In this document: positions 1 through 45,370 of the stretch, piece after piece
How the letters are laid out: every line of letters begins with the position of its first letter
Position numbering within the stretch: the first letter of the stretch is position 1
From: a virus
DNA: 45,370 nt
Strand: one strand, 5' to 3'
IMG/VR virus record: IMGVR_UViG_3300045988_070668
Location: 1-45,370 of that record
Notes under the pieces: generated by a model
The model's input: only the letters and a program-made list of their open reading frames with translations
Told to the model about the DNA's origin: nothing
The model's database searches: none
Position numbers and translations under genes: made by a program

Positions 1-141
1 ACGGACAAGAATGGAGGTGAAATAAATGTCCCCAAGACCAAAATCAGATAAATCTAAGCACAATAGGTTTGAGCTTCGCCTTGATGATGAGATGAATGAG
101 TTGTTAGAGGAGTGTTCTGAAAGGCTTCAAACGACAAAAAC
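1..141. repeat. Terminal direct repeat, copy 1; identical to 45230-45370 (circular-assembly overlap)
   Basis: Base-by-base comparison shows acggacaagaatggaggtgaaataaatgtcc...caaacgacaaaaac at both ends of the window. The repeat cuts through a promoter and the 5' part of an ORF. Confidence 0.95.
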
Positions 142-196
142 AGAAGTAATCAACAGAGGTATTCGGCTGGTTAAATCTGAATTGGACAAAAAATAG
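26..196 (+). CDS. Ribbon-helix-helix (Arc/CopG-like) small DNA-binding protein, 56 aa (RHH-1)
   Basis: ATG at 26 lies 8 nt after GGAGGTG. The translation is MSPRPKSDKSKHNRFELRLDDEMNELLEECSERLQTTKTEVINRGIRLVKSELDKK, a basic N-tail followed by a beta-strand (FELRLD) and two helices, typical of the RHH fold. It is below the 60-aa cutoff of the ORF track. It is a paralogue of 36802..36981. Confidence 0.75.
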   Translation: MSPRPKSDKSKHNRFELRLDDEMNELLEECSERLQTTKTEVINRGIRLVKSELDKK

Positions 197-254
197 GAGG
201 TTCCCTCCCTGGAAAGTCGGAACCTCCTAAAAACCTCACCGCATTGGATTTGGT
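188..254 (-). ncRNA. Predicted ~67-nt antisense RNA (sar-like) of immI-like module 1
   Basis: A minus-strand promoter (TTGAAA-17 nt-TATACT, 289..261) is followed by a 10-bp hairpin (AGGAGGTTCC/GGAACCTCCT, 228..195) and a T6 tract (193..188). The transcript would be complementary to the 3' end and stop codon of RHH-1 and the downstream spacer. Confidence 0.4.
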
Positions 255-260
255 AAATCT

Positions 261-289
261 AGTATACCATTTCCTTTGCGGAATTTCAA
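261..289 (-). promoter_or_regulatory. Sigma-70-type promoter for antisense RNA 1
   Basis: Minus-strand -35 TTGAAA (289..284), 17-nt spacer, -10 TATACT (266..261). Confidence 0.45.
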
Positions 290-310
290 TAGGCAAAGGA
301 GAGTTTTAAG

Positions 311-583
311 ATGGAAACAACAAATGCAGAGTTCGCAAGAGAAGTTTATGCAAATTCTCTTTCAGTAGCCCAGATAGCGCCGATAATAGAAGCCGAAAAA
401 TTCTCTCAATATGCGGACACGGCTGAATATGATTTTTGTGAAAGGATGGCAAGAATCTACGGCTGTGTTCCGAAAAATGGAGACGAATGGAATCTTATGA
501 AATTCCTTGTGACGCTTTATCACTATGGGACTGTGCAAGGTGTGAGAGATGAGAGAAAAAAGAGAGGGAGGTATACTAGATGA
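311..583 (+). CDS. Hypothetical protein (90 aa), middle gene of immI-like module 1
   Basis: ATG is preceded by AAAGGAGAG. The stop overlaps the next start (ATGA at 580-583). No recognisable domain. Confidence 0.6.
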   Translation: METTNAEFAREVYANSLSVAQIAPIIEAEKFSQYADTAEYDFCERMARIYGCVPKNGDEWNLMKFLVTLYHYGTVQGVRDERKKRGRYTR

Positions 584-1320
584 ATGAGATTATTAAGATA
601 AACTATGAAACAGAACAGCCAACAGTATCAGCCAGGGATTTGCATGACGGGCTAGAGATTAAAACGGCTTTTAAAGACTGGTTTCCGAGAATGGCTGAGT
701 ATGGTTTTGAAGCCGGAAAGGACTTTTGCTCAAAAATGAGCGAAAGTACCGGAGGCCGTCCAGCTATTGATTATCAGATTACCGTGGACATGGCAAAGCA
801 GATTTGCATGATACAGCGTTCCGAGAAAGGCCGCCAGTATCGCCAGTATTTCCTTGACCTGGAAAAGGCATGGAATACGCCGGAGCAGGTCATGGCGAGG
901 GCTTTGAAAGTAGCCGGACAGACCATTGATAAGCTGAAAGGGGAAAATGCTGGACTTCTGGAAGATGTTCAGCGCATGAGGCCGAAAGAGATTTTCGCCG
1001 ACGCTGTGGCGACGAGCCATTCCTCAATCCTTATTGGAGACTTGGCGAAGCTGATTAAGCAGAATGGCGTTGACATTGGACAGAAGCGGTTATTTGCATG
1101 GATGAGGGGCAACGGTTATCTGATTAAGCGAAACGGTTCTGACTGGAATATGCCGACGCAGAAAAGCATGGAAATGGGGCTGTTTGAAGTCAAGGAGAGT
1201 ACAGTGAACAATCCGGACGGTTCCGTGAGGATAAACAAGACCACCAAAGTCACCGGAAAGGGACAGCAGTATTTTATTAACAAGTTTCTGAACGGCGCAG
1301 AGGATAAGGAAGCATCATAA
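580..1320 (+). CDS. Phage antirepressor (AntA/AntB-like N-terminal domain plus KilAC/ANT C-terminal domain)
   Basis: N-terminus VSARDLHDGLEIKTAFKDWFPRM...MAKQICMIQRSEKGRQYRQYF matches the AntA/B type. C-terminus IFADAVATSHSSILIGDLAKLIKQNGVDIGQKRLFAWMRGNGYLIKR...PTQKSMEMGLF matches the KilAC type. Confidence 0.85.
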   Translation: MNEIIKINYETEQPTVSARDLHDGLEIKTAFKDWFPRMAEYGFEAGKDFCSKMSESTGGRPAIDYQITVDMAKQICMIQRSEKGRQYRQYFLDLEKAWNTPEQVMARALKVAGQTIDKLKGENAGLLEDVQRMRPKEIFADAVATSHSSILIGDLAKLIKQNGVDIGQKRLFAWMRGNGYLIKRNGSDWNMPTQKSMEMGLFEVKESTVNNPDGSVRINKTTKVTGKGQQYFINKFLNGAEDKEAS

Positions 1321-1338
1321 TTGAATAGTCAAAGCAGA

Positions 1339-1375
1339 AAGCTACTAGCCAGTATTTGGTTAGTAGCTTTTTTTA
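1339..1375 (+). terminator. Rho-independent terminator after the antirepressor
   Basis: Stem AAGCTACTA/TAGTAGCTT followed by a T-run (1368-1374). Confidence 0.7.
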
Positions 1376-1393
1376 TAGAAAGGAGAGGATACC

Positions 1394-1867
1394 ATGCATA
1401 GCGACACTATAACAATATTCAATTTTTACGAATCCAGCACTGCCGCCATCTGGTATCCTCATGTGCTTTCCGGGGTGCATTTGGAGACGGACCGGGGGCA
1501 GATCATGAAACTATACGGCCCTGACAGCACTGATAATGCACAGTTACACATCCCGTTTGTGGATAAAGATGGGAAAAGAGCGGTGGTTGATGCCTCCGGG
1601 AAGGAACTGCCGTGGCTGCCGCCAAAGGAATGGCGGAAACAGGTGAATGACCTGTTGGACGACAGTATCACATTCAACCCCGCCACGGATTTTTTTATGG
1701 CGGGTACATGGGACGGAGACGGACCCATTGATGATGCAGATTATACAGACAGGCGGTATGAGGGATTTTACGCCTTCATGAACGCCGAAAAGGATTTTGT
1801 TTATCTGATTTCATCTGTGGGCGGCCCGTACAAGGTGATCCCACACTTTGAACTACTAGGAAAATAA
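1394..1867 (+). CDS. Putative head-tail joining or minor structural protein (157 aa)
   Basis: RBS AAAGGAGAGG. It lies between the capsid/connector genes (at the end of the circular map) and the tail genes. The function is assigned by position only. Confidence 0.4.
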   Translation: MHSDTITIFNFYESSTAAIWYPHVLSGVHLETDRGQIMKLYGPDSTDNAQLHIPFVDKDGKRAVVDASGKELPWLPPKEWRKQVNDLLDDSITFNPATDFFMAGTWDGDGPIDDADYTDRRYEGFYAFMNAEKDFVYLISSVGGPYKVIPHFELLGK

Positions 1868-1880
1868 GCGCATAGAAAGG

Positions 1881-2621
1881 ATGGAGTTTATGTTAGTAGA
1901 GATTACAGGGAAAAGATATGAAGAAGTATTGACAGTATCAACACGTCAAATTGCAGAGGATTTTGAGAAAACCCATAGAGAAGTAATATATGCAATCGAA
2001 GGCCGAACATCAGATACCGAAAGAGCAGAAGGCTTGGAGGTTAAAAACAAAGGAATCATACCGATGCTAATTCAAGGTGGAAATCCCCACGTTGGAAATT
2101 ATTTCATAGGGTCAGAATATGTCGGAGAAAACGGACGCAAGTATAAAGAATATCTTGTGACAAGGGATGGCTTTTCTTTGCTGGCAATGGGATTTACTGG
2201 CGAAAAGGCTTTGAAGTGGAAATTAAAATATATAGAAGCCTTTAACGCAATGGAATCTGAACTGAAACGCATTTATACAGAGCGGCAGCAATGGCAGATT
2301 GAAAGGGACAAGGGAATTATCGTCCGTCATATTTTGACTGATACCATCAAAATGAAGGTGACTGACAGTCCACACAAGAAGTTTATGTACCCCAATTACA
2401 CCAAACTGATTTATAAAACCATTTTTGGCAAGAGTATGAAAGAGCTCCAGGATCAGTACGGAGTAAAAGGGAAGGAAAGCATAAGGGAATATATAACATC
2501 GGATGAATTGAAGCAGATAGAAACTATGGAAATGCTGGTAAGCAGCCTTATAAGCTGCGGCTGGGGATACGATCAGATTAAGGTGTTTATCCAGGAAAAC
2601 AGCGCAAAGATGATTGCGTAG
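1881..2621 (+). CDS. Rha-family phage regulatory protein (antirepressor-like)
   Basis: N-terminus LTVSTRQIAEDFEKTHREVIYAIEG and FSLLAMGFTGEKALKWKLKYIEAFNAME are typical of the Phage_pRha domain. Confidence 0.7.
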   Translation: MEFMLVEITGKRYEEVLTVSTRQIAEDFEKTHREVIYAIEGRTSDTERAEGLEVKNKGIIPMLIQGGNPHVGNYFIGSEYVGENGRKYKEYLVTRDGFSLLAMGFTGEKALKWKLKYIEAFNAMESELKRIYTERQQWQIERDKGIIVRHILTDTIKMKVTDSPHKKFMYPNYTKLIYKTIFGKSMKELQDQYGVKGKESIREYITSDELKQIETMEMLVSSLISCGWGYDQIKVFIQENSAKMIA

Positions 2622-2629
2622 GTGACGCT

Positions 2630-3133
2630 ATGGCGAGAAGCAAGATAAAGCATTTTAAGGGATTTTCCGTGGTTGACGGAGATATCCGGGTAACGCTGGA
2701 CTTACACCGATTTGAGAAACAATTTCAAGATGCTCAATGGCAACTGGATGGGAATGTAATGAGCAGTATGGAGCCGTTTATGCCAAGGCGGGACGGTAGT
2801 AATTTTATTAATACGACCAGAGCGGCCAGCGCAGCCATACAGGGATCCGGGGAAGTATATGCGGCTTATGCTCCACAGGGACGTTATTTATATATGGGAA
2901 AGGTCATGGTTGATAGAGACACTGGAAAGGGTCCATATAAAATACCGACAGGCCCCGGCGGGGAGTATGTTTTACGATTCCGAAAAGGAGCAACGTTAGT
3001 ACCAACCAACAGACCCCTTAAATATAGCTATCCCAAGGCACAGTCCCACTGGTTTGATGTGGCAAAAGAAAAAGACGGAAAGACCTGGGTAAAAAATGTG
3101 AAGAAAACAGCGGGAGGTGGTAAACGTGGATAA
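2630..3133 (+). CDS. Putative minor capsid / head-tail adaptor protein
   Basis: Position in an A118/Sfi11-like head-to-tail gene series. Tightly packed with its neighbours. Confidence 0.4.
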   Translation: MARSKIKHFKGFSVVDGDIRVTLDLHRFEKQFQDAQWQLDGNVMSSMEPFMPRRDGSNFINTTRAASAAIQGSGEVYAAYAPQGRYLYMGKVMVDRDTGKGPYKIPTGPGGEYVLRFRKGATLVPTNRPLKYSYPKAQSHWFDVAKEKDGKTWVKNVKKTAGGGKRG

Positions 3134-3632
3134 CGAATTGAAACCCATCGGGAAGGATGCCGGGGGATATGATGTCCTAACAGCGGCGATTAAGTCGCTC
3201 TTAAACCAGTTCCCGGGCCTGTACCCGGACGAAGAAGTAATGTTTGAGGAACTGGGAGAGGAAAGTGGAATTGCCTTCTCCAATGACACCGGAGCACTTG
3301 TATATGCCGAGACAGAGGATGTTTTGGGCGGTGTCCATCAGACATGCCAGTATCCTTTTTATGTAGTGTACAGGGCTTCTGGGAGCGCCAAAGAGCGCCA
3401 GAAAATGAGCATACAGGAGTTCCTGGACACATTGGGGAAATGGATATGCCAGGAACCTGTAACCATTGGCGAATACAAATACAAGTTGGACCGCTACCCG
3501 GATTTATCCGGGGGCAGAAAAATCACGAAGGTAACTCGGGATAACTCCTATGGGACAGACCCACAGGAGAACGGTGTACAGGACTGGTTGCTCCCGATAA
3601 CTGTATCATACACAAACGAATTTGAGAGATAG
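3117..3632 (+). CDS. Putative minor capsid / tail-completion protein
   Basis: Overlaps the upstream gene and directly precedes the major tail gene. Assigned by position. Confidence 0.4.
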   Translation: MVNVDNELKPIGKDAGGYDVLTAAIKSLLNQFPGLYPDEEVMFEELGEESGIAFSNDTGALVYAETEDVLGGVHQTCQYPFYVVYRASGSAKERQKMSIQEFLDTLGKWICQEPVTIGEYKYKLDRYPDLSGGRKITKVTRDNSYGTDPQENGVQDWLLPITVSYTNEFER

Positions 3633-3644
3633 GAGATTAAGAAA

Positions 3645-4175
3645 ATGGCGAAATGGACCTATGCTGCCGGAGAGGCAAAAAGAAAAGATTTTATGGTGTT
3701 CTGGATCGTTGATGGATCCGACAATGTAACAGGCAAGGAAAACCTGGAGATCATCGGAAAAGGCGTGGAGGATATGCCGATTTCGATGAACGCTGAGACC
3801 GAGGAGAGCCAGGACGTACTGGGCAATAACAACTATGACATCACCGGATACGCCGAGAGTATGACGGTGGACCCGCTGAATGTGTCTGGCGAGAGTAAGT
3901 ACGCACAGAAGATTGATGAGCTGATGGAGAACAGGGCTACACTGTCTGATCTGCACCTCAAATATCTCTGTGTAAAGAGATACAAAACTGATGAGAGCAA
4001 AAAAATGCGTGCTTGGATCCAGGAGGGCGTGGTGGAACTGGGTGACTTTGCTGGCGGCCTTAAGGGCGTATCCGCAACCCATACCGTGCACTACGTTGGA
4101 GATAGGATCCTGGGAGTAGTGGACCCGGCCACGATGGCATTTACGTCGGACGCCGCAGCCGCGATGGCATTATAA
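3645..4175 (+). CDS. Major tail protein (176 aa)
   Basis: Size and position immediately upstream of the chaperone pair and the tape measure. Confidence 0.55.
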   Translation: MAKWTYAAGEAKRKDFMVFWIVDGSDNVTGKENLEIIGKGVEDMPISMNAETEESQDVLGNNNYDITGYAESMTVDPLNVSGESKYAQKIDELMENRATLSDLHLKYLCVKRYKTDESKKMRAWIQEGVVELGDFAGGLKGVSATHTVHYVGDRILGVVDPATMAFTSDAAAAMAL

Positions 4176-4184
4176 GGAGGAAGC

Positions 4185-4655
4185 ATGGAAAACATCAAAG
4201 TAAGCATTGAGAGCCCAGTAAAATATTACGACTTTGTGGACCAGCACGGAGAGGCGTTAGCCACTCTGCGGTTTGTCCCCACGGACATTGATATCATCGA
4301 GAGATACCGAGAGGCATCTGTGGTGTTTGAAAAAATGCGTGATGAACTGGAAAAGGTTGAGAAAGACAAGCTCTCAGAGGACGAGGCTGTGGCTCTTAAA
4401 AATAAATATGCTGCTGAATTAAAGGAGCGTTTTGACGAGCTTTTCAAGGCCGACACTTCCGGCCTGTTTGATGTCGCAAGCCCGTTCACACCGCTTGAAA
4501 ACGGAGAGACATGGGCACTGGTGATTTTAAAAAGTGTCCAGAAAATCGTTGAAGAGGCAACGGGAAAAAGCTTTGAAGCCATGCAGAGTAAAGCATCAAA
4601 ATATACGGAAAAATACCATGCGGGGCCGGGGAAATACCCGTTCCCGACAAAGTAA
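4185..4655 (+). CDS. Tail assembly chaperone
   Basis: An acidic 156-aa protein between the major tail and tape measure genes. Its stop overlaps the next start (TAATG). Confidence 0.55.
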   Translation: MENIKVSIESPVKYYDFVDQHGEALATLRFVPTDIDIIERYREASVVFEKMRDELEKVEKDKLSEDEAVALKNKYAAELKERFDELFKADTSGLFDVASPFTPLENGETWALVILKSVQKIVEEATGKSFEAMQSKASKYTEKYHAGPGKYPFPTK

Positions 4656-5221
4656 TGGCGGCCTGGGATCTGCCGTATAGGCTTAACGTGGGAGGCGTGG
4701 ACTATGAGATACGGGAGGATTTCCGGGCGGTTCTGGACATCTTGACAGCGTTTAGCGATGATGAGCTGAACGAAAAAGAAAAGACCCAGGCCATGATAGA
4801 GATCCTGTATTATCCTGTCCTGCCTCCGCCGGAGGCACTGGAGGAAGCCGCTGAGGCCGCCAGATGGTTTGTCGACTGCGGAATCACCCGTGAAGAGGAT
4901 CAGCCCACAGCCCGCACAATGGACTGGGAACAGGATGCCGGGATAATCTTCCCCGCAGTCAATAAAATCGCCGGATTCGAGACCAGGGGCCGCCAGACGA
5001 TACACTGGTGGACGTTTTACGGCTGGTTTATGGAGATTGACGACGGACTTTTTTCCCAGGTGCTTTCCATACGGCAGAAATTAGTAAAGGGCAAGAAACT
5101 GGAGAAGTGGGAACAGGAATTTTTGAGGAATAATCAGAAACTTTGCGAGCTTAAAGGAGCCGCGAATGGAACACAGGGAGACTATGAGTTTTTCGCTGAG
5201 TTATTGAGGCGAGGTGAGTAA
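4655..5221 (+). CDS. Gp15-family tail assembly protein (Listeria phage A118 gp15-like)
   Basis: N-terminus WDLPYRLNVGGVDYEIREDFRAVLDILTAFSDDELNEKEK resembles the Phage_Gp15 family. It directly precedes the tape measure. Confidence 0.6.
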   Translation: MAAWDLPYRLNVGGVDYEIREDFRAVLDILTAFSDDELNEKEKTQAMIEILYYPVLPPPEALEEAAEAARWFVDCGITREEDQPTARTMDWEQDAGIIFPAVNKIAGFETRGRQTIHWWTFYGWFMEIDDGLFSQVLSIRQKLVKGKKLEKWEQEFLRNNQKLCELKGAANGTQGDYEFFAELLRRGE

Positions 5222-5223
5222 TT

Positions 5224-7896
5224 TTGAAGCCGGATGGAACCGTTGTAATTGACACAAAAATCAAAACTGATGGGGTAAAAGAAGGGACAGAGGACGTTGA
5301 GAAAACTCTGGTAAGTCTGAAGGACTCTTTGAAAATACTCCCTCAGGCTTTTAAGGATATCCCTAATATTGCGAAGCATGCTTTCTCGTCTGTGGCAAAG
5401 TCGGCCAAACAGACTTCTCCCAGGGTACAGAATTTACAGGACGAAATAGACCGGTATACCGATGCGTTGTATTACGCGGAGAAGGCTGGTTATGGGCTGG
5501 GAGATGCCCCGTATGATGAGGCATACAAAGGGCTTCAAAAGGCCAAACAGGCGGCAGAGGATTATAAAAGACAGCTATTAGGCGTTGATAAAACCCAGAA
5601 AAAAGCAGATAAAACAGAGAAAAAGTTTAATAAGTCATTAAAGGATACCAGTAAATCTGCGCGTGGCGCTCGAATGAGTATCGGGCGTATGCTTGCCACG
5701 TCCATTCTCTTTAGTACCGTATTCCGGGCCATATCTATGGTCACAGCCGGACTTAAGGAAGGAATGGACAACCTGTCGCAGTATTCGGATGATACGAACC
5801 AGGCCCTCTCTATTTTAATGTCAGCTATGACCCAGCTTAAAAATGCTTTTGCGACAGCATTTAGCCCGCTTATAGAATTCGTGGCTCCGGCCCTTGCCCA
5901 GTTTATCAATCTTTTGTCCCAGGCTGTAACCTGGACGGCGCAGCTCCTGGCAGCCCTTACCGGGAAGGATACGTTTGTTAAAGCGGTAAAAGTACAGCAA
6001 GATTATGCAGATAGCCTTGACAAGACAAAGGACGAAACCGAAGAGGCGGCGGATGCGACAGAAAAAAGCCTGGCTCCTTTTGACCAGCTTATCCAGCTCA
6101 CACAGAAAAAGAAAGACAAGGATAAGGATAAAAACGAATTAAAGCCGGAGGATATGTTTGTTACCGAGGAAGTATCCAACGGTATAAAGGTTCAAGCCGA
6201 CACAATCAAAGAAACATTCGGACAATTATTTGCGCCGCTTAAACAATCGTGGGAAGAAAATGGTCCACAGGTTTTATCATCTGTAAAAAATCTCTTCTCC
6301 GCAATCAAACAGCTTGCTGGTGATGTAGGCGCATCATTTATGCAAGTGTGGAATGCTGAAGGATATGGCAAGGCCATCACAGATGATTTGCTGGTTACAT
6401 TTTCAAATCTTGTGGATACAGTCGCTAACTTAATCACAAATTTTGATAAGGCCTGGGTATCCGGAGGAACTGGAACAAGTATACTCCGACATTTAGGAGA
6501 CATTATACTCGAAATAACCGGCTTCTTTAGGGCCGCATCAGAAAGCCTTAAAGAATGGTCTGCGGATCTTGACTTTACCCCGCTTCTAAGGAGTTTTGAC
6601 AATGTATTGATCGCCATAAGGCCGATTGTTTCGGATGTTGGAGATAATTTATTGTGGATGCTTAATGAGGTTCTGTTGCCTATCGCTGCATGGGGAGTGG
6701 AACAAGCTCTTCCAGAAGCGTTTAATTTGATTGCTGCCGCATTAAGAGTAGTACATAGCGTACTTGAGGCTTTGAAACCTTTAGGAATGTGGCTATGGGA
6801 TAATTTCCTTAAGCCATTAGGGCAGTGGACAGGATCAGTGATCATTGCAGCACTTAAAAAAATTACAGAATGTTTGGAAAGGTTCTCTGGATGGATTTCT
6901 GAAAATCAATCAGTAGTACAAAATGGAGCAATAACAGTGGCGGCCTTTTTTGCGGCCTGGAAAATAACAGAGATGCTTTCATTTATACAGCAGTCTGGCG
7001 GTGTTGTAAAAGCACTGGAAAACATTACAAAGGCAGTTGCTGGATCGACTTTGGCCAAAATCAAGGATTCAGCAGAGACGGCGTATCTCAATGCCTTATA
7101 TGCAAAAGATTTTTTGACCAATATAGCCAAGGCAACATCTGAGGTTGTTAAGCATACAGCACAGTTTATTAAGTCAACAGCAGCAAAATGGGCGGAGGTA
7201 GCGGCTCAAAAGGCTTTAACTCTTGCTACACAAGCGTGGAACGGGATTTGTTCCGCCGCAAGGGCGGCTACAACATTCTTTTCCAGCTCAATGGGAACTC
7301 TGGCGATAAAAATAGGGGCAGTCCTTGTTGTATTTAAAGCAATCTATGAATTGGCATCTATGGTATCCAGGGCATGGGACAAAATGACTCCAAATGAAAA
7401 AGTGGCAACAAAAATTATTGCTGTGGCCGGGGCCATCGCTTTGGTAGTTGCTGCCGCCGCCGCATTTATGCACGACTATGCAACATTGGCAATCGCTGGT
7501 TCTATAGCGGCCATAGCCGGGCTTTCGATAGCCGGAATATCATCGGGAGCCAGCAGCAGAAGTGCCTCATATTCACGTTCTGGATATTCCCTTGATACTT
7601 ATTCCACAATCCCCTATAAAATGCCCCGCCTGGCCACTGGAACGGTAGTACCGCCCAGGGCCGGAGAGTTTGCGGCTATCCTGGGAGATAACAAGCGTGA
7701 GACTGAGGTGGTATCGCCGCTGTCAACCATGAAACAGGCGTTAAAAGAAGCGCTCTCAGAGAGCGGATTTGGTGCGGGAGAACGAGATATCAACATCGAA
7801 CTGGTACTTGACGGGCAGCGCTTTGCCCGGGCTGTGTACAAGGCCAATAACCAGGAGAGACAGCGTGTAGGTGTAAGGATGGTGACGAATGGATAA
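5224..7896 (+). CDS. Tail tape measure protein (890 aa)
   Basis: Longest ORF in the window. Coiled-coil N-terminus, several hydrophobic Ala/Gly-rich segments, canonical position. TTG start after GAGGTGAG. Confidence 0.9.
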   Translation: MKPDGTVVIDTKIKTDGVKEGTEDVEKTLVSLKDSLKILPQAFKDIPNIAKHAFSSVAKSAKQTSPRVQNLQDEIDRYTDALYYAEKAGYGLGDAPYDEAYKGLQKAKQAAEDYKRQLLGVDKTQKKADKTEKKFNKSLKDTSKSARGARMSIGRMLATSILFSTVFRAISMVTAGLKEGMDNLSQYSDDTNQALSILMSAMTQLKNAFATAFSPLIEFVAPALAQFINLLSQAVTWTAQLLAALTGKDTFVKAVKVQQDYADSLDKTKDETEEAADATEKSLAPFDQLIQLTQKKKDKDKDKNELKPEDMFVTEEVSNGIKVQADTIKETFGQLFAPLKQSWEENGPQVLSSVKNLFSAIKQLAGDVGASFMQVWNAEGYGKAITDDLLVTFSNLVDTVANLITNFDKAWVSGGTGTSILRHLGDIILEITGFFRAASESLKEWSADLDFTPLLRSFDNVLIAIRPIVSDVGDNLLWMLNEVLLPIAAWGVEQALPEAFNLIAAALRVVHSVLEALKPLGMWLWDNFLKPLGQWTGSVIIAALKKITECLERFSGWISENQSVVQNGAITVAAFFAAWKITEMLSFIQQSGGVVKALENITKAVAGSTLAKIKDSAETAYLNALYAKDFLTNIAKATSEVVKHTAQFIKSTAAKWAEVAAQKALTLATQAWNGICSAARAATTFFSSSMGTLAIKIGAVLVVFKAIYELASMVSRAWDKMTPNEKVATKIIAVAGAIALVVAAAAAFMHDYATLAIAGSIAAIAGLSIAGISSGASSRSASYSRSGYSLDTYSTIPYKMPRLATGTVVPPRAGEFAAILGDNKRETEVVSPLSTMKQALKEALSESGFGAGERDINIELVLDGQRFARAVYKANNQERQRVGVRMVTNG

Positions 7897-8290
7897 CAAG
7901 GTATTTTCCATAGATGGACTCAATCTGAGACTCTGGGTAACGGAACTTAAACGGTCATTTGCGGTAACGGACACGGAAAATTCTGGCCGTGTCCAGTCCT
8001 ACCGGATGCACCGGGACATTATCGGGACCTTTTACAATTACACCCTAAAAATCGACCCGGAAAGAAGCAACCCAGCGGACTATGATACCTTTTATGAGAT
8101 CATCTCCTCCCCGACGGAATCCCATGAACTAGAATTTCCATACGGCCAGGAAACGCTGACGTTTTCCGCCTATGTTACCAGCGGAGAAGATGGTCTCAGA
8201 ATCAACCAGAAGGCACCGGACGGGCAGAAAAACCGCTGGAGCGGGCTGTCCGTCACGTTTACCGCAATGGAGCCGCAGAGGAGGCCGTAG
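7889..8290 (+). CDS. Distal tail protein-like (133 aa)
   Basis: First gene after the tape measure, overlapping it by 8 nt. Confidence 0.45.
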   Translation: MDNKVFSIDGLNLRLWVTELKRSFAVTDTENSGRVQSYRMHRDIIGTFYNYTLKIDPERSNPADYDTFYEIISSPTESHELEFPYGQETLTFSAYVTSGEDGLRINQKAPDGQKNRWSGLSVTFTAMEPQRRP

Positions 8291-10078
8291 ATGTTTTTTA
8301 AGATTGTAGACAGGGACCCACCGAAAGCCGGAGAGGGAATAAAAATTGTATACGATGATGTAGCCCCGTACGCCAAAGAAAACAGTACCCCACAGGTGGT
8401 AAAGGCTGGCCTGTATCCCCACAAGGGACTACACCCACACAAGGGCCTATATCCGGCCAAAACAACGATCGAGAGAGAGTTCCCGGACCTTCGCCGGGAC
8501 GACCTCTCCTATCCCGGATACGCCCTGTGTTATCCTGGATTTTCTCTCCTTAACGGGCAGTATATCAACTTTCCAGACAAGCCAGCGGATTATGGATATG
8601 TCAGTGCCGAGTATTCGGACGAGAACGGGAACCTGGCATACAACTTCTCCAGGTCGGGGCACCGGCCCCATTCCGGCTTGTATCCCAGAATCCTTCTTTA
8701 TCCGGTCAAAACAGAGTCCTGGCGTATGGAGTATCCGGCACTGACCATCTCATTCGACGGCAAATTCTCCAGTGTAGGTATCTTACTTACATTTAACATG
8801 ATGTCCGGAGACTACGCCAAAGACATCAACATCAAGTGGTATGATGGGACCACGCTGCTGAGCGAAAAGGACTTTGTGGCCGATGATGTGCGGTATTTTT
8901 GTAACAATTATGTGCGGTCGTATAACCGCATTGTATTGACATTCAAGACGACTTCCAGGCCGTACCGCCCGGTCTTTTTGACCAGGATCGACTATGGAAT
9001 TTACAGAGACTTTCTGGACGACGAGCTGCTCCAGACAGAATGTCTCCAGGAGATCAACGCCATATCGGAAAACATCAGCGTAAATACTCTGTCCTTTACT
9101 GTCCGGACAAAAAGCAATATCCCCTTTGATTTGCAGAAAAAGCAGAGACTCGGCCTGTATTTTGATGGGAAGTTACTCGGGAATTTCTACTTGAAAAACG
9201 GGGCCAGGAAAAACAAAACCGACTTTTACATGGATTCCCATGACGCGGTCGGGATCCTGGATGGTAACGAATATCCGGGTGGGATTTATTCTGGGCAGAA
9301 AGTGGCAGGCGTGATTCAAGAGATCTTTGGCGGAGAGGATTTTAATTATTATCTGGATCCGGCGTATGAAAGCACCACATTGACCGGGTACATACCGTAT
9401 ACCACAAAGCGCAATGCCCTTGTACAGATTGCTTTTGCCATTGGTGCGGTGGTAGATACCAGCAATTCGGACCATGTATCCATATACCCGCAGCAGACGG
9501 AAGTGACAACCGAGTTTTCCGGTGATGATACATTCACGGGACTTACACTGGAACACAATGACATCGTGACCGGGATCCGGCTTACTGTACACAGTTACCA
9601 GGAATCAAGCGAGGAAGAGGAACTGTACAACGACACTCTGTCCGGTACCGCCGAGATCGTCTTTGGGGACCCACACCACCATCTGACCATCGCTGGCGGC
9701 ACGATCAAGAGCAGCGGCGCCAATTACGCAGTTATCACCGGCACCGGTGGCACGGTAACGCTTAAAGGAAAGAAGTACAACCACCTTACGAATCAGCTTA
9801 CCAGGGATAATCCAGATATTGTATATAACCGGAATATCAAGGAGATCACGGATGCCACCCTGGTGCATTCCGGGAACGCAGAAGCTGTGATTAACAGGGT
9901 CTATGCATATTACCAGCGGGCGGAGAGTGTGGTTGGCGATGTGCTGCTGAAAAATCGTGTTCTGGGCGAGGTGGTAAGCGCTGATACCGGATATGACGGC
10001 AAGCGTACCGGAACTCTGGAGAGCATAGATTACAGCTTTACCAAAGAGATAAAAGCGAGGGTGGTAATCCATGAGTAG
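8291..10078 (+). CDS. Tail-associated / baseplate hub-like protein (595 aa)
   Basis: Second gene after the tape measure, with a size typical of siphovirus Tal proteins. The N-terminus carries repeated (G)LYP/LHP motifs. Confidence 0.5.
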   Translation: MFFKIVDRDPPKAGEGIKIVYDDVAPYAKENSTPQVVKAGLYPHKGLHPHKGLYPAKTTIEREFPDLRRDDLSYPGYALCYPGFSLLNGQYINFPDKPADYGYVSAEYSDENGNLAYNFSRSGHRPHSGLYPRILLYPVKTESWRMEYPALTISFDGKFSSVGILLTFNMMSGDYAKDINIKWYDGTTLLSEKDFVADDVRYFCNNYVRSYNRIVLTFKTTSRPYRPVFLTRIDYGIYRDFLDDELLQTECLQEINAISENISVNTLSFTVRTKSNIPFDLQKKQRLGLYFDGKLLGNFYLKNGARKNKTDFYMDSHDAVGILDGNEYPGGIYSGQKVAGVIQEIFGGEDFNYYLDPAYESTTLTGYIPYTTKRNALVQIAFAIGAVVDTSNSDHVSIYPQQTEVTTEFSGDDTFTGLTLEHNDIVTGIRLTVHSYQESSEEEELYNDTLSGTAEIVFGDPHHHLTIAGGTIKSSGANYAVITGTGGTVTLKGKKYNHLTNQLTRDNPDIVYNRNIKEITDATLVHSGNAEAVINRVYAYYQRAESVVGDVLLKNRVLGEVVSADTGYDGKRTGTLESIDYSFTKEIKARVVIHE

Positions 10079-10514
10079 ATTTATTGACCCATTAATATTT
10101 GACCGGGTCCAGGCAGACGTAGACCAGATGACAAAAAAGGCATACATCGCATACGACGACCTTAACCGGGTGGAAAATGCGGTGTGGCAGATATCGGAAA
10201 CCCTTAACCACATGGGATACCGGAATACGATTGTAAGGAGAGATGCCTGGAAGATGGATGATTTCCGGACAGAGGCTGATATGGTCCGGCTCCGGAATAA
10301 TATCCAGGCGATCCGCAACGCATATTACACACCTTCCAGTACGCCGCTTACGCCGGACCGAATCACCTACACATCCATCTACCAGGCGAATGCGATAGAA
10401 AAAATACTGTATGACCTGGGGACACTTGTGGATAAGATAGAGCCCGGCCACCATCATCTGGGATTCCGGATAGGGACCCGGGCACTGGGGAACAGGAGGG
10501 AAACATGGCCTTAA
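10071..10514 (+). CDS. Tail-region hypothetical protein (147 aa)
   Basis: Translationally coupled within the tail tip operon. Confidence 0.5.
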   Translation: MSRFIDPLIFDRVQADVDQMTKKAYIAYDDLNRVENAVWQISETLNHMGYRNTIVRRDAWKMDDFRTEADMVRLRNNIQAIRNAYYTPSSTPLTPDRITYTSIYQANAIEKILYDLGTLVDKIEPGHHHLGFRIGTRALGNRRETWP

Positions 10515-11044
10515 AAACCAATTACCAGAACGATGTTTTCTCCGGCAAGAGAAAATACAATCTGATTAACAACTCAGACGGGACTGTCAGCCTGGATGAT
10601 GTGACGGTCTACCACAAAGTCGGAGATATATTTAATGCGGACGATATTAATGCCACGAATAAAGTGGTGAATGAAACATCGGCCGGATTTGAGGCGGTAA
10701 AACAGGACAATGCCAAATTTAAAGAAGAGGTAAACAGACAGGTAACTGGGTTGACAAATGACGTGGGAGCCATTAAGGCGGTAAAAACAGTGACGCTGTC
10801 TGCATCAAAATGGAGCACATCGGCCCCATACACGCAGACTGTAACGGTATCCGGTGTTACAGCGGAGGACAGCCCAGTGATCGCCTTGTATATCTCTGGC
10901 AGCCCAGGCGCAGCAGCTGTGAAAGCGATGCGAAAGGCATTCGGATATCTGGACCGGGCTGTTACCGGAAATGGATCCATCACATTTTACTGCTACGAGA
11001 AAAAGCCGGCTGCCGACTTTAGCGTATCGGTTAAGGGGAAGTAA
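10505..11044 (+). CDS. Tail fibre / baseplate accessory protein (179 aa)
   Basis: Position in the tail operon. Confidence 0.45.
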   Translation: MALKTNYQNDVFSGKRKYNLINNSDGTVSLDDVTVYHKVGDIFNADDINATNKVVNETSAGFEAVKQDNAKFKEEVNRQVTGLTNDVGAIKAVKTVTLSASKWSTSAPYTQTVTVSGVTAEDSPVIALYISGSPGAAAVKAMRKAFGYLDRAVTGNGSITFYCYEKKPAADFSVSVKGK

Positions 11045-11046
11045 AA

Positions 11047-11463
11047 ATGGAATGTTTACTGATGCAAAGCGGGAGTGGCTTTGACCCGGCAGAGGTCACT
11101 GCAACCCCCGGAAGTGTAAAAAGCGGGAAGAAATTCCTGGGCGCCGGAAGTGATGACGTACAGACCGGAACGCTTGCCACGGTCCCCAAAGTGGATGTAA
11201 AACTGGGAATCAATGAGTCTTATGCCATCAAACCCGGATATCATACCGGGGAGGACGTGGTATCCCAGTCCGGGATCCCGACATCACAGGGGCTGTCGAT
11301 CAACCCCACCGCCGGGGGCCAGACTGTGCAAACGGCTGGCACTTATTACACATCGGACACATACGTCCAGAGTATCGAAAACCTCCGGCCGGAGGTGATA
11401 AAGGATGGCGTCGTAATCGCAGACATCACCGGGACGTACCAGGGATTTGTAGATGAGGGGTAG
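11047..11463 (+). CDS. Tail fibre-like protein (138 aa)
   Basis: Shares motifs with the next gene (GKKFLGAGS...GT; INPT..GQTV.T.G.Y; NL.PE.IK.G), which suggests paralogy. Confidence 0.45.
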   Translation: MECLLMQSGSGFDPAEVTATPGSVKSGKKFLGAGSDDVQTGTLATVPKVDVKLGINESYAIKPGYHTGEDVVSQSGIPTSQGLSINPTAGGQTVQTAGTYYTSDTYVQSIENLRPEVIKDGVVIADITGTYQGFVDEG

Positions 11464-11466
11464 AAT

Positions 11467-12366
11467 ATGGCGGAAGCATTGATACAGCTTGTAAATCAGA
11501 ATGTAGATATTGATGGTCTTACGGCCAACGAGGCAGATGTTTTTGATGGGGCCACATTTATTGGCCAAGGATCAGAAGCAATACGGAAAGGGACCGGGGT
11601 TACACAGGGCGCCCCCACGCTGGGACTATCATTAAATGGGAGTGTGACTATCCCGGCCGGAAAATACACAGGCGGAAAGGTGCAGCAGTCCATCCCGGTC
11701 CTGGGAGAGCAGAGGATCAATCCGACATCGAAAAATATCAAAATCCCCACAAAGGATATGTATATGGCCGGGGATATCATCGTTGCATCAATCCCAAACC
11801 TTAAGCCAGAGAATATCAAAAAGGGGGAGTATGTCGGTGGTGTAGGGCCTGGAACCTGGGAGGGATATATTGTCCGGGACCCGGCGACTTTTTACTATCG
11901 CGGTACGTTTGCCCCAGGACAATCTATCATGGCGTTTAAATATTCTGGGTCATCGGATATCATGTCTCCCAACCTCGGCAAAAAGGCAATGGAGTTTTAC
12001 GGCAATGAGGATTCCAGAAGGAAATATTATGTTTTCTTGTTTAATTCTCCGATTGATATTACCTCAAAAAGCAAATTGACAGTAAAGGGGACGTACCACA
12101 GGGATGCAGCCGGAACAACGACCAATATGGTTCTGGACATATCGGGATACCAGAGCAAGGCGAGTGCCGGAGCCACTTACACAGGTTTAAACACTGGGGA
12201 CCGTATTTTCCTTAAACAACAGCGGTTCCCGACCGCACAAGGGACTTATCCGTATATGGTTGAGGTGGATATCTCATCCTATTCCCGGATTATTTATCTG
12301 TATTTCCTTGTAACGATGAACCGCCCAGATGACTATATGACCATTGACTCTATACAGTTTACATAA
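11467..12366 (+). CDS. Tail fibre-like protein (299 aa)
   Basis: The N-terminal part is paralogous to 11047..11463. The C-terminal half is AT-richer and divergent. Confidence 0.45.
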   Translation: MAEALIQLVNQNVDIDGLTANEADVFDGATFIGQGSEAIRKGTGVTQGAPTLGLSLNGSVTIPAGKYTGGKVQQSIPVLGEQRINPTSKNIKIPTKDMYMAGDIIVASIPNLKPENIKKGEYVGGVGPGTWEGYIVRDPATFYYRGTFAPGQSIMAFKYSGSSDIMSPNLGKKAMEFYGNEDSRRKYYVFLFNSPIDITSKSKLTVKGTYHRDAAGTTTNMVLDISGYQSKASAGATYTGLNTGDRIFLKQQRFPTAQGTYPYMVEVDISSYSRIIYLYFLVTMNRPDDYMTIDSIQFT

Positions 12367-12378
12367 AGGAGATTGATT

Positions 12379-13143
12379 ATGGAAGAGAACAAAAAAGACG
12401 TATTACCGCTCGAAGGAGAACCGCTGACCGCGCCGCAGATATCTGAACCAGTTGTGAACGCCCTGGCCGCCGCGCTGAATAAGATTGAGACGTATGTACC
12501 CACACAGTACATTAATGATGGGCCGCCGGACATTGATGCGGAACACCTCAACCACGCAGAACAGGCTATCATGCGGGTCACGAATTTAGCCAACGGAGCC
12601 GCCGATGCAATCGCCGCATTGCAATCCCAGGTTACTCAGCTAAATAATAATTTGGGATATTACATTACATCGACAGATGATTTTTCCCATACCTTAATAG
12701 GAGGAGCAGCACAAAATATCACCCTAAACTCAAAAATTACGCTCGAACAATACGCGAGAATTTTATTCCTTAACTATCCAGGTAGTAATGATGGTGCCTT
12801 ACTGGCTATTGCTCCTGGGAATAAGATAATTACTGCTTTTAGAAATAATGGAGTTTGGGAAGAAAAATCCTCGCATTTCATTGTCACAAGGTCCGATTTA
12901 GTCGCTGGAACAGCGAAATTCCCAAAAACTTCTGTTGGGACACAAGAAATAATTATAGATTTCCCATATGAAATGAGAACGGTTCCTGTTGTCCTGGTAT
13001 CATGGAAAGACACTGCGCGTATATTTGATCACATGGACGGATTAGTTGTCACAGAAATCGGAAAAACAAGGTTTAAGGTTGCAAGTAAACGAAAAATAGA
13101 AAGTTATGACTGGAGCTTTTCGTATCTTGCTATTTGTAGATAA
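12379..13143 (+). CDS. Tail fibre / receptor-binding protein with an invertible C-terminal domain (currently expressed variant A)
   Basis: ATG at 12379 lies 7 nt after AAGGAG (the ORF track starts at TTG 12373). Last gene of the tail operon. Codons AALQSQVTQLN are encoded by IR-L. The C-terminus (VVLVSWKD...VVTEIGKTRFKV) resembles an H-type-lectin-like fold. Confidence 0.7.
   Translation: MEENKKDVLPLEGEPLTAPQISEPVVNALAAALNKIETYVPTQYINDGPPDIDAEHLNHAEQAIMRVTNLANGAADAIAALQSQVTQLNNNLGYYITSTDDFSHTLIGGAAQNITLNSKITLEQYARILFLNYPGSNDGALLAIAPGNKIITAFRNNGVWEEKSSHFIVTRSDLVAGTAKFPKTSVGTQEIIIDFPYEMRTVPVVLVSWKDTARIFDHMDGLVVTEIGKTRFKVASKRKIESYDWSFSYLAICR
12614..12653. repeat. Inverted repeat, left copy (IR-L) of the invertible fibre segment
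   Basis: ccgcattgcaatcccaggttactcagctaaataataattt matches the reverse complement of 13671-13710 at 37 of 40 positions. The perfect core is 22 bp (12625-12646). Confidence 0.9.
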
Positions 13144-13150
13144 TAACAAC

Positions 13151-13705
13151 TCAATTAAACTGGAACCAGTTTATTGTAACTGCGTTATTCGTTTTTTTAG
13201 GTGAAACAATAATACTATTACCATCCACTACTATTGATAACTCATTATCAATAGTAGTGGAGAAGCCTACGGCAGCGTAAGCGCAATCCTTCATTTGCGA
13301 TGGCAATGTACCTCTAACTATATCACTTTGAGATGTTATAACCTTCTGAATATTTTCTTCCACTTTTACAACGAATTGTCCTTTGTCTAAATCGGACATT
13401 CTTGCATAACTTGTCCACTGTGACCAGTTTTTAGAATTTACATTATATGTACGGGTATATACGTATCCATCTGTTTTGTCATTAGTACCATACCTATAAA
13501 AAACTTGTTTGGTCGCACCATTAGAGTTTCTGTAAACTCTTACCCATCCATTTACTACTCCTTGCGGGAAATTATTTTGCTCAATTTTATCTTCATCCGT
13601 TTGTACCATCCATACCCCGCCTTTGGTCATAGTATTTAGATCAGTATCGTATGGTGCTGGTTCTCCTAATAAATCACTATTTAGCTGAGTAACCTGGGAC
13701 TGCAA
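13151..13705 (-). CDS. Silent alternative tail-fibre C-terminal cassette (variant B), expressible only after inversion
   Basis: The reading frame begins inside IR-R with QSQVTQLN, identical to the + strand gene. An in-frame TGA lies 4 codons upstream. The only start is a TTG with no RBS. About 173 aa of unrelated sequence follow the repeat. Confidence 0.7.
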   Translation of the reverse strand: MQSQVTQLNSDLLGEPAPYDTDLNTMTKGGVWMVQTDEDKIEQNNFPQGVVNGWVRVYRNSNGATKQVFYRYGTNDKTDGYVYTRTYNVNSKNWSQWTSYARMSDLDKGQFVVKVEENIQKVITSQSDIVRGTLPSQMKDCAYAAVGFSTTIDNELSIVVDGNSIIVSPKKTNNAVTINWFQFN

Positions 13706-13710
13706 TGCGG
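13671..13710. repeat. Inverted repeat, right copy (IR-R)
   Basis: The reverse complement reads ccgcattgcagtcccaggttactcagctaaatagtgattt. Confidence 0.9.
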
Positions 13711-13877
13711 GCGGGAATCAGCATTACATGGACCATAAAAATGGAATGTACACTGATAACCGCCCGCTCCCCGGAGGTGAATGAGATTGTATGGGCGTAC
13801 CACCGTGTGGGTGCAGAGGCTCCTATATTAATAATAACGTAACCACAGACCTTTTTGTGACCATTTTGGAGGAGAAT

Positions 13878-14087
13878 ATGGAATACATAGAAAAATTAAT
13901 AGGACAAGCCCGGTTCTGGTACGGATACCTGGAGAAAAAGAGTAACCGGGACCTGGACAATTTTACGGCCAACGCCGGAAACAAAAATTATACATGCTTT
14001 CCGTGGGACTACAAATTACATACCGGCCAGAACGTCCTTCTTCGGAGAGACTTTTTTTATGCAGAAAGTGAGGAACACATATGGTAA
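13878..14087 (+). pseudogene. Probable truncated N-terminal remnant of a CHAP/amidase-type lysin
   Basis: MEYIEKLIGQARFWYGYLEKKSNRDLDNFTANAGNKNYTCF resembles the N-terminus of lysins that normally continue into a catalytic Cys region. Here the ORF stops after 69 aa and is overlapped by the real lysin start. Confidence 0.4.
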
Positions 14088-14932
14088 GAGTTGGAAGTGC
14101 AAGATCGAATGAAAATGGTGGAATCAATGGCGGAAAGCCGGGAGACCAGAAGGGAGGAAGGGAGGTGTCCACGCAGGATTGGTATCTGCATAGCAAAGGG
14201 TGGGTCGTTATCCGCGCGAAAGATAGGCAAGCACGTGAGCTGATTGCCCACAACATGGAATCCATTTGCGCCAACAATAATATCGGTTACTGCCAGGATC
14301 ACAGGACAAGCCTGATTGCTCTTGCTGCTGGATATGGATATGATGCCAGCAAGGTTTTGTCACCCTGCGAGACAGATTGCTCCGAGGCTGTCCGGGTATG
14401 CTGCCTGTATGCCGGTGTGAAAGTGGCCAGTTTCAATACATCCAATGAGGTGAGTACATTGCGGGCGACCGGTAAGTTTGATATCTTAAAAGATGACAAG
14501 TACTGTAAAAAGCCCGACTACTTATTGCGTGGGGATATCCTGGTAACGAGGACAAAGGGGCACACGGTAGTTGTTTTGGATGATGGGGCCAAAGCTGCTC
14601 CGCCGGAGCCGGAAAAGAAATCCGGCTGGATCCAGGAGGCCGGGACCTGGAGATATTATCACGGAGACACAGGAGAGCCGATACGCAATGACTGGCACCG
14701 GGATCCCGATGGTCGGTGGTACTGGTTTGATGGCGCAGGGGCTATGGTCACCAACGCCTGGCGGCAGGATAAGGCCGGGAAGTGGTATTATCTGGGATCT
14801 AACGGAGCAATGGTCACCGGTCGGCTCCTCCAGATTGGCGATGAGGTCTTTGCCTTTGGTCCGGATGGTGCCATGCTGCGGGGAGAGATTCGGTGCCGGG
14901 CGGATGCAAGGGGAGCCCTCCGGACAACGTAA
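14081..14932 (+). CDS. Endolysin: N-terminal peptidoglycan hydrolase domain plus C-terminal CW_binding_1 (choline-binding-like) repeats
   Basis: N-terminus MVRVGSARSNENGGINGGKPGDQKGGREVSTQDWYLHSKGW...CETDCSEAVR...TKGHTVVV is typical of Clostridia prophage lysins. The C-terminus carries GW..E.GTWRYY / G.WYWFDG.GAMVT / GKWYYLGSNGAMVTG repeats. Confidence 0.8.
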   Translation: MVRVGSARSNENGGINGGKPGDQKGGREVSTQDWYLHSKGWVVIRAKDRQARELIAHNMESICANNNIGYCQDHRTSLIALAAGYGYDASKVLSPCETDCSEAVRVCCLYAGVKVASFNTSNEVSTLRATGKFDILKDDKYCKKPDYLLRGDILVTRTKGHTVVVLDDGAKAAPPEPEKKSGWIQEAGTWRYYHGDTGEPIRNDWHRDPDGRWYWFDGAGAMVTNAWRQDKAGKWYYLGSNGAMVTGRLLQIGDEVFAFGPDGAMLRGEIRCRADARGALRTT

Positions 14933-14956
14933 AAAGGCGGCAGATTGCCGCCTTTT
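14931..14956. terminator. Bidirectional terminator between the convergent lysin and recombinase genes
   Basis: AAAAA-GGCGGC-agatt-GCCGCC-TTTT. Confidence 0.75.
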
Positions 14957-15048
14957 CCATGTGTATGGATGTATCCTCCCTGAGTCCCAGGGATTACGTT
15001 CCTTTTTTTATTCTGCGTGGCGAAGGACGCAATATAAAAAAGAGAGGT

Positions 15049-16623
15049 TTAGAGCTCAACATAAAGGGTCTCCCCGTCCCAGACACACTTCTTTATTACT
15101 TCCCGGGCGATTGCATTTCTTTCGGCTGCCGTAAACCCATCAAAGTTTCGCATCTTCTCACTGATGATTTTTGCTCGTTCCTGTGTGGATACCTGGGCGG
15201 CAGAGCGTTTCCGTTCCTCCGACGCAGCTATGGTATATTCCCGGTTTAGGGCCTGTATCTCCAGGTCAAGCCGTTCCATTTCTGCGATGATGTATTTTGC
15301 CGCAGCAGAGTTTGAGGCCAGGGCCAGGGAGGCGGCCAGTTTCTCAATTTTTGCTTCACTGGATTTTATCTGGCTGGAAATCTTTTTGGGATCGGGGCCG
15401 GCGGTGGTGTCCCGGTCCTTCTGGGCGTACCGGAGGATGGCGGTATTATCTTGCTCGACTGTGCGGAGGATATCAACGACCTTTGCGTCCAGGGTCTCGC
15501 ACTTGATCTGTCTCATATCACACACATCCGCGCCTTGTCGTGTCCGTTTGGGGCAGTAATATGCGGAGGAGACGGACCCGTCCACTTTTTGCTTGCGTCC
15601 GATTGACATAAGCGCGCCGCACTTGCACCGGATCACGCCTTTTAAGAGAGGAGACGGCCAGCGGGCGGATTTAAAGCGTTGGTTCTGGGCAAACCGAGCC
15701 TGTACCGCAAGCCACTTTTCGGCTGGCATAAAGGGCTTGTGGACGCCCAGACACACCCTCCACTGGTCCGGGGGCTGTAATTCGTGTTTCTTATTTTTCT
15801 CCGTGGTGCGTCCGTAGACCATGACACCGACAGAGCCGTCCCATTTTTCGCGGGGGGATCCCGGGTCCATGATGCATCCTTTGGCCTGGTAAAAGTCGTA
15901 TACCTCCGGTGTAGCCTCTACGCAATATGGCATGGTCAAGATTTTGTGGAGCTGCGAAGCAGAGAAAAAACCTCCCCGCTGCGTCCGGATGCCTTTGTGC
16001 TTAAACTGCGTCTCCATCTTTTGTATGCTGCCGCCAAACTGGATAAACGAGTCAAAAATCCAGGTCACATATCTGGCCCCCTCTGGATCCGGCGTAATGG
16101 CACAGTGCTTTTTCCCGTCCACGATGATTCGGTCCCGGACGTATCCGACAGGCGGGTTCCCACCGACCCAGTAGCCTTTTTTTGCAAGCCCGATCATGTT
16201 GTCGGTCACTCTGGCGGCGATGGTCTCCCTCTCCATCTGGGCAAATACTACGGTCACATACATCATGGCCCGGCCAATGGGTGTGGATGTATCAATGTTT
16301 TCTTTGATGGATACGAATTTCACCCGATGCTCCTCCAGGGTGGCGTAGATATTGGCAAAATCCCGGACATCCCTGGACAGCCTGTCCAGTTGGTAAACGA
16401 TAAGGACATCTGCGCCGCCGGACCGGATATCCTCCAGAAGCCGCTGTAAGTCCGGGCGGTTAGTGTTGGCCCCAGTGAAATCCTCGTCGGAGTAGGCCCG
16501 GAAGTCGTCCACCTGGCCGGCATATTTGACATTGACGTAATCCCGGCACATACGGAACTGGTTATCCACGGAATCGGAGCGGTCAGAGTACACAGATTTA
16601 CGTCCATAACAACAGAATATCAT
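15049..16623 (-). CDS. Large serine recombinase (524 aa), presumed integrase
   Basis: N-terminal resolvase/invertase catalytic domain (YGRKSVYSD...DNQ...NRPDLQRLL...LIVYQLDRLSRD...ERETIAARV). This is followed by a recombinase domain, a Cys-rich zinc-ribbon region (CKCG...YYCPKR...C) and a coiled-coil tail. Confidence 0.9.
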   Translation of the reverse strand: MIFCCYGRKSVYSDRSDSVDNQFRMCRDYVNVKYAGQVDDFRAYSDEDFTGANTNRPDLQRLLEDIRSGGADVLIVYQLDRLSRDVRDFANIYATLEEHRVKFVSIKENIDTSTPIGRAMMYVTVVFAQMERETIAARVTDNMIGLAKKGYWVGGNPPVGYVRDRIIVDGKKHCAITPDPEGARYVTWIFDSFIQFGGSIQKMETQFKHKGIRTQRGGFFSASQLHKILTMPYCVEATPEVYDFYQAKGCIMDPGSPREKWDGSVGVMVYGRTTEKNKKHELQPPDQWRVCLGVHKPFMPAEKWLAVQARFAQNQRFKSARWPSPLLKGVIRCKCGALMSIGRKQKVDGSVSSAYYCPKRTRQGADVCDMRQIKCETLDAKVVDILRTVEQDNTAILRYAQKDRDTTAGPDPKKISSQIKSSEAKIEKLAASLALASNSAAAKYIIAEMERLDLEIQALNREYTIAASEERKRSAAQVSTQERAKIISEKMRNFDGFTAAERNAIAREVIKKCVWDGETLYVEL

Positions 16624-16661
16624 ATGTCCACCTCCAAAAAAGTGTATAAAAAATACGCCCC

Positions 16662-16690
16662 TTGCCAGGACGCGCCGGAGATGGTATAAT
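16662..16690 (+). promoter_or_regulatory. Near-consensus extended -10 promoter with no downstream + strand ORF
   Basis: TTGCCA (16662-67), 17-nt spacer ending in TGg, then TATAAT (16685-90). It points towards the 3' end of the minus-strand lysogeny operon. Confidence 0.45.
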
Positions 16691-16711
16691 TCAAGTGTCG
16701 ATTTGAATTAT
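16686..16711. repeat. Perfect 9-bp inverted repeat with an 8-bp spacer (candidate attP core or RNA hairpin)
   Basis: ATAATTCAA-gtgtcgat-TTGAATTAT, about 60 bp upstream of the recombinase start. Confidence 0.35.
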
Positions 16712-16789
16712 CTTTCCGGGTAAACCTGGTAAGAGAATCTATCTAAAAGCCGTTCCGGTTGCCGCCGGGGCGGTTTTTAACATTGATTG

Positions 16790-17416
16790 CTATTTAAGAC
16801 CAAACTGTCCTTTGGAATAAAGCTTTCCATCCATAAAATAAAGATTCGCGTTTGATCCGATATCATATCCGTACCACAAATAAGCGCTTGCATTAGTGTC
16901 TGCAATGTCTGTCTCCACCATTGGCTCCCCTTCCTCGCCTATAATTTTTACACATTCTTCATATGTCATTCCTATTTGACATTGATTGTACTTTTCTAGT
17001 GTTATTTTATTTCCGAAAATATTTCCACCATCTAATACAACCCACATGAATGCAAAAACCAAACCAAAGCAAGTAACAAATGGAAGAATCTTCTTTCGTG
17101 TAGAATATAACGCAAAGCGTTCATTCCTTCCCATTTTTTCTGAACATTCCTTCAATATTTCAGTATCATATTTTTGAGATATGAAACTTACAGCTCTGCT
17201 CATAGGTTCATTTGATTTTTTTCCAAAAATGAAAGTATGAATATCACCATCATTAAGTTTAAATCTCATAAAACCGAAATTTGCATTGTCGGCGAATTGG
17301 TATTCGATAGATTTTATTTCATCATAGTAAAATATCTTATCTCGTTCCAGAAATTCCTCAATAGTTATTTTTTCTTTACCAACATATAATGTTTGCCCGT
17401 TGCCTTTTATGCTCAT
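16790..17416 (-). CDS. Membrane protein with a DUF3862-like C-terminal domain (candidate lysogenic-conversion or superinfection-exclusion factor)
   Basis: Central TM segment (ILPFVTCFGLVFAFMWVVL). The C-terminus ITLEKYNQCQIGMTYEECVKIIGEEGE...YLWYG...NANLYFMDGKLYSKGQFGL is typical of small lipoprotein-like DUF3862 domains. It is co-oriented with, and directly downstream of, the repressor. Confidence 0.5.
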   Translation of the reverse strand: MSIKGNGQTLYVGKEKITIEEFLERDKIFYYDEIKSIEYQFADNANFGFMRFKLNDGDIHTFIFGKKSNEPMSRAVSFISQKYDTEILKECSEKMGRNERFALYSTRKKILPFVTCFGLVFAFMWVVLDGGNIFGNKITLEKYNQCQIGMTYEECVKIIGEEGEPMVETDIADTNASAYLWYGYDIGSNANLYFMDGKLYSKGQFGLK

Positions 17417-17445
17417 TTTTCCCTCTCTTCTATAAAATAAAAATA

Positions 17446-18087
17446 TTATTTTACATCACTCTGGAATGCCATCGCTTTTCCTAAAACATGAACCTGGTTT
17501 AATTCATTTCCAGAGAAAATCAAATCTTCATAGGCTGGATTTTCCGGTTTCAGAATCAACAACCCCTTATCTGGATAATAATAGAGTCGCTTCAGTGTAG
17601 CTTCGCTATCGTTGTTTACTACAACAGCAGCGATCTCTCCATTTTCTACCATATCCTGTTTTCGTATAAATACTATGTCTCCGTCTAAAATTCTAGCCCC
17701 AACCATGCTGTCACCGGAGGCCCTTAAGCAGAAGTCTGCGTTAATGTTTGTGCCCGCCATGACATAACTCTCCCTATCTTCATTCGTATATTTTGGTACC
17801 CCACAGGCTATATCTCCCAACATCGGGAACCGCTTTAATTCAATAGGGTGAACATTGTTTAGAGAAATAATTTCTTCATCTGTAGATTCTTGCCAACCCA
17901 TAAGGTAAGCGGGGGATACACCTAATGCCACAGATACTTTTAAAATTTTATCTCTCTTCATGTTTGCAATTATCCCGTTTTCCCATTTTCGGACTGTACT
18001 TTTTCCGACCCCAACAATATTTCCTAACTCTTCTAAGGTCATTCCCTTTTGCATCCGCAATTCGTGGATCTTTTTTCCCATTTCCAT
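17446..18087 (-). CDS. CI/LexA-type repressor (XRE HTH plus S24 peptidase domain)
   Basis: HTH MTLEELGNIVGVGKSTVRKWENG. S24 motifs SGDSM (catalytic Ser) and TLKRL (Lys). Confidence 0.9.
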   Translation of the reverse strand: MEMGKKIHELRMQKGMTLEELGNIVGVGKSTVRKWENGIIANMKRDKILKVSVALGVSPAYLMGWQESTDEEIISLNNVHPIELKRFPMLGDIACGVPKYTNEDRESYVMAGTNINADFCLRASGDSMVGARILDGDIVFIRKQDMVENGEIAAVVVNNDSEATLKRLYYYPDKGLLILKPENPAYEDLIFSGNELNQVHVLGKAMAFQSDVK

Positions 18088-18114
18088 TTAAGCCACCTCT
18101 TTTCTGATGGTTTC

Positions 18115-18143
18115 ATTATATTATAAATGTGTCTTTTTTGCAA
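18115..18143 (-). promoter_or_regulatory. Leftward promoter for the repressor (PRM-like)
   Basis: Minus-strand TTGCAA (18143..18138), 17 nt, TATAAT (18120..18115). A GTGTCTT half-site lies in the spacer. Confidence 0.5.
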
Positions 18144-18169
18144 CATAAATTATATAAAAATAAATAAAA

Positions 18170-18185
18170 GTGTCTTTTAAGACAA
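18170..18185. promoter_or_regulatory. Operator O1 (GTGTCTT-N2-AAGACAa)
   Basis: Palindrome with 7-bp arms immediately upstream of the -35 of the rightward promoter. Confidence 0.55.
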
Positions 18186-18192
18186 AAAAGTG

Positions 18193-18221
18193 TTGACATA
18201 ACCGCAGAAGCATGATATATT
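18193..18221 (+). promoter_or_regulatory. Rightward early promoter (PR-like)
   Basis: TTGACA (18193-98), 17-nt spacer with TGa, TATATT (18216-21). Confidence 0.6.
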
Positions 18222-18225
18222 AAAA

Positions 18226-18241
18226 GTGTCTTAAATGACAC
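18226..18241. promoter_or_regulatory. Operator O2 (GTGTC-TTAAAT-GACAC)
   Basis: Palindrome 5 nt downstream of the -10 of the rightward promoter. Confidence 0.55.
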
Positions 18242-18260
18242 CGAAAGGAGGGGAGAGAAA

Positions 18261-18467
18261 TTGGATAAATATAAACTTGAATATGAGATGAAATCAAGAG
18301 GAATAACTATTGAAAGGTTATGCCATGACTTGAAGATGAGCCGCTCCGCATTTTATAGAAAATGTAACGGAATTTCTGAATTCACCCAAAGTGAAATTCA
18401 GAACATAGTGGATTATATTGGCCTGGATTCTCCAATGGGAATTTTTTTTACCGAAAAAGTGTCTTAA
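18261..18467 (+). CDS. Cro-like HTH regulator (68 aa)
   Basis: TTG start after AAAGGAGGGGAG. HTH ITIERLCHDLKMSRSAFYRKCNG. Divergent from the repressor. Confidence 0.7.
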   Translation: MDKYKLEYEMKSRGITIERLCHDLKMSRSAFYRKCNGISEFTQSEIQNIVDYIGLDSPMGIFFTEKVS

Positions 18468-18474
18468 AAGACAC
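18459..18474. promoter_or_regulatory. Operator-like perfect palindrome O3 (GTGTCTT-AA-AAGACAC) overlapping the cro stop codon
   Basis: Same arms as O1 and O2. Followed by TTTTC, so it could also act as a weak terminator. Confidence 0.45.
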
Positions 18475-18496
18475 GTTTTCTTGAATAGGAGGTTAA

Positions 18497-19240
18497 ATGA
18501 ACGAATTACAGATTATAAATGTTGATGGAGTAGAGTGCTATGAAAAGGACGGCACAGCTTATTTGAAACTGGAAACAGTGGCCAGAGGGCTTGGTTTTAC
18601 GGAATCGAAAAACGGAAAAGAATATGTCATGTGGCGCAGAGTAGACGGATATTTAACGGAATTATGTTTCGGCACTTCTGCCGAAAGGCCAGAATTCATT
18701 CCGGAAAACATATTTTACCGTCTTGCCATGAAAGCCAAAAACGAAGTGGCTGAAAAGTTCCAGGCAAAAGTGGCAGATGAGATTATCCCATCAATTCGAA
18801 AGACCGGAGGTTATGTGCTCCAAGGGCTTTCAAAAGAAATGAAGGCCATACTCATGATTGACCAGAAGCAAGTCAAGATGGAAGAACGCCTTGACCACCT
18901 GGAATATGATATTCCGCTTTATGGTTCAGAAGCAGACGAGCTGTCTAATCATGTAAAACGAATGGGAGTTGCAATCTTAGGCGGCAAGAGGTCAGAAGCG
19001 TACAATGACAGCAAAATACGGGACAAGGTATATCGAGACATTTACGGCTGCATTAAACGCGAATTTGGGATCTATGACAATGAAGGAAGGCCGATTTCTT
19101 ACAAGGCATTGAAGCGTAAATATCTGGCTGACGCTCATGAGTTGATAGATTGCTATGAGGCGCCCACTTATTTATCCGAACTTATTGATAATGCAAATGC
19201 ACAGCAGAGAATGTATGGAGGCGAACATGAGAGAGATTGA
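18497..19240 (+). CDS. Bro-N / ORF6C-type antirepressor-like protein
   Basis: FIPENIFYRLAMKAKNEVAEKFQAKVADEIIPSIRKTGGY matches Bro-N. The C-terminus GGKRSEAYNDSKIRDKVYRDIYGCIKREFG...YKALKRKYLADAHELI is ORF6C-like. Confidence 0.7.
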   Translation: MNELQIINVDGVECYEKDGTAYLKLETVARGLGFTESKNGKEYVMWRRVDGYLTELCFGTSAERPEFIPENIFYRLAMKAKNEVAEKFQAKVADEIIPSIRKTGGYVLQGLSKEMKAILMIDQKQVKMEERLDHLEYDIPLYGSEADELSNHVKRMGVAILGGKRSEAYNDSKIRDKVYRDIYGCIKREFGIYDNEGRPISYKALKRKYLADAHELIDCYEAPTYLSELIDNANAQQRMYGGEHERD

Positions 19241-19370
19241 AAAAGAGCTTCAGAAAAATCCATCCTTGCTTAGCCTATTTGAAACAGCGGTTAAATGCAA
19301 TGAAAACCAAATAGGGGCTGCGGTTGAAAAACTTCATGAATTAAAGGAACGCCGCAAGTCAAATTTATAG
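19227..19370 (+). CDS. Small hypothetical protein (47 aa)
   Basis: ATG after GGAGG. Overlaps the upstream stop. The track ORF 19155..19370 is trimmed to the RBS-supported start. Confidence 0.45.
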   Translation: MREIEKELQKNPSLLSLFETAVKCNENQIGAAVEKLHELKERRKSNL

Positions 19371-19379
19371 GAGAAGGAT

Positions 19380-19532
19380 ATGGCAGTAAAAGAAATTAAG
19401 GTTGTAGTTACATACACCGACGGTTATCAGAGCCGCTTTACAGAGGCTTGCCTCCGCCAGTTGGCTAAGAGAAAGCCCGTACCGCTTCCGGCGGCCGAAG
19501 AAACGGCTGAACCGGGCCGGAAATACGCTTAA
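19380..19532 (+). CDS. Small hypothetical protein (50 aa)
   Basis: ATG after GGAGAAGG. Translation MAVKEIKVVVTYTDGYQSRF.... Below the track cutoff. Confidence 0.45.
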   Translation: MAVKEIKVVVTYTDGYQSRFTEACLRQLAKRKPVPLPAAEETAEPGRKYA

Positions 19533-19544
19533 GGAGGTGAGGGC

Positions 19545-19697
19545 ATGGCAAAAGCAAAGAAGCCGACAGATGGGCAGGCAATGCTGATTGCGAAGGCCGG
19601 ATTGATGGTCAAGGACTGGCTTGTCCTGTGGGAATCACAAACCATGATGTGTCTGGTGCACCGCGCGGATGGCCATATCAGAAAAATTGAGATTTAA
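19545..19697 (+). CDS. Small hypothetical protein (50 aa)
   Basis: ATG after AAGGAGGTGAG. Translation MAKAKKPTDGQAMLIAKAGLMVKDWLVLWESQ.... Confidence 0.5.
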   Translation: MAKAKKPTDGQAMLIAKAGLMVKDWLVLWESQTMMCLVHRADGHIRKIEI

Positions 19698-19711
19698 GGA
19701 GGAAATGGAGT

Positions 19712-19825
19712 ATGTATATTGACCCGTTTTGGGCCGGTGTGGCTGCTACGCTCCTGGCAGAGGTGGCAGCAATCACAGCATTAGTTATCATTGAGATAAA
19801 AAAATCAAGCGGAGGTAAAGAGTAA
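19712..19825 (+). CDS. Small membrane peptide (37 aa)
   Basis: ATG after AAGGAGGAAATGGAG. One hydrophobic helix. The stop overlaps the next ATG (TAATG). Confidence 0.4.
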   Translation: MYIDPFWAGVAATLLAEVAAITALVIIEIKKSSGGKE

Positions 19826-20514
19826 TGTGCCAGTTTAAGAGCGGGATTATCTTAAAAAATAAAATCGTTGTCGCTCCAGGAAAGGATGACAGCCATTCAA
19901 GCCTCCTGGAATCCCTCGGAATCCAGGACGACTACATCGGAGTATCTAAGACGTTTGTACGAGCGGAATTGGTTCCCAAAAATAATGAGTGGTGGATCAG
20001 CCCGGAAGAACACCCGGAAAAATGGACGTTTGTGGTTGACCAGGATATTTTGCCAGAATGGTTTTACAGAGAAGAATCGGAAAAAGAATTCCGGGCGGCT
20101 GTCTGTACTTGGTGGAAGTCTCATGTACTTGTAGACCAGAAATTGGAAAAACTCGAATCTGGATATTATAAATTGAAACGCTGCGAGGTTAGGAAGCTGC
20201 TTAACGATGTAATGGCTGATCTGTATGATTCCCAGGTCGGCGTGATGCGGGGAAGCTCCCAGGTCGGCGAGATGTGGGAAAGCTCCCAGGTCGGCGAGAT
20301 GCGGGGAAGCTCCCAGGTCGGCGTGATGCGGGAAAGCTCCCAGGTCGGCGAGATGCGGGAAAGCTCCCAGGTCGGCGTGATGCGGGAAAGCTCCCAGGTC
20401 GGCGAGATGTGGGGAAGCTCCATAGCGAAAGACTATAAAAATTATCCTAAAATTAAAATCTGGGTATCCCCAGAAGGAAACTTTGAAATGCTTACATATG
20501 TAAATAAAAACTGA
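19825..20514 (+). CDS. Hypothetical protein with seven tandem 9-aa repeats (SQVG[V/E]M[R/W][G/E]S)
   Basis: 229-aa ORF. The N-terminal 135 aa are non-repetitive (MCQFKSGIILKN...). The repeat block is at aa 136-198. Confidence 0.65.
   Translation: MCQFKSGIILKNKIVVAPGKDDSHSSLLESLGIQDDYIGVSKTFVRAELVPKNNEWWISPEEHPEKWTFVVDQDILPEWFYREESEKEFRAAVCTWWKSHVLVDQKLEKLESGYYKLKRCEVRKLLNDVMADLYDSQVGVMRGSSQVGEMWESSQVGEMRGSSQVGVMRESSQVGEMRESSQVGVMRESSQVGEMWGSSIAKDYKNYPKIKIWVSPEGNFEMLTYVNKN
20230..20418. repeat. Tandem repeat, 27 bp x 7, in frame
   Basis: The unit is tcccaggtcggcg[t/a]gatg[c/t]ggg[g/a]aagc. 24 of 27 positions are invariant across all seven units. Confidence 0.95.
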
Positions 20515-20638
20515 ATAAAAAATCCCCATTAGTACCGGAAATACCAACGGGGAAAGGCACAATAGCTAAGTGAGGTAGCCATTGCAGAAATTATCATACC
20601 ATAATTTCCTGCGATTGGCAAGAACAAATGTTCGTTAA

Positions 20639-20908
20639 ATGGAGGGAATTATGGATAAAGAAAATAAAGTATCCTGGGACAACTTGGAGCAGCTTTTTGC
20701 AGTAGAGGTGATTGAGCAGTCCAAAAGAAACGCAAAGAGGTGGTTTGTGGCATGGCTTGTCACTCTGGCGGCGCTGATCGGGACAAACGCAGCATGGATC
20801 TATGTGGCGCAGTCTTATGAGTATGTATCCCAGGATGGAAGCGGCCAGAACAACATTAACACTGGCACACAGGGAGACATCAGACATGGGACAGAAAATG
20901 AGAATTAA
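20639..20908 (+). CDS. Small membrane protein (89 aa)
   Basis: One TM segment (WFVAWLVTLAALIGTNAAWIYV). RBS GGAGGG. Confidence 0.5.
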   Translation: MEGIMDKENKVSWDNLEQLFAVEVIEQSKRNAKRWFVAWLVTLAALIGTNAAWIYVAQSYEYVSQDGSGQNNINTGTQGDIRHGTENEN

Positions 20909-20958
20909 AAAGAACGGGAAAAGCCGTGGGATCAAAAGGAAGAGGAGGAAGAAGAAAA

Positions 20959-21168
20959 ATGCATGACATCAGTAAGATGCGCCGGGCCCGGAAGAGACAG
21001 AAACTTTTCCGGGCGGCAGTAAGGTGGATGGCCGTAGTGGCACTGTTTGGCCTGTCCTGGTTTGGCCTGTGCGTCCTTCTGGCACCTTACATGATGCTGA
21101 GACTTGCCGTATTTTTTTCCGGCATGATGCTGGTTCTGGCCGCAAAATTTTTAGAGGAGGAAGCATGA
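20959..21168 (+). CDS. Small two-TM membrane protein (69 aa)
   Basis: ATG after AGGAGGAAGAAG. The track ORF starts at an upstream GTG (20926). Confidence 0.45.
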   Translation: MHDISKMRRARKRQKLFRAAVRWMAVVALFGLSWFGLCVLLAPYMMLRLAVFFSGMMLVLAAKFLEEEA

Positions 21169-21308
21169 GCAGAAGACGAAATGGAACCAACCAGGCAATG
21201 ATCCAGCTTGGCCTTAATCGGTACAAGCTGGGAAAGAAAAAGCGCCCTGGAGCGGCAACTCCGGTGGGCGCAGAAAAAATAACTTACACAGGTAAGCATA
21301 GCAGATAG
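21165..21308 (+). CDS. Small basic protein (47 aa)
   Basis: ATG overlaps the upstream stop (ATGA) and follows GAGGAGG. It is an internal start of track ORF 21024..21308. Confidence 0.4.
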   Translation: MSRRRNGTNQAMIQLGLNRYKLGKKKRPGAATPVGAEKITYTGKHSR

Positions 21309-21322
21309 GAGAGGGGATATCA

Positions 21323-21490
21323 ATGGCAAGTAAAGAGATTTTGACGTTTTTGTCAGAGGAGGAGCATGAGTATATCGTTGGTCTTGTACAGCGGGATATC
21401 TTCTTCGAGAGGACAGGCGAGCCGATTCCAATTAAAGACAAATGCCGGATCTGGATAAAACTGGAGGATGCGAAAGAGAAAAATGAATAA
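21323..21490 (+). CDS. Small hypothetical protein (55 aa)
   Basis: ATG after GGAGAGGGG. Translation MASKEILTFLSEEEHEYIVG.... Confidence 0.45.
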   Translation: MASKEILTFLSEEEHEYIVGLVQRDIFFERTGEPIPIKDKCRIWIKLEDAKEKNE

Positions 21491-21662
21491 TATGTTGGAC
21501 AGATGCGATGCCTGTGGTGCGTATCTGGAGGAGGATGGCCGATTGTGCCGGAGGTGTCGGGACAAGGCCATCCAGCGGATGCGTAAAAAACAAAAAGAAC
21601 GTGCAAGAGGGTCTGAAGTGATAGAAGAACTGGAGGCGTCAGTATACTGGAGCATAAAGTAA
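21483..21662 (+). CDS. Small Cys4 zinc-ribbon-like protein (59 aa)
   Basis: CDACGAY...CRRC motif. ATG overlaps the end of the previous ORF. Confidence 0.45.
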   Translation: MNNMLDRCDACGAYLEEDGRLCRRCRDKAIQRMRKKQKERARGSEVIEELEASVYWSIK

Positions 21663-21785
21663 TTGATGGAACGAAACTGGTTGGATGGCTTAGAGGGCAG
21701 CAGTCAATTACTCCCTTATCTTACGCCGAAAAAGTTTTATATGAAAAAATAATCCATCATGTCGTAAATATGATGGAGGAAGAGG

Positions 21786-22586
21786 GTGTTAAAAACGGAG
21801 AACGGTAAGAAGTTAGAATTTAGGCTGCTGAATGCAGATGAGATTGATTGCCGCATCGCAATGGTGAAAGAATCTGGAGTGTCAATTCTGCTATATAAAG
21901 ATGCGAGAGTAGACCAGAATATTCTTGATGAGGTTATTGGACCTATGAATTGGAGCCGGTCTCATCAACTGATTGGCGACAGGCTATATTGTACAGTCAG
22001 TATTAAAGACAACGAAAGCGGAGAATGGGTTTCTAAGCAAGATGTTGGAACAGAGAGCTACACAGCAAAAGAAAAGGGACAGGCTTCTGATAGTTTTAAG
22101 CGAGCGTGCTTTAATTGGGGGATTGGCAGAGAGTTGTATACAGCCCCTTTCATCTGGATCCCTTCTAGCGTATGCAAGATATCTAAAGGACAAAATGGTA
22201 GATTTTCTTGCTTTGAGAATTTTTTTGTATGTGATATTGGGTACGATGATAACAGACGAATAAATCTATTAAAAATCGTAAATGGAAATGGGAAAATCAT
22301 GTACTCTATGGGAGATAAACCAAAAGAAGAATCCAATCCTAAAATGGCAAAGTTAGAAGCTAAGCATATCAATGAATTATATATGCAACTGCAAAGAACT
22401 GGAGTGGGATTATCTGGACTCCTTAAAGAGTATCATGTGAACGATATCCATGACCTTACTATTATGGATTATGAAAAAGCCATAGACAGATTAAAATCCA
22501 GGCCAGACAAGCCTATTGATCCTAACACAATTCCTCCAGAAAATTCAGATGATCCAACCCTCCCTTGGAATAATCCACAGAGGTGA
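21786..22586 (+). CDS. Rad52/Sak-like single-strand annealing protein
   Basis: ILDEVIGPMNWSRSHQLIG...AKEKGQASDSFKRACFNWGIGRELY matches the conserved Rad52-fold signature. Confidence 0.75.
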   Translation: MLKTENGKKLEFRLLNADEIDCRIAMVKESGVSILLYKDARVDQNILDEVIGPMNWSRSHQLIGDRLYCTVSIKDNESGEWVSKQDVGTESYTAKEKGQASDSFKRACFNWGIGRELYTAPFIWIPSSVCKISKGQNGRFSCFENFFVCDIGYDDNRRINLLKIVNGNGKIMYSMGDKPKEESNPKMAKLEAKHINELYMQLQRTGVGLSGLLKEYHVNDIHDLTIMDYEKAIDRLKSRPDKPIDPNTIPPENSDDPTLPWNNPQR

Positions 22587-23113
22587 TCCGAATGGAATGT
22601 ATTGGAAAGCTAAAGAGCATTTCCCAAGATTGGATGAGCGGAAAGTGGGAAATCACATTTTCTACCAATGAGAACATTACTGGAGGAATAGAAAATATTA
22701 AGGACAAGCTGCTTCGTATTTGCGTAAAACAGCATCGTGAAAAGCGGAGCCTGGATGCCAATGCATATGCCTGGGTGCTGATGCAAAAGATTGCAGAGGC
22801 CATACATACTGACAAGTGGTCCGTGTATCTGATGATGTTGGAGCGTTACAGCTCTGTTTTTACCCACATCATCGTAAGGCCAGAGGCAGTAGAGCGTGTC
22901 ATGGGCGAGTGGAGGACTGTTAAGGTACTCGGTCCCATACAGGTCAACGGAAGCTCTGGGATCCAGCTGCAATGCTATTTTGGCTCCAGCACCTTTGACT
23001 CAAAGGAGATGTCTAGTTTTATCGACGGAATCGTATCGGAGTGCAAGGAAATGGGGATTGAGACCTTGCCGCCAGATGAAATTGAACGAATGAGAAGGGA
23101 GTGGGGAATCTGA
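22583..23113 (+). CDS. NinB/Orf-like recombination mediator (tentative)
   Basis: REKRSLDANAYAWVLMQKIAE resembles the RSLDQN..LWA motif of lambda NinB. Sits next to the annealing-protein gene. Confidence 0.45.
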   Translation: MIRMECIGKLKSISQDWMSGKWEITFSTNENITGGIENIKDKLLRICVKQHREKRSLDANAYAWVLMQKIAEAIHTDKWSVYLMMLERYSSVFTHIIVRPEAVERVMGEWRTVKVLGPIQVNGSSGIQLQCYFGSSTFDSKEMSSFIDGIVSECKEMGIETLPPDEIERMRREWGI

Positions 23114-23403
23114 AAAAACTGTGGAGCATTTTTACGGACGATATGGACCATTGCTATTTTACTGGGTCTCCCCAAATCGAGAGACATCATGTATTTGGAG
23201 GAGCGAACCGGTTCAGATCCGAAAAGTATGGATATGTAATCCCATTGAGATATGACATGCACCCTAATGGGGCAAGATTCCGGCCTACACAGGAGAACAA
23301 GAAACTTGACGGATACCTTAAGGCTGCGTGTCAGCGTGATTATGAAAGCAAGCACGGAACCCGGCAACAGTTTATTTCCGAGTTCGGAAAATCCTATTTA
23401 TAG
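23101..23403 (+). CDS. Small His-Me-finger (HNH-like) protein, possibly a structure-specific nuclease
   Basis: CYFTG...ERHHVFGGANRFRSEKYGYVIPL...H pattern. Lies in the recombination module. Confidence 0.3.
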   Translation: MGNLKKLWSIFTDDMDHCYFTGSPQIERHHVFGGANRFRSEKYGYVIPLRYDMHPNGARFRPTQENKKLDGYLKAACQRDYESKHGTRQQFISEFGKSYL

Positions 23404-23492
23404 CCTTCTGGTGGCGGAATAATATGTCACAGTATTAGATGCCATTTATATTACTCCTGGTCCGGCATAAGCCGGGCCGGAAAGGAGGAACC

Positions 23493-24302
23493 ATGAACTA
23501 TATCGCTGAGATCAACGGATTTGAGCGGTGGCTCGAAACCCACTGCCTTCCCACCTTGTCACAGCTCCTTTGGTACAAGCTGATGTATTGGAGCAGCAGG
23601 TCTGGATGGCCAGAATGGATGCAAGTAGATAACCGCCGCTTGATGGTGTCCCTACAGATAGCAAGAGAAGCATCCTTGACAGAGAACAGGGAACGGCTTG
23701 TGAATGCAGGGTTGGTGGAGTACCGGAAGGGCCGTAAGGGTATCCCCGGAAGCTACCACCTGGTCTCATTAGCTACGAAATATACTTACAATTTGAAAGT
23801 ACAAAGCGAAGTACAACCCGTATGCAATCCCGTAGTATATCCCGTAGTACAACCCGTAGTACAAAGCGTAGACATAATAAACAATAAAAATAAACAAGAA
23901 AAGAGTAGTACTGACGTACTACCAGAAAAGACGGATGCCTTTTCTGACCAGATCACCACGATTCGAGAGCTTTATAACTCCGTTTGCGGGTCGTATCCCC
24001 GCCTGGTGAAAATGTCTGACGCAAGGAAAAAAGCAATTCGGGCCAGGCTGAGAGCAGGGTACACAGTAGATGATTTCCGGAGACTGTTTGAGATTGCAGA
24101 AGCAAGCAGCTTTCTGAAGGGAAAAAATAACCGGAACTGGTCTGCCACTTTTGACTGGCTTGTGGCTGACTCCAACATGGCCAAGGTTCTGGACGGAAAT
24201 TATACGGACAGGAAGAGCGCAAAGGAGCATGATGAAAATGAAGATCGGAGACCAGCGTCGGATTTTTATAAGCGATTCATGCCAGGTGGAAGCGACTGTT
24301 AA
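23493..24302 (+). CDS. Replisome organiser / replication initiator with a conserved phage C-terminal (Phg_2220_C-like) domain
   Basis: ATG after AAAGGAGGAA. N-terminus FERWLETHCLPTLSQLLWYKLMYW. C-terminus LYNSVCGSYPRLVKMSDARKKAIRARL...FLKGKNNRNWSATFDWLV. Internal iterons are present. Confidence 0.7.
   Translation: MNYIAEINGFERWLETHCLPTLSQLLWYKLMYWSSRSGWPEWMQVDNRRLMVSLQIAREASLTENRERLVNAGLVEYRKGRKGIPGSYHLVSLATKYTYNLKVQSEVQPVCNPVVYPVVQPVVQSVDIINNKNKQEKSSTDVLPEKTDAFSDQITTIRELYNSVCGSYPRLVKMSDARKKAIRARLRAGYTVDDFRRLFEIAEASSFLKGKNNRNWSATFDWLVADSNMAKVLDGNYTDRKSAKEHDENEDRRPASDFYKRFMPGGSDC
23793..23876. repeat. About seven tandem 12-bp units (iteron-like) inside the organiser gene; putative origin
   Basis: ttgaaagtacaa / agcgaagtacaa / cccgtatgcaat / cccgtagtatat / cccgtagtacaa / cccgtagtacaa / agcgtagacata. 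Confidence 0.6.
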
Positions 24303-25038
24303 GACAGTTCGCCCATATGGCCAAGGGAGGGACCGATGCCTTCTGGTGACCTATGATGTGCCTGGATATGGAGAGACACAGCCGTTTGCAATGCCGTGCG
24401 GATCCGAGTCACCGTATGCAGATGACCCGTCCAGACGGATTTCCAGGAGCATGATGCCCGAAGGGTATATGCAAAAGACCGGTAAGGACTTTGACTGGAG
24501 CCTGTATGGGGAGGATACAGAGCCGCAGAAAAAGATTGTAAATGCCTTTGTAACCAGATATGCCGAATTTGAGCGATCTGGCCGGGGACTCTATATTTTC
24601 TCAAAGGTCAAAGGGTCCGGGAAAACATTTCTGGCCTGTATCCTGGCTAATGAGATTGCGGCGAGAAGGCCGTTTTCGCTTAAATTTGTTACGCTTCCAG
24701 ACCTTATTGAGCTGGTGAAGAGCCGGGATGAACTGGACCGGCAGACATTGGACGGTCTGTATGCTTGCCGACTGCTGATTATGGACGATATAGGAGCCCA
24801 TGACGGGGGACAGGCGTGGATCAACGAGGCTATCTTCCGGTTGATTGATTACCGGTACCGGGAGCGGAGACCGGTGATCTTTACCAGCAACTGTGATACT
24901 GGTCATCTGGATTGTGATGAGCGGATTGCGGACCGGATCGAAGCAATGACCGTTCCGCTCCGGATGCCGGAGGTACGGGTCCGGAAGCAGATTGCGGCAA
25001 GGGAGTCTGGAGATTTTTTAAGATCTGTAATGGAGTAA
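24229..25038 (+). CDS. DnaC/IstB-like helicase loader ATPase
   Basis: Walker A GSGKTFLA and Walker B LLIMDDIG. ATG after AAAGGAG. The track ORF begins earlier, inside the upstream gene. Confidence 0.8.
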   Translation: MMKMKIGDQRRIFISDSCQVEATVKTVRPYGQGRDRCLLVTYDVPGYGETQPFAMPCGSESPYADDPSRRISRSMMPEGYMQKTGKDFDWSLYGEDTEPQKKIVNAFVTRYAEFERSGRGLYIFSKVKGSGKTFLACILANEIAARRPFSLKFVTLPDLIELVKSRDELDRQTLDGLYACRLLIMDDIGAHDGGQAWINEAIFRLIDYRYRERRPVIFTSNCDTGHLDCDERIADRIEAMTVPLRMPEVRVRKQIAARESGDFLRSVME

Positions 25039-25056
25039 AAAACAGGAGGGAGACCA

Positions 25057-25296
25057 GTGATAATACGCAATGTGGCAGAGGCAAAAAAGAAAATTAAGAT
25101 CGGGTCAAAGGTCACGATAATGACCCAAAAGGGAAGCGCAAAGGACTCTTTGTATGCAGTTAAGACCGGGGTACAGAGAAAAGCAACGGTTATCGGCATA
25201 TATGAGTATTTTGTCCATGTACAGCTTAAGAGCGGAGTCTGTGAGAGCGTACTGTGGGCGGATTTAATTAACGCCAGTGAGGAGGATAAGCGATGA
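25057..25296 (+). CDS. Hypothetical protein (79 aa)
   Basis: GTG start after GGAGGGAG. Coupled to the next gene (ATGA overlap). Confidence 0.5.
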   Translation: MIIRNVAEAKKKIKIGSKVTIMTQKGSAKDSLYAVKTGVQRKATVIGIYEYFVHVQLKSGVCESVLWADLINASEEDKR

Positions 25297-25670
25297 TCAA
25301 AGACAGTGGGGGACGCACAAAATTTGACACCGGAGCCGTCCGGGATATGCACGCCGGTAAGGGGAGGATGGATCTCCTTCCCTGGGCGGCCATCATAGAG
25401 GTTTCCAAACACTGTGAGGAGGGGGCCTTGAAGTATGGCGAGCATAATGTGGACAAGGGGATACCTACACACTCGTTTCTGGATTCCGCAGCCAGGCATA
25501 TCGCAAAGTATATGGACGGATGGAAGGACGAGCCACACCTCCGGGCCGCCGCCTGGAACCTTTTATGGGCTATCCAGATGGAGATCAAACACCCGGAGCT
25601 GGTAGACACGCCGTGGAGAAAGGAGGATAAGGATGGAGAGACTGACACACCCGCGCAGCAGCAGGATTAG
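25293..25670 (+). CDS. DUF5664-like protein (resembles the N-terminal domain of dATP/dGTP diphosphohydrolases)
   Basis: KFDTGAVRD...GRMDLLPWAAIIEVSKHCEEGALKYGEHN...FLDSAARHI...DEPHLRAAAWNLLWAIQ pattern. Confidence 0.45.
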   Translation: MIKDSGGRTKFDTGAVRDMHAGKGRMDLLPWAAIIEVSKHCEEGALKYGEHNVDKGIPTHSFLDSAARHIAKYMDGWKDEPHLRAAAWNLLWAIQMEIKHPELVDTPWRKEDKDGETDTPAQQQD

Positions 25671-25732
25671 GACGGAGACGATCATTAAGGCGCTAGGAAA
25701 GGAGTAAGAAAATAACATATGTGGAGGAAAAA

Positions 25733-26275
25733 ATGAAAAACTGGAAGTTATTAGCGATTATTTTAGGATCTGTATTAGCGGTGATTTTGCTGTGCGTAAC
25801 GGGTGTGCAGTGGTCAAAAAATCGAGCAATTAGCCTGGAAGAAGCAGTTTACACCGCTGAATCCGACATTAAAGTGCAAGAGAAACGTAGGGTGGATTTA
25901 GTTTATAATCTGGCTGATTGTGTGAAGCAATACGACAAACATGAATCAGAAACACTGGCCAGACTTGCAGACGGAATGAGTAAAGGAAACCATGTTGAAG
26001 ATGTAAATACAACGATTGCAGCCGTTACATACGCTTATCCAGAACTGAAGAGTAATGAGAATTATAAGCAATTCATGAATGAATTGTCTATTACTGAAAA
26101 TATGATTGCTCAGTACCGAGAGAATTATAATAAAACTGTGACAGCTTATAACCGATATGTGAAGAAGTTTCCGGCAAGGATTTTCCTTGATTGGACAGGA
26201 TATAAGGTTTTGGAGTTTGAAAGATTGGATTATCAAGCACCAGTTGATGCGCCACAGAATCTTTTTGGAGAATAA
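25733..26275 (+). CDS. lemA: LemA family membrane protein
   Basis: N-terminal TM segment followed by EEAVYTAESDIKVQEKRRVDLVYNL...YPELKSNENYKQFMNELSITENMIAQYRENYNKTVTAYNRYVKKFPARIF, which matches the LemA signature. Confidence 0.8.
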   Translation: MKNWKLLAIILGSVLAVILLCVTGVQWSKNRAISLEEAVYTAESDIKVQEKRRVDLVYNLADCVKQYDKHESETLARLADGMSKGNHVEDVNTTIAAVTYAYPELKSNENYKQFMNELSITENMIAQYRENYNKTVTAYNRYVKKFPARIFLDWTGYKVLEFERLDYQAPVDAPQNLFGE

Positions 26276-26277
26276 TC

Positions 26278-27006
26278 ATGGAGATAACCAAGAGGGAAAT
26301 TATAATCAGTATTTCTATATCGGCAGTTATGCTGATAATTGGTCTCTTTATATCGGGGAAAATTACAGATATGCAGAATGACAGAAATGCTGAATATCAA
26401 AAGGCAGTACATATTGAGGATTCTGAGTTATTCCAGCATGGCATGGATACCAATATAGGAAATGCGTTTGTGTATGGAGACTTACAGGCAGTTGATGCAG
26501 TGACTTTTGATGAGATCGGAGGGGAATACCTGTATGCTGAAAAAGTTAAAGAGAAACACACCATGCATACTCGTGTGGTTACCTACACCACTGGTTCTGG
26601 AAAGACCATGCAGACGCATACACGTACCGAAACGTACTGGACTTGGGATGTGATCGGAAGAGAAGAAAAGAAATGTAAAGAAGTGAAATTCTGCAACGTT
26701 GTCTTTCCTGCGATTAAAGTACAGAGGCCGGATCCGGAGTTTGTTAAAATGATAAACGAATCAAACCATATCAGATATAAATACTACGGAACACCTATAA
26801 AGCATACAGGAACAATTTACACTGTATTGTCAGATGGAACAATTTCTGATCGATCCAAGTTTTTTAAGGATTATACGATCAACCAGGCTTTAGAAAGCTG
26901 TATCACAGAAATGTGGAATGTTGTTTTCTGGTGTGTGTGGGTGATTATGATATGTGGTTGTGTGTACGGATTTTGTTATCTAGATAACAGGTGGTTGGAA
27001 GATTAA
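26278..27006 (+). CDS. Two-TM membrane protein, GIDE-like topology (partner of LemA)
   Basis: N-terminal TM (IIISISISAVMLIIGLFI), a beta-rich middle region and a C-terminal TM (VVFWCVWVIMICGCVYGFCYL). It starts 3 nt after the lemA stop. Confidence 0.4.
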   Translation: MEITKREIIISISISAVMLIIGLFISGKITDMQNDRNAEYQKAVHIEDSELFQHGMDTNIGNAFVYGDLQAVDAVTFDEIGGEYLYAEKVKEKHTMHTRVVTYTTGSGKTMQTHTRTETYWTWDVIGREEKKCKEVKFCNVVFPAIKVQRPDPEFVKMINESNHIRYKYYGTPIKHTGTIYTVLSDGTISDRSKFFKDYTINQALESCITEMWNVVFWCVWVIMICGCVYGFCYLDNRWLED

Positions 27007-27026
27007 AGCATAGGAGGTGACACTAA

Positions 27027-27614
27027 CTGAGCCAATATAAGAATATTCGCAAGATTAAGGCAATAGAGAGAAAGAACCGGGAACGGCTGCTGAAAGTCAA
27101 TCCAAATTTGGATGATGACAGTGGAATCTATTTTCTGACCCGGACCGATGAAAACGGAATCAATTATTTTTACATCGGCCAGGCCGTACATATCATGCAG
27201 CGGATGTGCAGCCACTTAACAGGATATCAGCACATAGATCTCAGCCTTAAAAAGCGAGGATTCCAGAGCGAGGAGAATCCTTACGGATGGAGAATCGGGA
27301 TCCGGCATTACCCGGAATCAGAATTAGACAAGTGGGAGCAGTACTGGATCCTGGAATACACAAGGCGCGGCTATCAGTGCCGATACAACAAGACCGCCGG
27401 AGGACAGGGCGAGGGAAAAGAGCAAATCAATGACTTCCGCCCGGCAAAAGGCTATCGTGATGGGCTGTCACAGGGGCGGAAGAACATGGCAAGGGAACTG
27501 GGACATATTATCAGCGTCCACTTGTCCGTAAATCTGAAGCCGGAGAAGCAGAATAATAAGGTATCTCAGAGGGCTTTTGAGAAATTTAATGAGCTTTTGA
27601 TGGAGGGAAAATAA
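27027..27614 (+). CDS. GIY-YIG nuclease domain protein (start uncertain: CTG 27027 or TTG 27108)
   Basis: Motifs SGIYFLT...FYIGQA...R..H...ILEY...YN. The frame is open back to 27027, where a CTG lies 8 nt after TAGGAGGTGA. There is no ATG. Confidence 0.65.
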   Translation: MSQYKNIRKIKAIERKNRERLLKVNPNLDDDSGIYFLTRTDENGINYFYIGQAVHIMQRMCSHLTGYQHIDLSLKKRGFQSEENPYGWRIGIRHYPESELDKWEQYWILEYTRRGYQCRYNKTAGGQGEGKEQINDFRPAKGYRDGLSQGRKNMARELGHIISVHLSVNLKPEKQNNKVSQRAFEKFNELLMEGK

Positions 27615-27806
27615 TGAGCAGAAGTAATTTTAACGCATTTATCTACGGCAGACAGGTAAATTCCGGAGGAAAGACGGCCCTGTGCGGGAAAAAGAAGAAA
27701 AGCCGGAGGATTAAGAGGGGGAAATAAGCGAAGGGAGTGGATAAGTATACGGACGAGGGAAAAGACACTCATTGACCTGGAAGTATTTCCAGGAGACGAG
27801 GGGAGA

Positions 27807-28055
27807 TTGAAAGAGCGTTGCCGGGACTTGAAGCCGGGGGAGTATTCCGTCCTCTACAACTGCGCAAAAAGCGCGGCTCCTGGCCTCGAGAAGGCCGTAT
27901 GCGAGTCTATTACAAAAGAGGGCGAGGGATACCGCACACTGATAAAAAAAGGCTGGAATATCCCTGTTACAGAGGACGATTTCTACTCGTACAAGCGCGG
28001 CACAATGGCCAAATTTTACCACTGGCTCCGTATGACGGGACAGTGGAAAGGCTGA
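27807..28055 (+). CDS. Hypothetical protein (82 aa)
   Basis: TTG start after GAGGGGAG. The overlapping alternative frame 27818..28063 is judged less likely. Confidence 0.4.
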   Translation: MKERCRDLKPGEYSVLYNCAKSAAPGLEKAVCESITKEGEGYRTLIKKGWNIPVTEDDFYSYKRGTMAKFYHWLRMTGQWKG

Positions 28056-28114
28056 AAATGTGAGGAGAGGTAGCACGCGGAATTGTGGTAAAATTAAGAT
28101 AAAGGAATGAGAAG

Positions 28115-28366
28115 ATGAATCTTAATTTGACACTTAAAAAACTTCAGCGCGCGATCCTCTCCACTGGCCTTGTTGTCAAAATCGGAACCAGTCAATTTTA
28201 CAGCCCAGAACAGGAGAGGATGATAACCATGTGGATATTGTCAACGCCTACACTCCAGGAAACGCGAAACGGCTGGCGGATGAGGGACTATGAGATATTG
28301 CGGACGGCGAGTGCGGTTGAGGCGGTGAAGTGTCTGGCGGATGTGTGGGAGCAAATAAGAGAGTGA
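28115..28366 (+). CDS. Hypothetical protein (83 aa)
   Basis: ATG after AAGGAATGAGAAG. Confidence 0.5.
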   Translation: MNLNLTLKKLQRAILSTGLVVKIGTSQFYSPEQERMITMWILSTPTLQETRNGWRMRDYEILRTASAVEAVKCLADVWEQIRE

Positions 28367-28371
28367 AAGAT

Positions 28372-28608
28372 ATGAATAATCATGCATACATTGATATTAT
28401 TCATAAAATTCCAGGATATTCGCAATCAACGTGCAAAAGAGATAAGAAAAAAATCAAGAAAATCATGGAAGAATATGAATACGATTCTGATTATATCGAA
28501 AATGTCAGTAACGATTTTTGCGAGGGGTTTAATGCCGCTAAAGACATTATTGTAAAAATGTTGTCCGATAAACACTGGGAACAGACGAAAGGATGGAAGA
28601 ATGGATAA
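28372..28608 (+). CDS. Hypothetical protein (78 aa)
   Basis: Internal ATG of track ORF 28330..28608 that avoids overlap with the upstream gene. Confidence 0.45.
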   Translation: MNNHAYIDIIHKIPGYSQSTCKRDKKKIKKIMEEYEYDSDYIENVSNDFCEGFNAAKDIIVKMLSDKHWEQTKGWKNG

Positions 28609-29089
28609 TCCAGAATTTACAATCAAGGCGGAGCCGTTTTCCTGGGATGATAACTTTTCTGAGGTGGCGTTGGAAGATTTCTCAAAAATTCAGAACGGTT
28701 TGCCCTATGTAATGTCCCAGAATATTGGTATGGCACTGGCAAAGATCAAAATGCTCGAAGAAGCTGCTGTGGAAGAGAAGAAACCGGATGCGCCCGACGG
28801 ATTTGTAACCACAGATTTCCCGGAAAGCTGTTTAAACTGTGATTTCTGCCATGAGCGAGAATATGATAACAGGCAGATGATACAGGGGAAAAGGTTTTGT
28901 GGAATTGAAAACGTAGAAGTGGAGCGATACTGCTCTTATGATAGGCCAGGAAAACCGGAGTGGTGCCCGGTGAAGAAAATACCAGAAAAGTGTCCGATGC
29001 AAACGGAGTCCGGAAATCATGTGATAGATTGGATGTATAATGCCGGATGGAATGCTTGTGTGGACAAAATGATCGAAGGTGGTGGATAA
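28601..29089 (+). CDS. Cys-rich hypothetical protein (162 aa)
   Basis: CLNCDFCHE...FCG...YCSY...WCP motifs. Directly upstream of terS. Confidence 0.5.
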   Translation: MDNPEFTIKAEPFSWDDNFSEVALEDFSKIQNGLPYVMSQNIGMALAKIKMLEEAAVEEKKPDAPDGFVTTDFPESCLNCDFCHEREYDNRQMIQGKRFCGIENVEVERYCSYDRPGKPEWCPVKKIPEKCPMQTESGNHVIDWMYNAGWNACVDKMIEGGG

Positions 29090-29476
29090 GTGCTTACACC
29101 AAAGCAGAAGGCGTTTGCTGACGAATACTTGAAGTGCGGGAATGCGACAGAGGCGGCGAAGAAGGCGGGGTATAAAGAAAAGGCTGCATACGCCACGGGC
29201 GCAGAGAACCTAAAAAAACCTCAAATAATCGCATATATCGAAGAGCGTCAGAAACAGATTGATGATTCCCGCATAGCGGACGCTGCTGAGGTAATGCAGT
29301 ATTTTACCTCTGTCATGCGGGGAGAAATAAAAGACCAGTTCGGGCTTGACGCTCCACTGGCAGAGAGAACAAAGGCCGCCGTTGAGTTGGCAAAACGCAA
29401 GGTTGATATATCGCAGAATACAGACACCGGCGGCATTGTTATTGTGAATAACATACCGAGGACGGGGAAGGAGTAG
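29090..29476 (+). CDS. terS: Terminase small subunit
   Basis: LTPKQKAFADEYLKCGNATEAAKKAGYKEKAAYATGAENLKKPQIIAYIEE matches the Terminase_2 HTH signature. Confidence 0.85.
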   Translation: MLTPKQKAFADEYLKCGNATEAAKKAGYKEKAAYATGAENLKKPQIIAYIEERQKQIDDSRIADAAEVMQYFTSVMRGEIKDQFGLDAPLAERTKAAVELAKRKVDISQNTDTGGIVIVNNIPRTGKE

Positions 29477-29479
29477 AGA

Positions 29480-29749
29480 GTGGATAAATTTGAAAATAAG
29501 TTAATGCACTTTGTGACAGCATTAACGGATGTATACAGAGATGAAGAAGAGAAGGAATCAACAGCACTTACGCCGCTTGAGTTTTCCGAAGAAGAATTAA
29601 CGGAAGATTTTACGGCTATGATTTACGCTATGTGGGGAATGTACTGCAATATCACAGAAGAAGATATTGACGTGTTTGGTTTTACGCATATCATAAACAG
29701 GCTTGTTCTTCAGAGGCTAATGGAAGATAAGGGAGTAGAGCTTGACTGA
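29480..29749 (+). CDS. Hypothetical acidic protein (89 aa)
   Basis: Lies between terS and terL. GTG start after GGAGTAGAG. Confidence 0.45.
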   Translation: MDKFENKLMHFVTALTDVYRDEEEKESTALTPLEFSEEELTEDFTAMIYAMWGMYCNITEEDIDVFGFTHIINRLVLQRLMEDKGVELD

Positions 29750-30995
29750 CACAATCCAGCTTACCGACATCATAGCCCCCGCATTTTATGATGTGTGGTG
29801 GGATATATGGGACGGAAAACATACATATTATGATGAGTATGGGGGAAGAGGTTCAACTAAAAGCTCTTTCATCTCTGTCTGTATAGTATTCTACATGATG
29901 AAAGACGCAAAAGAGGGCGTACACTCAAATGCTGTAGTGTTCCGTAAGGTAGGAAACACCCTCCGGGAATCCGTCTTTGAGCAGATTGCATGGGCGATTG
30001 ACGCACTGGGAGCCAATGACCTGTGGGCGTCCAGCGTCAGCCCTATGCAGTATGTGTATAAGCCCACCGGGCAGAAGATTATATTCCGGGGGCTGGACAA
30101 GGCGAAGAAAACAAAGTCCATTAAGACCAGCCGGGGGTATTTCAAATACCTCTGGTTCGAAGAACTTGATGAGTTCGCCGGGATCGAGGAAATCCGAACA
30201 GTACAGCAGTCCGTTCTCCGCGGCGGCAGTAAGTTTGTGGTTTTTAAATCATTCAACCCGCCTATCAGCCGTAGTAACTGGGCAAATGTGTATGTCAACG
30301 AGCCGAGAGAGGACAGTTACCGCCACAAGAGCGATTACACCAGCGTTCCGGCGGACTGGCTGGGCGAACAGTTTATAGCGGACGCTGAACATCTGAAAGC
30401 CACAAATGAGCGGGCATACCAGCATGAGTACCTGGGCGAGCCTGTGGGACTGGGGACCAATATCTTTGACATGCTGGAGATACGGACGATAACTGACGAG
30501 GAGATCCAGACATACCAGTCAATCTATCAAGGTCAAGACTTCGGATGGTATCCGGATCCGAAAGCCTTTATTCGGGCCGCCTATGTGCCCAATAAAGAGC
30601 GGATTGTCCTGTTGGATGAGCTGGGCGGGTGCAAGATCAGAAACGCAGATATGGCGCAGATGATAAAGGATAAGGGATACGATGACTATGCCCTGTTGTG
30701 CGGCGTGGACGAACAGGAAAGCATTGTGGACCTTCGGGACGCCGGGATCCCGGCCAGAAACGCCATTGTAACGCCGGGGAGCCGGAAATATACATTTGAG
30801 TGGCTGCAATGCCGGACGATTGTTATTGACCCGGACAGAACGCCGAGAGCATACAAAGAGATTATAGAATACGAGCATGAAGTAGACAGCAACGGGGAAG
30901 TGATTGCTGATTACCCGGACGGCAACGATCACTGGATCGACGCCCTGCGGTATGCAATTTCTCCTATGGCTATGAGAAGGGGGCACAGCGCATGA
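29742..30995 (+). CDS. terL: Terminase large subunit (PBSX/Terminase_3-like)
   Basis: Walker A GGRGSTKS and Walker B-like LWFEELDE. C-terminal nuclease region with DHWIDALRY. Confidence 0.9.
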   Translation: MTDTIQLTDIIAPAFYDVWWDIWDGKHTYYDEYGGRGSTKSSFISVCIVFYMMKDAKEGVHSNAVVFRKVGNTLRESVFEQIAWAIDALGANDLWASSVSPMQYVYKPTGQKIIFRGLDKAKKTKSIKTSRGYFKYLWFEELDEFAGIEEIRTVQQSVLRGGSKFVVFKSFNPPISRSNWANVYVNEPREDSYRHKSDYTSVPADWLGEQFIADAEHLKATNERAYQHEYLGEPVGLGTNIFDMLEIRTITDEEIQTYQSIYQGQDFGWYPDPKAFIRAAYVPNKERIVLLDELGGCKIRNADMAQMIKDKGYDDYALLCGVDEQESIVDLRDAGIPARNAIVTPGSRKYTFEWLQCRTIVIDPDRTPRAYKEIIEYEHEVDSNGEVIADYPDGNDHWIDALRYAISPMAMRRGHSA

Positions 30996-31348
30996 GTACA
31001 AAGAGGAAAAGAAAGCCAATTCCAAAATCGATCAGAATACAGGTATATAAAAAATACGGAGGTCACTGCGCTTATTGTGGCTGTGAACTAGAATATAAGG
31101 ATATGCAAGTAGACCATATTAATCCTTTGTATTGGTATAACGGAGAAAATTCGATAGAGAATTATAATCCCGCTTGCCGGATGTGCAATTTTTATAAGTC
31201 CACACTCACAGTGGAAAAATTCAGAGAACAAATACAGACTATAAGGGAAAGGCTTGAAAATAATTTTATTTATAGACTGGCGAAGAGATACGGTATTGTA
31301 AACGAAAATATAGAGCCGGTGCGGTTTTATTATGAAAAGGTTGATTAA
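30992..31348 (+). CDS. HNH endonuclease (terminase-associated)
   Basis: CAYCGCEL...DHINP...N...CRMCNFYK. Overlaps the terL stop. Confidence 0.85.
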   Translation: MSTKRKRKPIPKSIRIQVYKKYGGHCAYCGCELEYKDMQVDHINPLYWYNGENSIENYNPACRMCNFYKSTLTVEKFREQIQTIRERLENNFIYRLAKRYGIVNENIEPVRFYYEKVD

Positions 31349-32776
31349 ATGGGAATTATCGCAACAGTAAAAAGGTGGATAGGGATGATATTCAGAAAAC
31401 AGGCAGAAAAAGATTTCCGGGTAAAGGATACCACGTCAGCGCAGATGATGGCTAAGATTACGGAGTGTGCCAACATCTACCGCGGCATGCCGTACTGGAT
31501 AGATGCAGAAAACCGTATAAAGACTATCAACTTTGCAAAAGCGGTATGCTCTGAGACGGCACGGCTCGTCACGCTGGGAATTAAAGTCCAGATTGACGGC
31601 GGCGCACGCGGGGCGTGGTTACAGGAGCAGATTGATAATGCATACTTTAACCTGCGTCACTGGGTAGAGTATGGCTGTGCTTATGGGACAGTCATTATCA
31701 AGCCAAATGGTGGCGGGCTTGATATGTTTACCCCTCTGGATTTTATCGTGACGGAGCAGGATGACAACGGAAACATTACAGGCATAGTCTTTAAGGATGG
31801 ATATACGGATAACGATAAGCATTATACACGTCTGGAGTATCACAGATTTATTGAGACGAGGACGGAATCTGGTGTGATATATCCGTATGTGATATCTAAT
31901 AGGGCGTATGTGTCGAGGAGTAGTGAATCGCTCGGGGACCCCATTCCGTTAGCCCAAACAAAATGGGCTGACCTGCTGGAGGAGACAGCGCCGATTCTAA
32001 AAGGTGGAGGCGAAAGGCTTGATTCTCCCATGTACGGAGTATTCCGGACACCTGCGGCGAACAACATAGACCTTTCTTCCCCACTGGGGATGCCAATATA
32101 TACGGAAGCTGTTGAGGAAATGAAAGACCTTGATATCGCATACAGCCGGAACGCTGGGGAGATATATGACAGTGAAAAGATTATCCTGGCAGATGATCGG
32201 CTGATGTTTGACAGTGGAAAGAGCCTTAATGGGCGTGTAGCAGACGTAAAGCTGCCGCACTATGTCAAGAATGTGTTTGGTAACAGCCCGGAGGAGTTTT
32301 ACCAGGAAATCACCCCGCAGCTTAACACAGATACAAGGCTTTCCGGGATCAATGCCCTTTTGTCTCAGATCGGGTACAAATGTGGATTTTCGAATGGATA
32401 TTTCGTGTTCAACGAATCTTCCGGGATCCAGACAGCCACAGGAGTGGAAGCAGAGCAGCAGAGAACAGTCCAGTTTATCAAGGATGTTCGGGACAAGCTG
32501 GAAAGCTGTTTGAATGATGCCATCTATGCCTTAAATGTATATGCAGACCTTTACGGCCTGGCCCCTGTGGGAACCTATAAAGTGGTATATGACTTCGGGG
32601 ACATCCTGTATTCCCACGAAGCTGACAAACAGCAGTGGTATGCTTATGCAATGCAGGACCGGATCCCGTTTTGGTATTATTTGATGAAATTTGAAGGATT
32701 TACCGAGAAAGAGGCCAGGGCACTTGTGGAAGAGGCACAGCCGAAAGAAGAACCGGGATTTTTCCAGGAGGAGTAA
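31349..32776 (+). CDS. Portal protein
   Basis: 475 aa, immediately after terL/HNH. Followed further downstream by the minor capsid gene. Confidence 0.8.
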   Translation: MGIIATVKRWIGMIFRKQAEKDFRVKDTTSAQMMAKITECANIYRGMPYWIDAENRIKTINFAKAVCSETARLVTLGIKVQIDGGARGAWLQEQIDNAYFNLRHWVEYGCAYGTVIIKPNGGGLDMFTPLDFIVTEQDDNGNITGIVFKDGYTDNDKHYTRLEYHRFIETRTESGVIYPYVISNRAYVSRSSESLGDPIPLAQTKWADLLEETAPILKGGGERLDSPMYGVFRTPAANNIDLSSPLGMPIYTEAVEEMKDLDIAYSRNAGEIYDSEKIILADDRLMFDSGKSLNGRVADVKLPHYVKNVFGNSPEEFYQEITPQLNTDTRLSGINALLSQIGYKCGFSNGYFVFNESSGIQTATGVEAEQQRTVQFIKDVRDKLESCLNDAIYALNVYADLYGLAPVGTYKVVYDFGDILYSHEADKQQWYAYAMQDRIPFWYYLMKFEGFTEKEARALVEEAQPKEEPGFFQEE

Positions 32777-32779
32777 AAA

Positions 32780-33988
32780 ATGAATCCGATAACCAGAGAA
32801 GAGTATTATCTCGCAAAGATTGCAGGGACATGGCAGGGCAAGACACCCGAACCCGTGACGATTGAGGAATATTACCTTGCGACTATGGCAGGGGATTATT
32901 CCGGGAGTGCACCACAGCCCGTCACAAGATTGCAATACTACATGGCAAAAGCGGCAGGAGTTTGGAGTGGGAACAATCCGGAACCAGTAACGCGTGTTGA
33001 GCAGTATTGGGCGGCGATTGCTAACGGCGGCGGAAATGTCCCGGAACCTGTGACACGAGAGGAACATTTGCTTTCCATAATCGTTGGTGCACATGGTTCC
33101 ACCGTTGCATATGTTTCTGGAAATCCCATAATACTCACGGATGCCAAAGACAATGCAGAATTAAAAGGACTGAGAATCTTCGGAAAATCCATACAAAACG
33201 GCGACCCCAGCCCGGAATCCCCAGTGCCGATTGTCAACGCGGGCGACAAAGGAGATATTAGCGTTAGCGTGAGTGGGAAGAATCTCATAAACATCGGCAC
33301 TGTAACGTTTGACCAATATAAAAAAATCGCAATAAATATACCTGCTGGGACATATACATTTTCCGCCAGTGTTGAATCTAATGATACCGATGGCGATACA
33401 TGTCTTGTTATGCTTCTAAAAAATGGGAAAAATGTAAAATCATTTAGTATTCGTAGAGGTAATCGCTCATCAGCTATTATTACTCTTAAGGATAACTGCG
33501 ATGAGATAATTCTGTATGCGTCATTCGGATTTAATCAATCAACTAATGACACTGCAACTTACACGGATGCACAATTGGAATATGGTACAGTTGCCACAGA
33601 ATATGAGCCTTACAAGCCAGCACAGACCCTCATTGTATCTACTCCAGACGGCTTACCAGGGATTCCGGTCTCTTCTGGCGGAAATTACACAGATGAAAAT
33701 GGTCAGCGGTGGGTGGCGGACGAGGTGGACTTGGCAAAGGGTGTATACATAAAGAGAATTGAAAAGATTGCATCTTATAACAATGAGTCGATTAATGGAT
33801 CGTATATATCTGAAACCGGGGAATTAATGGTTGGGGCAAGAGTCTTGTTTGCACTTGATGCCTCAGTAGAGACTCCGCTCTCACCCGAAACCATTGTCGC
33901 ATACAAACAGCTTCATACCTATGCTCCTACAACCACAATAATCAATGATGGAGGAGCAGGAATGGAAGTGGGATACAGGAAGATTTAA
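32780..33988 (+). CDS. Fibre-like / carbohydrate-binding-like structural protein with five N-terminal ~21-aa repeats
   Basis: Repeats of the form P(I/V)T(R)EEYYLAKIAG...(N)PE x5. This is followed by GKSIQNGDPSPESPVPIVN...GKNL and a jelly-roll-like, AT-richer central region. Confidence 0.5.
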   Translation: MNPITREEYYLAKIAGTWQGKTPEPVTIEEYYLATMAGDYSGSAPQPVTRLQYYMAKAAGVWSGNNPEPVTRVEQYWAAIANGGGNVPEPVTREEHLLSIIVGAHGSTVAYVSGNPIILTDAKDNAELKGLRIFGKSIQNGDPSPESPVPIVNAGDKGDISVSVSGKNLINIGTVTFDQYKKIAINIPAGTYTFSASVESNDTDGDTCLVMLLKNGKNVKSFSIRRGNRSSAIITLKDNCDEIILYASFGFNQSTNDTATYTDAQLEYGTVATEYEPYKPAQTLIVSTPDGLPGIPVSSGGNYTDENGQRWVADEVDLAKGVYIKRIEKIASYNNESINGSYISETGELMVGARVLFALDASVETPLSPETIVAYKQLHTYAPTTTIINDGGAGMEVGYRKI

Positions 33989-34002
33989 TAGGGAGGAGTA
34001 AC

Positions 34003-34104
34003 ATGGGAATATTATTTGCAATCGTTGTAATTATAGGTACTGTTTTGCTTTTTGATTGCATTGATGGCGTAAAAAGGCAAAACAAAAGGAAGAAGAAAAA
34101 ATAA
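34003..34104 (+). CDS. Small membrane peptide (33 aa)
   Basis: ATG after GGGAGGAG. Translation MGILFAIVVIIGTVLLFDCIDGVKRQNKRKKKK. Confidence 0.4.
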   Translation: MGILFAIVVIIGTVLLFDCIDGVKRQNKRKKKK

Positions 34105-34122
34105 TAAGTGAGGAGGAATAAA

Positions 34123-34326
34123 ATGAGAGAAGAAACTACGGTTGTTTTGACATCGGATGATGTTACCCAAGCAGTCGCTGAGTATCTGAAGAAAAGAGGT
34201 ATAGATTGTAGTGGAGGATATGCGGACTTCCGCGTAAAAACGCGAAATGGAGTGACAGATTTTGAATGTAAGATAACAGGAGAAAAGAAAAAAACATGCT
34301 TGACCCTCATTATCTCCAGCAAATAG
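34123..34326 (+). CDS. Hypothetical protein (67 aa)
   Basis: ATG after GAGGAGG. The track ORF starts 15 nt earlier at a non-ATG codon. Confidence 0.45.
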   Translation: MREETTVVLTSDDVTQAVAEYLKKRGIDCSGGYADFRVKTRNGVTDFECKITGEKKKTCLTLIISSK

Positions 34327-35516
34327 CAGACGGGGCGGAAAACATTGCTTCCCAGCTCCATGAGTACATAATCCGCCAGATTGTAGACCGCATGATGATA
34401 CGCATCGGGCGGGGGGACGATTATCTCCTTACCTCCTCCGATGCGTGGCGTATCCAGGTGTTACAGGACAGCGGATACCTTTTACAGGACATCACGGCGG
34501 AGCTGGCAAAGTACACCAAACGACAGGAAAAAGAAATCAAGACGGCTATGGAGGAGGCCGGAGTCAAGGCCCTGGAATACGATGACAAGATATACCGGGC
34601 CGCCGGGCTGTCTCCCATGCCGCTGACACAGTCTCCGGCGCTTATCCGGCTAATGGAGCGCAACTATAATGCTACCTTGGGAGAATGGAACAATTACACC
34701 AGAACCACCGCACAAGCCGCACAGAGGCTTTTTCTGAACGAATGTGATTTTGCCTACAATAAAGTCATGAGCGGGGCCACAAGCTACTCACAGGCCGTCA
34801 GAGAGGCCGTGGAGAGCGTTGCGAGCGGCGGAGTGTATGTGGACTACCCTTCCGGGCACCGAGATACCATAGAGACCGCCACAGCGCGGGCAGTACGCAC
34901 TGGGATAGCCCAGGCCGCCGGAGATATATCCTTGAAACGCATGGAGGAGATGGACTGGGATATTATTCTTGTGTCGGCGCATATCGGAGCCAGAACCGGG
35001 GACGGAGGGCAAAATCCGGGCAATCATCTGTGGTGGCAAGGACAGTTTTACAGCCGGACCGGGCGTGATAAACACTTTCCAAACTTCTATGAGCGGACAG
35101 GGTACGGAACTGGTGTAGGTCTTTCGGGGTACAACTGCCGCCATTCGTTCGGATCTGGGGATGGTGTGAATAATCCGTATGCCGACATACAGACCGCTGA
35201 TAATGTCCGCGTGGAGAAACTGGAGCAACGCCAGCGCGCCCTTGAGCGTCGTGTCCGCAAGACAAAGCGGGAGGTCATGGGGCTACAAGAGGCCGTGGAT
35301 AAATGCCAGGACGAGGCGGCAAGGTTTGAATTACAGCAGACGCTTGACCGAAAGTCATACTTGTTATCTAAGCAGAATAGGGCTTATAGCGAGTTTTGCA
35401 AGGAAAACGACCTTCGCCCGCTCAATGAGAGGTTACAGATTGCCCGCTGGAGCCGCGAACAGGCCGCAAAAGCCAGAGGGGCGGCGCGGCGGTATCAAAA
35501 TGCGAAAGGGGAATGA
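34296..35516 (+). CDS. Minor capsid / head morphogenesis protein (Phage_min_cap2, SPP1 gp7 / Mu F-like)
   Basis: N-terminus LQQIADGAENIASQLHEYIIRQIVDRMM... and a central region with GARTGDGG..PGNHLWWQG...NCRH. Confidence 0.7.
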   Translation: MLDPHYLQQIADGAENIASQLHEYIIRQIVDRMMIRIGRGDDYLLTSSDAWRIQVLQDSGYLLQDITAELAKYTKRQEKEIKTAMEEAGVKALEYDDKIYRAAGLSPMPLTQSPALIRLMERNYNATLGEWNNYTRTTAQAAQRLFLNECDFAYNKVMSGATSYSQAVREAVESVASGGVYVDYPSGHRDTIETATARAVRTGIAQAAGDISLKRMEEMDWDIILVSAHIGARTGDGGQNPGNHLWWQGQFYSRTGRDKHFPNFYERTGYGTGVGLSGYNCRHSFGSGDGVNNPYADIQTADNVRVEKLEQRQRALERRVRKTKREVMGLQEAVDKCQDEAARFELQQTLDRKSYLLSKQNRAYSEFCKENDLRPLNERLQIARWSREQAAKARGAARRYQNAKGE

Positions 35517-35644
35517 TTATGCCAATTATGATACAAGGGATTATAGCAGCGAATCAAGCCAATGCAATTAGGCGGAGGAGAGAAGAGGAAGAAGAAAAAC
35601 GCAAGCGGAAAAAGGACAGTGAAGAAAGGGATCGCAAGAAGTGA
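35513..35644 (+). CDS. Small highly charged protein (43 aa)
   Basis: ATGA overlap with the upstream stop. Its own stop overlaps the GTG start of the next gene. Confidence 0.3.
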   Translation: MIMPIMIQGIIAANQANAIRRRREEEEEKRKRKKDSEERDRKK

Positions 35645-36018
35645 GCAGATGGAAACAATTCAATCCTAATCCCAGTGCCCGCCGCGTAGGCGATTGCGTT
35701 ATCCGGGCAATATGCAAGGCCCTTGATATTGACTGGGAGACGGCGTTTTCCGGCGTGATGGTCAAAGCCTGTCAGCTATCGGATATGCCGTCTGCAAATG
35801 TTGTTTGGGGAACATATCTCCGGGAGCACGGATTCCACCGAAGCATCGTGGACGACCACAGCCAGTATGTGTACACCGTAGACGACTTCTGCCGGGATCA
35901 TCCGGTGGGAACTTACATCCTGGCTATCGACGGCCATGTGGTGTGCGTACAGGACGGATTTTATTGGGATACATGGGACAGCGGACAGGAGATACCGATT
36001 TATTACTGGGAGAGATAA
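35641..36018 (+). CDS. Hypothetical protein, possible papain-fold (C39-like) cysteine peptidase
   Basis: The GDCVIRAI ... GHVVCV ... DTWDSG arrangement is compatible with a Cys/His/Asp catalytic triad. This is inference only. Confidence 0.3.
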   Translation: MSRWKQFNPNPSARRVGDCVIRAICKALDIDWETAFSGVMVKACQLSDMPSANVVWGTYLREHGFHRSIVDDHSQYVYTVDDFCRDHPVGTYILAIDGHVVCVQDGFYWDTWDSGQEIPIYYWER

Positions 36019-36019
36019 T

Positions 36020-36199
36020 ATGAGTAGATGGCTAGAGCAACTTCCGGACGGAACATACAAAGTAGATGTTTATGACAAAGAAGGCTGTAAATATTTCTGC
36101 AATGAAGTATGTTGTAATGACCAGTGCAAAATGTGTTGTGACTTTCCGGACCCAGACGAGGATTGTAAAATATGCCAATATTTTGAACCGGAGGACTGA
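36020..36199 (+). CDS. Small Cys-rich protein (59 aa)
   Basis: The internal ATG of track ORF 35936..36199 follows the stop of the upstream gene. Contains many Cys (CKYFCNEVCCNDQCKMCCDF...CKIC). Confidence 0.4.
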   Translation: MSRWLEQLPDGTYKVDVYDKEGCKYFCNEVCCNDQCKMCCDFPDPDEDCKICQYFEPED

Positions 36200-36202
36200 T
36201 AC

Positions 36203-36505
36203 ATGGACGTAATGGAGACAGTACAGACGATACTTGCAATTTGCGGAGGTATTTCCGTTATTGGCGGTGCGGCGGCGGTGATCCACAAGTGGATTGCTCC
36301 GGCAGTTAAACTAAATGACCGGGTGGAGACACTGGAAAGACACGACAAAAGAGATTATGAGGCCATGCAGGAAATCAGAGAGCGTGACAGCCTCATCATG
36401 GAAACGCTGGTGACTATGCTTAATAGCCAGATATCCGGGAACAACGTGGAGCAGTTAAAAAAAACGAGAGACAAGCTCATTTCCTATCTGGCACAGACGC
36501 AGTAA
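36203..36505 (+). CDS. N-terminally anchored membrane protein with a coiled coil (100 aa)
   Basis: TM segment ILAICGGISVIGGAAAVI followed by a charged helical region. Confidence 0.45.
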   Translation: MDVMETVQTILAICGGISVIGGAAAVIHKWIAPAVKLNDRVETLERHDKRDYEAMQEIRERDSLIMETLVTMLNSQISGNNVEQLKKTRDKLISYLAQTQ

Positions 36506-36516
36506 GGAGAATCTTT

Positions 36517-36717
36517 TTGAAGGTATATGATTTCACGGTGTTAGAACTGAATTATTTCCGTACATACTGCAACTTCACAGCAGACGAGCGCCAGCTTTTT
36601 GAACTCCGGGCGCAGAACATCCCGCTGGAAAGATGTGCAGAAATGATGAATGTGAGCGTATCCACTGTGAAAAGAATGAGCCGGAGAGTGAATAGCAAAA
36701 TTATAAGGGTGTGCTGA
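36517..36717 (+). CDS. Small sigma-70 region-4-like HTH regulator (66 aa)
   Basis: ADERQLFELRAQNIPLERCAEMMNVSVSTVKRMSRRVNSKI. Confidence 0.45.
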   Translation: MKVYDFTVLELNYFRTYCNFTADERQLFELRAQNIPLERCAEMMNVSVSTVKRMSRRVNSKIIRVC

Positions 36718-36737
36718 AAAAAATTTTAAATTACCTC

Positions 36738-36778
36738 TTGACTTTTTATGTGTTACCATTTAATATAAATGTGTAACC
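36738..36778 (+). promoter_or_regulatory. Strong promoter of immI-like module 2 with a 10-bp repeat straddling the -10
   Basis: TTGACT (36738-43), 17 nt, TAATAT (36761-66). Repeats ATGTGTTACC (36748-57) and ATGTGTAACC (36769-78) are 21 bp apart. Confidence 0.6.
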
Positions 36779-36801
36779 AAAAAAGGAAAGGAGAGAGGGA
36801 A

Positions 36802-36981
36802 ATGTCACCAGCAAAGGGACGACCGCCATCAAAAGACCCAAAGAGGAATGATACCAGAATACGGCTTACAGATTCGGAAGCTGAAAAACTGGAATATTGC
36901 TCCCAAAAAACAGGAATGACTAAGGCAGACATTATCCGAAAGGGAATTGATATGGTCTATGCTGAGGTTACAAAAAAATAG
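36802..36981 (+). CDS. Ribbon-helix-helix (Arc/CopG-like) protein, 59 aa (RHH-2)
   Basis: MSPAKGRPPSKDPKRNDTRIRLTDSEAEKLEYCSQKTGMTKADIIRKGIDMVYAEVTKK has the same architecture as RHH-1. ATG after GGAGAGAGGG. Confidence 0.75.
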   Translation: MSPAKGRPPSKDPKRNDTRIRLTDSEAEKLEYCSQKTGMTKADIIRKGIDMVYAEVTKK

Positions 36982-37038
36982 AGTGTTGCTACCCTCGACA
37001 AGTACGCCAACACTCTACGCAAGAAGTTTCCTTCTTAT
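36972..37038 (-). ncRNA. Predicted ~67-nt antisense RNA (sar-like) of immI-like module 2
   Basis: Minus-strand promoter TTGAAA-17-TATGAT (37072..37044). A 9-bp hairpin AGAGTGTTG/CAACACTCT (37016..36980) is followed by T7 (36978..36972). The geometry is the same as in module 1. Confidence 0.4.
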
Positions 37039-37043
37039 GAAAT

Positions 37044-37072
37044 ATCATATCATAAGAGGGAACTTCTTTCAA
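37044..37072 (-). promoter_or_regulatory. Sigma-70-type promoter for antisense RNA 2
   Basis: Minus-strand -35 TTGAAA (37072..37067), 17-nt spacer, -10 TATGAT (37049..37044). Confidence 0.45.
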
Positions 37073-37098
37073 GACGAATCGAAAGGAGTTTTTTATTT

Positions 37099-37452
37099 AT
37101 GAGCAAAGAACAGCACACCTCTAACGAGATAAAGGTAACGGAGATTATTGAAGAACTGAAAGAGGAACTTCGCAAGAAAGATGGTTTATTGGAAGATTGT
37201 TTGAGGGATTTGAAATACACCCAAAAAGCATTACTTATGATAAAGGATAAGTATGAATGGGGGAGTGTTCCCGATGTGGCGGAGGTTTATAAGGTTGCTA
37301 CAACTCCATGTCCTATAAAGAACTGTACAGAGAAAGAAATACGCTCATGGGAGTATGTATTGGGGTATGAGGAAATCATGTTCCTAATTAATGTTGCGTT
37401 TGACTATTGTTTTAGAACAGAAGAAGAAATTTCACGGGAGGTATGCAGATGA
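37099..37452 (+). CDS. Hypothetical protein (117 aa), middle gene of module 2
   Basis: ATG after GAAAGGAG. Overlaps the start of the antirepressor. Confidence 0.55.
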   Translation: MSKEQHTSNEIKVTEIIEELKEELRKKDGLLEDCLRDLKYTQKALLMIKDKYEWGSVPDVAEVYKVATTPCPIKNCTEKEIRSWEYVLGYEEIMFLINVAFDYCFRTEEEISREVCR

Positions 37453-38207
37453 ATGAACTTGTGAATACAGCAACACAGACACCGATTGAGGTAGCTTTAG
37501 GGATTGACGAGAACGGAATGACAACGGCGAGGGCATTATTTTCTTTTCTTGGCATGAGCAGAAATAACTATTCCAGGTGGTTTAGAAACAATCTTATAGA
37601 TAATGAGTTTGCAGAGGAAAATGTTGATTATTTCCCATTCCTCACTAATGAGGAATGCGGAGGACAGGCATCTCAAGACGCAAAATTGACCGCCAGTTTT
37701 GCCAAGAAACTCTCCATGATGTCAAAGAGCGAAAAAGGCGAACGGGCCCGTCAGTATTTCGTCAAAGTAGAGGACGGAATGAAAGAGCTTGCAATCCGAT
37801 TTCAGAATATGTCCCCGGAACTGCGGGCGGTTCTGGTAGTAGACAGGCGCGTAACGAAGATTGAGGAAAAGACGGACGGACTGCGGCAGGAATTTGAAGA
37901 TTTCAAGAACGACATGCCTATTCTGGGCGTAGAGGAAGGGAAGATTACCACAGCAATCCATCGGAAGGGCGTGGAGTGCCTGGGTGGGAAACAGTCCAAT
38001 GCGTACAACAATAAGAGTTTGCGTGCTACGTTATATTCGGATATGCACCGCCAGCTTAAAAGGGAGTTTGGCGTAAGTACATACAAGGCAATCAAGCGGA
38101 ATCAGACCGATTTAGCAGTACGGATCATCGAAGCATATAAGCCACCGCTAGTGATTGCAGAGCGTATTGAAAGTGAAAATGCACAGGAAAATTTATTTGT
38201 AGGATAA
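37443..38207 (+). CDS. AntA/AntB-type antirepressor with an ORF6C-like C-terminal domain
   Basis: MTTARALFSFLGM...YSRWFRNNL...AKKLSMMSKSEKGERARQYF matches AntA. GGKQSNAYNNKSLRATLYSDMHRQLKREFGVSTYKAIKR matches ORF6C. Confidence 0.8.
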   Translation: MQMNELVNTATQTPIEVALGIDENGMTTARALFSFLGMSRNNYSRWFRNNLIDNEFAEENVDYFPFLTNEECGGQASQDAKLTASFAKKLSMMSKSEKGERARQYFVKVEDGMKELAIRFQNMSPELRAVLVVDRRVTKIEEKTDGLRQEFEDFKNDMPILGVEEGKITTAIHRKGVECLGGKQSNAYNNKSLRATLYSDMHRQLKREFGVSTYKAIKRNQTDLAVRIIEAYKPPLVIAERIESENAQENLFVG

Positions 38208-38224
38208 CTTATTTGATACTTTAG

Positions 38225-38259
38225 GGAGCCTTAAATGAACTGTTAAGGCTCCTGTTTTT
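38225..38259 (+). terminator. Rho-independent terminator after module 2
   Basis: GGAGCCTTAA / TTAAGGCTCC stem followed by TGTTTTT. Confidence 0.75.
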
Positions 38260-38267
38260 ATGCCATA

Positions 38268-38300
38268 ATTTAGTCATACAAAGTCATTGATTTAGTCATA
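38268..38300. promoter_or_regulatory. Direct repeats ATTTAGTCATA x2, with AGTCAT three times at 10-12-bp phasing
   Basis: 38268-78 and 38290-300 are identical. A third AGTCAT lies at 38282-87. The site sits just upstream of the RBS of 38313. Confidence 0.35.
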
Positions 38301-38312
38301 GGAGGGACAGGC

Positions 38313-38780
38313 ATGGCATTACCATACACGCCTGGATATGGGTACAATCCGTATCAGTTTGGGCAAATGAATCCATTACAGCCGCAAATGGACCGGCTGG
38401 CGCAGATGCAGGCCCAGTATCAGCAACCGCAGCAATCCCAGCAAGTAAACCAGGGGATTCTATGGGTCCAGGGCGAGGCGGGAGCTAAGTCGTATCTTGT
38501 GGCTCCAAACACAAGCGTCCTTCTGATGGATTCAGAAAACTCCAATTTTTACATAAAGACCACAGATGCCGCCGGGATGCCGACGCTTCGGACGTTTGCT
38601 TATAAAGAGGTTGTTTTTGGCTCACAGGAGCCGCAGAAACAGGCAGAAATAAACCTTGACGATAAATATGTCACCAGACAGGAATATGACGATTTACGGG
38701 GCAAATACGAAGAGTTATACAGCTATCTTGAAACGGCGACAAAACCAGAAGGAGGTAAGCATGGCGAATCCATTGTTTAA
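38313..38780 (+). CDS. Gln/Pro-rich hypothetical protein (155 aa)
   Basis: Low-complexity N-terminus (QPQMDRLAQMQAQYQQPQQSQQ), then GILWVQGEAGAKSYLVAPNTSVLLMDSENSNFYIKTTDAAGMP. Confidence 0.55.
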   Translation: MALPYTPGYGYNPYQFGQMNPLQPQMDRLAQMQAQYQQPQQSQQVNQGILWVQGEAGAKSYLVAPNTSVLLMDSENSNFYIKTTDAAGMPTLRTFAYKEVVFGSQEPQKQAEINLDDKYVTRQEYDDLRGKYEELYSYLETATKPEGGKHGESIV

Positions 38781-38970
38781 CGCTTTGAATGGTGGGGGTC
38801 CATATAGAATGATGGAACAGTTCCAGCGTTTCCGGAAAGAAATGGAAGGCAAGAACCCCAATGAAGAGATCAACAAACTGTTACAGTCTGGCCGGATAAG
38901 CCAGCAGCAACTTAATCAAGCTCAGCAAATGGCTCAGCATATGCAGGGGTTGTTTAAAGGAATAAAATAG
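38761..38970 (+). CDS. Hypothetical protein (69 aa)
   Basis: ATG after GAAGGAGG. Overlaps the end of the upstream gene. Internal start of track ORF 38656..38970. Confidence 0.45.
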   Translation: MANPLFNALNGGGPYRMMEQFQRFRKEMEGKNPNEEINKLLQSGRISQQQLNQAQQMAQHMQGLFKGIK

Positions 38971-38999
38971 GTGGATGTTTTCGTACATCCACCTATAGA

Positions 39000-39668
39000 C
39001 TATACAGGTTTTCTTTTTCCATTTACAGGGGTTTGAAGTATTTCTTCTGTACTCCATCCCCTTTGGTAACGATGTTGTAAAATGCCACGTTTTATACAAA
39101 GTTCCTTTGACCATTGAGATAATGTCATTGATTTTCCATTAAATTTCAATATAACATTATCCCTTTTGTTGTTTGATTGCTGCGATATAGTTGCCCATCT
39201 GCAATTTTGCGGGCAATAATCTCCATTGTTGTCGATTCTATCAAGACTGTGCCTATAAGGTTTTCCTCCGATAGAATCAGACCATTCAACAAAATTTGAA
39301 AAACTGTGCCATTCATCACAAACTTTTATTCCTCTACCTCCATAGTGGTAATAAGCTTTGTTGTTTGGGTTTTCACAACGGTTAATCATGTTTTTCCAGG
39401 TTCCATATAATGGATGTTTACTGCACCCGGGATATGATCCGGCAAGAGACATTCTCAAACATCCGCAACTTTTGACAACGCCTTTTTTAAATTGAGATGG
39501 AGTAATTCTCGTTTCGTTACCACAGTCGCATATACATTTTAAATACCAGCACTTATCACTTGGTAATCTTTCAGAGATTCCTATAACAGTTAAATGATGT
39601 ACTTTTTTTCCAATGTAATCATTGATTTTAAAATGCGGATGTTGTGGAATTTGGATAGATTTTTGCAT
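39000..39668 (-). CDS. HNH/AP2-like DNA-binding or homing-endonuclease-like protein (222 aa)
   Basis: Motifs YGTWKNMINRC...YYHYGGRGIKVCDEW..F.NF..W...LDRIDNNGDYCPQNCRWAT..QQSNN. AT-rich and on the opposite strand to all neighbouring genes. Confidence 0.45.
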   Translation of the reverse strand: MQKSIQIPQHPHFKINDYIGKKVHHLTVIGISERLPSDKCWYLKCICDCGNETRITPSQFKKGVVKSCGCLRMSLAGSYPGCSKHPLYGTWKNMINRCENPNNKAYYHYGGRGIKVCDEWHSFSNFVEWSDSIGGKPYRHSLDRIDNNGDYCPQNCRWATISQQSNNKRDNVILKFNGKSMTLSQWSKELCIKRGILQHRYQRGWSTEEILQTPVNGKRKPV

Positions 39669-39790
39669 AAAAATAACACCTGTCCTTTCAGTGTGTCGGT
39701 CCTACCAATAAAAGTGTGGAAATTGCTAGGACTTGCAACTTTCGCCCCGTCGGGCTATCCACACATTATTATTATAACATAATTTAAAAG

Positions 39791-39817
39791 AATGTACATT
39801 ACTGTTTGCGCAAACAG
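39791..39817. promoter_or_regulatory. Two adjacent perfect palindromes upstream of the Gly/Cys-rich cassette
   Basis: AATGTACATT (39791-800) and CTGTTTGCGCAAACAG (39802-17), about 30 nt upstream of ATG 39846. Confidence 0.35.
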
Positions 39818-39845
39818 ATGTAAATAAATCAAAGGAGTAAAAAAT

Positions 39846-40550
39846 ATGGACACTACTTATAGTCTAGCAGATATTGCTGCTGCTACTGGTGGCAATAGAA
39901 ACAATGATGGCTTCGGAGACGGAAACGGTTGGTGGATTATTCTCTTTTTACTGATTTGTGGTTGTGGAGGATATGGCTTCGGCGGCTGGGGCGGAAATGG
40001 TGGAGGCGCAAACTCTCCGGCATTCCAGGGATATGCGACCCGCGCTGACATCGACGCAGCACTGTCCACACAGGGAATCGAAAACGGTATCCAGAACCTT
40101 TCCGGTCAGCTTTGCAACGGCCTTGCTGGTGTAAATGCAAATCTGTCCAATCTGGGTTATCAAATGCAGCAGTGTTGCTGCGACACCAGAGAGGCAATCG
40201 CTGGCGTAAACTACAACATGGCAGCGCAGACTAACATCCTCCAGAATACCGTAAACAACGGATTCCGCGATGTGATCGAGGCGCAGAATGCCGGGACCCA
40301 GCGCATCATTGATCTGTTCACGCAGGACAAGATCCAGTCCTTACAGACTGAGTTACAGTCCGCACAGCTCCAGCTGTCCAACAATACACAGACCAGCAAA
40401 ATTAATGCACAGATCGACAGCATTATCAACGTGCTGAGACCTATACCGGTACCCTCTTATCCGGTAATGTCCCCGTATACATCCATCATCAATCCGACAG
40501 GCTTTAGCTTTGGCGGCGGTTGTGGATGTAACGCAGGATGCGGATGCTAA
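39846..40550 (+). CDS. Gly-rich, Cys-rich membrane protein (234 aa)
   Basis: The N-terminus GFGDGNGWWIILFLLICGCGGYGFGGWGGNGGG resembles YjcZ-like Gly-rich peptides. There is a central CCCDT motif, a Q/N-rich coiled region and a C-terminus GGGCGCNAGCGC. Confidence 0.55.
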   Translation: MDTTYSLADIAAATGGNRNNDGFGDGNGWWIILFLLICGCGGYGFGGWGGNGGGANSPAFQGYATRADIDAALSTQGIENGIQNLSGQLCNGLAGVNANLSNLGYQMQQCCCDTREAIAGVNYNMAAQTNILQNTVNNGFRDVIEAQNAGTQRIIDLFTQDKIQSLQTELQSAQLQLSNNTQTSKINAQIDSIINVLRPIPVPSYPVMSPYTSIINPTGFSFGGGCGCNAGCGC

Positions 40551-40618
40551 AACTGCATACGGAGTATCTTCATAGCACATTGCTATGATGTTCGGCTGAT
40601 GCCGTTATTACGCAGATG

Positions 40619-40644
40619 GGACAGGCCGAAAAGCCTGTCCTTTT
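40619..40644 (+). terminator. Rho-independent terminator
   Basis: GGACAGGC-cgaaaa-GCCTGTCC-TTTT. Confidence 0.7.
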
Positions 40645-40663
40645 GCGCAGAAGGGAGAATATT

Positions 40664-41074
40664 ATGATTGAGTTAGTAAATACAGCGCCAGTTACTGTGC
40701 CGGTAGGCCAGTCAATCCCGTTTTCGGTGGTTGCCACAAAGGGAGGATGCGCGGAAAGGCACAGGGCCGGGAGCGCACAGATCACGCTTGCGAAGCCCGG
40801 TAGATATCTGGTTACATTTTCCGGTAATGTCGCAGTACCGACCGGAGAAACGGTAGGAGAAGTGGCCCTGGGAATCGCCAGAGACGGAGAAATCCTCGGC
40901 GGGACGGTCATGCGCGCTACTCCGGCAGCCGTAGAACAGTATTTTAATGTATCGTCCCAGACATACGTTGACGTGTTCTGCGGATGCTGCGAAAACGTTT
41001 CTGTTAAAAACGCCGGAACGATTCCGGTCCTGGTAGACAACCCGAACATTACAGCTGTCCGGGTATGCGGTTAA
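40664..41074 (+). CDS. TNF/C1q-like (BclA-C / ExsF-like) jelly-roll protein (136 aa)
   Basis: ATG after AAGGGAG. The track start at 40616 lies inside the terminator. The pattern IPFS...ITLAKPGRYLVTFSGNV...VALGIARDGEILGGT...NVSVKNAG..PVLVDN.NITAVRV is typical of exosporium-type TNF-like domains. Confidence 0.4.
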   Translation: MIELVNTAPVTVPVGQSIPFSVVATKGGCAERHRAGSAQITLAKPGRYLVTFSGNVAVPTGETVGEVALGIARDGEILGGTVMRATPAAVEQYFNVSSQTYVDVFCGCCENVSVKNAGTIPVLVDNPNITAVRVCG

Positions 41075-41086
41075 GGAGGGCAGGCC

Positions 41087-41638
41087 ATGAGTTATAAATT
41101 AATGCAAAATATCCGGGAGGAACTGGATAAAATCGCGGAAAAGGGTCTGAACACAGGGAACCTTGAAACCGCATACAAACTTATTGACATGCTGAAGGAC
41201 ATGGAGAACGTCGAATACTGGAAATGCAAAGAGGGCTATTACAATGCGGTCCTTGACGAGATGGAAGGTAGCCGTGGCCAGAGCGATTACAGCGAGAGAC
41301 GAAAACGTGACAGCATGGGACGGTACAGCCGGGAGGATGGAAGAACCATGCCGGACTATGAAAACGGGTCCTCTTATGCCCGCCGCGGCGAGCATTATGT
41401 AAGAGGCCATTACAGCCGGGCCAATGGTGCCAACGACCCGTATGCTGAGTACATGGACAGCAAACAGTCTTACCGTAATGGTAAATCTGAGGACTGCAAG
41501 CGGCGTATGCTGGCCGCCCTGGAGGAGCACATGGATGCTTTGACCGAGGAGCTGGGAGATATGAGTCGGGATTCAGATTGCAGAGAAGAGAGGGAGACCA
41601 TCTCTCGTTATGTGGACAAACTGCGTAAGATGATGTAA
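41087..41638 (+). CDS. Hypothetical charged helical protein (183 aa)
   Basis: ATG after AAGGAGGG. Helical N- and C-termini flank an R/S/Y/D-rich low-complexity centre. Confidence 0.5.
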   Translation: MSYKLMQNIREELDKIAEKGLNTGNLETAYKLIDMLKDMENVEYWKCKEGYYNAVLDEMEGSRGQSDYSERRKRDSMGRYSREDGRTMPDYENGSSYARRGEHYVRGHYSRANGANDPYAEYMDSKQSYRNGKSEDCKRRMLAALEEHMDALTEELGDMSRDSDCREERETISRYVDKLRKMM

Positions 41639-41643
41639 ATGGA

Positions 41644-41669
41644 GGCGGTGGGGAGACTCACCGCCTTTT
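41644..41669 (+). terminator. Rho-independent terminator
   Basis: GGCGGTG-gggagact-CACCGCC-TTTT. Confidence 0.75.
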
Positions 41670-41818
41670 GAAAACGAAAAAACGTGCTGAGAGGTAAAAT
41701 AGAAAAATGTGGTAAAATAGTATCAAGGAAGCAATATGACATTTATAGTATGGATTTGCATAACCCCGCGCAAGCCATACTTTTCCAATATTTGTTACAT
41801 ACCTCCTTTCAGATGATT

Positions 41819-41871
41819 GCGCACAGCCTTAACGGAAGGTTGAAAATGCGGTTCGATTCCGTCTGTGTGCA
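41819..41871 (+). ncRNA. tRNA-like minihelix (acceptor stem plus T-arm, no anticodon arm)
   Basis: A 7-bp acceptor stem GCGCACA/TGTGTGC (one G-U pair), a T-arm with a canonical TTCGATT loop (41847-63) and a small internal hairpin CCTT-aacgg-AAGG. At only 53 nt it is too short for a tRNA. Confidence 0.3.
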
Positions 41872-41887
41872 ATCCTGCGAAATGCAA

Positions 41888-41965
41888 TCGTGGGACTCTT
41901 CATTCTCAATGTAATTCCAACAATCGTGAAAGGCATACGGCCGGGTTCGAGTCCCGGCACACGAT
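41888..41965 (+). ncRNA. Second tRNA-like element (canonical T-arm; imperfect acceptor; no foldable D or anticodon arms)
   Basis: T-arm CCGGG-TTCGAGT-CCCGG (41941-57). The 3' strand CACACGA can pair with TCGTGGG (41888-94) with one mismatch. The interior does not fold as a cloverleaf by eye. Confidence 0.2.
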
Positions 41966-42005
41966 GTAGGCGCATTGTTGAGACGGCGCCGATCATTACG
42001 CTTTT

Positions 42006-42034
42006 CGCCCGGTTCGCTACCCCCGGGCGTTTTT
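42006..42034 (+). terminator. Hairpin plus T-run immediately upstream of the tRNA
   Basis: CGCCCGG-ttcgctaccc-CCGGGCG-TTTTT. Confidence 0.5.
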
Positions 42035-42106
42035 GGGAAATAGCTCAGTAGGTAGAGCGGCGGCCTTATAAGCCGCGTGCCAGAGGTTCGATTCCTCTTT
42101 TCCCAA
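42034..42106 (+). tRNA. tRNA with anticodon UAU (Ile, reads AUA)
   Basis: Manual cloverleaf. Acceptor TGGGAAA/TTTCCCA. D-arm GCTC-agtaggta-GAGC. Anticodon arm GCGGC-cTTATaa-GCCGC. Variable loop gtgcc. T-arm AGAGG-ttcgatt-CCTCT. No CCA is encoded. Confidence 0.8.
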
Positions 42107-42184
42107 CTACCTCGCCCGTGGTTTATCGGGCTTAATCCATACCGCTGACGGGCGGTTAATTAATCACGTTTAGGAGGATAAAGA

Positions 42185-42826
42185 ATGCAGAATATTGAAG
42201 CAATTTTGACAGAACTGGGAATCGAGGTTCCAGCAGACAAGAAGGAAAACCTTACAAAAAAGGTGGCAGAGAATTACATCACGAAAGCTGAACATGAAAA
42301 GAAGCTGGGAAAGGTTGAGACCGACCGGGACACCTGGAAGGAGAAGGCCGAGACGGCAGAAACCACTCTGAAAGGCTTTGAAGGTGTTGACCTCGACACT
42401 ATGCAGAAGGAACTGTCTGACTGGAAAAAGAAGGCCGAGGATGCCGAGAAGGATGCACAAGCTAAGCTGTATGAAAGGGATTTTGCGGACGCTCTGAAAA
42501 CAGAGTTTGAAGGAATCAAATTTTCCAGTGAGGCAGCGAAAAGAGCCATCATGACGGAGGTCAAGGATGCTGGGCTGAAACTGAAGGATGGAAAGATTCT
42601 CGGACTGAATGACCTTATTGCCCAGATGAAGGAAAAGGATGCTTCGGCGTTTGTCGATGACGAGCAGATCAAGGCCCAGCAGAATGCAGCGAGATTTACA
42701 CAGCCAATCGGCAAACAGAACCAGGGCGGAAACATGACAAAGGAACAGATCGAAGCGATCAAAGACACCAGCGAGCGCCAGGCGGCTATCGCCAACAATC
42801 TTCATCTGTTCGGAAAAACTGAATAA
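42185..42826 (+). CDS. Scaffolding protein (GP20-like)
   Basis: ILTELGIEVPADKKENLTKKVAENYITKAEHEKKL... is a charged coiled coil. It directly precedes the major capsid gene. Confidence 0.75.
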   Translation: MQNIEAILTELGIEVPADKKENLTKKVAENYITKAEHEKKLGKVETDRDTWKEKAETAETTLKGFEGVDLDTMQKELSDWKKKAEDAEKDAQAKLYERDFADALKTEFEGIKFSSEAAKRAIMTEVKDAGLKLKDGKILGLNDLIAQMKEKDASAFVDDEQIKAQQNAARFTQPIGKQNQGGNMTKEQIEAIKDTSERQAAIANNLHLFGKTE

Positions 42827-42908
42827 TTCAATTCGACACCGGCACGCGATTGGAGCGTGTCGCTAACCTACACACCTTTTAAAAGCTATGGGTAGAAAGG
42901 ACTTTTTT

Positions 42909-43799
42909 ATGCCAGCAAAAGAAAATTTGATTAAAACAGCGGATGTCCAGGTGACCGCCAGAGAGCTGGATTTTGTAACCAGATTCGAGCGCAACTGGCA
43001 GCATCTGCGGGACATTCTGGGGATTATGCGCCCCATTAAAAAGCAGCCCGGCGCGGTGCTTAAGAGCAAATACGCCGAAGGTACACTTGAAAACGGTGCG
43101 GTAGCAGAAGGCGAGGAGATCCCTTACAGCAAATTTACCGTAAAAGAAAAGAAGTACCAGGAAATGACCATCGAGAAGTATGCGAAGGCCGTTTCCATCG
43201 AGGCGATCAAAGACCACGGATATGACAACGCCGTCCAGATGACCGACGACGAATTCCTGTATCAGCTCCAGGCGGGCGTGACGAAGAAGTTTTATGACTA
43301 TCTGAAAACCGGAACACTCACCTCCACAGAAACCACCTTCCAGATGGCTCTGGCGATGGCAAAAGGCAAGGTTGAGAACAAGTTTAAGCAGATGCACCGG
43401 AATATTACCGGGGTTGTCGGCTTTGTGAACATCCTTGACGTGTATAAGTACCTGGGTGCTGCGAACATCACGATTCAGAATCAGTTTGGATTCCAGTACC
43501 TTAAGGATTTCATGGGGTTCAACACAATTTTCCTTCTTTCCGACAGCGAGATCCCGGCGGATACGGTGATTGCTACACCGGTGGAAAACATCGTTATGTA
43601 CTACATCGACCCCAACGAGAGCGATTTTGCAAAGGCCGGCCTTGTTTACACCACCAGCGGTGAAACCAATCTGATCGGTTTCCATACGCAGGGCAACTAC
43701 AACACAGCCGTGTCTGAGGCGTTTGCAATCACCGGTCTTGTGCTGTTTGCAGAGTACCTGGATGGTATCGCAAAAATCACCGTAAACGCGGGGGGTTGA
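42909..43799 (+). CDS. Major capsid protein (297 aa from ATG 42909; the track start at 42888 lacks an RBS)
   Basis: Follows the scaffold gene. GAAAGGA lies 8 nt upstream of 42909. The size is typical. Confidence 0.75.
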   Translation: MPAKENLIKTADVQVTARELDFVTRFERNWQHLRDILGIMRPIKKQPGAVLKSKYAEGTLENGAVAEGEEIPYSKFTVKEKKYQEMTIEKYAKAVSIEAIKDHGYDNAVQMTDDEFLYQLQAGVTKKFYDYLKTGTLTSTETTFQMALAMAKGKVENKFKQMHRNITGVVGFVNILDVYKYLGAANITIQNQFGFQYLKDFMGFNTIFLLSDSEIPADTVIATPVENIVMYYIDPNESDFAKAGLVYTTSGETNLIGFHTQGNYNTAVSEAFAITGLVLFAEYLDGIAKITVNAGG

Positions 43800-43886
43800 T
43801 GGCCGCCAGTACACCCCTAAATACTGACGGCGAACCGCTTTCCGGGGAAACAAGACGGAAGAGTAAGAGATAAGGAGGCTGACGGG

Positions 43887-44378
43887 ATGGCATACACCAC
43901 ATTTACATTTTACGAGCAGACCTATCACGGGAATGTCGTCCCGGCGGAGGACTTTGACCGTATCGCAGACCGCGCCAGTGACTTTCTGGACGTTATAACC
44001 TTTGACCGATTGGCTGACGGCTTACCGTCCAACGAAAGGGCGGCGACAAGGGTGCAGAAGGCCGTGTGCGCGGTCTGCGACAAACTATATCAACTGGAGC
44101 TGGCAGATAAACAGGCGATGTCTGCGGCCACTGGAGGGACATCATCTGGCGGGCCCGGTGCTGCGGAGGGAGTAGTGACATCCCGCTCTGCTGGCTCCGA
44201 ATCAATCTCCTATGCCTCACCGTCCGAAATGGCAAACGGCGCGAAAGCATGGAGCACGGTCTACCAGGCGACGGGGGATGCACAGGCAACCAATAAAAAC
44301 CTGGAGGATACGGCAAGGCTGTATTTGACGGGGTTAAGAACCGACGAGGGAGTGTTGCTGCTATATGCAGGATTGTAA
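43887..44378 (+). CDS. Head-tail connector (gp6-like)
   Basis: FTFYEQTYHGNVVPAEDFDRIADRASDFLDVITFDRL is typical of phage head-tail connector / DNA-packaging family proteins. Position after the major capsid gene. Confidence 0.6.
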   Translation: MAYTTFTFYEQTYHGNVVPAEDFDRIADRASDFLDVITFDRLADGLPSNERAATRVQKAVCAVCDKLYQLELADKQAMSAATGGTSSGGPGAAEGVVTSRSAGSESISYASPSEMANGAKAWSTVYQATGDAQATNKNLEDTARLYLTGLRTDEGVLLLYAGL

Positions 44379-44715
44379 AGTGAATATCCTTGGAACCGAA
44401 TATGAAATAAAGTTTGGTAATGAGGAAAAATATCCTTCACTGGAAGGGCTTGACGGATACTGCGATTCCTCGACAAAGGAAATCGTTGTGGACGATATGA
44501 AAAAAAGCGAGGGACAGGTTGGAGCGAAAGGAAATCTGAGGGACTATCAGAAAACCTGTCTCCGGCATGAAATCATTCATGCGTTTATGGAGGAATCCGG
44601 GCTGTCCAGCAACTTTGAACACAAAACAATCGGAATTGAAGAAACCGTGGTGGACTGGTTTGCTATTCAGTCCCCGAAGATTTTCAAAGTATTCAAGGAA
44701 TTGGACTTACTCTGA
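44365..44715 (+). CDS. Small HExxH-motif protein (putative zinc metallopeptidase-like, 116 aa)
   Basis: CLRHEIIHAFMEESG contains an HEIIH motif. Overlaps the end of the connector gene. Confidence 0.4.
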   Translation: MQDCKVNILGTEYEIKFGNEEKYPSLEGLDGYCDSSTKEIVVDDMKKSEGQVGAKGNLRDYQKTCLRHEIIHAFMEESGLSSNFEHKTIGIEETVVDWFAIQSPKIFKVFKELDLL

Positions 44716-44733
44716 TTCCGGAAAGGAAAGTAA

Positions 44734-45048
44734 ATGGAAACATTGTTTGCGAACATGACCACCATTCTGGCGGTTATCGGCGCACTGGCGTTCATGGTGT
44801 CGGTCATTACACAGGTGTTTAAGGGTGTAGGCGTGCTTGCCAAGATCCCGACAGATATCCTGGTGTTTGTCCTGTCCATCGGAATGACAGTGACCGCCTT
44901 TGTGGCGTATATGCAGCACATCCAGCAGACGATTTTGTGGTACATGATCCTGGCGGCGATTCTGGCGGGATTTCTGGTCGCCTTTGTGGCGATGTATGGC
45001 TGGGAGAAATTTGCGGAATTATGGAACCGATTTAAAAAGATGGAGTAG
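44734..45048 (+). CDS. Three-TM membrane protein, holin-like (104 aa)
   Basis: TM segments ILAVIGALAFMVSVI, ILVFVLSIGMTVTAFVAY and WYMILAAILAGFLVAFVAMY, followed by a charged C-tail. It is not adjacent to the endolysin. Confidence 0.45.
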   Translation: METLFANMTTILAVIGALAFMVSVITQVFKGVGVLAKIPTDILVFVLSIGMTVTAFVAYMQHIQQTILWYMILAAILAGFLVAFVAMYGWEKFAELWNRFKKME

Positions 45049-45192
45049 CACATGAACTAGACATACCGTAAATAAAACCGACTGTAATTACAGACGGTTG
45101 CGAATTTATTGACAAAGAAGTATTAACGGGATTTACATAATCGCACCTTGACAACTGAATATTGGCTAGAGCTGAAAAATTTAATTTGCCTA

Positions 45193-45235
45193 TTGACATT
45201 CTTGTACGGACGTGTATAATTATAGATGTACGGAC
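45193..45235 (+). promoter_or_regulatory. Strong promoter of immI-like module 1 with a 9-bp direct repeat straddling the -10
   Basis: TTGACA (45193-98), 16-nt spacer ending in TG, TATAAT (45215-20). TGTACGGAC occurs at 45203-11 and 45227-35. Confidence 0.6.
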
Positions 45236-45370
45236 AAGAATGGAGGTGAAATAAATGTCCCCAAGACCAAAATCAGATAAATCTAAGCACAATAGGTTTG
45301 AGCTTCGCCTTGATGATGAGATGAATGAGTTGTTAGAGGAGTGTTCTGAAAGGCTTCAAACGACAAAAAC
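45230..45370. repeat. Terminal direct repeat, copy 2 (identical to 1-141)
   Basis: See copy 1. Confidence 0.95.
45255..45370 (+). CDS. Duplicate 5' part of the RHH-1 gene (same sequence as 26-141), truncated by the window end
   Basis: Lies inside the terminal overlap. It is not a separate gene. Confidence 0.9.
   Translation, partial: MSPRPKSDKSKHNRFELRLDDEMNELLEECSERLQTTK

Follow-up and report, generated by a model that had tools for sequence, protein, structure and literature searches.

Does a tail-fibre gene that runs through one arm of an inverted repeat, with a second reading frame entering the other arm from the opposite strand, form part of a DNA-inversion switch, and what would turn the segment over in a phage that encodes no dedicated invertase? 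The locus lies in a 45,370-nt stretch of viral DNA (IMG/VR record IMGVR_UViG_3300045988_070668), hereafter the window, which is a complete circular genome (141-bp end overlap). The features of the locus are as follows.

12379..12613, plus strand: constant N-terminal anchor of the distal tail fibre or receptor-binding protein, whose gene closes the tail module and is followed by holin and lysin
12614..12653, plus strand: IR-L, the left 40-bp repeat, in frame inside the fibre gene
12614..12623, plus strand: left crossover interval, CCGCATTGCA, the outermost 10 bp of IR-L
12654..13143, plus strand: expressed cassette A, two sub-domains with their joint at RSDL
12888..12901, plus strand: SDL joint between the sub-domains of cassette A, AAGGTCCGATTTAG, which pairs with 13387-13400 as a 14-nt inverted repeat
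13151..13670, minus strand: silent cassette H, two sub-domains with their joint at MSDL, without promoter or start codon
13387..13400, minus strand: SDL inter-domain joint of cassette H, partner of 12888-12901
13671..13710, minus strand: IR-R, the right 40-bp repeat, whose outermost 10 bp (13701-13710) are the right crossover interval
13711..13877, unstranded: silent-side flank, an almost invariant non-coding block

A preliminary description of this DNA, made from the letters alone, had reported two 40-bp inverted repeats with a 22-bp core around an AT-richer segment, and all of these were reproduced. IR-L and IR-R are complementary at 37/40 positions, and the window contains exactly two copies of the 22-nt core TCCCAGGTTACTCAGCTAAATA, one per strand, with 0.00 copies expected (100 shuffles). 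GC content is 0.33-0.39 within the segment and about 0.46-0.55 outside it (overall, 0.367 for the segment and 0.463 for the whole genome). By eye, the expressed-side site forms a dyad, TGCAAT-CGCCGC-ATTGCA, the outer arm of which is absent from the silent-side site. The exact core had no matches in 185,579 species-representative genomes, blastn of the locus gave none among 50,697 GenBank phage records, and an Rfam search and promoter and terminator scans of 12000-15200 returned nothing over background. A gut-metagenome CRISPR spacer matches the IR-R region at 13669-13703 (34/35 positions).

The fibre gene follows the tape measure gene (5224-7896) and the tail genes and precedes the holin (13878-14087) and lysin (14081-14932) genes. 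Its anchor is conserved at 93-98% amino-acid identity among family loci holding the whole region, and in an AlphaFold model of the fibre a long helix (residues 54-92) continues into the repeat-encoded AALQSQVTQLN. The reading-frame claims of the preliminary description also held: IR-L, inside ORF 12379-13143, codes for AALQSQVTQLN, the minus-strand ORF 13151-13705 runs into IR-R in the codon phase of IR-L, with in-frame TAA and TGA stops directly upstream and no ATG, and the cassettes lie tail-to-tail with their stop codons 7 bp apart. It had further proposed that recombination would fuse the alternative domain to the anchor in frame, and inversion in silico indeed yields an unbroken 264-aa fusion. 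Its suggestion that predicted structures of the two C-terminal domains be compared with receptor-binding domains bore fruit for the expressed one, sub-domain 2 of cassette A (pLDDT 73-89) matching H-type lectin, tailspike C-terminal and pyocin-fibre folds; the model of cassette H (mean pLDDT 52) was unusable. Cassette H does match PHROG tail-fibre families (E 7.5e-07), its sub-domains occur fused to the constant N-terminus in proteins P0001 and P0003, and sister cassettes contain H_lectin and Gp53-like_C domains. A receptor-binding role is therefore presumed for the fibre tip, from its position in the tail module, the PHROG matches, the domains of sister cassettes and the fold matches.

Comparison among loci indicated that sub-domains recombine at the SDL joint, where the string A(A/G)GTCCGAT(T/A)T(A/G) is found with its synonymous codons invariant in 16/17 distinct joint candidates. 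A nested inversion between the joints at 12888-12901 and 13387-13400 was considered and rejected, as it fits no pair of loci, and the SDL joint is a place of evolutionary shuffling only. The silent-side flank approaches 100% column identity over 15 distinct loci, above the neighbouring holin gene, and has no Pfam or Rfam match. It shares the short patches ATGGTCCATG and CCCGCCC with the silent flank of an otherwise unrelated phage, L086, described below. The only reading frame between IR-R and the holin gene is a 45-aa ORF (13705-13842, plus strand) whose ATG sits inside IR-R. The idea that this conservation marks the footprint of an outer half-site, in which only the first ∼20-30 bp of the flank would be conserved, was rejected because the whole block 13711-13840 is almost invariant.

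The IR-L repeat with its conserved outer flanks was found in 22 related loci, and a systematic four-sub-domain comparison yielded exactly two inversion pairs, L003/L018 and L002/L091. L003 and L018 are 100% identical over 2 kb save for one 898-bp segment, which is inverted. In L091 a 1039-bp segment is inverted relative to L002/L022 at 100%/99.8% identity, with flank identities of 99.2/97.9% to L002 and 98.8/99.0% to L022. These two exact pairs bear out the earlier reading of an invertible segment that swaps the fibre C-terminus. The arms of L003 differ at 5/40 positions, their longest identical run being 12 bp, and all five differences (positions 11, 18, 21, 34 and 36) move with the segment between L003 and L018, the flanks of which are 100% identical. 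Consistent with this, positions 34 and 36 move with the cassettes between L002 and L091. The L003/L018 exchange was clean and reciprocal, fell in the outermost 10 bp of the repeat and left no hybrid repeat; the crossover adjoins dissimilar outer flanks and is compatible with both tyrosine and serine chemistry. Judged from these alignments, the two pairs show that inversion occurred in nature in two sister lineages, and they map the position of exchange to the outer edge of the repeat.

Both orientations are common in the L002 lineage, protein P0093 being recorded on 11 contigs and P0003 on 7. The P0003 orientation was present on 9 contigs that were read, six of which are shown and come from six different samples, and in one NCBI Anaerotruncus colihominis record; among the inverted sister phages, orientations differ between samples. 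Heterogeneity within a sample is the hallmark of a programmed switch, and the one hint of it comes from contig ends, taken as a sign of assembly-graph branching: only 1 of about 40 ends falls at a repeat edge (L019, 1 nt outside the repeat, at about 2x coverage).

All 17 two-cassette loci keep an open frame of 93-201 codons in the silent cassette, and both junctions are in frame in every one of these loci. Cassette clusters 1, 2, 5 and 8 were each found behind the expressed flank and behind the silent flank. In clean pairs that include silent members, dN/dS was 0.25-0.49, indicating purifying selection; these are single-domain pairs only, the values for mosaic cassettes having been discarded because unrelated sub-domains get aligned in them. 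For most lineages the predicted post-inversion protein is present in databases: the alternative fusion exists as an exact match for L002/L091, and at 95-100% identity and the same length for L003/L018, L004, L008, L009, L017 and L010. As far as comparison of the loci goes, these data show that the silent cassettes remain unbroken and that both cassettes and sub-domains pass from phage to phage. The family also includes single-cassette derivatives (L001 and L087-L090) and a locus, L005, with a third cassette that lacks a crossover site. The two arms of one phage mostly carry the same repeat variant, which points to homology-dependent gene conversion acting on the repeats.

The window's own lineage presents a different picture. 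Its A|H arrangement was found in one orientation in 9/9 contigs read that carry the window's exact protein (35 contigs are recorded for the corresponding 98%-identical database cluster, P0032), and the predicted 264-aa alternative fusion was absent from a 5.8-billion-protein database. The single orientation and the missing fusion suggest that the window's switch may be slow, biased or inactive.

The recombination functions that the phage itself encodes are these.

15049..16623, minus strand: large serine recombinase (phage integrase), 524 aa, with Pfam Resolvase, Recombinase and Zn_ribbon_recom domains
15001..15043, unstranded: attP of the integrase, CTTTTTTTATTCTGCGTGGC-GA-AGGACGCAATATAAAAAAGAG, with dyad symmetry and central dinucleotide GA
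21786-22586, plus strand: Erf-like single-strand annealing protein (phrog_1097 at 2e-17)
22583-23113, plus strand: NinB/Orf mediator (phrog_72 at 5.5e-20)

No dedicated invertase, of the Gin/Cin type or any other, was found in the complete circular genome. The integrase is its only recombinase and so the sole phage-encoded candidate for the inversion. Pfam identified no Phage_integrase-family protein in the window, and tblastn against it gave no hit at E<=1 for the tyrosine invertases of L078, L086 and L056. The integrase is at least 96% identical in each family member where the region is visible. Its att sites were mapped from prophage-host junctions (attR in L018/L014, attL in L027/L028), and attB lies in a T2SSE/CpaF-like ATPase gene. 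Two further leads were discarded. The 9-mer AGTCCCAGG near attP (14983-14991), shared with the inversion sites, lies outside the true attP core, and chance could account for the sharing (p about 0.03, post hoc). A 1.2-kb insertion in the lineages that inverted, considered as a recombinase source, encodes Gp111-like, HTH and 99-aa proteins and no recombinase. In the viral and metagenome collections searched, no phage carries a cis invertase together with this repeat core.

Similar fibre loci in other phages do carry an invertase. L078, L056 and L086, which are related Clostridia/Lachnospiraceae phages, have a like fibre architecture, in which the cassettes sit between the fibre gene and the lysis genes, with an embedded tyrosine recombinase (330 aa, Phage_integrase family, inside or beside the cassettes) and repeated short sites of 19-23 bp. 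The L078 fibre N-terminus is homologous to that of the window (49% identical), and L056 encodes an integrase 63% identical to the window's, in the same synteny, plus a separate tyrosine invertase for its fibre shufflon. L086, otherwise unrelated, has a 548-aa fibre gene and a 23-bp repeat with an adjacent tyrosine recombinase, and shares with the window one large feature:

12629..13692, unstranded: two-cassette module (A and H with the inner ∼23 bp of each repeat), horizontally mobile, 98.5% identical over 1064 bp to L086

In contrast to these three phages, the window family lacks an embedded recombinase gene, and its repeat is longer by 17 outward, family-specific bp, to which its exchange maps.

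We consider it likely that the distal tail-fibre gene of this temperate gut Clostridia phage, the host of which is probably Anaerotruncus, contains a genuine DNA-inversion switch. The anchor ends in a predicted long helix, its last codons (AALQSQVTQLN) are repeated, inverted, 1 kb downstream, and two unrelated AT-rich C-terminal cassettes lie between the repeats, with expression limited to whichever cassette is joined to the anchor. In the proposed mechanism, conservative reciprocal exchange within CCGCATTGCA would flip the segment and join the other cassette to the anchor in frame, altering a lectin-like tip presumed to recognise the host surface and so, we infer, to determine host range. The exchange would be enzyme-catalysed and site-specific. 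Since no dedicated invertase is present here and a tyrosine invertase is found in the loci of relatives, we judge an enzyme supplied in trans, by a co-resident prophage or the host, to be most likely, the phage's own large serine integrase being a second putative candidate. Short of a double role for the integrase, a still novel possibility is that the phage borrows the tyrosine invertase of an unrelated prophage in the same cell and exchanges cassette modules with that prophage as well.

A site-specific enzyme would not be needed if inversion arose by rare recombination of the 40-bp repeats via host RecA, via the phage's Erf or NinB/Orf functions, or by template switching, with selection fixing the products. 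The Erf-like and NinB/Orf genes (21786..23113) are predicted homologous-recombination functions and hence candidates for such a route, in a complete genome without an invertase. A repeat of 40 bp, against 23 bp beside the invertase of L086, would be expected if homology length mattered; the like repeat variants in the two arms of one phage suggest gene conversion, and the single orientation of the window lineage (9/9 contigs read) fits a rare event. However, the L003 arms differ at 5/40 positions and share no identical run longer than 12 bp, and RecA or Red-type systems normally need far more identity than this. The L003/L018 product, in which the outer edge was exchanged cleanly and reciprocally and neither repeat became a hybrid, also stands against homology as the driver, as do the about equally common orientations of the L002 lineage (P0093, 11 contigs; P0003, 7), which suggest frequent switching. 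We regard inversion driven by homology as unlikely.

The window's copy could also be a relic, its A and H module recently acquired from a phage with a tyrosine invertase and no longer switching. The near-identity of the 1064-bp module to that of L086, where the invertase adjoins, is in keeping with such an origin; the single orientation among contigs with the window's exact protein and the absence of the alternative fusion from the protein database are in keeping with a loss of switching, and the single-cassette derivatives show that the locus can decay. Yet sister lineages with the same repeats and flanks, and equally no invertase, did invert. Cassette H is moreover fully open, with both its sub-domains used elsewhere, and conservation within the family extends to the silent-side flank and its repeat. 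A locus already frozen in this way seems to us improbable.

The third possibility gives the large serine integrase a second task, inversion of the fibre segment at a further pair of sites that bear no relation to attP/attB. The complete genome has no other recombinase, the integrase is nearly invariant (at least 96% identical) wherever the region is visible in the family, and the exchange maps to the outer 17 bp of the repeat, which are specific to that family. Serine invertase sites of the Hin/hix type undergo exchange at the repeat's outer edge and have dissimilar outer half-sites, a pattern that the sites here resemble. On the other hand, integrases of this large serine class normally work in one direction and require two unlike kinds of site, attP/attB and the inversion sites have no evident motif in common, and neither GA nor TC is present in the crossover interval. 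L056, with its 63%-identical integrase, still has a separate tyrosine invertase, and no similar repeats lie within 6 kb of more distantly related integrases. A literature search found no precedent for a large serine integrase acting as a fibre invertase, and this explanation is judged distinctly unlikely. Finally, an artefact, be it a coincidental repeat match or mis-assembly of the 'inverted' relatives, is effectively refuted already: metagenome assemblers can mis-join at repeats and several contigs are of low coverage, but no chance matches are expected, the architecture recurs in 22 loci from many samples, the P0003 orientation stands on 9 read contigs and once in the NCBI A. colihominis record, and both junctions are always in frame.

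The preferred reading, a site-specific fibre switch, has well-known counterparts. As in Mu G/Gin, P1 C/Cin, e14 Pin and p15B Min, inversion would join a constant fibre N-terminus to alternative promoterless C-terminal cassettes, and as in other serine invertase switches the segment is bounded by short inverted repeats that contain the crossover, which in cix and hix sites lies at the outer edge of the repeat. The likeness to Mu and P1 claimed in the preliminary description thus holds for the logic of the switch and fails for the enzyme. The invertases Gin, Cin, Hin, Pin and Min are small (∼190 aa) and encoded adjacent to the segment, whereas in the window a small serine invertase gene is found neither beside the segment nor elsewhere in the genome, the 524-aa integrase being its sole protein with a Resolvase domain. 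A gix/hix-type site is 26 bp long, with two 12-bp inverted half-sites around a 2-bp core, and by eye the window's sites show no resemblance to that consensus; to our knowledge Fis, on which the recombinational enhancer of serine invertase switches depends, is not expected in Clostridia. The window also differs in its Gram-positive anaerobe host, in having one fibre ORF per orientation rather than an S/U-type pair, and in that each cassette is a two-domain mosaic.

Among tyrosine shufflons, the plasmid R64 system swaps the C-terminus of the pilus adhesin PilV by means of seven sfx sites and an adjacent rci gene. The sfx sites are asymmetric, with a conserved inner arm, the crossover beside it and a non-conserved outer arm, and allow only inversion. 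The window is compatible with R64/Rci in site asymmetry and resembles it in the swap of an adhesin C-terminus, in a phage fibre gene rather than a pilus gene, but has two sites and two cassettes in place of the several asymmetric sites and at least three cassettes of Rci/R64 and Rin. The Rin shufflon of Bifidobacterium prophages uses a tyrosine invertase, 11-bp rix sites and 3-5 cassettes (Mavrich et al. 2018, PMC6109161). It shares with the window the setting of gut temperate siphophages of Gram-positive hosts and short-repeat inversion between a constant N-terminus of the receptor-binding protein and variable C-terminal cassettes, and its evidence, from prophage/virion comparisons, is of a like kind; the window differs in its two cassettes, 40-bp repeat and lack of an invertase, and there is no sequence relationship. 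A second bifidophage inversion locus, with genes of unknown function and an 8-bp breakpoint, has no flanking recombinase, as in the window, and a trans invertase was proposed for it (PMC6109161). The preliminary description, which knew of no such feature in this type of Gram-positive phage, therefore overstated its novelty, these two bifidophage loci having already been described. Gene-altering programmed inversions have been catalogued, with tail-fibre proteins an enriched target class, and the long-read-confirmed tail-fibre cases are prophage loci with COG5301 or Mu-homologous tail fibres (Milman et al. 2023, PMC9881135). The window is of the same type, its repeats overlapping a long gene and a shorter promoterless opposite fragment that together yield an alternative in-frame allele, but the catalogued loci typically have a recombinase gene nearby and the window does not.

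Tail-fibre inversion has been known for decades and Gram-positive examples exist, so the finding extends rather than overturns known biology. The principle is that of Gin, Cin, Min and the bifidophage Rin; the departure from Mu and P1 is a complete genome in which a large serine integrase is the sole recombinase. Host range is the main unknown for many uncultured temperate gut Clostridia phages, and one such family carries a ready-made second tip, presumed to be receptor-binding, to which it flips in nature. Tips and sub-domains are drawn from a pool common to unrelated phages, up to a whole two-cassette module 98.5% identical across families, which is of relevance to host prediction, to strain-level phage variation in metagenomes and to engineering. 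The missing invertase is the scientifically interesting part, and the system is simple and testable because both 45-bp sites and the candidate enzymes are defined. If the integrase or the invertase of a foreign prophage drives the switch, mobile elements would depend on one another in a new way; if it is the integrase that flips the segment, one recombinase would control both lysogeny and host range, through a reversible reaction between like sites.

The sequence observations of the preliminary description were confirmed in full. Two 40-nt inverted repeats, IR-L (12614-12653) and IR-R (13671-13710), are complementary at 37 of 40 positions, and their perfect 22-nt core is found exactly once on each strand of the window, where shuffled sequences are expected to contain none. 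The segment between them is AT-rich, with a GC content of 0.33-0.39 against ~0.5 in the surroundings. IR-L lies within the last ORF of the tail module (12379-13143), where it codes for AALQSQVTQLN, and a minus-strand ORF (13151-13705), which has no ATG and is preceded immediately upstream by in-frame stops, runs into IR-R in the same codon phase as IR-L; the stops of this ORF and of the plus-strand fibre gene are separated by 7 bp. Inversion of the segment in silico yielded an uninterrupted 264-aa protein. A palindrome of two perfectly matching 17-bp arms around a 4-nt loop (13224-13261) was also observed ~80 bp past the stop of the expressed fibre gene, in the region coding for the distal sub-domain of the silent cassette, where it encodes STTIDNELSIVVD; no T-tract follows it, and a role in ending or stabilising the fibre mRNA is possible.

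Scanning viral and metagenome contigs with the repeat core identified 26 loci, 23 of them from the same phage family. These 23 share one design, in which a conserved expressed flank (constant coding region) and a conserved silent flank enclose highly diverse cassettes that form 19 clusters, 4 of which were found behind the expressed as well as the silent flank. A four-sub-domain comparison of all loci yielded exactly two inversion pairs. Loci L003 and L018 are 100% identical across 2 kb save for an inverted 898-bp segment that includes both repeats, and L091 and L002 match at 100% over a 1039-bp segment once it is inverted, with flanks at 99.2% and 97.9%. Both orientations are common between samples in the L002/L091 lineage, with 11 contigs on record for the fibre protein P0093 and 7 for P0003; nine contigs carrying P0003 were read. 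Predicted post-inversion proteins are present in the protein database for most lineages, either exactly or at least 95% identical. The silent cassette is open in 17 of 17 two-cassette loci (93-201 codons), and dN/dS was 0.25-0.49 in clean pairs of single domains with silent members among them. The proposed in-frame exchange of the C-terminus by inversion is supported at family level by the inversion pairs, the cassettes found behind both flanks and the database fusions, and taken together these sequence comparisons indicate that the switch is real and in use within the phage family. The window's exact fibre protein was found in one orientation in all nine contigs read, its own alternative fusion was absent from 5.8 billion clustered proteins queried directly, and the sub-domains of its silent cassette were present in expressed proteins only separately (P0001 and P0003). 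A further locus, L019 (ERZ506950 NODE-15710), has its contig end at 1281, a single nucleotide beyond the outer edge of a repeat, the place where an assembly graph is expected to branch if both orientations coexist in the sample; coverage there is ~2x and this is one of ~40 ends examined.

The arms of L003 differ at five positions (11, 18, 21, 34 and 36), and in L018 all five differences moved together with the segment, which places the exchange in or bordering the outermost 10 bp, CCGCATTGCA. The L091/L002 pair agrees with exchange in this interval. Exchange at the outer repeat edge, beside dissimilar outer arms, is a property of serine invertase sites (hix) and equally of asymmetric tyrosine sites (sfx of Rci), so the geometry does not identify the chemistry.

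Candidate enzymes were considered against the complete genome. The window begins and ends with the same 141 nt (1-141 and 45230-45370), indicating a complete circular genome of ~45,229 bp in its excised (attP) form, which is that of a temperate tailed phage. Genes surrounding the switch are as follows.

5224-7896, tape measure, followed by tail genes and then the fibre gene
13878-14087, holin
14081-14932, lysin
15049-16623, minus strand, large serine recombinase (integrase), 524 aa

Beyond the integrase the order is S24/HTH repressor, antirepressors, replication genes, terminase and head genes. Antirepressor-type genes (AntA/KilAC, Rha) also occur in the head-tail connector region, the head module includes an HNH endonuclease on the opposite strand, and the 138-aa tail protein (11047-11463) has a paralogue, 33% identical, in the N-terminus of the 299-aa protein that comes next; the coordinates for these items together are 580-1320, 1881-2621, 39000-39668 (minus strand) and 11047-12366.

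A domain scan of all ORFs of plausible size in the window genome found no dedicated invertase, recombinase domains occurring only in the integrase, and tblastn of the window with three tyrosine invertases was negative. The most likely candidate is an enzyme acting in trans, provided by the host or by a co-resident prophage. Homology-driven recombination ranks below supply in trans: the phage has Erf-like and NinB/Orf functions, and the two arms of one phage are usually the same variant, which suggests gene conversion, but the L003 arms are nowhere identical for more than 12 bp and were exchanged cleanly and reciprocally, which argues against general recombination and for an enzyme-directed, conservative reaction in the L003/L018 exchange. 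The phage's large serine integrase could double as the invertase, but this too ranks below supply in trans and is unlikely, the inversion sites bearing no resemblance to its attP and attB; our literature search found no large serine recombinase described as acting as an invertase. The attP, mapped from prophage-host junctions (L018 from ~position 6060 onward; L027 from 1726 to the end of the locus), is CTTTTTTTATTCTGCGTGGC-GA-AGGACGCAATATAAAAAAGAG at ~15001-15043, ~25 bp past the integrase stop codon, with clear dyad symmetry and a central GA dinucleotide; attB falls inside a gene for a secretion ATPase of the T2SSE/CpaF type (Pfam, 1.7e-55). A short variable cargo site (14953-14977) separates the lysin terminator from attP; it is empty in the window and filled in relatives by a 1.2-kb insertion or by ~2 kb of other genes (compared in L017 4341-5560, L018, L003, L014, L030 and L004 1-2096). 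The 1.2-kb insertion of the lineages that flipped codes for a Gp111-like protein, an HTH protein and a 99-aa protein, and encodes no recombinase.

Related Clostridia and Lachnospiraceae phages were found to carry fibre shufflons whose sites measure 19-23 bp and whose tyrosine recombinase lies among the cassettes or next to them.

L078, 7980-10513, tyrosine recombinase within a multi-site cassette array; fibre N-terminus 49% identical to that of the window
L056, 10421-13417, four sites and three extra cassettes; a separate tyrosine invertase despite an integrase 63% identical to that of the window in the same synteny
L086, 3063-6554, tyrosine recombinase adjoining a two-cassette module; otherwise unrelated to the window and of lower GC

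The L086 module comprises the window's expressed and silent cassettes in the same arrangement (98.5% over 1064 bp), with a repeat of only 23 bp. On this basis the window repeat is composite, the inner ~23 bp having arrived with the module and the outer 17 bp, where exchange maps, being family-specific. At the equivalent junction L076 (8374-9064) has perfect inverted repeats of 23 bp, between whose arms a recombinase would not fit. No published account of the L078, L056, L086 and L076 loci turned up in our literature search, which was a more general one.

The silent ORF matches PHROG tail-fibre families, and sister cassettes contain H_lectin, Gp53-like_C and Phage_fiber_rpt domains; the fibre gene is the final gene ahead of the lysis cassette. 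Structures were predicted for both cassettes, the silent model being too poor for use. In the model of the expressed protein a long helix (residues 54-92), whose end is formed by the repeat-encoded residues, leads into beta-rich domains, of which the better predicted distal one has modest fold matches to H-type lectins (Helix pomatia agglutinin, discoidin), tailspike C-terminal domains, R-pyocin fibres and viral proteins labelled tail fibre, H-type lectin or gp53-like (best E 6e-7). Many cassettes consist of two domains joined at a conserved (K/R/T/M)SDL motif. In the two-domain cassettes of L001-L026 the joint, A(A/G)GTCCGAT(T/A)T(A/G), is conserved as nucleotides while the domains either side are unrelated (Ser is TCC and Asp is GAT in 16 of 17 distinct joint candidates), and distal sub-domains pair with differing proximal ones among phages, reshuffled at this joint. 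The window's two joints (12888-12901 and 13387-13400) form a 14-nt inverted repeat; a second switch there was rejected, no inversion between joints being present in any locus compared. In single-cassette derivatives (L001, IMGVR_UViG_3300045988_184399, and L087-L090; L087 5236-5846) IR-R directly follows the stop codon, so that inversion would truncate the fibre. L005 (2403-4003) carries a third cassette in direct orientation that retains only the AATAATAATTT end of the repeat.

The stretch from IR-R to the holin (13711-13877) hardly varies among 15 distinct family loci, and varies less than the adjacent coding genes do. It holds most of a 45-aa plus-strand ORF (13705-13842) whose ATG lies inside the outermost 10 bp of IR-R and which gene callers reported in L087-L090; neither flank nor ORF had a match in Pfam or Rfam. 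The repeat core also recovered three gut-metagenome contigs with CRISPR arrays (L011 32-1721, L013 49-679 and L026 24-1477, reverse-strand coordinates), whose repeat, ATTTCAATCCACGCTCCCACAAGGGGAGCGAC, we take to be type I-C-like. Of their 25 distinct spacers, seven have matches in the window, with 1-4 mismatches, at 13669-13703, 21115-21148, 29039-29074, 30822-30857, 31891-31924 and 40813-40846; one covers IR-R at 34 of 35 positions, a target present twice per phage genome. The owner of the array is probably a host of this phage family. One family member is annotated in Anaerotruncus colihominis (WP_317399863.1), a further clue to the host, and no GenBank phage matched the fibre locus.

In its logic the inversion follows Mu G/Gin, P1 C/Cin and p15B Min, and to this extent the likeness to Mu and P1 drawn initially holds, whereas the invertase gene of the Gin/Cin family is missing from the window genome. 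The preliminary description knew of no such feature in this Gram-positive phage type, but Gram-positive precedents exist: the Bifidobacterium Rin shufflon has matching logic, and the same paper reports an inversion locus in bifidophages that has no recombinase flanking it (PMC6109161). The window lacks both the recombinase gene and the multiple sites of the Rci/Rin type. Tail fibres are a known target class for gene-altering inversions (PMC9881135), and our literature search found no account of such a switch in Clostridia phages. The locus is best classed as an orphan fibre-tip inversion switch, with a cassette pool held in common with invertase-bearing phages.

Follow-up and report, generated by a model that had tools for sequence, protein, structure and literature searches.

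A ribbon-helix-helix/antirepressor cassette with a predicted convergent antisense RNA and a putative refolding leader in a temperate phage

The window analysed here, the whole 45,370-nt stretch of the IMG/VR virus record IMGVR_UViG_3300045988_070668, encodes terminase, portal, capsid and integrase, and the virus is a temperate gut phage with a serine integrase and a LexA-like CI (CI/S24) repressor (17446..18087). A DNA similarity search against annotated phages gave a single 95-nt match, which was unannotated. Two cassettes, termed modules 1 and 2, lie between the head, connector and tail genes. In module 2, a consensus scan located the operon promoter TTGACT-17-TAATAT on the plus strand (36738..36766), and homologous loci have TTGAC(T/A)...TATAAT at the corresponding position. 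The gene 5' of the module (36517..36717) runs in the same direction and resembles sigma-70 region 4; next to the promoter, no RHH ORF was found on the minus strand. The first gene of the module encodes RHH2, a 59-aa ribbon-helix-helix repressor (36802..36981, plus strand; Pfam RHH_3, E = 2.3e-6), the homologues of which fall into more than 120 clusters, every one unnamed or labelled 'predicted DNA-binding protein'. The presumed RHH2 operator half-sites, ATGTGTTACC (36748-36757) and ATGTGTAACC (36769-36778), are 21 bp apart, one on either side of the -10 element. In loci whose RHH protein retains the DTRIRL beta-strand, ATGTGTAACC is present twice at the operator position; other RHH subfamilies have different repeats at the same place, and the repeats co-vary with the subfamily. 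These patterns suggest that RHH2 binds the 10-bp promoter repeats.

Downstream of RHH2 lies ORF117 (37099..37452, plus strand), a helical-hairpin protein with two long helices in its AF2 model (pLDDT 74). It matched no Pfam or PHROG family, the comparison of the model with the PDB gave no significant match (best E = 1.4), its homologues form nine unnamed clusters, and a search of viral contigs for loci encoding ORF117 relatives found none. The stop codon of ORF117 overlaps the start of the next gene in ATGA (37449-37452). This gene encodes an antirepressor-type protein (37443..38207, plus strand) with AntA (5.2e-13) and ORF6C (1.2e-30) Pfam domains; its true start is more likely the ATG at 37449, which is preceded by the SD GGGAGG (37436-37441). 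AntA, ORF6C and KilAC are families annotated as antirepressors, and the module-2 cargo is accordingly a putative antirepressor by its domains. The module ends at an intrinsic terminator on the plus strand (38224 to about 38253-38260; an 11-bp stem followed by GTTTTT). A cargo census of the related loci was dominated by Bro-N, AntA, Rha, ORF6N and KilAC, and the small ORFs downstream of the antisense unit described below were non-homologous between loci. A toxin-antitoxin system with an RHH antitoxin was rejected, because the downstream genes were mostly of the antirepressor type and no toxin family was matched. An oriT/relaxosome, suggested by a weak MobC_2 match and one 'NikA' label, was also rejected, since MobC_2 was below the cut-off and no relaxase was found.

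On the minus strand, the spacer between RHH2 and ORF117 contains the promoter TTGAAA-17-(TG)-TATGAT (37072..37044), which scored 10/12 plus TG and was the top match in a 4-kb scan. From the geometry of this promoter and a downstream hairpin with T7, an antisense RNA of 66-67 nt is predicted (37037/8 to 36972, minus strand), consisting of a 5' stem-loop (UAAGAAG-GAAA-CUUCUUG), a terminator stem-loop and U7, with a predicted folding energy of -24.4 kcal/mol. The hairpin, H1, is formed by TAGAGTGTTG (36979-36988) and CAACACTCTA (37008-37017) and abuts the RHH2 stop codon TAG (36979-36981). On the plus strand it is preceded by A7 (36972-36978), that is, T7 on the minus strand, adjoining or overlapping the RHH2 stop. 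Because A7 lies before H1 and no plus-strand U-run lies after it, H1 would act as an intrinsic terminator on the minus strand alone, and a role as plus-strand terminator was ruled out. The loop of H1, about 20 nt, is large for a terminator, and a simple terminator scan missed it. The first-pass annotation had listed these elements of module 2, from the promoter with its repeats through RHH2, the minus-strand promoter, the hairpin with T7, ORF117 and the AntA/ORF6C gene to the terminator, and all were located in the sequence at the positions it gave. Rfam 15 gave no family at the gathering score in 36700-37150 (best 12-18 bits, against cut-offs of 42-100), and over the whole window it matched only elsewhere, with one tRNA and a borderline int-alpA.

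A chance origin of the antisense unit is unlikely, since combinations of this kind are scarce: just 19 sites in the 45.2-kb genome match a promoter at 10/12 or better, five of these are followed by a hairpin and T-run 35-110 nt later, and two of the five are those of the two modules. A minus-strand promoter of at least 10/12 was present at the matching place in 39 of 53 unique related loci, against 5/53 on the plus strand and 4% in shuffles. About 50 of the 53 retain the minus-strand promoter, the 17-bp spacing, the terminator at the RHH stop and an RNA of about 55-80 nt, although RHH identity drops to 35-40% and the operator repeats differ; the most distant loci have a perfect TTGACA-17-TATAAT as the antisense promoter. 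The T-run is retained even when it lies outside the RHH coding sequence (loci L011-13, L079, L084 and L103), and the RNAs predicted for the relatives have a common shape of two stem-loops and a U-tail. Furthermore, UUGG/CCAA occurred in the H1 loop of either RNA in 29 of 44 cases against about 10 expected, an enrichment in keeping with the YUNR rule for U-turns that PMC4485353 quotes. Judged from these sequence patterns, the antisense unit is no chance match, and the RNA is presumably transcribed in both modules. The initial proposal that the element is functional and not accidental is thus borne out at the sequence level by the layout kept in about 50 of 53 loci and by the covariation of its hairpins given below.

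Module 1 (26..1374, plus strand) is paralogous to module 2 and has matching geometry. Its parts are a promoter bearing two TGTACGGAC repeats (45193-45235), the 56-aa RHH1 (26-196, plus strand; 42% identical to RHH2), the antisense promoter TTGAAA-17-TG-TATACT (289..261, minus strand), a predicted antisense RNA (254 to 188, minus strand) ending in a hairpin and T6 at the RHH1 stop, ORF90 (311-583, plus strand), an AntA+KilAC protein (580-1320, plus strand) and a terminator (1338-1374, plus strand). Since positions 1-141 of the window repeat 45230-45370, module 1 spans the circular junction. The covariance model R1 matched module 1 at 187-291 (28.3 bits), and a third look-alike element at 20508-20641 was not detected by it. 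An RHH1-only search returned identical copies and nothing else. The antisense RNAs of the two modules are predicted not to cross-pair (cognate duplexes -122/-133 kcal/mol versus cross duplexes -38/-39 kcal/mol). A role of the two modules in multi-input control or anti-immunity, as had been put forward, is speculation.

The 5' end of the predicted antisense RNA is 62 nt upstream of the ORF117 start codon and 48 nt upstream of its SD; starting at that distance, the RNA is unable to cover the SD in the manner of P22 sar. Instead, it would pair with the 3' end of RHH2, with H1 and with the left arm of a second, long mRNA hairpin, H2, and its complementarity does not extend to the ORF117 RBS. H2 was found by folding (37021..37068, plus strand; duplex of its left and right arms -19.1 kcal/mol, z = -5.1). 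Its left arm (37021-37040), the decoy, lies within the antisense target; its right arm (37050-37068), the anti-SD, falls within the antisense promoter's spacer, and the antisense -10 element is in the loop. In an alternative helix, H3 (37050..37102, plus strand; -18.4 kcal/mol; anti-SD:SD duplex z = -5.9), the anti-SD (37050-37070) pairs with the SD GGAG (37085-37088), a U-run and the ORF117 AUG (37099-37101), so that 4/4 nucleotides of the SD and 3/3 of the AUG are paired. The SD constrains one strand of H3. The leader as modelled is thus made of three mutually exclusive segments: decoy, anti-SD and SD. When the antisense target was masked, the predicted probability of the SD being unpaired dropped to 0.00 in both modules, starting from 0.78 in module 2 and 0.72 in module 1.

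H1 and H2 folded in all 24 leaders tested, and H1 covaried at 10/10 pairs, with 90% of cells paired. For H1/H2 in an unfitted MAFFT alignment, 71% were paired versus 62%, and the covariation score of 0.329 versus 0.215 was reached by none of 500 shuffles. In the model-fitted alignment of 43 hits, 82% were paired versus 57% in shuffles (score 0.57 versus 0.18), all 32 pairs had double changes, and slid controls scored 0.10-0.15. RNAalifold predicted no pairs on a full-length MAFFT alignment of 39 leaders, which we attribute to misalignment, with register errors between subfamilies; the leader structure emerged from a narrower alignment and the covariance model. Across 40 loci, the mean z was -4.3 for decoy:anti-SD and -3.4 for anti-SD:SD, with the same anti-SD nucleotides used in both, and on removal of the antisense target the SD was paired at three or more of its four nucleotides in 37 of 39 leaders. 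The covariation of H3 was modest (65.7% versus 60.6% paired), its double changes being no better than in shuffles. At equilibrium without the antisense RNA, the SD was already closed in many relatives (mean unpaired probability 0.33, above 0.5 in only 12 of 39 leaders; median open-SD penalty 4.8 kcal/mol); hence the ON state may be only kinetic in many loci, or the switch there may be a different one. In module 2, UUUUUUAUUU follows the SD-containing stem, and RNAfold pairs part of it. A U-run after H3 is missing in a number of loci, and attenuation therefore cannot be the shared mechanism.

From these observations we propose, as a reading that we consider somewhat favoured, that module 2 is a self-contained lock on the antirepressor composed of an RHH repressor, an antisense RNA and a refolding leader. 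Like module 1, it would be an 'antirepressor moron' that has entered the head-gene region of a temperate phage. A sigma-70-type promoter would drive RHH2, ORF117 and the AntA/ORF6C antirepressor, and RHH2 should in turn repress this promoter through the two repeats flanking the -10. The strong convergent promoter in the RHH2-ORF117 spacer would produce the antisense RNA of about 66 nt, ending at the RHH2 stop. In free, newly made mRNA, H2 would form first and leave the SD open; with the antisense RNA on the left arm, the right arm would be freed and would close the SD and AUG as H3. The antisense RNA thus probably silences the antirepressor by refolding of the mRNA leader as modelled, not by covering its RBS. 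The U-run following or flanking H3 in module 2 may attenuate transcription as well. Through the ATGA overlap, translation of the antirepressor is proposed to be coupled to that of ORF117, so that both would be switched off together. The net result would be a burst of antirepressor at DNA entry, before RHH and antisense RNA build up, and a double lock afterwards. The analysis establishes the anatomy of the cassette, its conservation across the family, the covariation of H1 and H2 and the competing complementarities of the leader, whereas transcription of the RNA, binding by RHH2, the direction of regulation and the choice of repressor by the antirepressor are inferred.

An unlikely alternative, though the strongest of those considered, is that the antisense RNA is real and acts mainly by another route, either interference from convergent transcription or duplex formation and RNase III decay, with H2 and H3 being incidental or a means of fine-tuning. 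In its favour are the strength of the antisense promoter, which points at the operon promoter from about 300 bp away, the high stability of the full cognate duplex (-122 kcal/mol), the closed SD of many leaders at equilibrium and the weak covariation of H3. However, in most loci the complementarity of anti-SD and SD reaches significance (the mean z of -3.4 above), and it involves the very nucleotides that pair with the antisense-covered arm; moreover, this triple relation is kept with differing sequences (AACUUCUUUC/GAAAGGAGUU, UCCUUUGC/GCAAAGGA and CCUCCAU/AUGGAGG). It is very improbable that no antisense RNA exists and that H1, H2 and H3 are purely cis-acting, as an element of stability or processing, a thermosensor or a translation timer, with the promoter-like hexamers arising as a by-product of AT-richness in a hairpin loop. 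As features of the plus-strand RNA, H2 and H3 could toggle unaided, but about 50 of 53 loci preserve the 17-bp distance between the hexamers, in many cases with an extended TG, and plus-strand matches are at chance level; the hexamers are perfect in the most distant loci, and H1 has the A-run before it and never a U-run after it, the mark of a terminator for the minus strand only, with the A-run persisting outside the coding sequence. The least probable reading, that the H2 inverted repeat is a DNA operator through which dimeric RHH2, ORF117 or a host factor regulates the antisense promoter, draws on the classic operator position of the repeat, centred on the antisense -10/TSS in every locus, but is opposed by arms that are unlike the RHH operator repeats, stay similar (AGAAGTTTCC...) across loci with differing RHH operators, change by compensatory substitutions with no conserved motif and tolerate G-U pairs, which indicates RNA and not DNA, and by the lack of homology among the small downstream ORFs; it could also hold in addition to the RNA switch.

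The cassette layout was found in at least 116 IMG/VR contigs. Among cultured phages it occurs in Streptococcus Javan362 (S. oralis SK143), Fusobacterium Funu2 (F. nucleatum 7_1), C. difficile phiCD211 (phiCDIF1296T, strain DSM 1296) and Javan527, and relatives commonly carry multiple or tandem modules per phage. An RNA-seeded search found a small RHH-like ORF directly upstream in 62 of 68 elements. Among genome contigs, the scan matched two MAGs only, one from an uncultured Eubacteriales and one from a Lachnospiraceae, and the host assignment is therefore only approximate. By sequence, a cassette of repressor, predicted antisense RNA of about 66 nt and antirepressor recurs in phages of Clostridia, streptococci and Fusobacterium, and no description of such a cassette in Gram-positive phages was found in the literature. 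Whether it amounts to a widespread, undescribed class of phage riboregulator we regard as evenly balanced; in such a class, a cis-antisense RNA and a decoy/anti-SD/SD leader would gate Bro-N, AntA, Rha and ORF6N genes behind small RHH repressors, by refolding and not by RBS occlusion, in temperate phages of Clostridia, streptococci, C. difficile and Fusobacterium, as modular, orthogonal units often present in several or tandem copies.

Antirepressors decide when a prophage is switched on and can induce other resident prophages, and their silencing in Gram-positive and gut phages has so far been largely unknown. If the proposal is true, one compact lock of RNA and RHH protein governs hundreds of antirepressor genes; the phages concerned are from the gut, from the mouth or associated with pathogens, and include those of Streptococcus, C. 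difficile and Fusobacterium. Its logic would be convergent with P22 immI and pMV158 copy control, with a different RNA mechanism. Annotation pipelines would gain an uncurated RNA family, prophage induction and cross-talk in the microbiome would acquire a testable handle, and Gram-positive synthetic biology would obtain orthogonal repressor-plus-antisense parts of about 120 nt.

Among known systems, P22 immI (Pant-arc-ant plus sar, RF00262) sits as a 'moron' in the late/structural region (PMC2629481), and module 2 shares this position. Both have the RHH repressor gene first, an operator overlapping the operon promoter, an antirepressor cargo (predicted here) and a convergent antisense RNA of 66-69 nt with two stem-loops that ends just past the RHH stop. 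In P22 (X01916), sar maps at 599..532 and covers the SD at 586-589, and RF00262 scores 97.8 bits there, whereas the Rfam sar model gave no match in 36700-37150 at the gathering threshold or at E<=10. The 5' end of sar is the base preceding the ant ATG, and the ant SD lies within its reach, whereas the module-2 RNA stops short of the SD, and its mode of action must therefore differ from that of sar. The RHH-to-cargo spacer is 117 nt in module 2, where it holds the antisense promoter, and 68 nt in P22; P22 has a divergent, mnt-like second repressor and module 2 does not; module 2 has a small ORF between the RNA and the coupled antirepressor, unlike P22; and the hosts here are Firmicutes and Fusobacteria. 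The term 'immI-like' in the first-pass annotation therefore holds for the analogy of RHH protein, antirepressor and convergent RNA, and fails for homology to sar, reach of the RNA to the SD and an Mnt-like second repressor. With this restriction, the sequence and the analogy support the reading of RHH gene and antirepressor as an autoregulated cassette, a counterpart of P22 immI, that has a short functional convergent antisense RNA.

In plasmid pMV158, the RHH autorepressor CopG also comes first, RNAII is 48 nt long with an unstructured 17-nt tail, and its target directly precedes the translation-initiation signals of the downstream gene without including them (PMC4485353). Module 2 resembles it in the leading RHH gene, in a short spacer-borne countertranscript (here predicted) made of a 5' segment and an intrinsic terminator hairpin with a U-tail, in a target upstream of the initiation signals, which in module 2 ends 48 nt before the SD, and in the predicted dual control by protein and RNA in a Gram-positive setting. 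A three-way pairing of decoy, anti-SD and SD is not described for pMV158 in PMC4485353. The pMV158 cargo is a plasmid rolling-circle Rep initiator, whereas that of module 2 is ORF117 and the AntA/ORF6C protein on a phage, and the RHH protein here matches Pfam RHH_3, whereas CopG is RHH_1.

In pT181/pIP501 and in SR4/bsrG, an antisense RNA on an upstream leader segment frees a downstream one for an inhibitory helix, which is a terminator in pT181/pIP501 and sequesters the SD in bsrG/SR4; the regulated genes are plasmid rep genes or a type I toxin. The mutually exclusive leader helices and the antisense-driven refolding predicted here resemble these systems. Unlike that of pT181/pIP501, the inhibitory helix here holds the SD and AUG and is followed by a U-run in some relatives only; attenuation in module 2, as in pT181/pIP501, is possible. 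By analogy, the cassette is a functional counterpart of P22 immI and of pMV158 copG-RNAII-repB, with no sar homologue, and what is new here is, as modelled, a decoy/anti-SD/SD leader combined with a predicted antisense RNA distant from the SD.

All features that the first-pass annotation had listed for module 2 were found within 36738-38259. The -10 of the promoter TTGACT-17-TAATAT (36738-36766) is bracketed by two 10-bp repeats, which are 21 bp apart and identical at 9/10 positions, and the promoter is followed by the ribbon-helix-helix repressor gene RHH2, a 59-aa ORF matching Pfam RHH_3. On the minus strand, the antisense promoter TTGAAA-17-TATGAT with an upstream TG (37072-37044) gave the best score in a 4-kb scan. 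The hairpin abutting the RHH stop, H1 (9-10 bp, 36979-37017), is preceded by a plus-strand A7 that overlaps the 3' end of RHH2. A 117-aa ORF of no known family (ORF117; SD 37085-37088, AUG 37099) lies 3' of the spacer and is predicted to form a helical hairpin; an AntA+ORF6C protein, identified by its Pfam domains, and an intrinsic terminator follow downstream.

The claim that this cassette repeats the architecture of module 1 with a different sequence was borne out: order and spacings are the same, the nucleotide sequences are unrelated, and RHH1 and RHH2 show 42% identity. In module 1, TGTACGGAC occurs twice around the promoter, the antisense promoter is TTGAAA-17-TG-TATACT (289-261, minus strand), a 9-bp hairpin plus T6 lies at the RHH1 stop, and a 90-aa ORF precedes an AntA+KilAC protein. 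In both modules the stop of the small ORF overlaps the antirepressor start in an ATGA (37449-37452 and 580-583). Because the SD GGGAGG lies at 37436-37441, with suitable spacing, 37449 is the likeliest start of the module-2 antirepressor rather than the longest-ORF start at 37443; translation of this gene would be coupled to that of ORF117.

The window has a GC content of 46%, and its bases 1-141 are an exact repeat of 45230-45370 (unit ~45,229 bp). This repeat makes the contig circular or terminally redundant, and module 1 straddles the junction. The phage is temperate; a serine integrase (15049-16623) and a CI-like repressor with an S24 peptidase domain (17446-18087) are encoded on the minus strand, and the large terminase, portal, minor head protein, major head protein and head-tail adaptor are present. 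Module 2 is flanked by minor head protein and capsid genes and module 1 by connector and tail genes; from these positions among structural genes, both modules are therefore regarded as independently transcribed late-region inserts. P22 immI has likewise been termed an 'ant moron' (PMC2629481). Directly upstream of module 2, a 66-aa protein resembling sigma-70 region 4 (36517-36717; PHROG 'RNA polymerase sigma factor', E=9.5e-8) may regulate late genes, and a tRNA-Ile with anticodon TAT (42034-42107) lies amid the head genes. A third antirepressor-type protein, Bro-N+ORF6C (18497..19240), follows a small Cro-like HTH ORF (18261..18467; together 18261-19240). Because it is divergent from the CI repressor, it is assigned to the early lytic operon rather than to an RHH cassette.

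We then considered whether the antisense element could have arisen by chance. Promoter matches of at least 10/12 occur only 19 times genome-wide; only five of these are followed within 35-110 nt by a hairpin and T-run, and modules 1 and 2 are two of the five. Loci encoding RHH relatives were taken from IMG/VR and genomes and reduced to 53 unique spacers, and the best sigma-70 match was sought in the 165 nt past the RHH stop. Minus-strand matches reached at least 10/12 in 39/53 loci and at least 9/12 in 50/53, compared with 5/53 and 15/53 on the plus strand; dinucleotide shuffles reached 10/12 in 4%. The spacing is 17 bp nearly throughout, an extended TG is frequent, and the most distant loci carry a perfect TTGACA-17-TATAAT. 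The distance from the predicted antisense start to the RHH-stop hairpin is always 55-90 nt. This hairpin is expected to terminate transcription on the minus strand only, because an A-run precedes it and no U-run follows it. The A-run is kept even in loci with an earlier RHH stop, in which it is non-coding, and therefore it is no by-product of C-terminal lysine codons. In the exceptions (L010, L022, L077 and L112), the spacer is truncated or replaced. An accidental origin is thus very unlikely, and the earlier view that the element is functional holds, given that promoter position, strand, spacing and terminator are kept in relatives; we consider the antisense RNA itself quite probably real.

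Look-alikes were also seen elsewhere in the window. In the tail-gene region, a promoter TTCTCA-16-TATAAT followed by a hairpin and T-run (12861-12979, minus strand) is antisense to ORF 12373..13143. A borderline Rfam int-alpA match (39701..39765; 35.9 bits, cut-off 35.8) coincides with a promoter and hairpin/T-run candidate (39667-39798, minus strand) just upstream of an HNH endonuclease gene (39000..39668, minus strand). A 229-aa protein (19825-20514) has tandem SSQVGEMRE-like repeats, mirrored by a long opposite-strand ORF (19897..20562), and its stop, rather than that of an RHH gene, precedes a third look-alike element (20508-20641). It comprises an A-run, the hairpin TCCCC...GGGGA, a promoter TTGCCA-17-TATGAT on the minus strand (20621..20593) and an inverted repeat around the -10; one of its segments, CATAATTTCC..., pairs with the SD/AUG of an ORF of 89 aa (20639..20908).

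The sense leader was folded up to the antisense -35, and H1, which is the complement of the antisense terminator, and the long hairpin H2, whose apical loop holds the antisense -10 and start site, formed in 24/24 leaders tested. When 16 leaders were aligned with plain MAFFT, 71% of the H1 and H2 cells were paired versus 62% in shuffles, and the covariation score was 0.329 versus 0.215 (0/500 shuffles as high; slid partners 0.10-0.18). A covariance model built from this alignment gave 43 matches at E<0.01 among 53 sources and scored 94 bits at 36972-37074 and 28 bits at 187-291; it did not detect the 20508-20641 element. In the 43-match alignment, whose fit to the model biases it in the model's favour, 82% of cells were paired versus 57% in shuffles, all 32 pairs showed compensatory double changes, and the score was 0.57 versus 0.18 (slid controls 0.10-0.15). 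No Rfam family matched the leader region.

As to the mode of action, direct SD occlusion is excluded because the predicted antisense RNA (37037 to 36972) reaches neither the SD nor the AUG of ORF117. In module 2 and a subset of loci the SD-containing helix is followed by a U-run, which other loci lack; attenuation may therefore contribute in places but is not the mechanism common to the family. We propose instead that the antisense RNA would trigger a switch among three leader segments: L, the left arm of H2 (decoy), within the antisense target; R, its right arm (anti-SD), within the antisense promoter spacer; and S, the SD region of the next gene. This arrangement recurs in homologues. R is complementary to both L and S, and L resembles S. 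In 40 unique loci, the mean energy of the L:R duplex was -19.1 kcal/mol (mean z -4.3, with R shuffled as control) and that of the R:S duplex -15.2 kcal/mol (mean z -3.4); both duplexes draw on the same R nucleotides. The sequences themselves vary widely (AACUUCUUUC/GAAAGGAGUU in module 2, UCCUUUGC/GCAAAGGA in module 1, CCUCCAU/AUGGAGG in L024). When the antisense-complementary part was removed, R closed on the SD in 15/15 leaders in a first test, and at least 3/4 SD nucleotides were paired in 37/39 leaders of a wider set. Masking the antisense target in partition-function calculations brought the mean probability of an unpaired SD down to 0.00 in both modules (0.78 before masking in module 2, 0.72 in module 1) and lowered the family mean from 0.33 to 0.10. 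In many relatives the SD is predicted to be closed even with the leader free, and the modelled open state may be co-transcriptional and metastable. Column-wise covariation of H3, the alternative anti-SD:SD/AUG helix, was modest. Taken together, the antisense-triggered switch is the best explanation of these findings, and we favour it with moderate confidence.

The predicted antisense RNAs all consist of a short 5' stem-loop, a terminator stem-loop and a U-tail. UUGG/CCAA is enriched in H1 loops (29/44, ~10 expected), with UUGG on the antisense RNA in 19 loci and on the mRNA in 11. This fits the rule, quoted in PMC4485353, that a YUNR U-turn is found in a recognition loop of one or the other partner. 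A loop motif resembling TACC(N)CCAAGT appears across the family in either orientation, and in the near-identical L096 and L097 (2660-2720 in each) the top of H1, loop included, is exactly inverted in one relative to the other; a possible cause is template switching at this hairpin together with selection that favours a YUNR loop in one of the two RNAs. Cognate antisense duplexes were calculated at -122 and -133 kcal/mol and cross duplexes at -38 and -39, and the two RNAs of the phage are accordingly predicted to be orthogonal.

RHH2 homologues fall into more than 120 clusters, none characterised. Their operator repeats vary with RHH subfamily yet stay around the -10, as RHH autoregulation would predict. 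In a census of 82 ORFs lying downstream of RHH homologues, the most frequent families were Bro-N (13), AntA (9), ORF6C (9), Rha (5), KilAC (4) and ORF6N (4). One cargo ORF in this census of related loci matches Tad2-like (Thoeris anti-defence 2, E=2.8e-25), so that counter-defence genes, too, may be under the control of such cassettes.

A search seeded by the RNA, with a strict pattern of H2 arm, -10 and -35, found at least 116 fitting stretches in IMG/VR. Among the matches listed, a 44-82-aa RHH-type ORF ends just before H1 in 62/68 unique elements, and Bro-N, AntA, Rha or ORF6N occurs in 24/34 non-redundant large downstream ORFs. Several phages have two or three cassettes, some in tandem, in the order RHH, RNA element, second promoter, RHH, RNA element, cargo (L063:85-1564, L008:2525-3629, L111:1266-2595, L084:1593-2668 and L064/L080); in such relatives some RNA elements follow a different RHH-like family (M..YFKERRK.. 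/ ..KTFSVAV..). The same layout with a covariance-model match was observed in the cultured phages Streptococcus phage Javan362 (65 bits; between terminase and portal), Fusobacterium phage Funu2 (43 bits; Rha cargo), C. difficile phiCD211 (25 bits; annotated repressor and anti-repressor) and S. pyogenes Javan527 (23 bits). The cassette is a member of a large uncurated family, and in the part of the literature that we searched no description of this cassette in Gram-positive phages was found.

The modules had been called immI-like, which holds as an analogy. The present cassette shares with P22 immI the RHH-first operon, an antirepressor-type cargo, the moron position, and an antisense RNA, here predicted, of matching length and end point. 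In P22 (X01916, record annotation), arc spans 370-531 and ant 600-1502; the ant SD (586-589) is covered by sar, which the Rfam model places at 599-532. Unlike P22 immI, the present cassette has no sar homology, no overlap of the predicted antisense RNA with the RBS, and no Mnt partner. In pMV158, CopG is an RHH protein and the RNAII target lies directly upstream of the repB initiation signals (PMC4485353). This geometry is closer to ours than that of P22 immI, although the pMV158 cargo, unlike that of the phage cassette, is a Rep protein. pT181 and pIP501 use attenuation, and SR4 induces SD sequestration in bsrG; the proposed leader refolding would resemble both.
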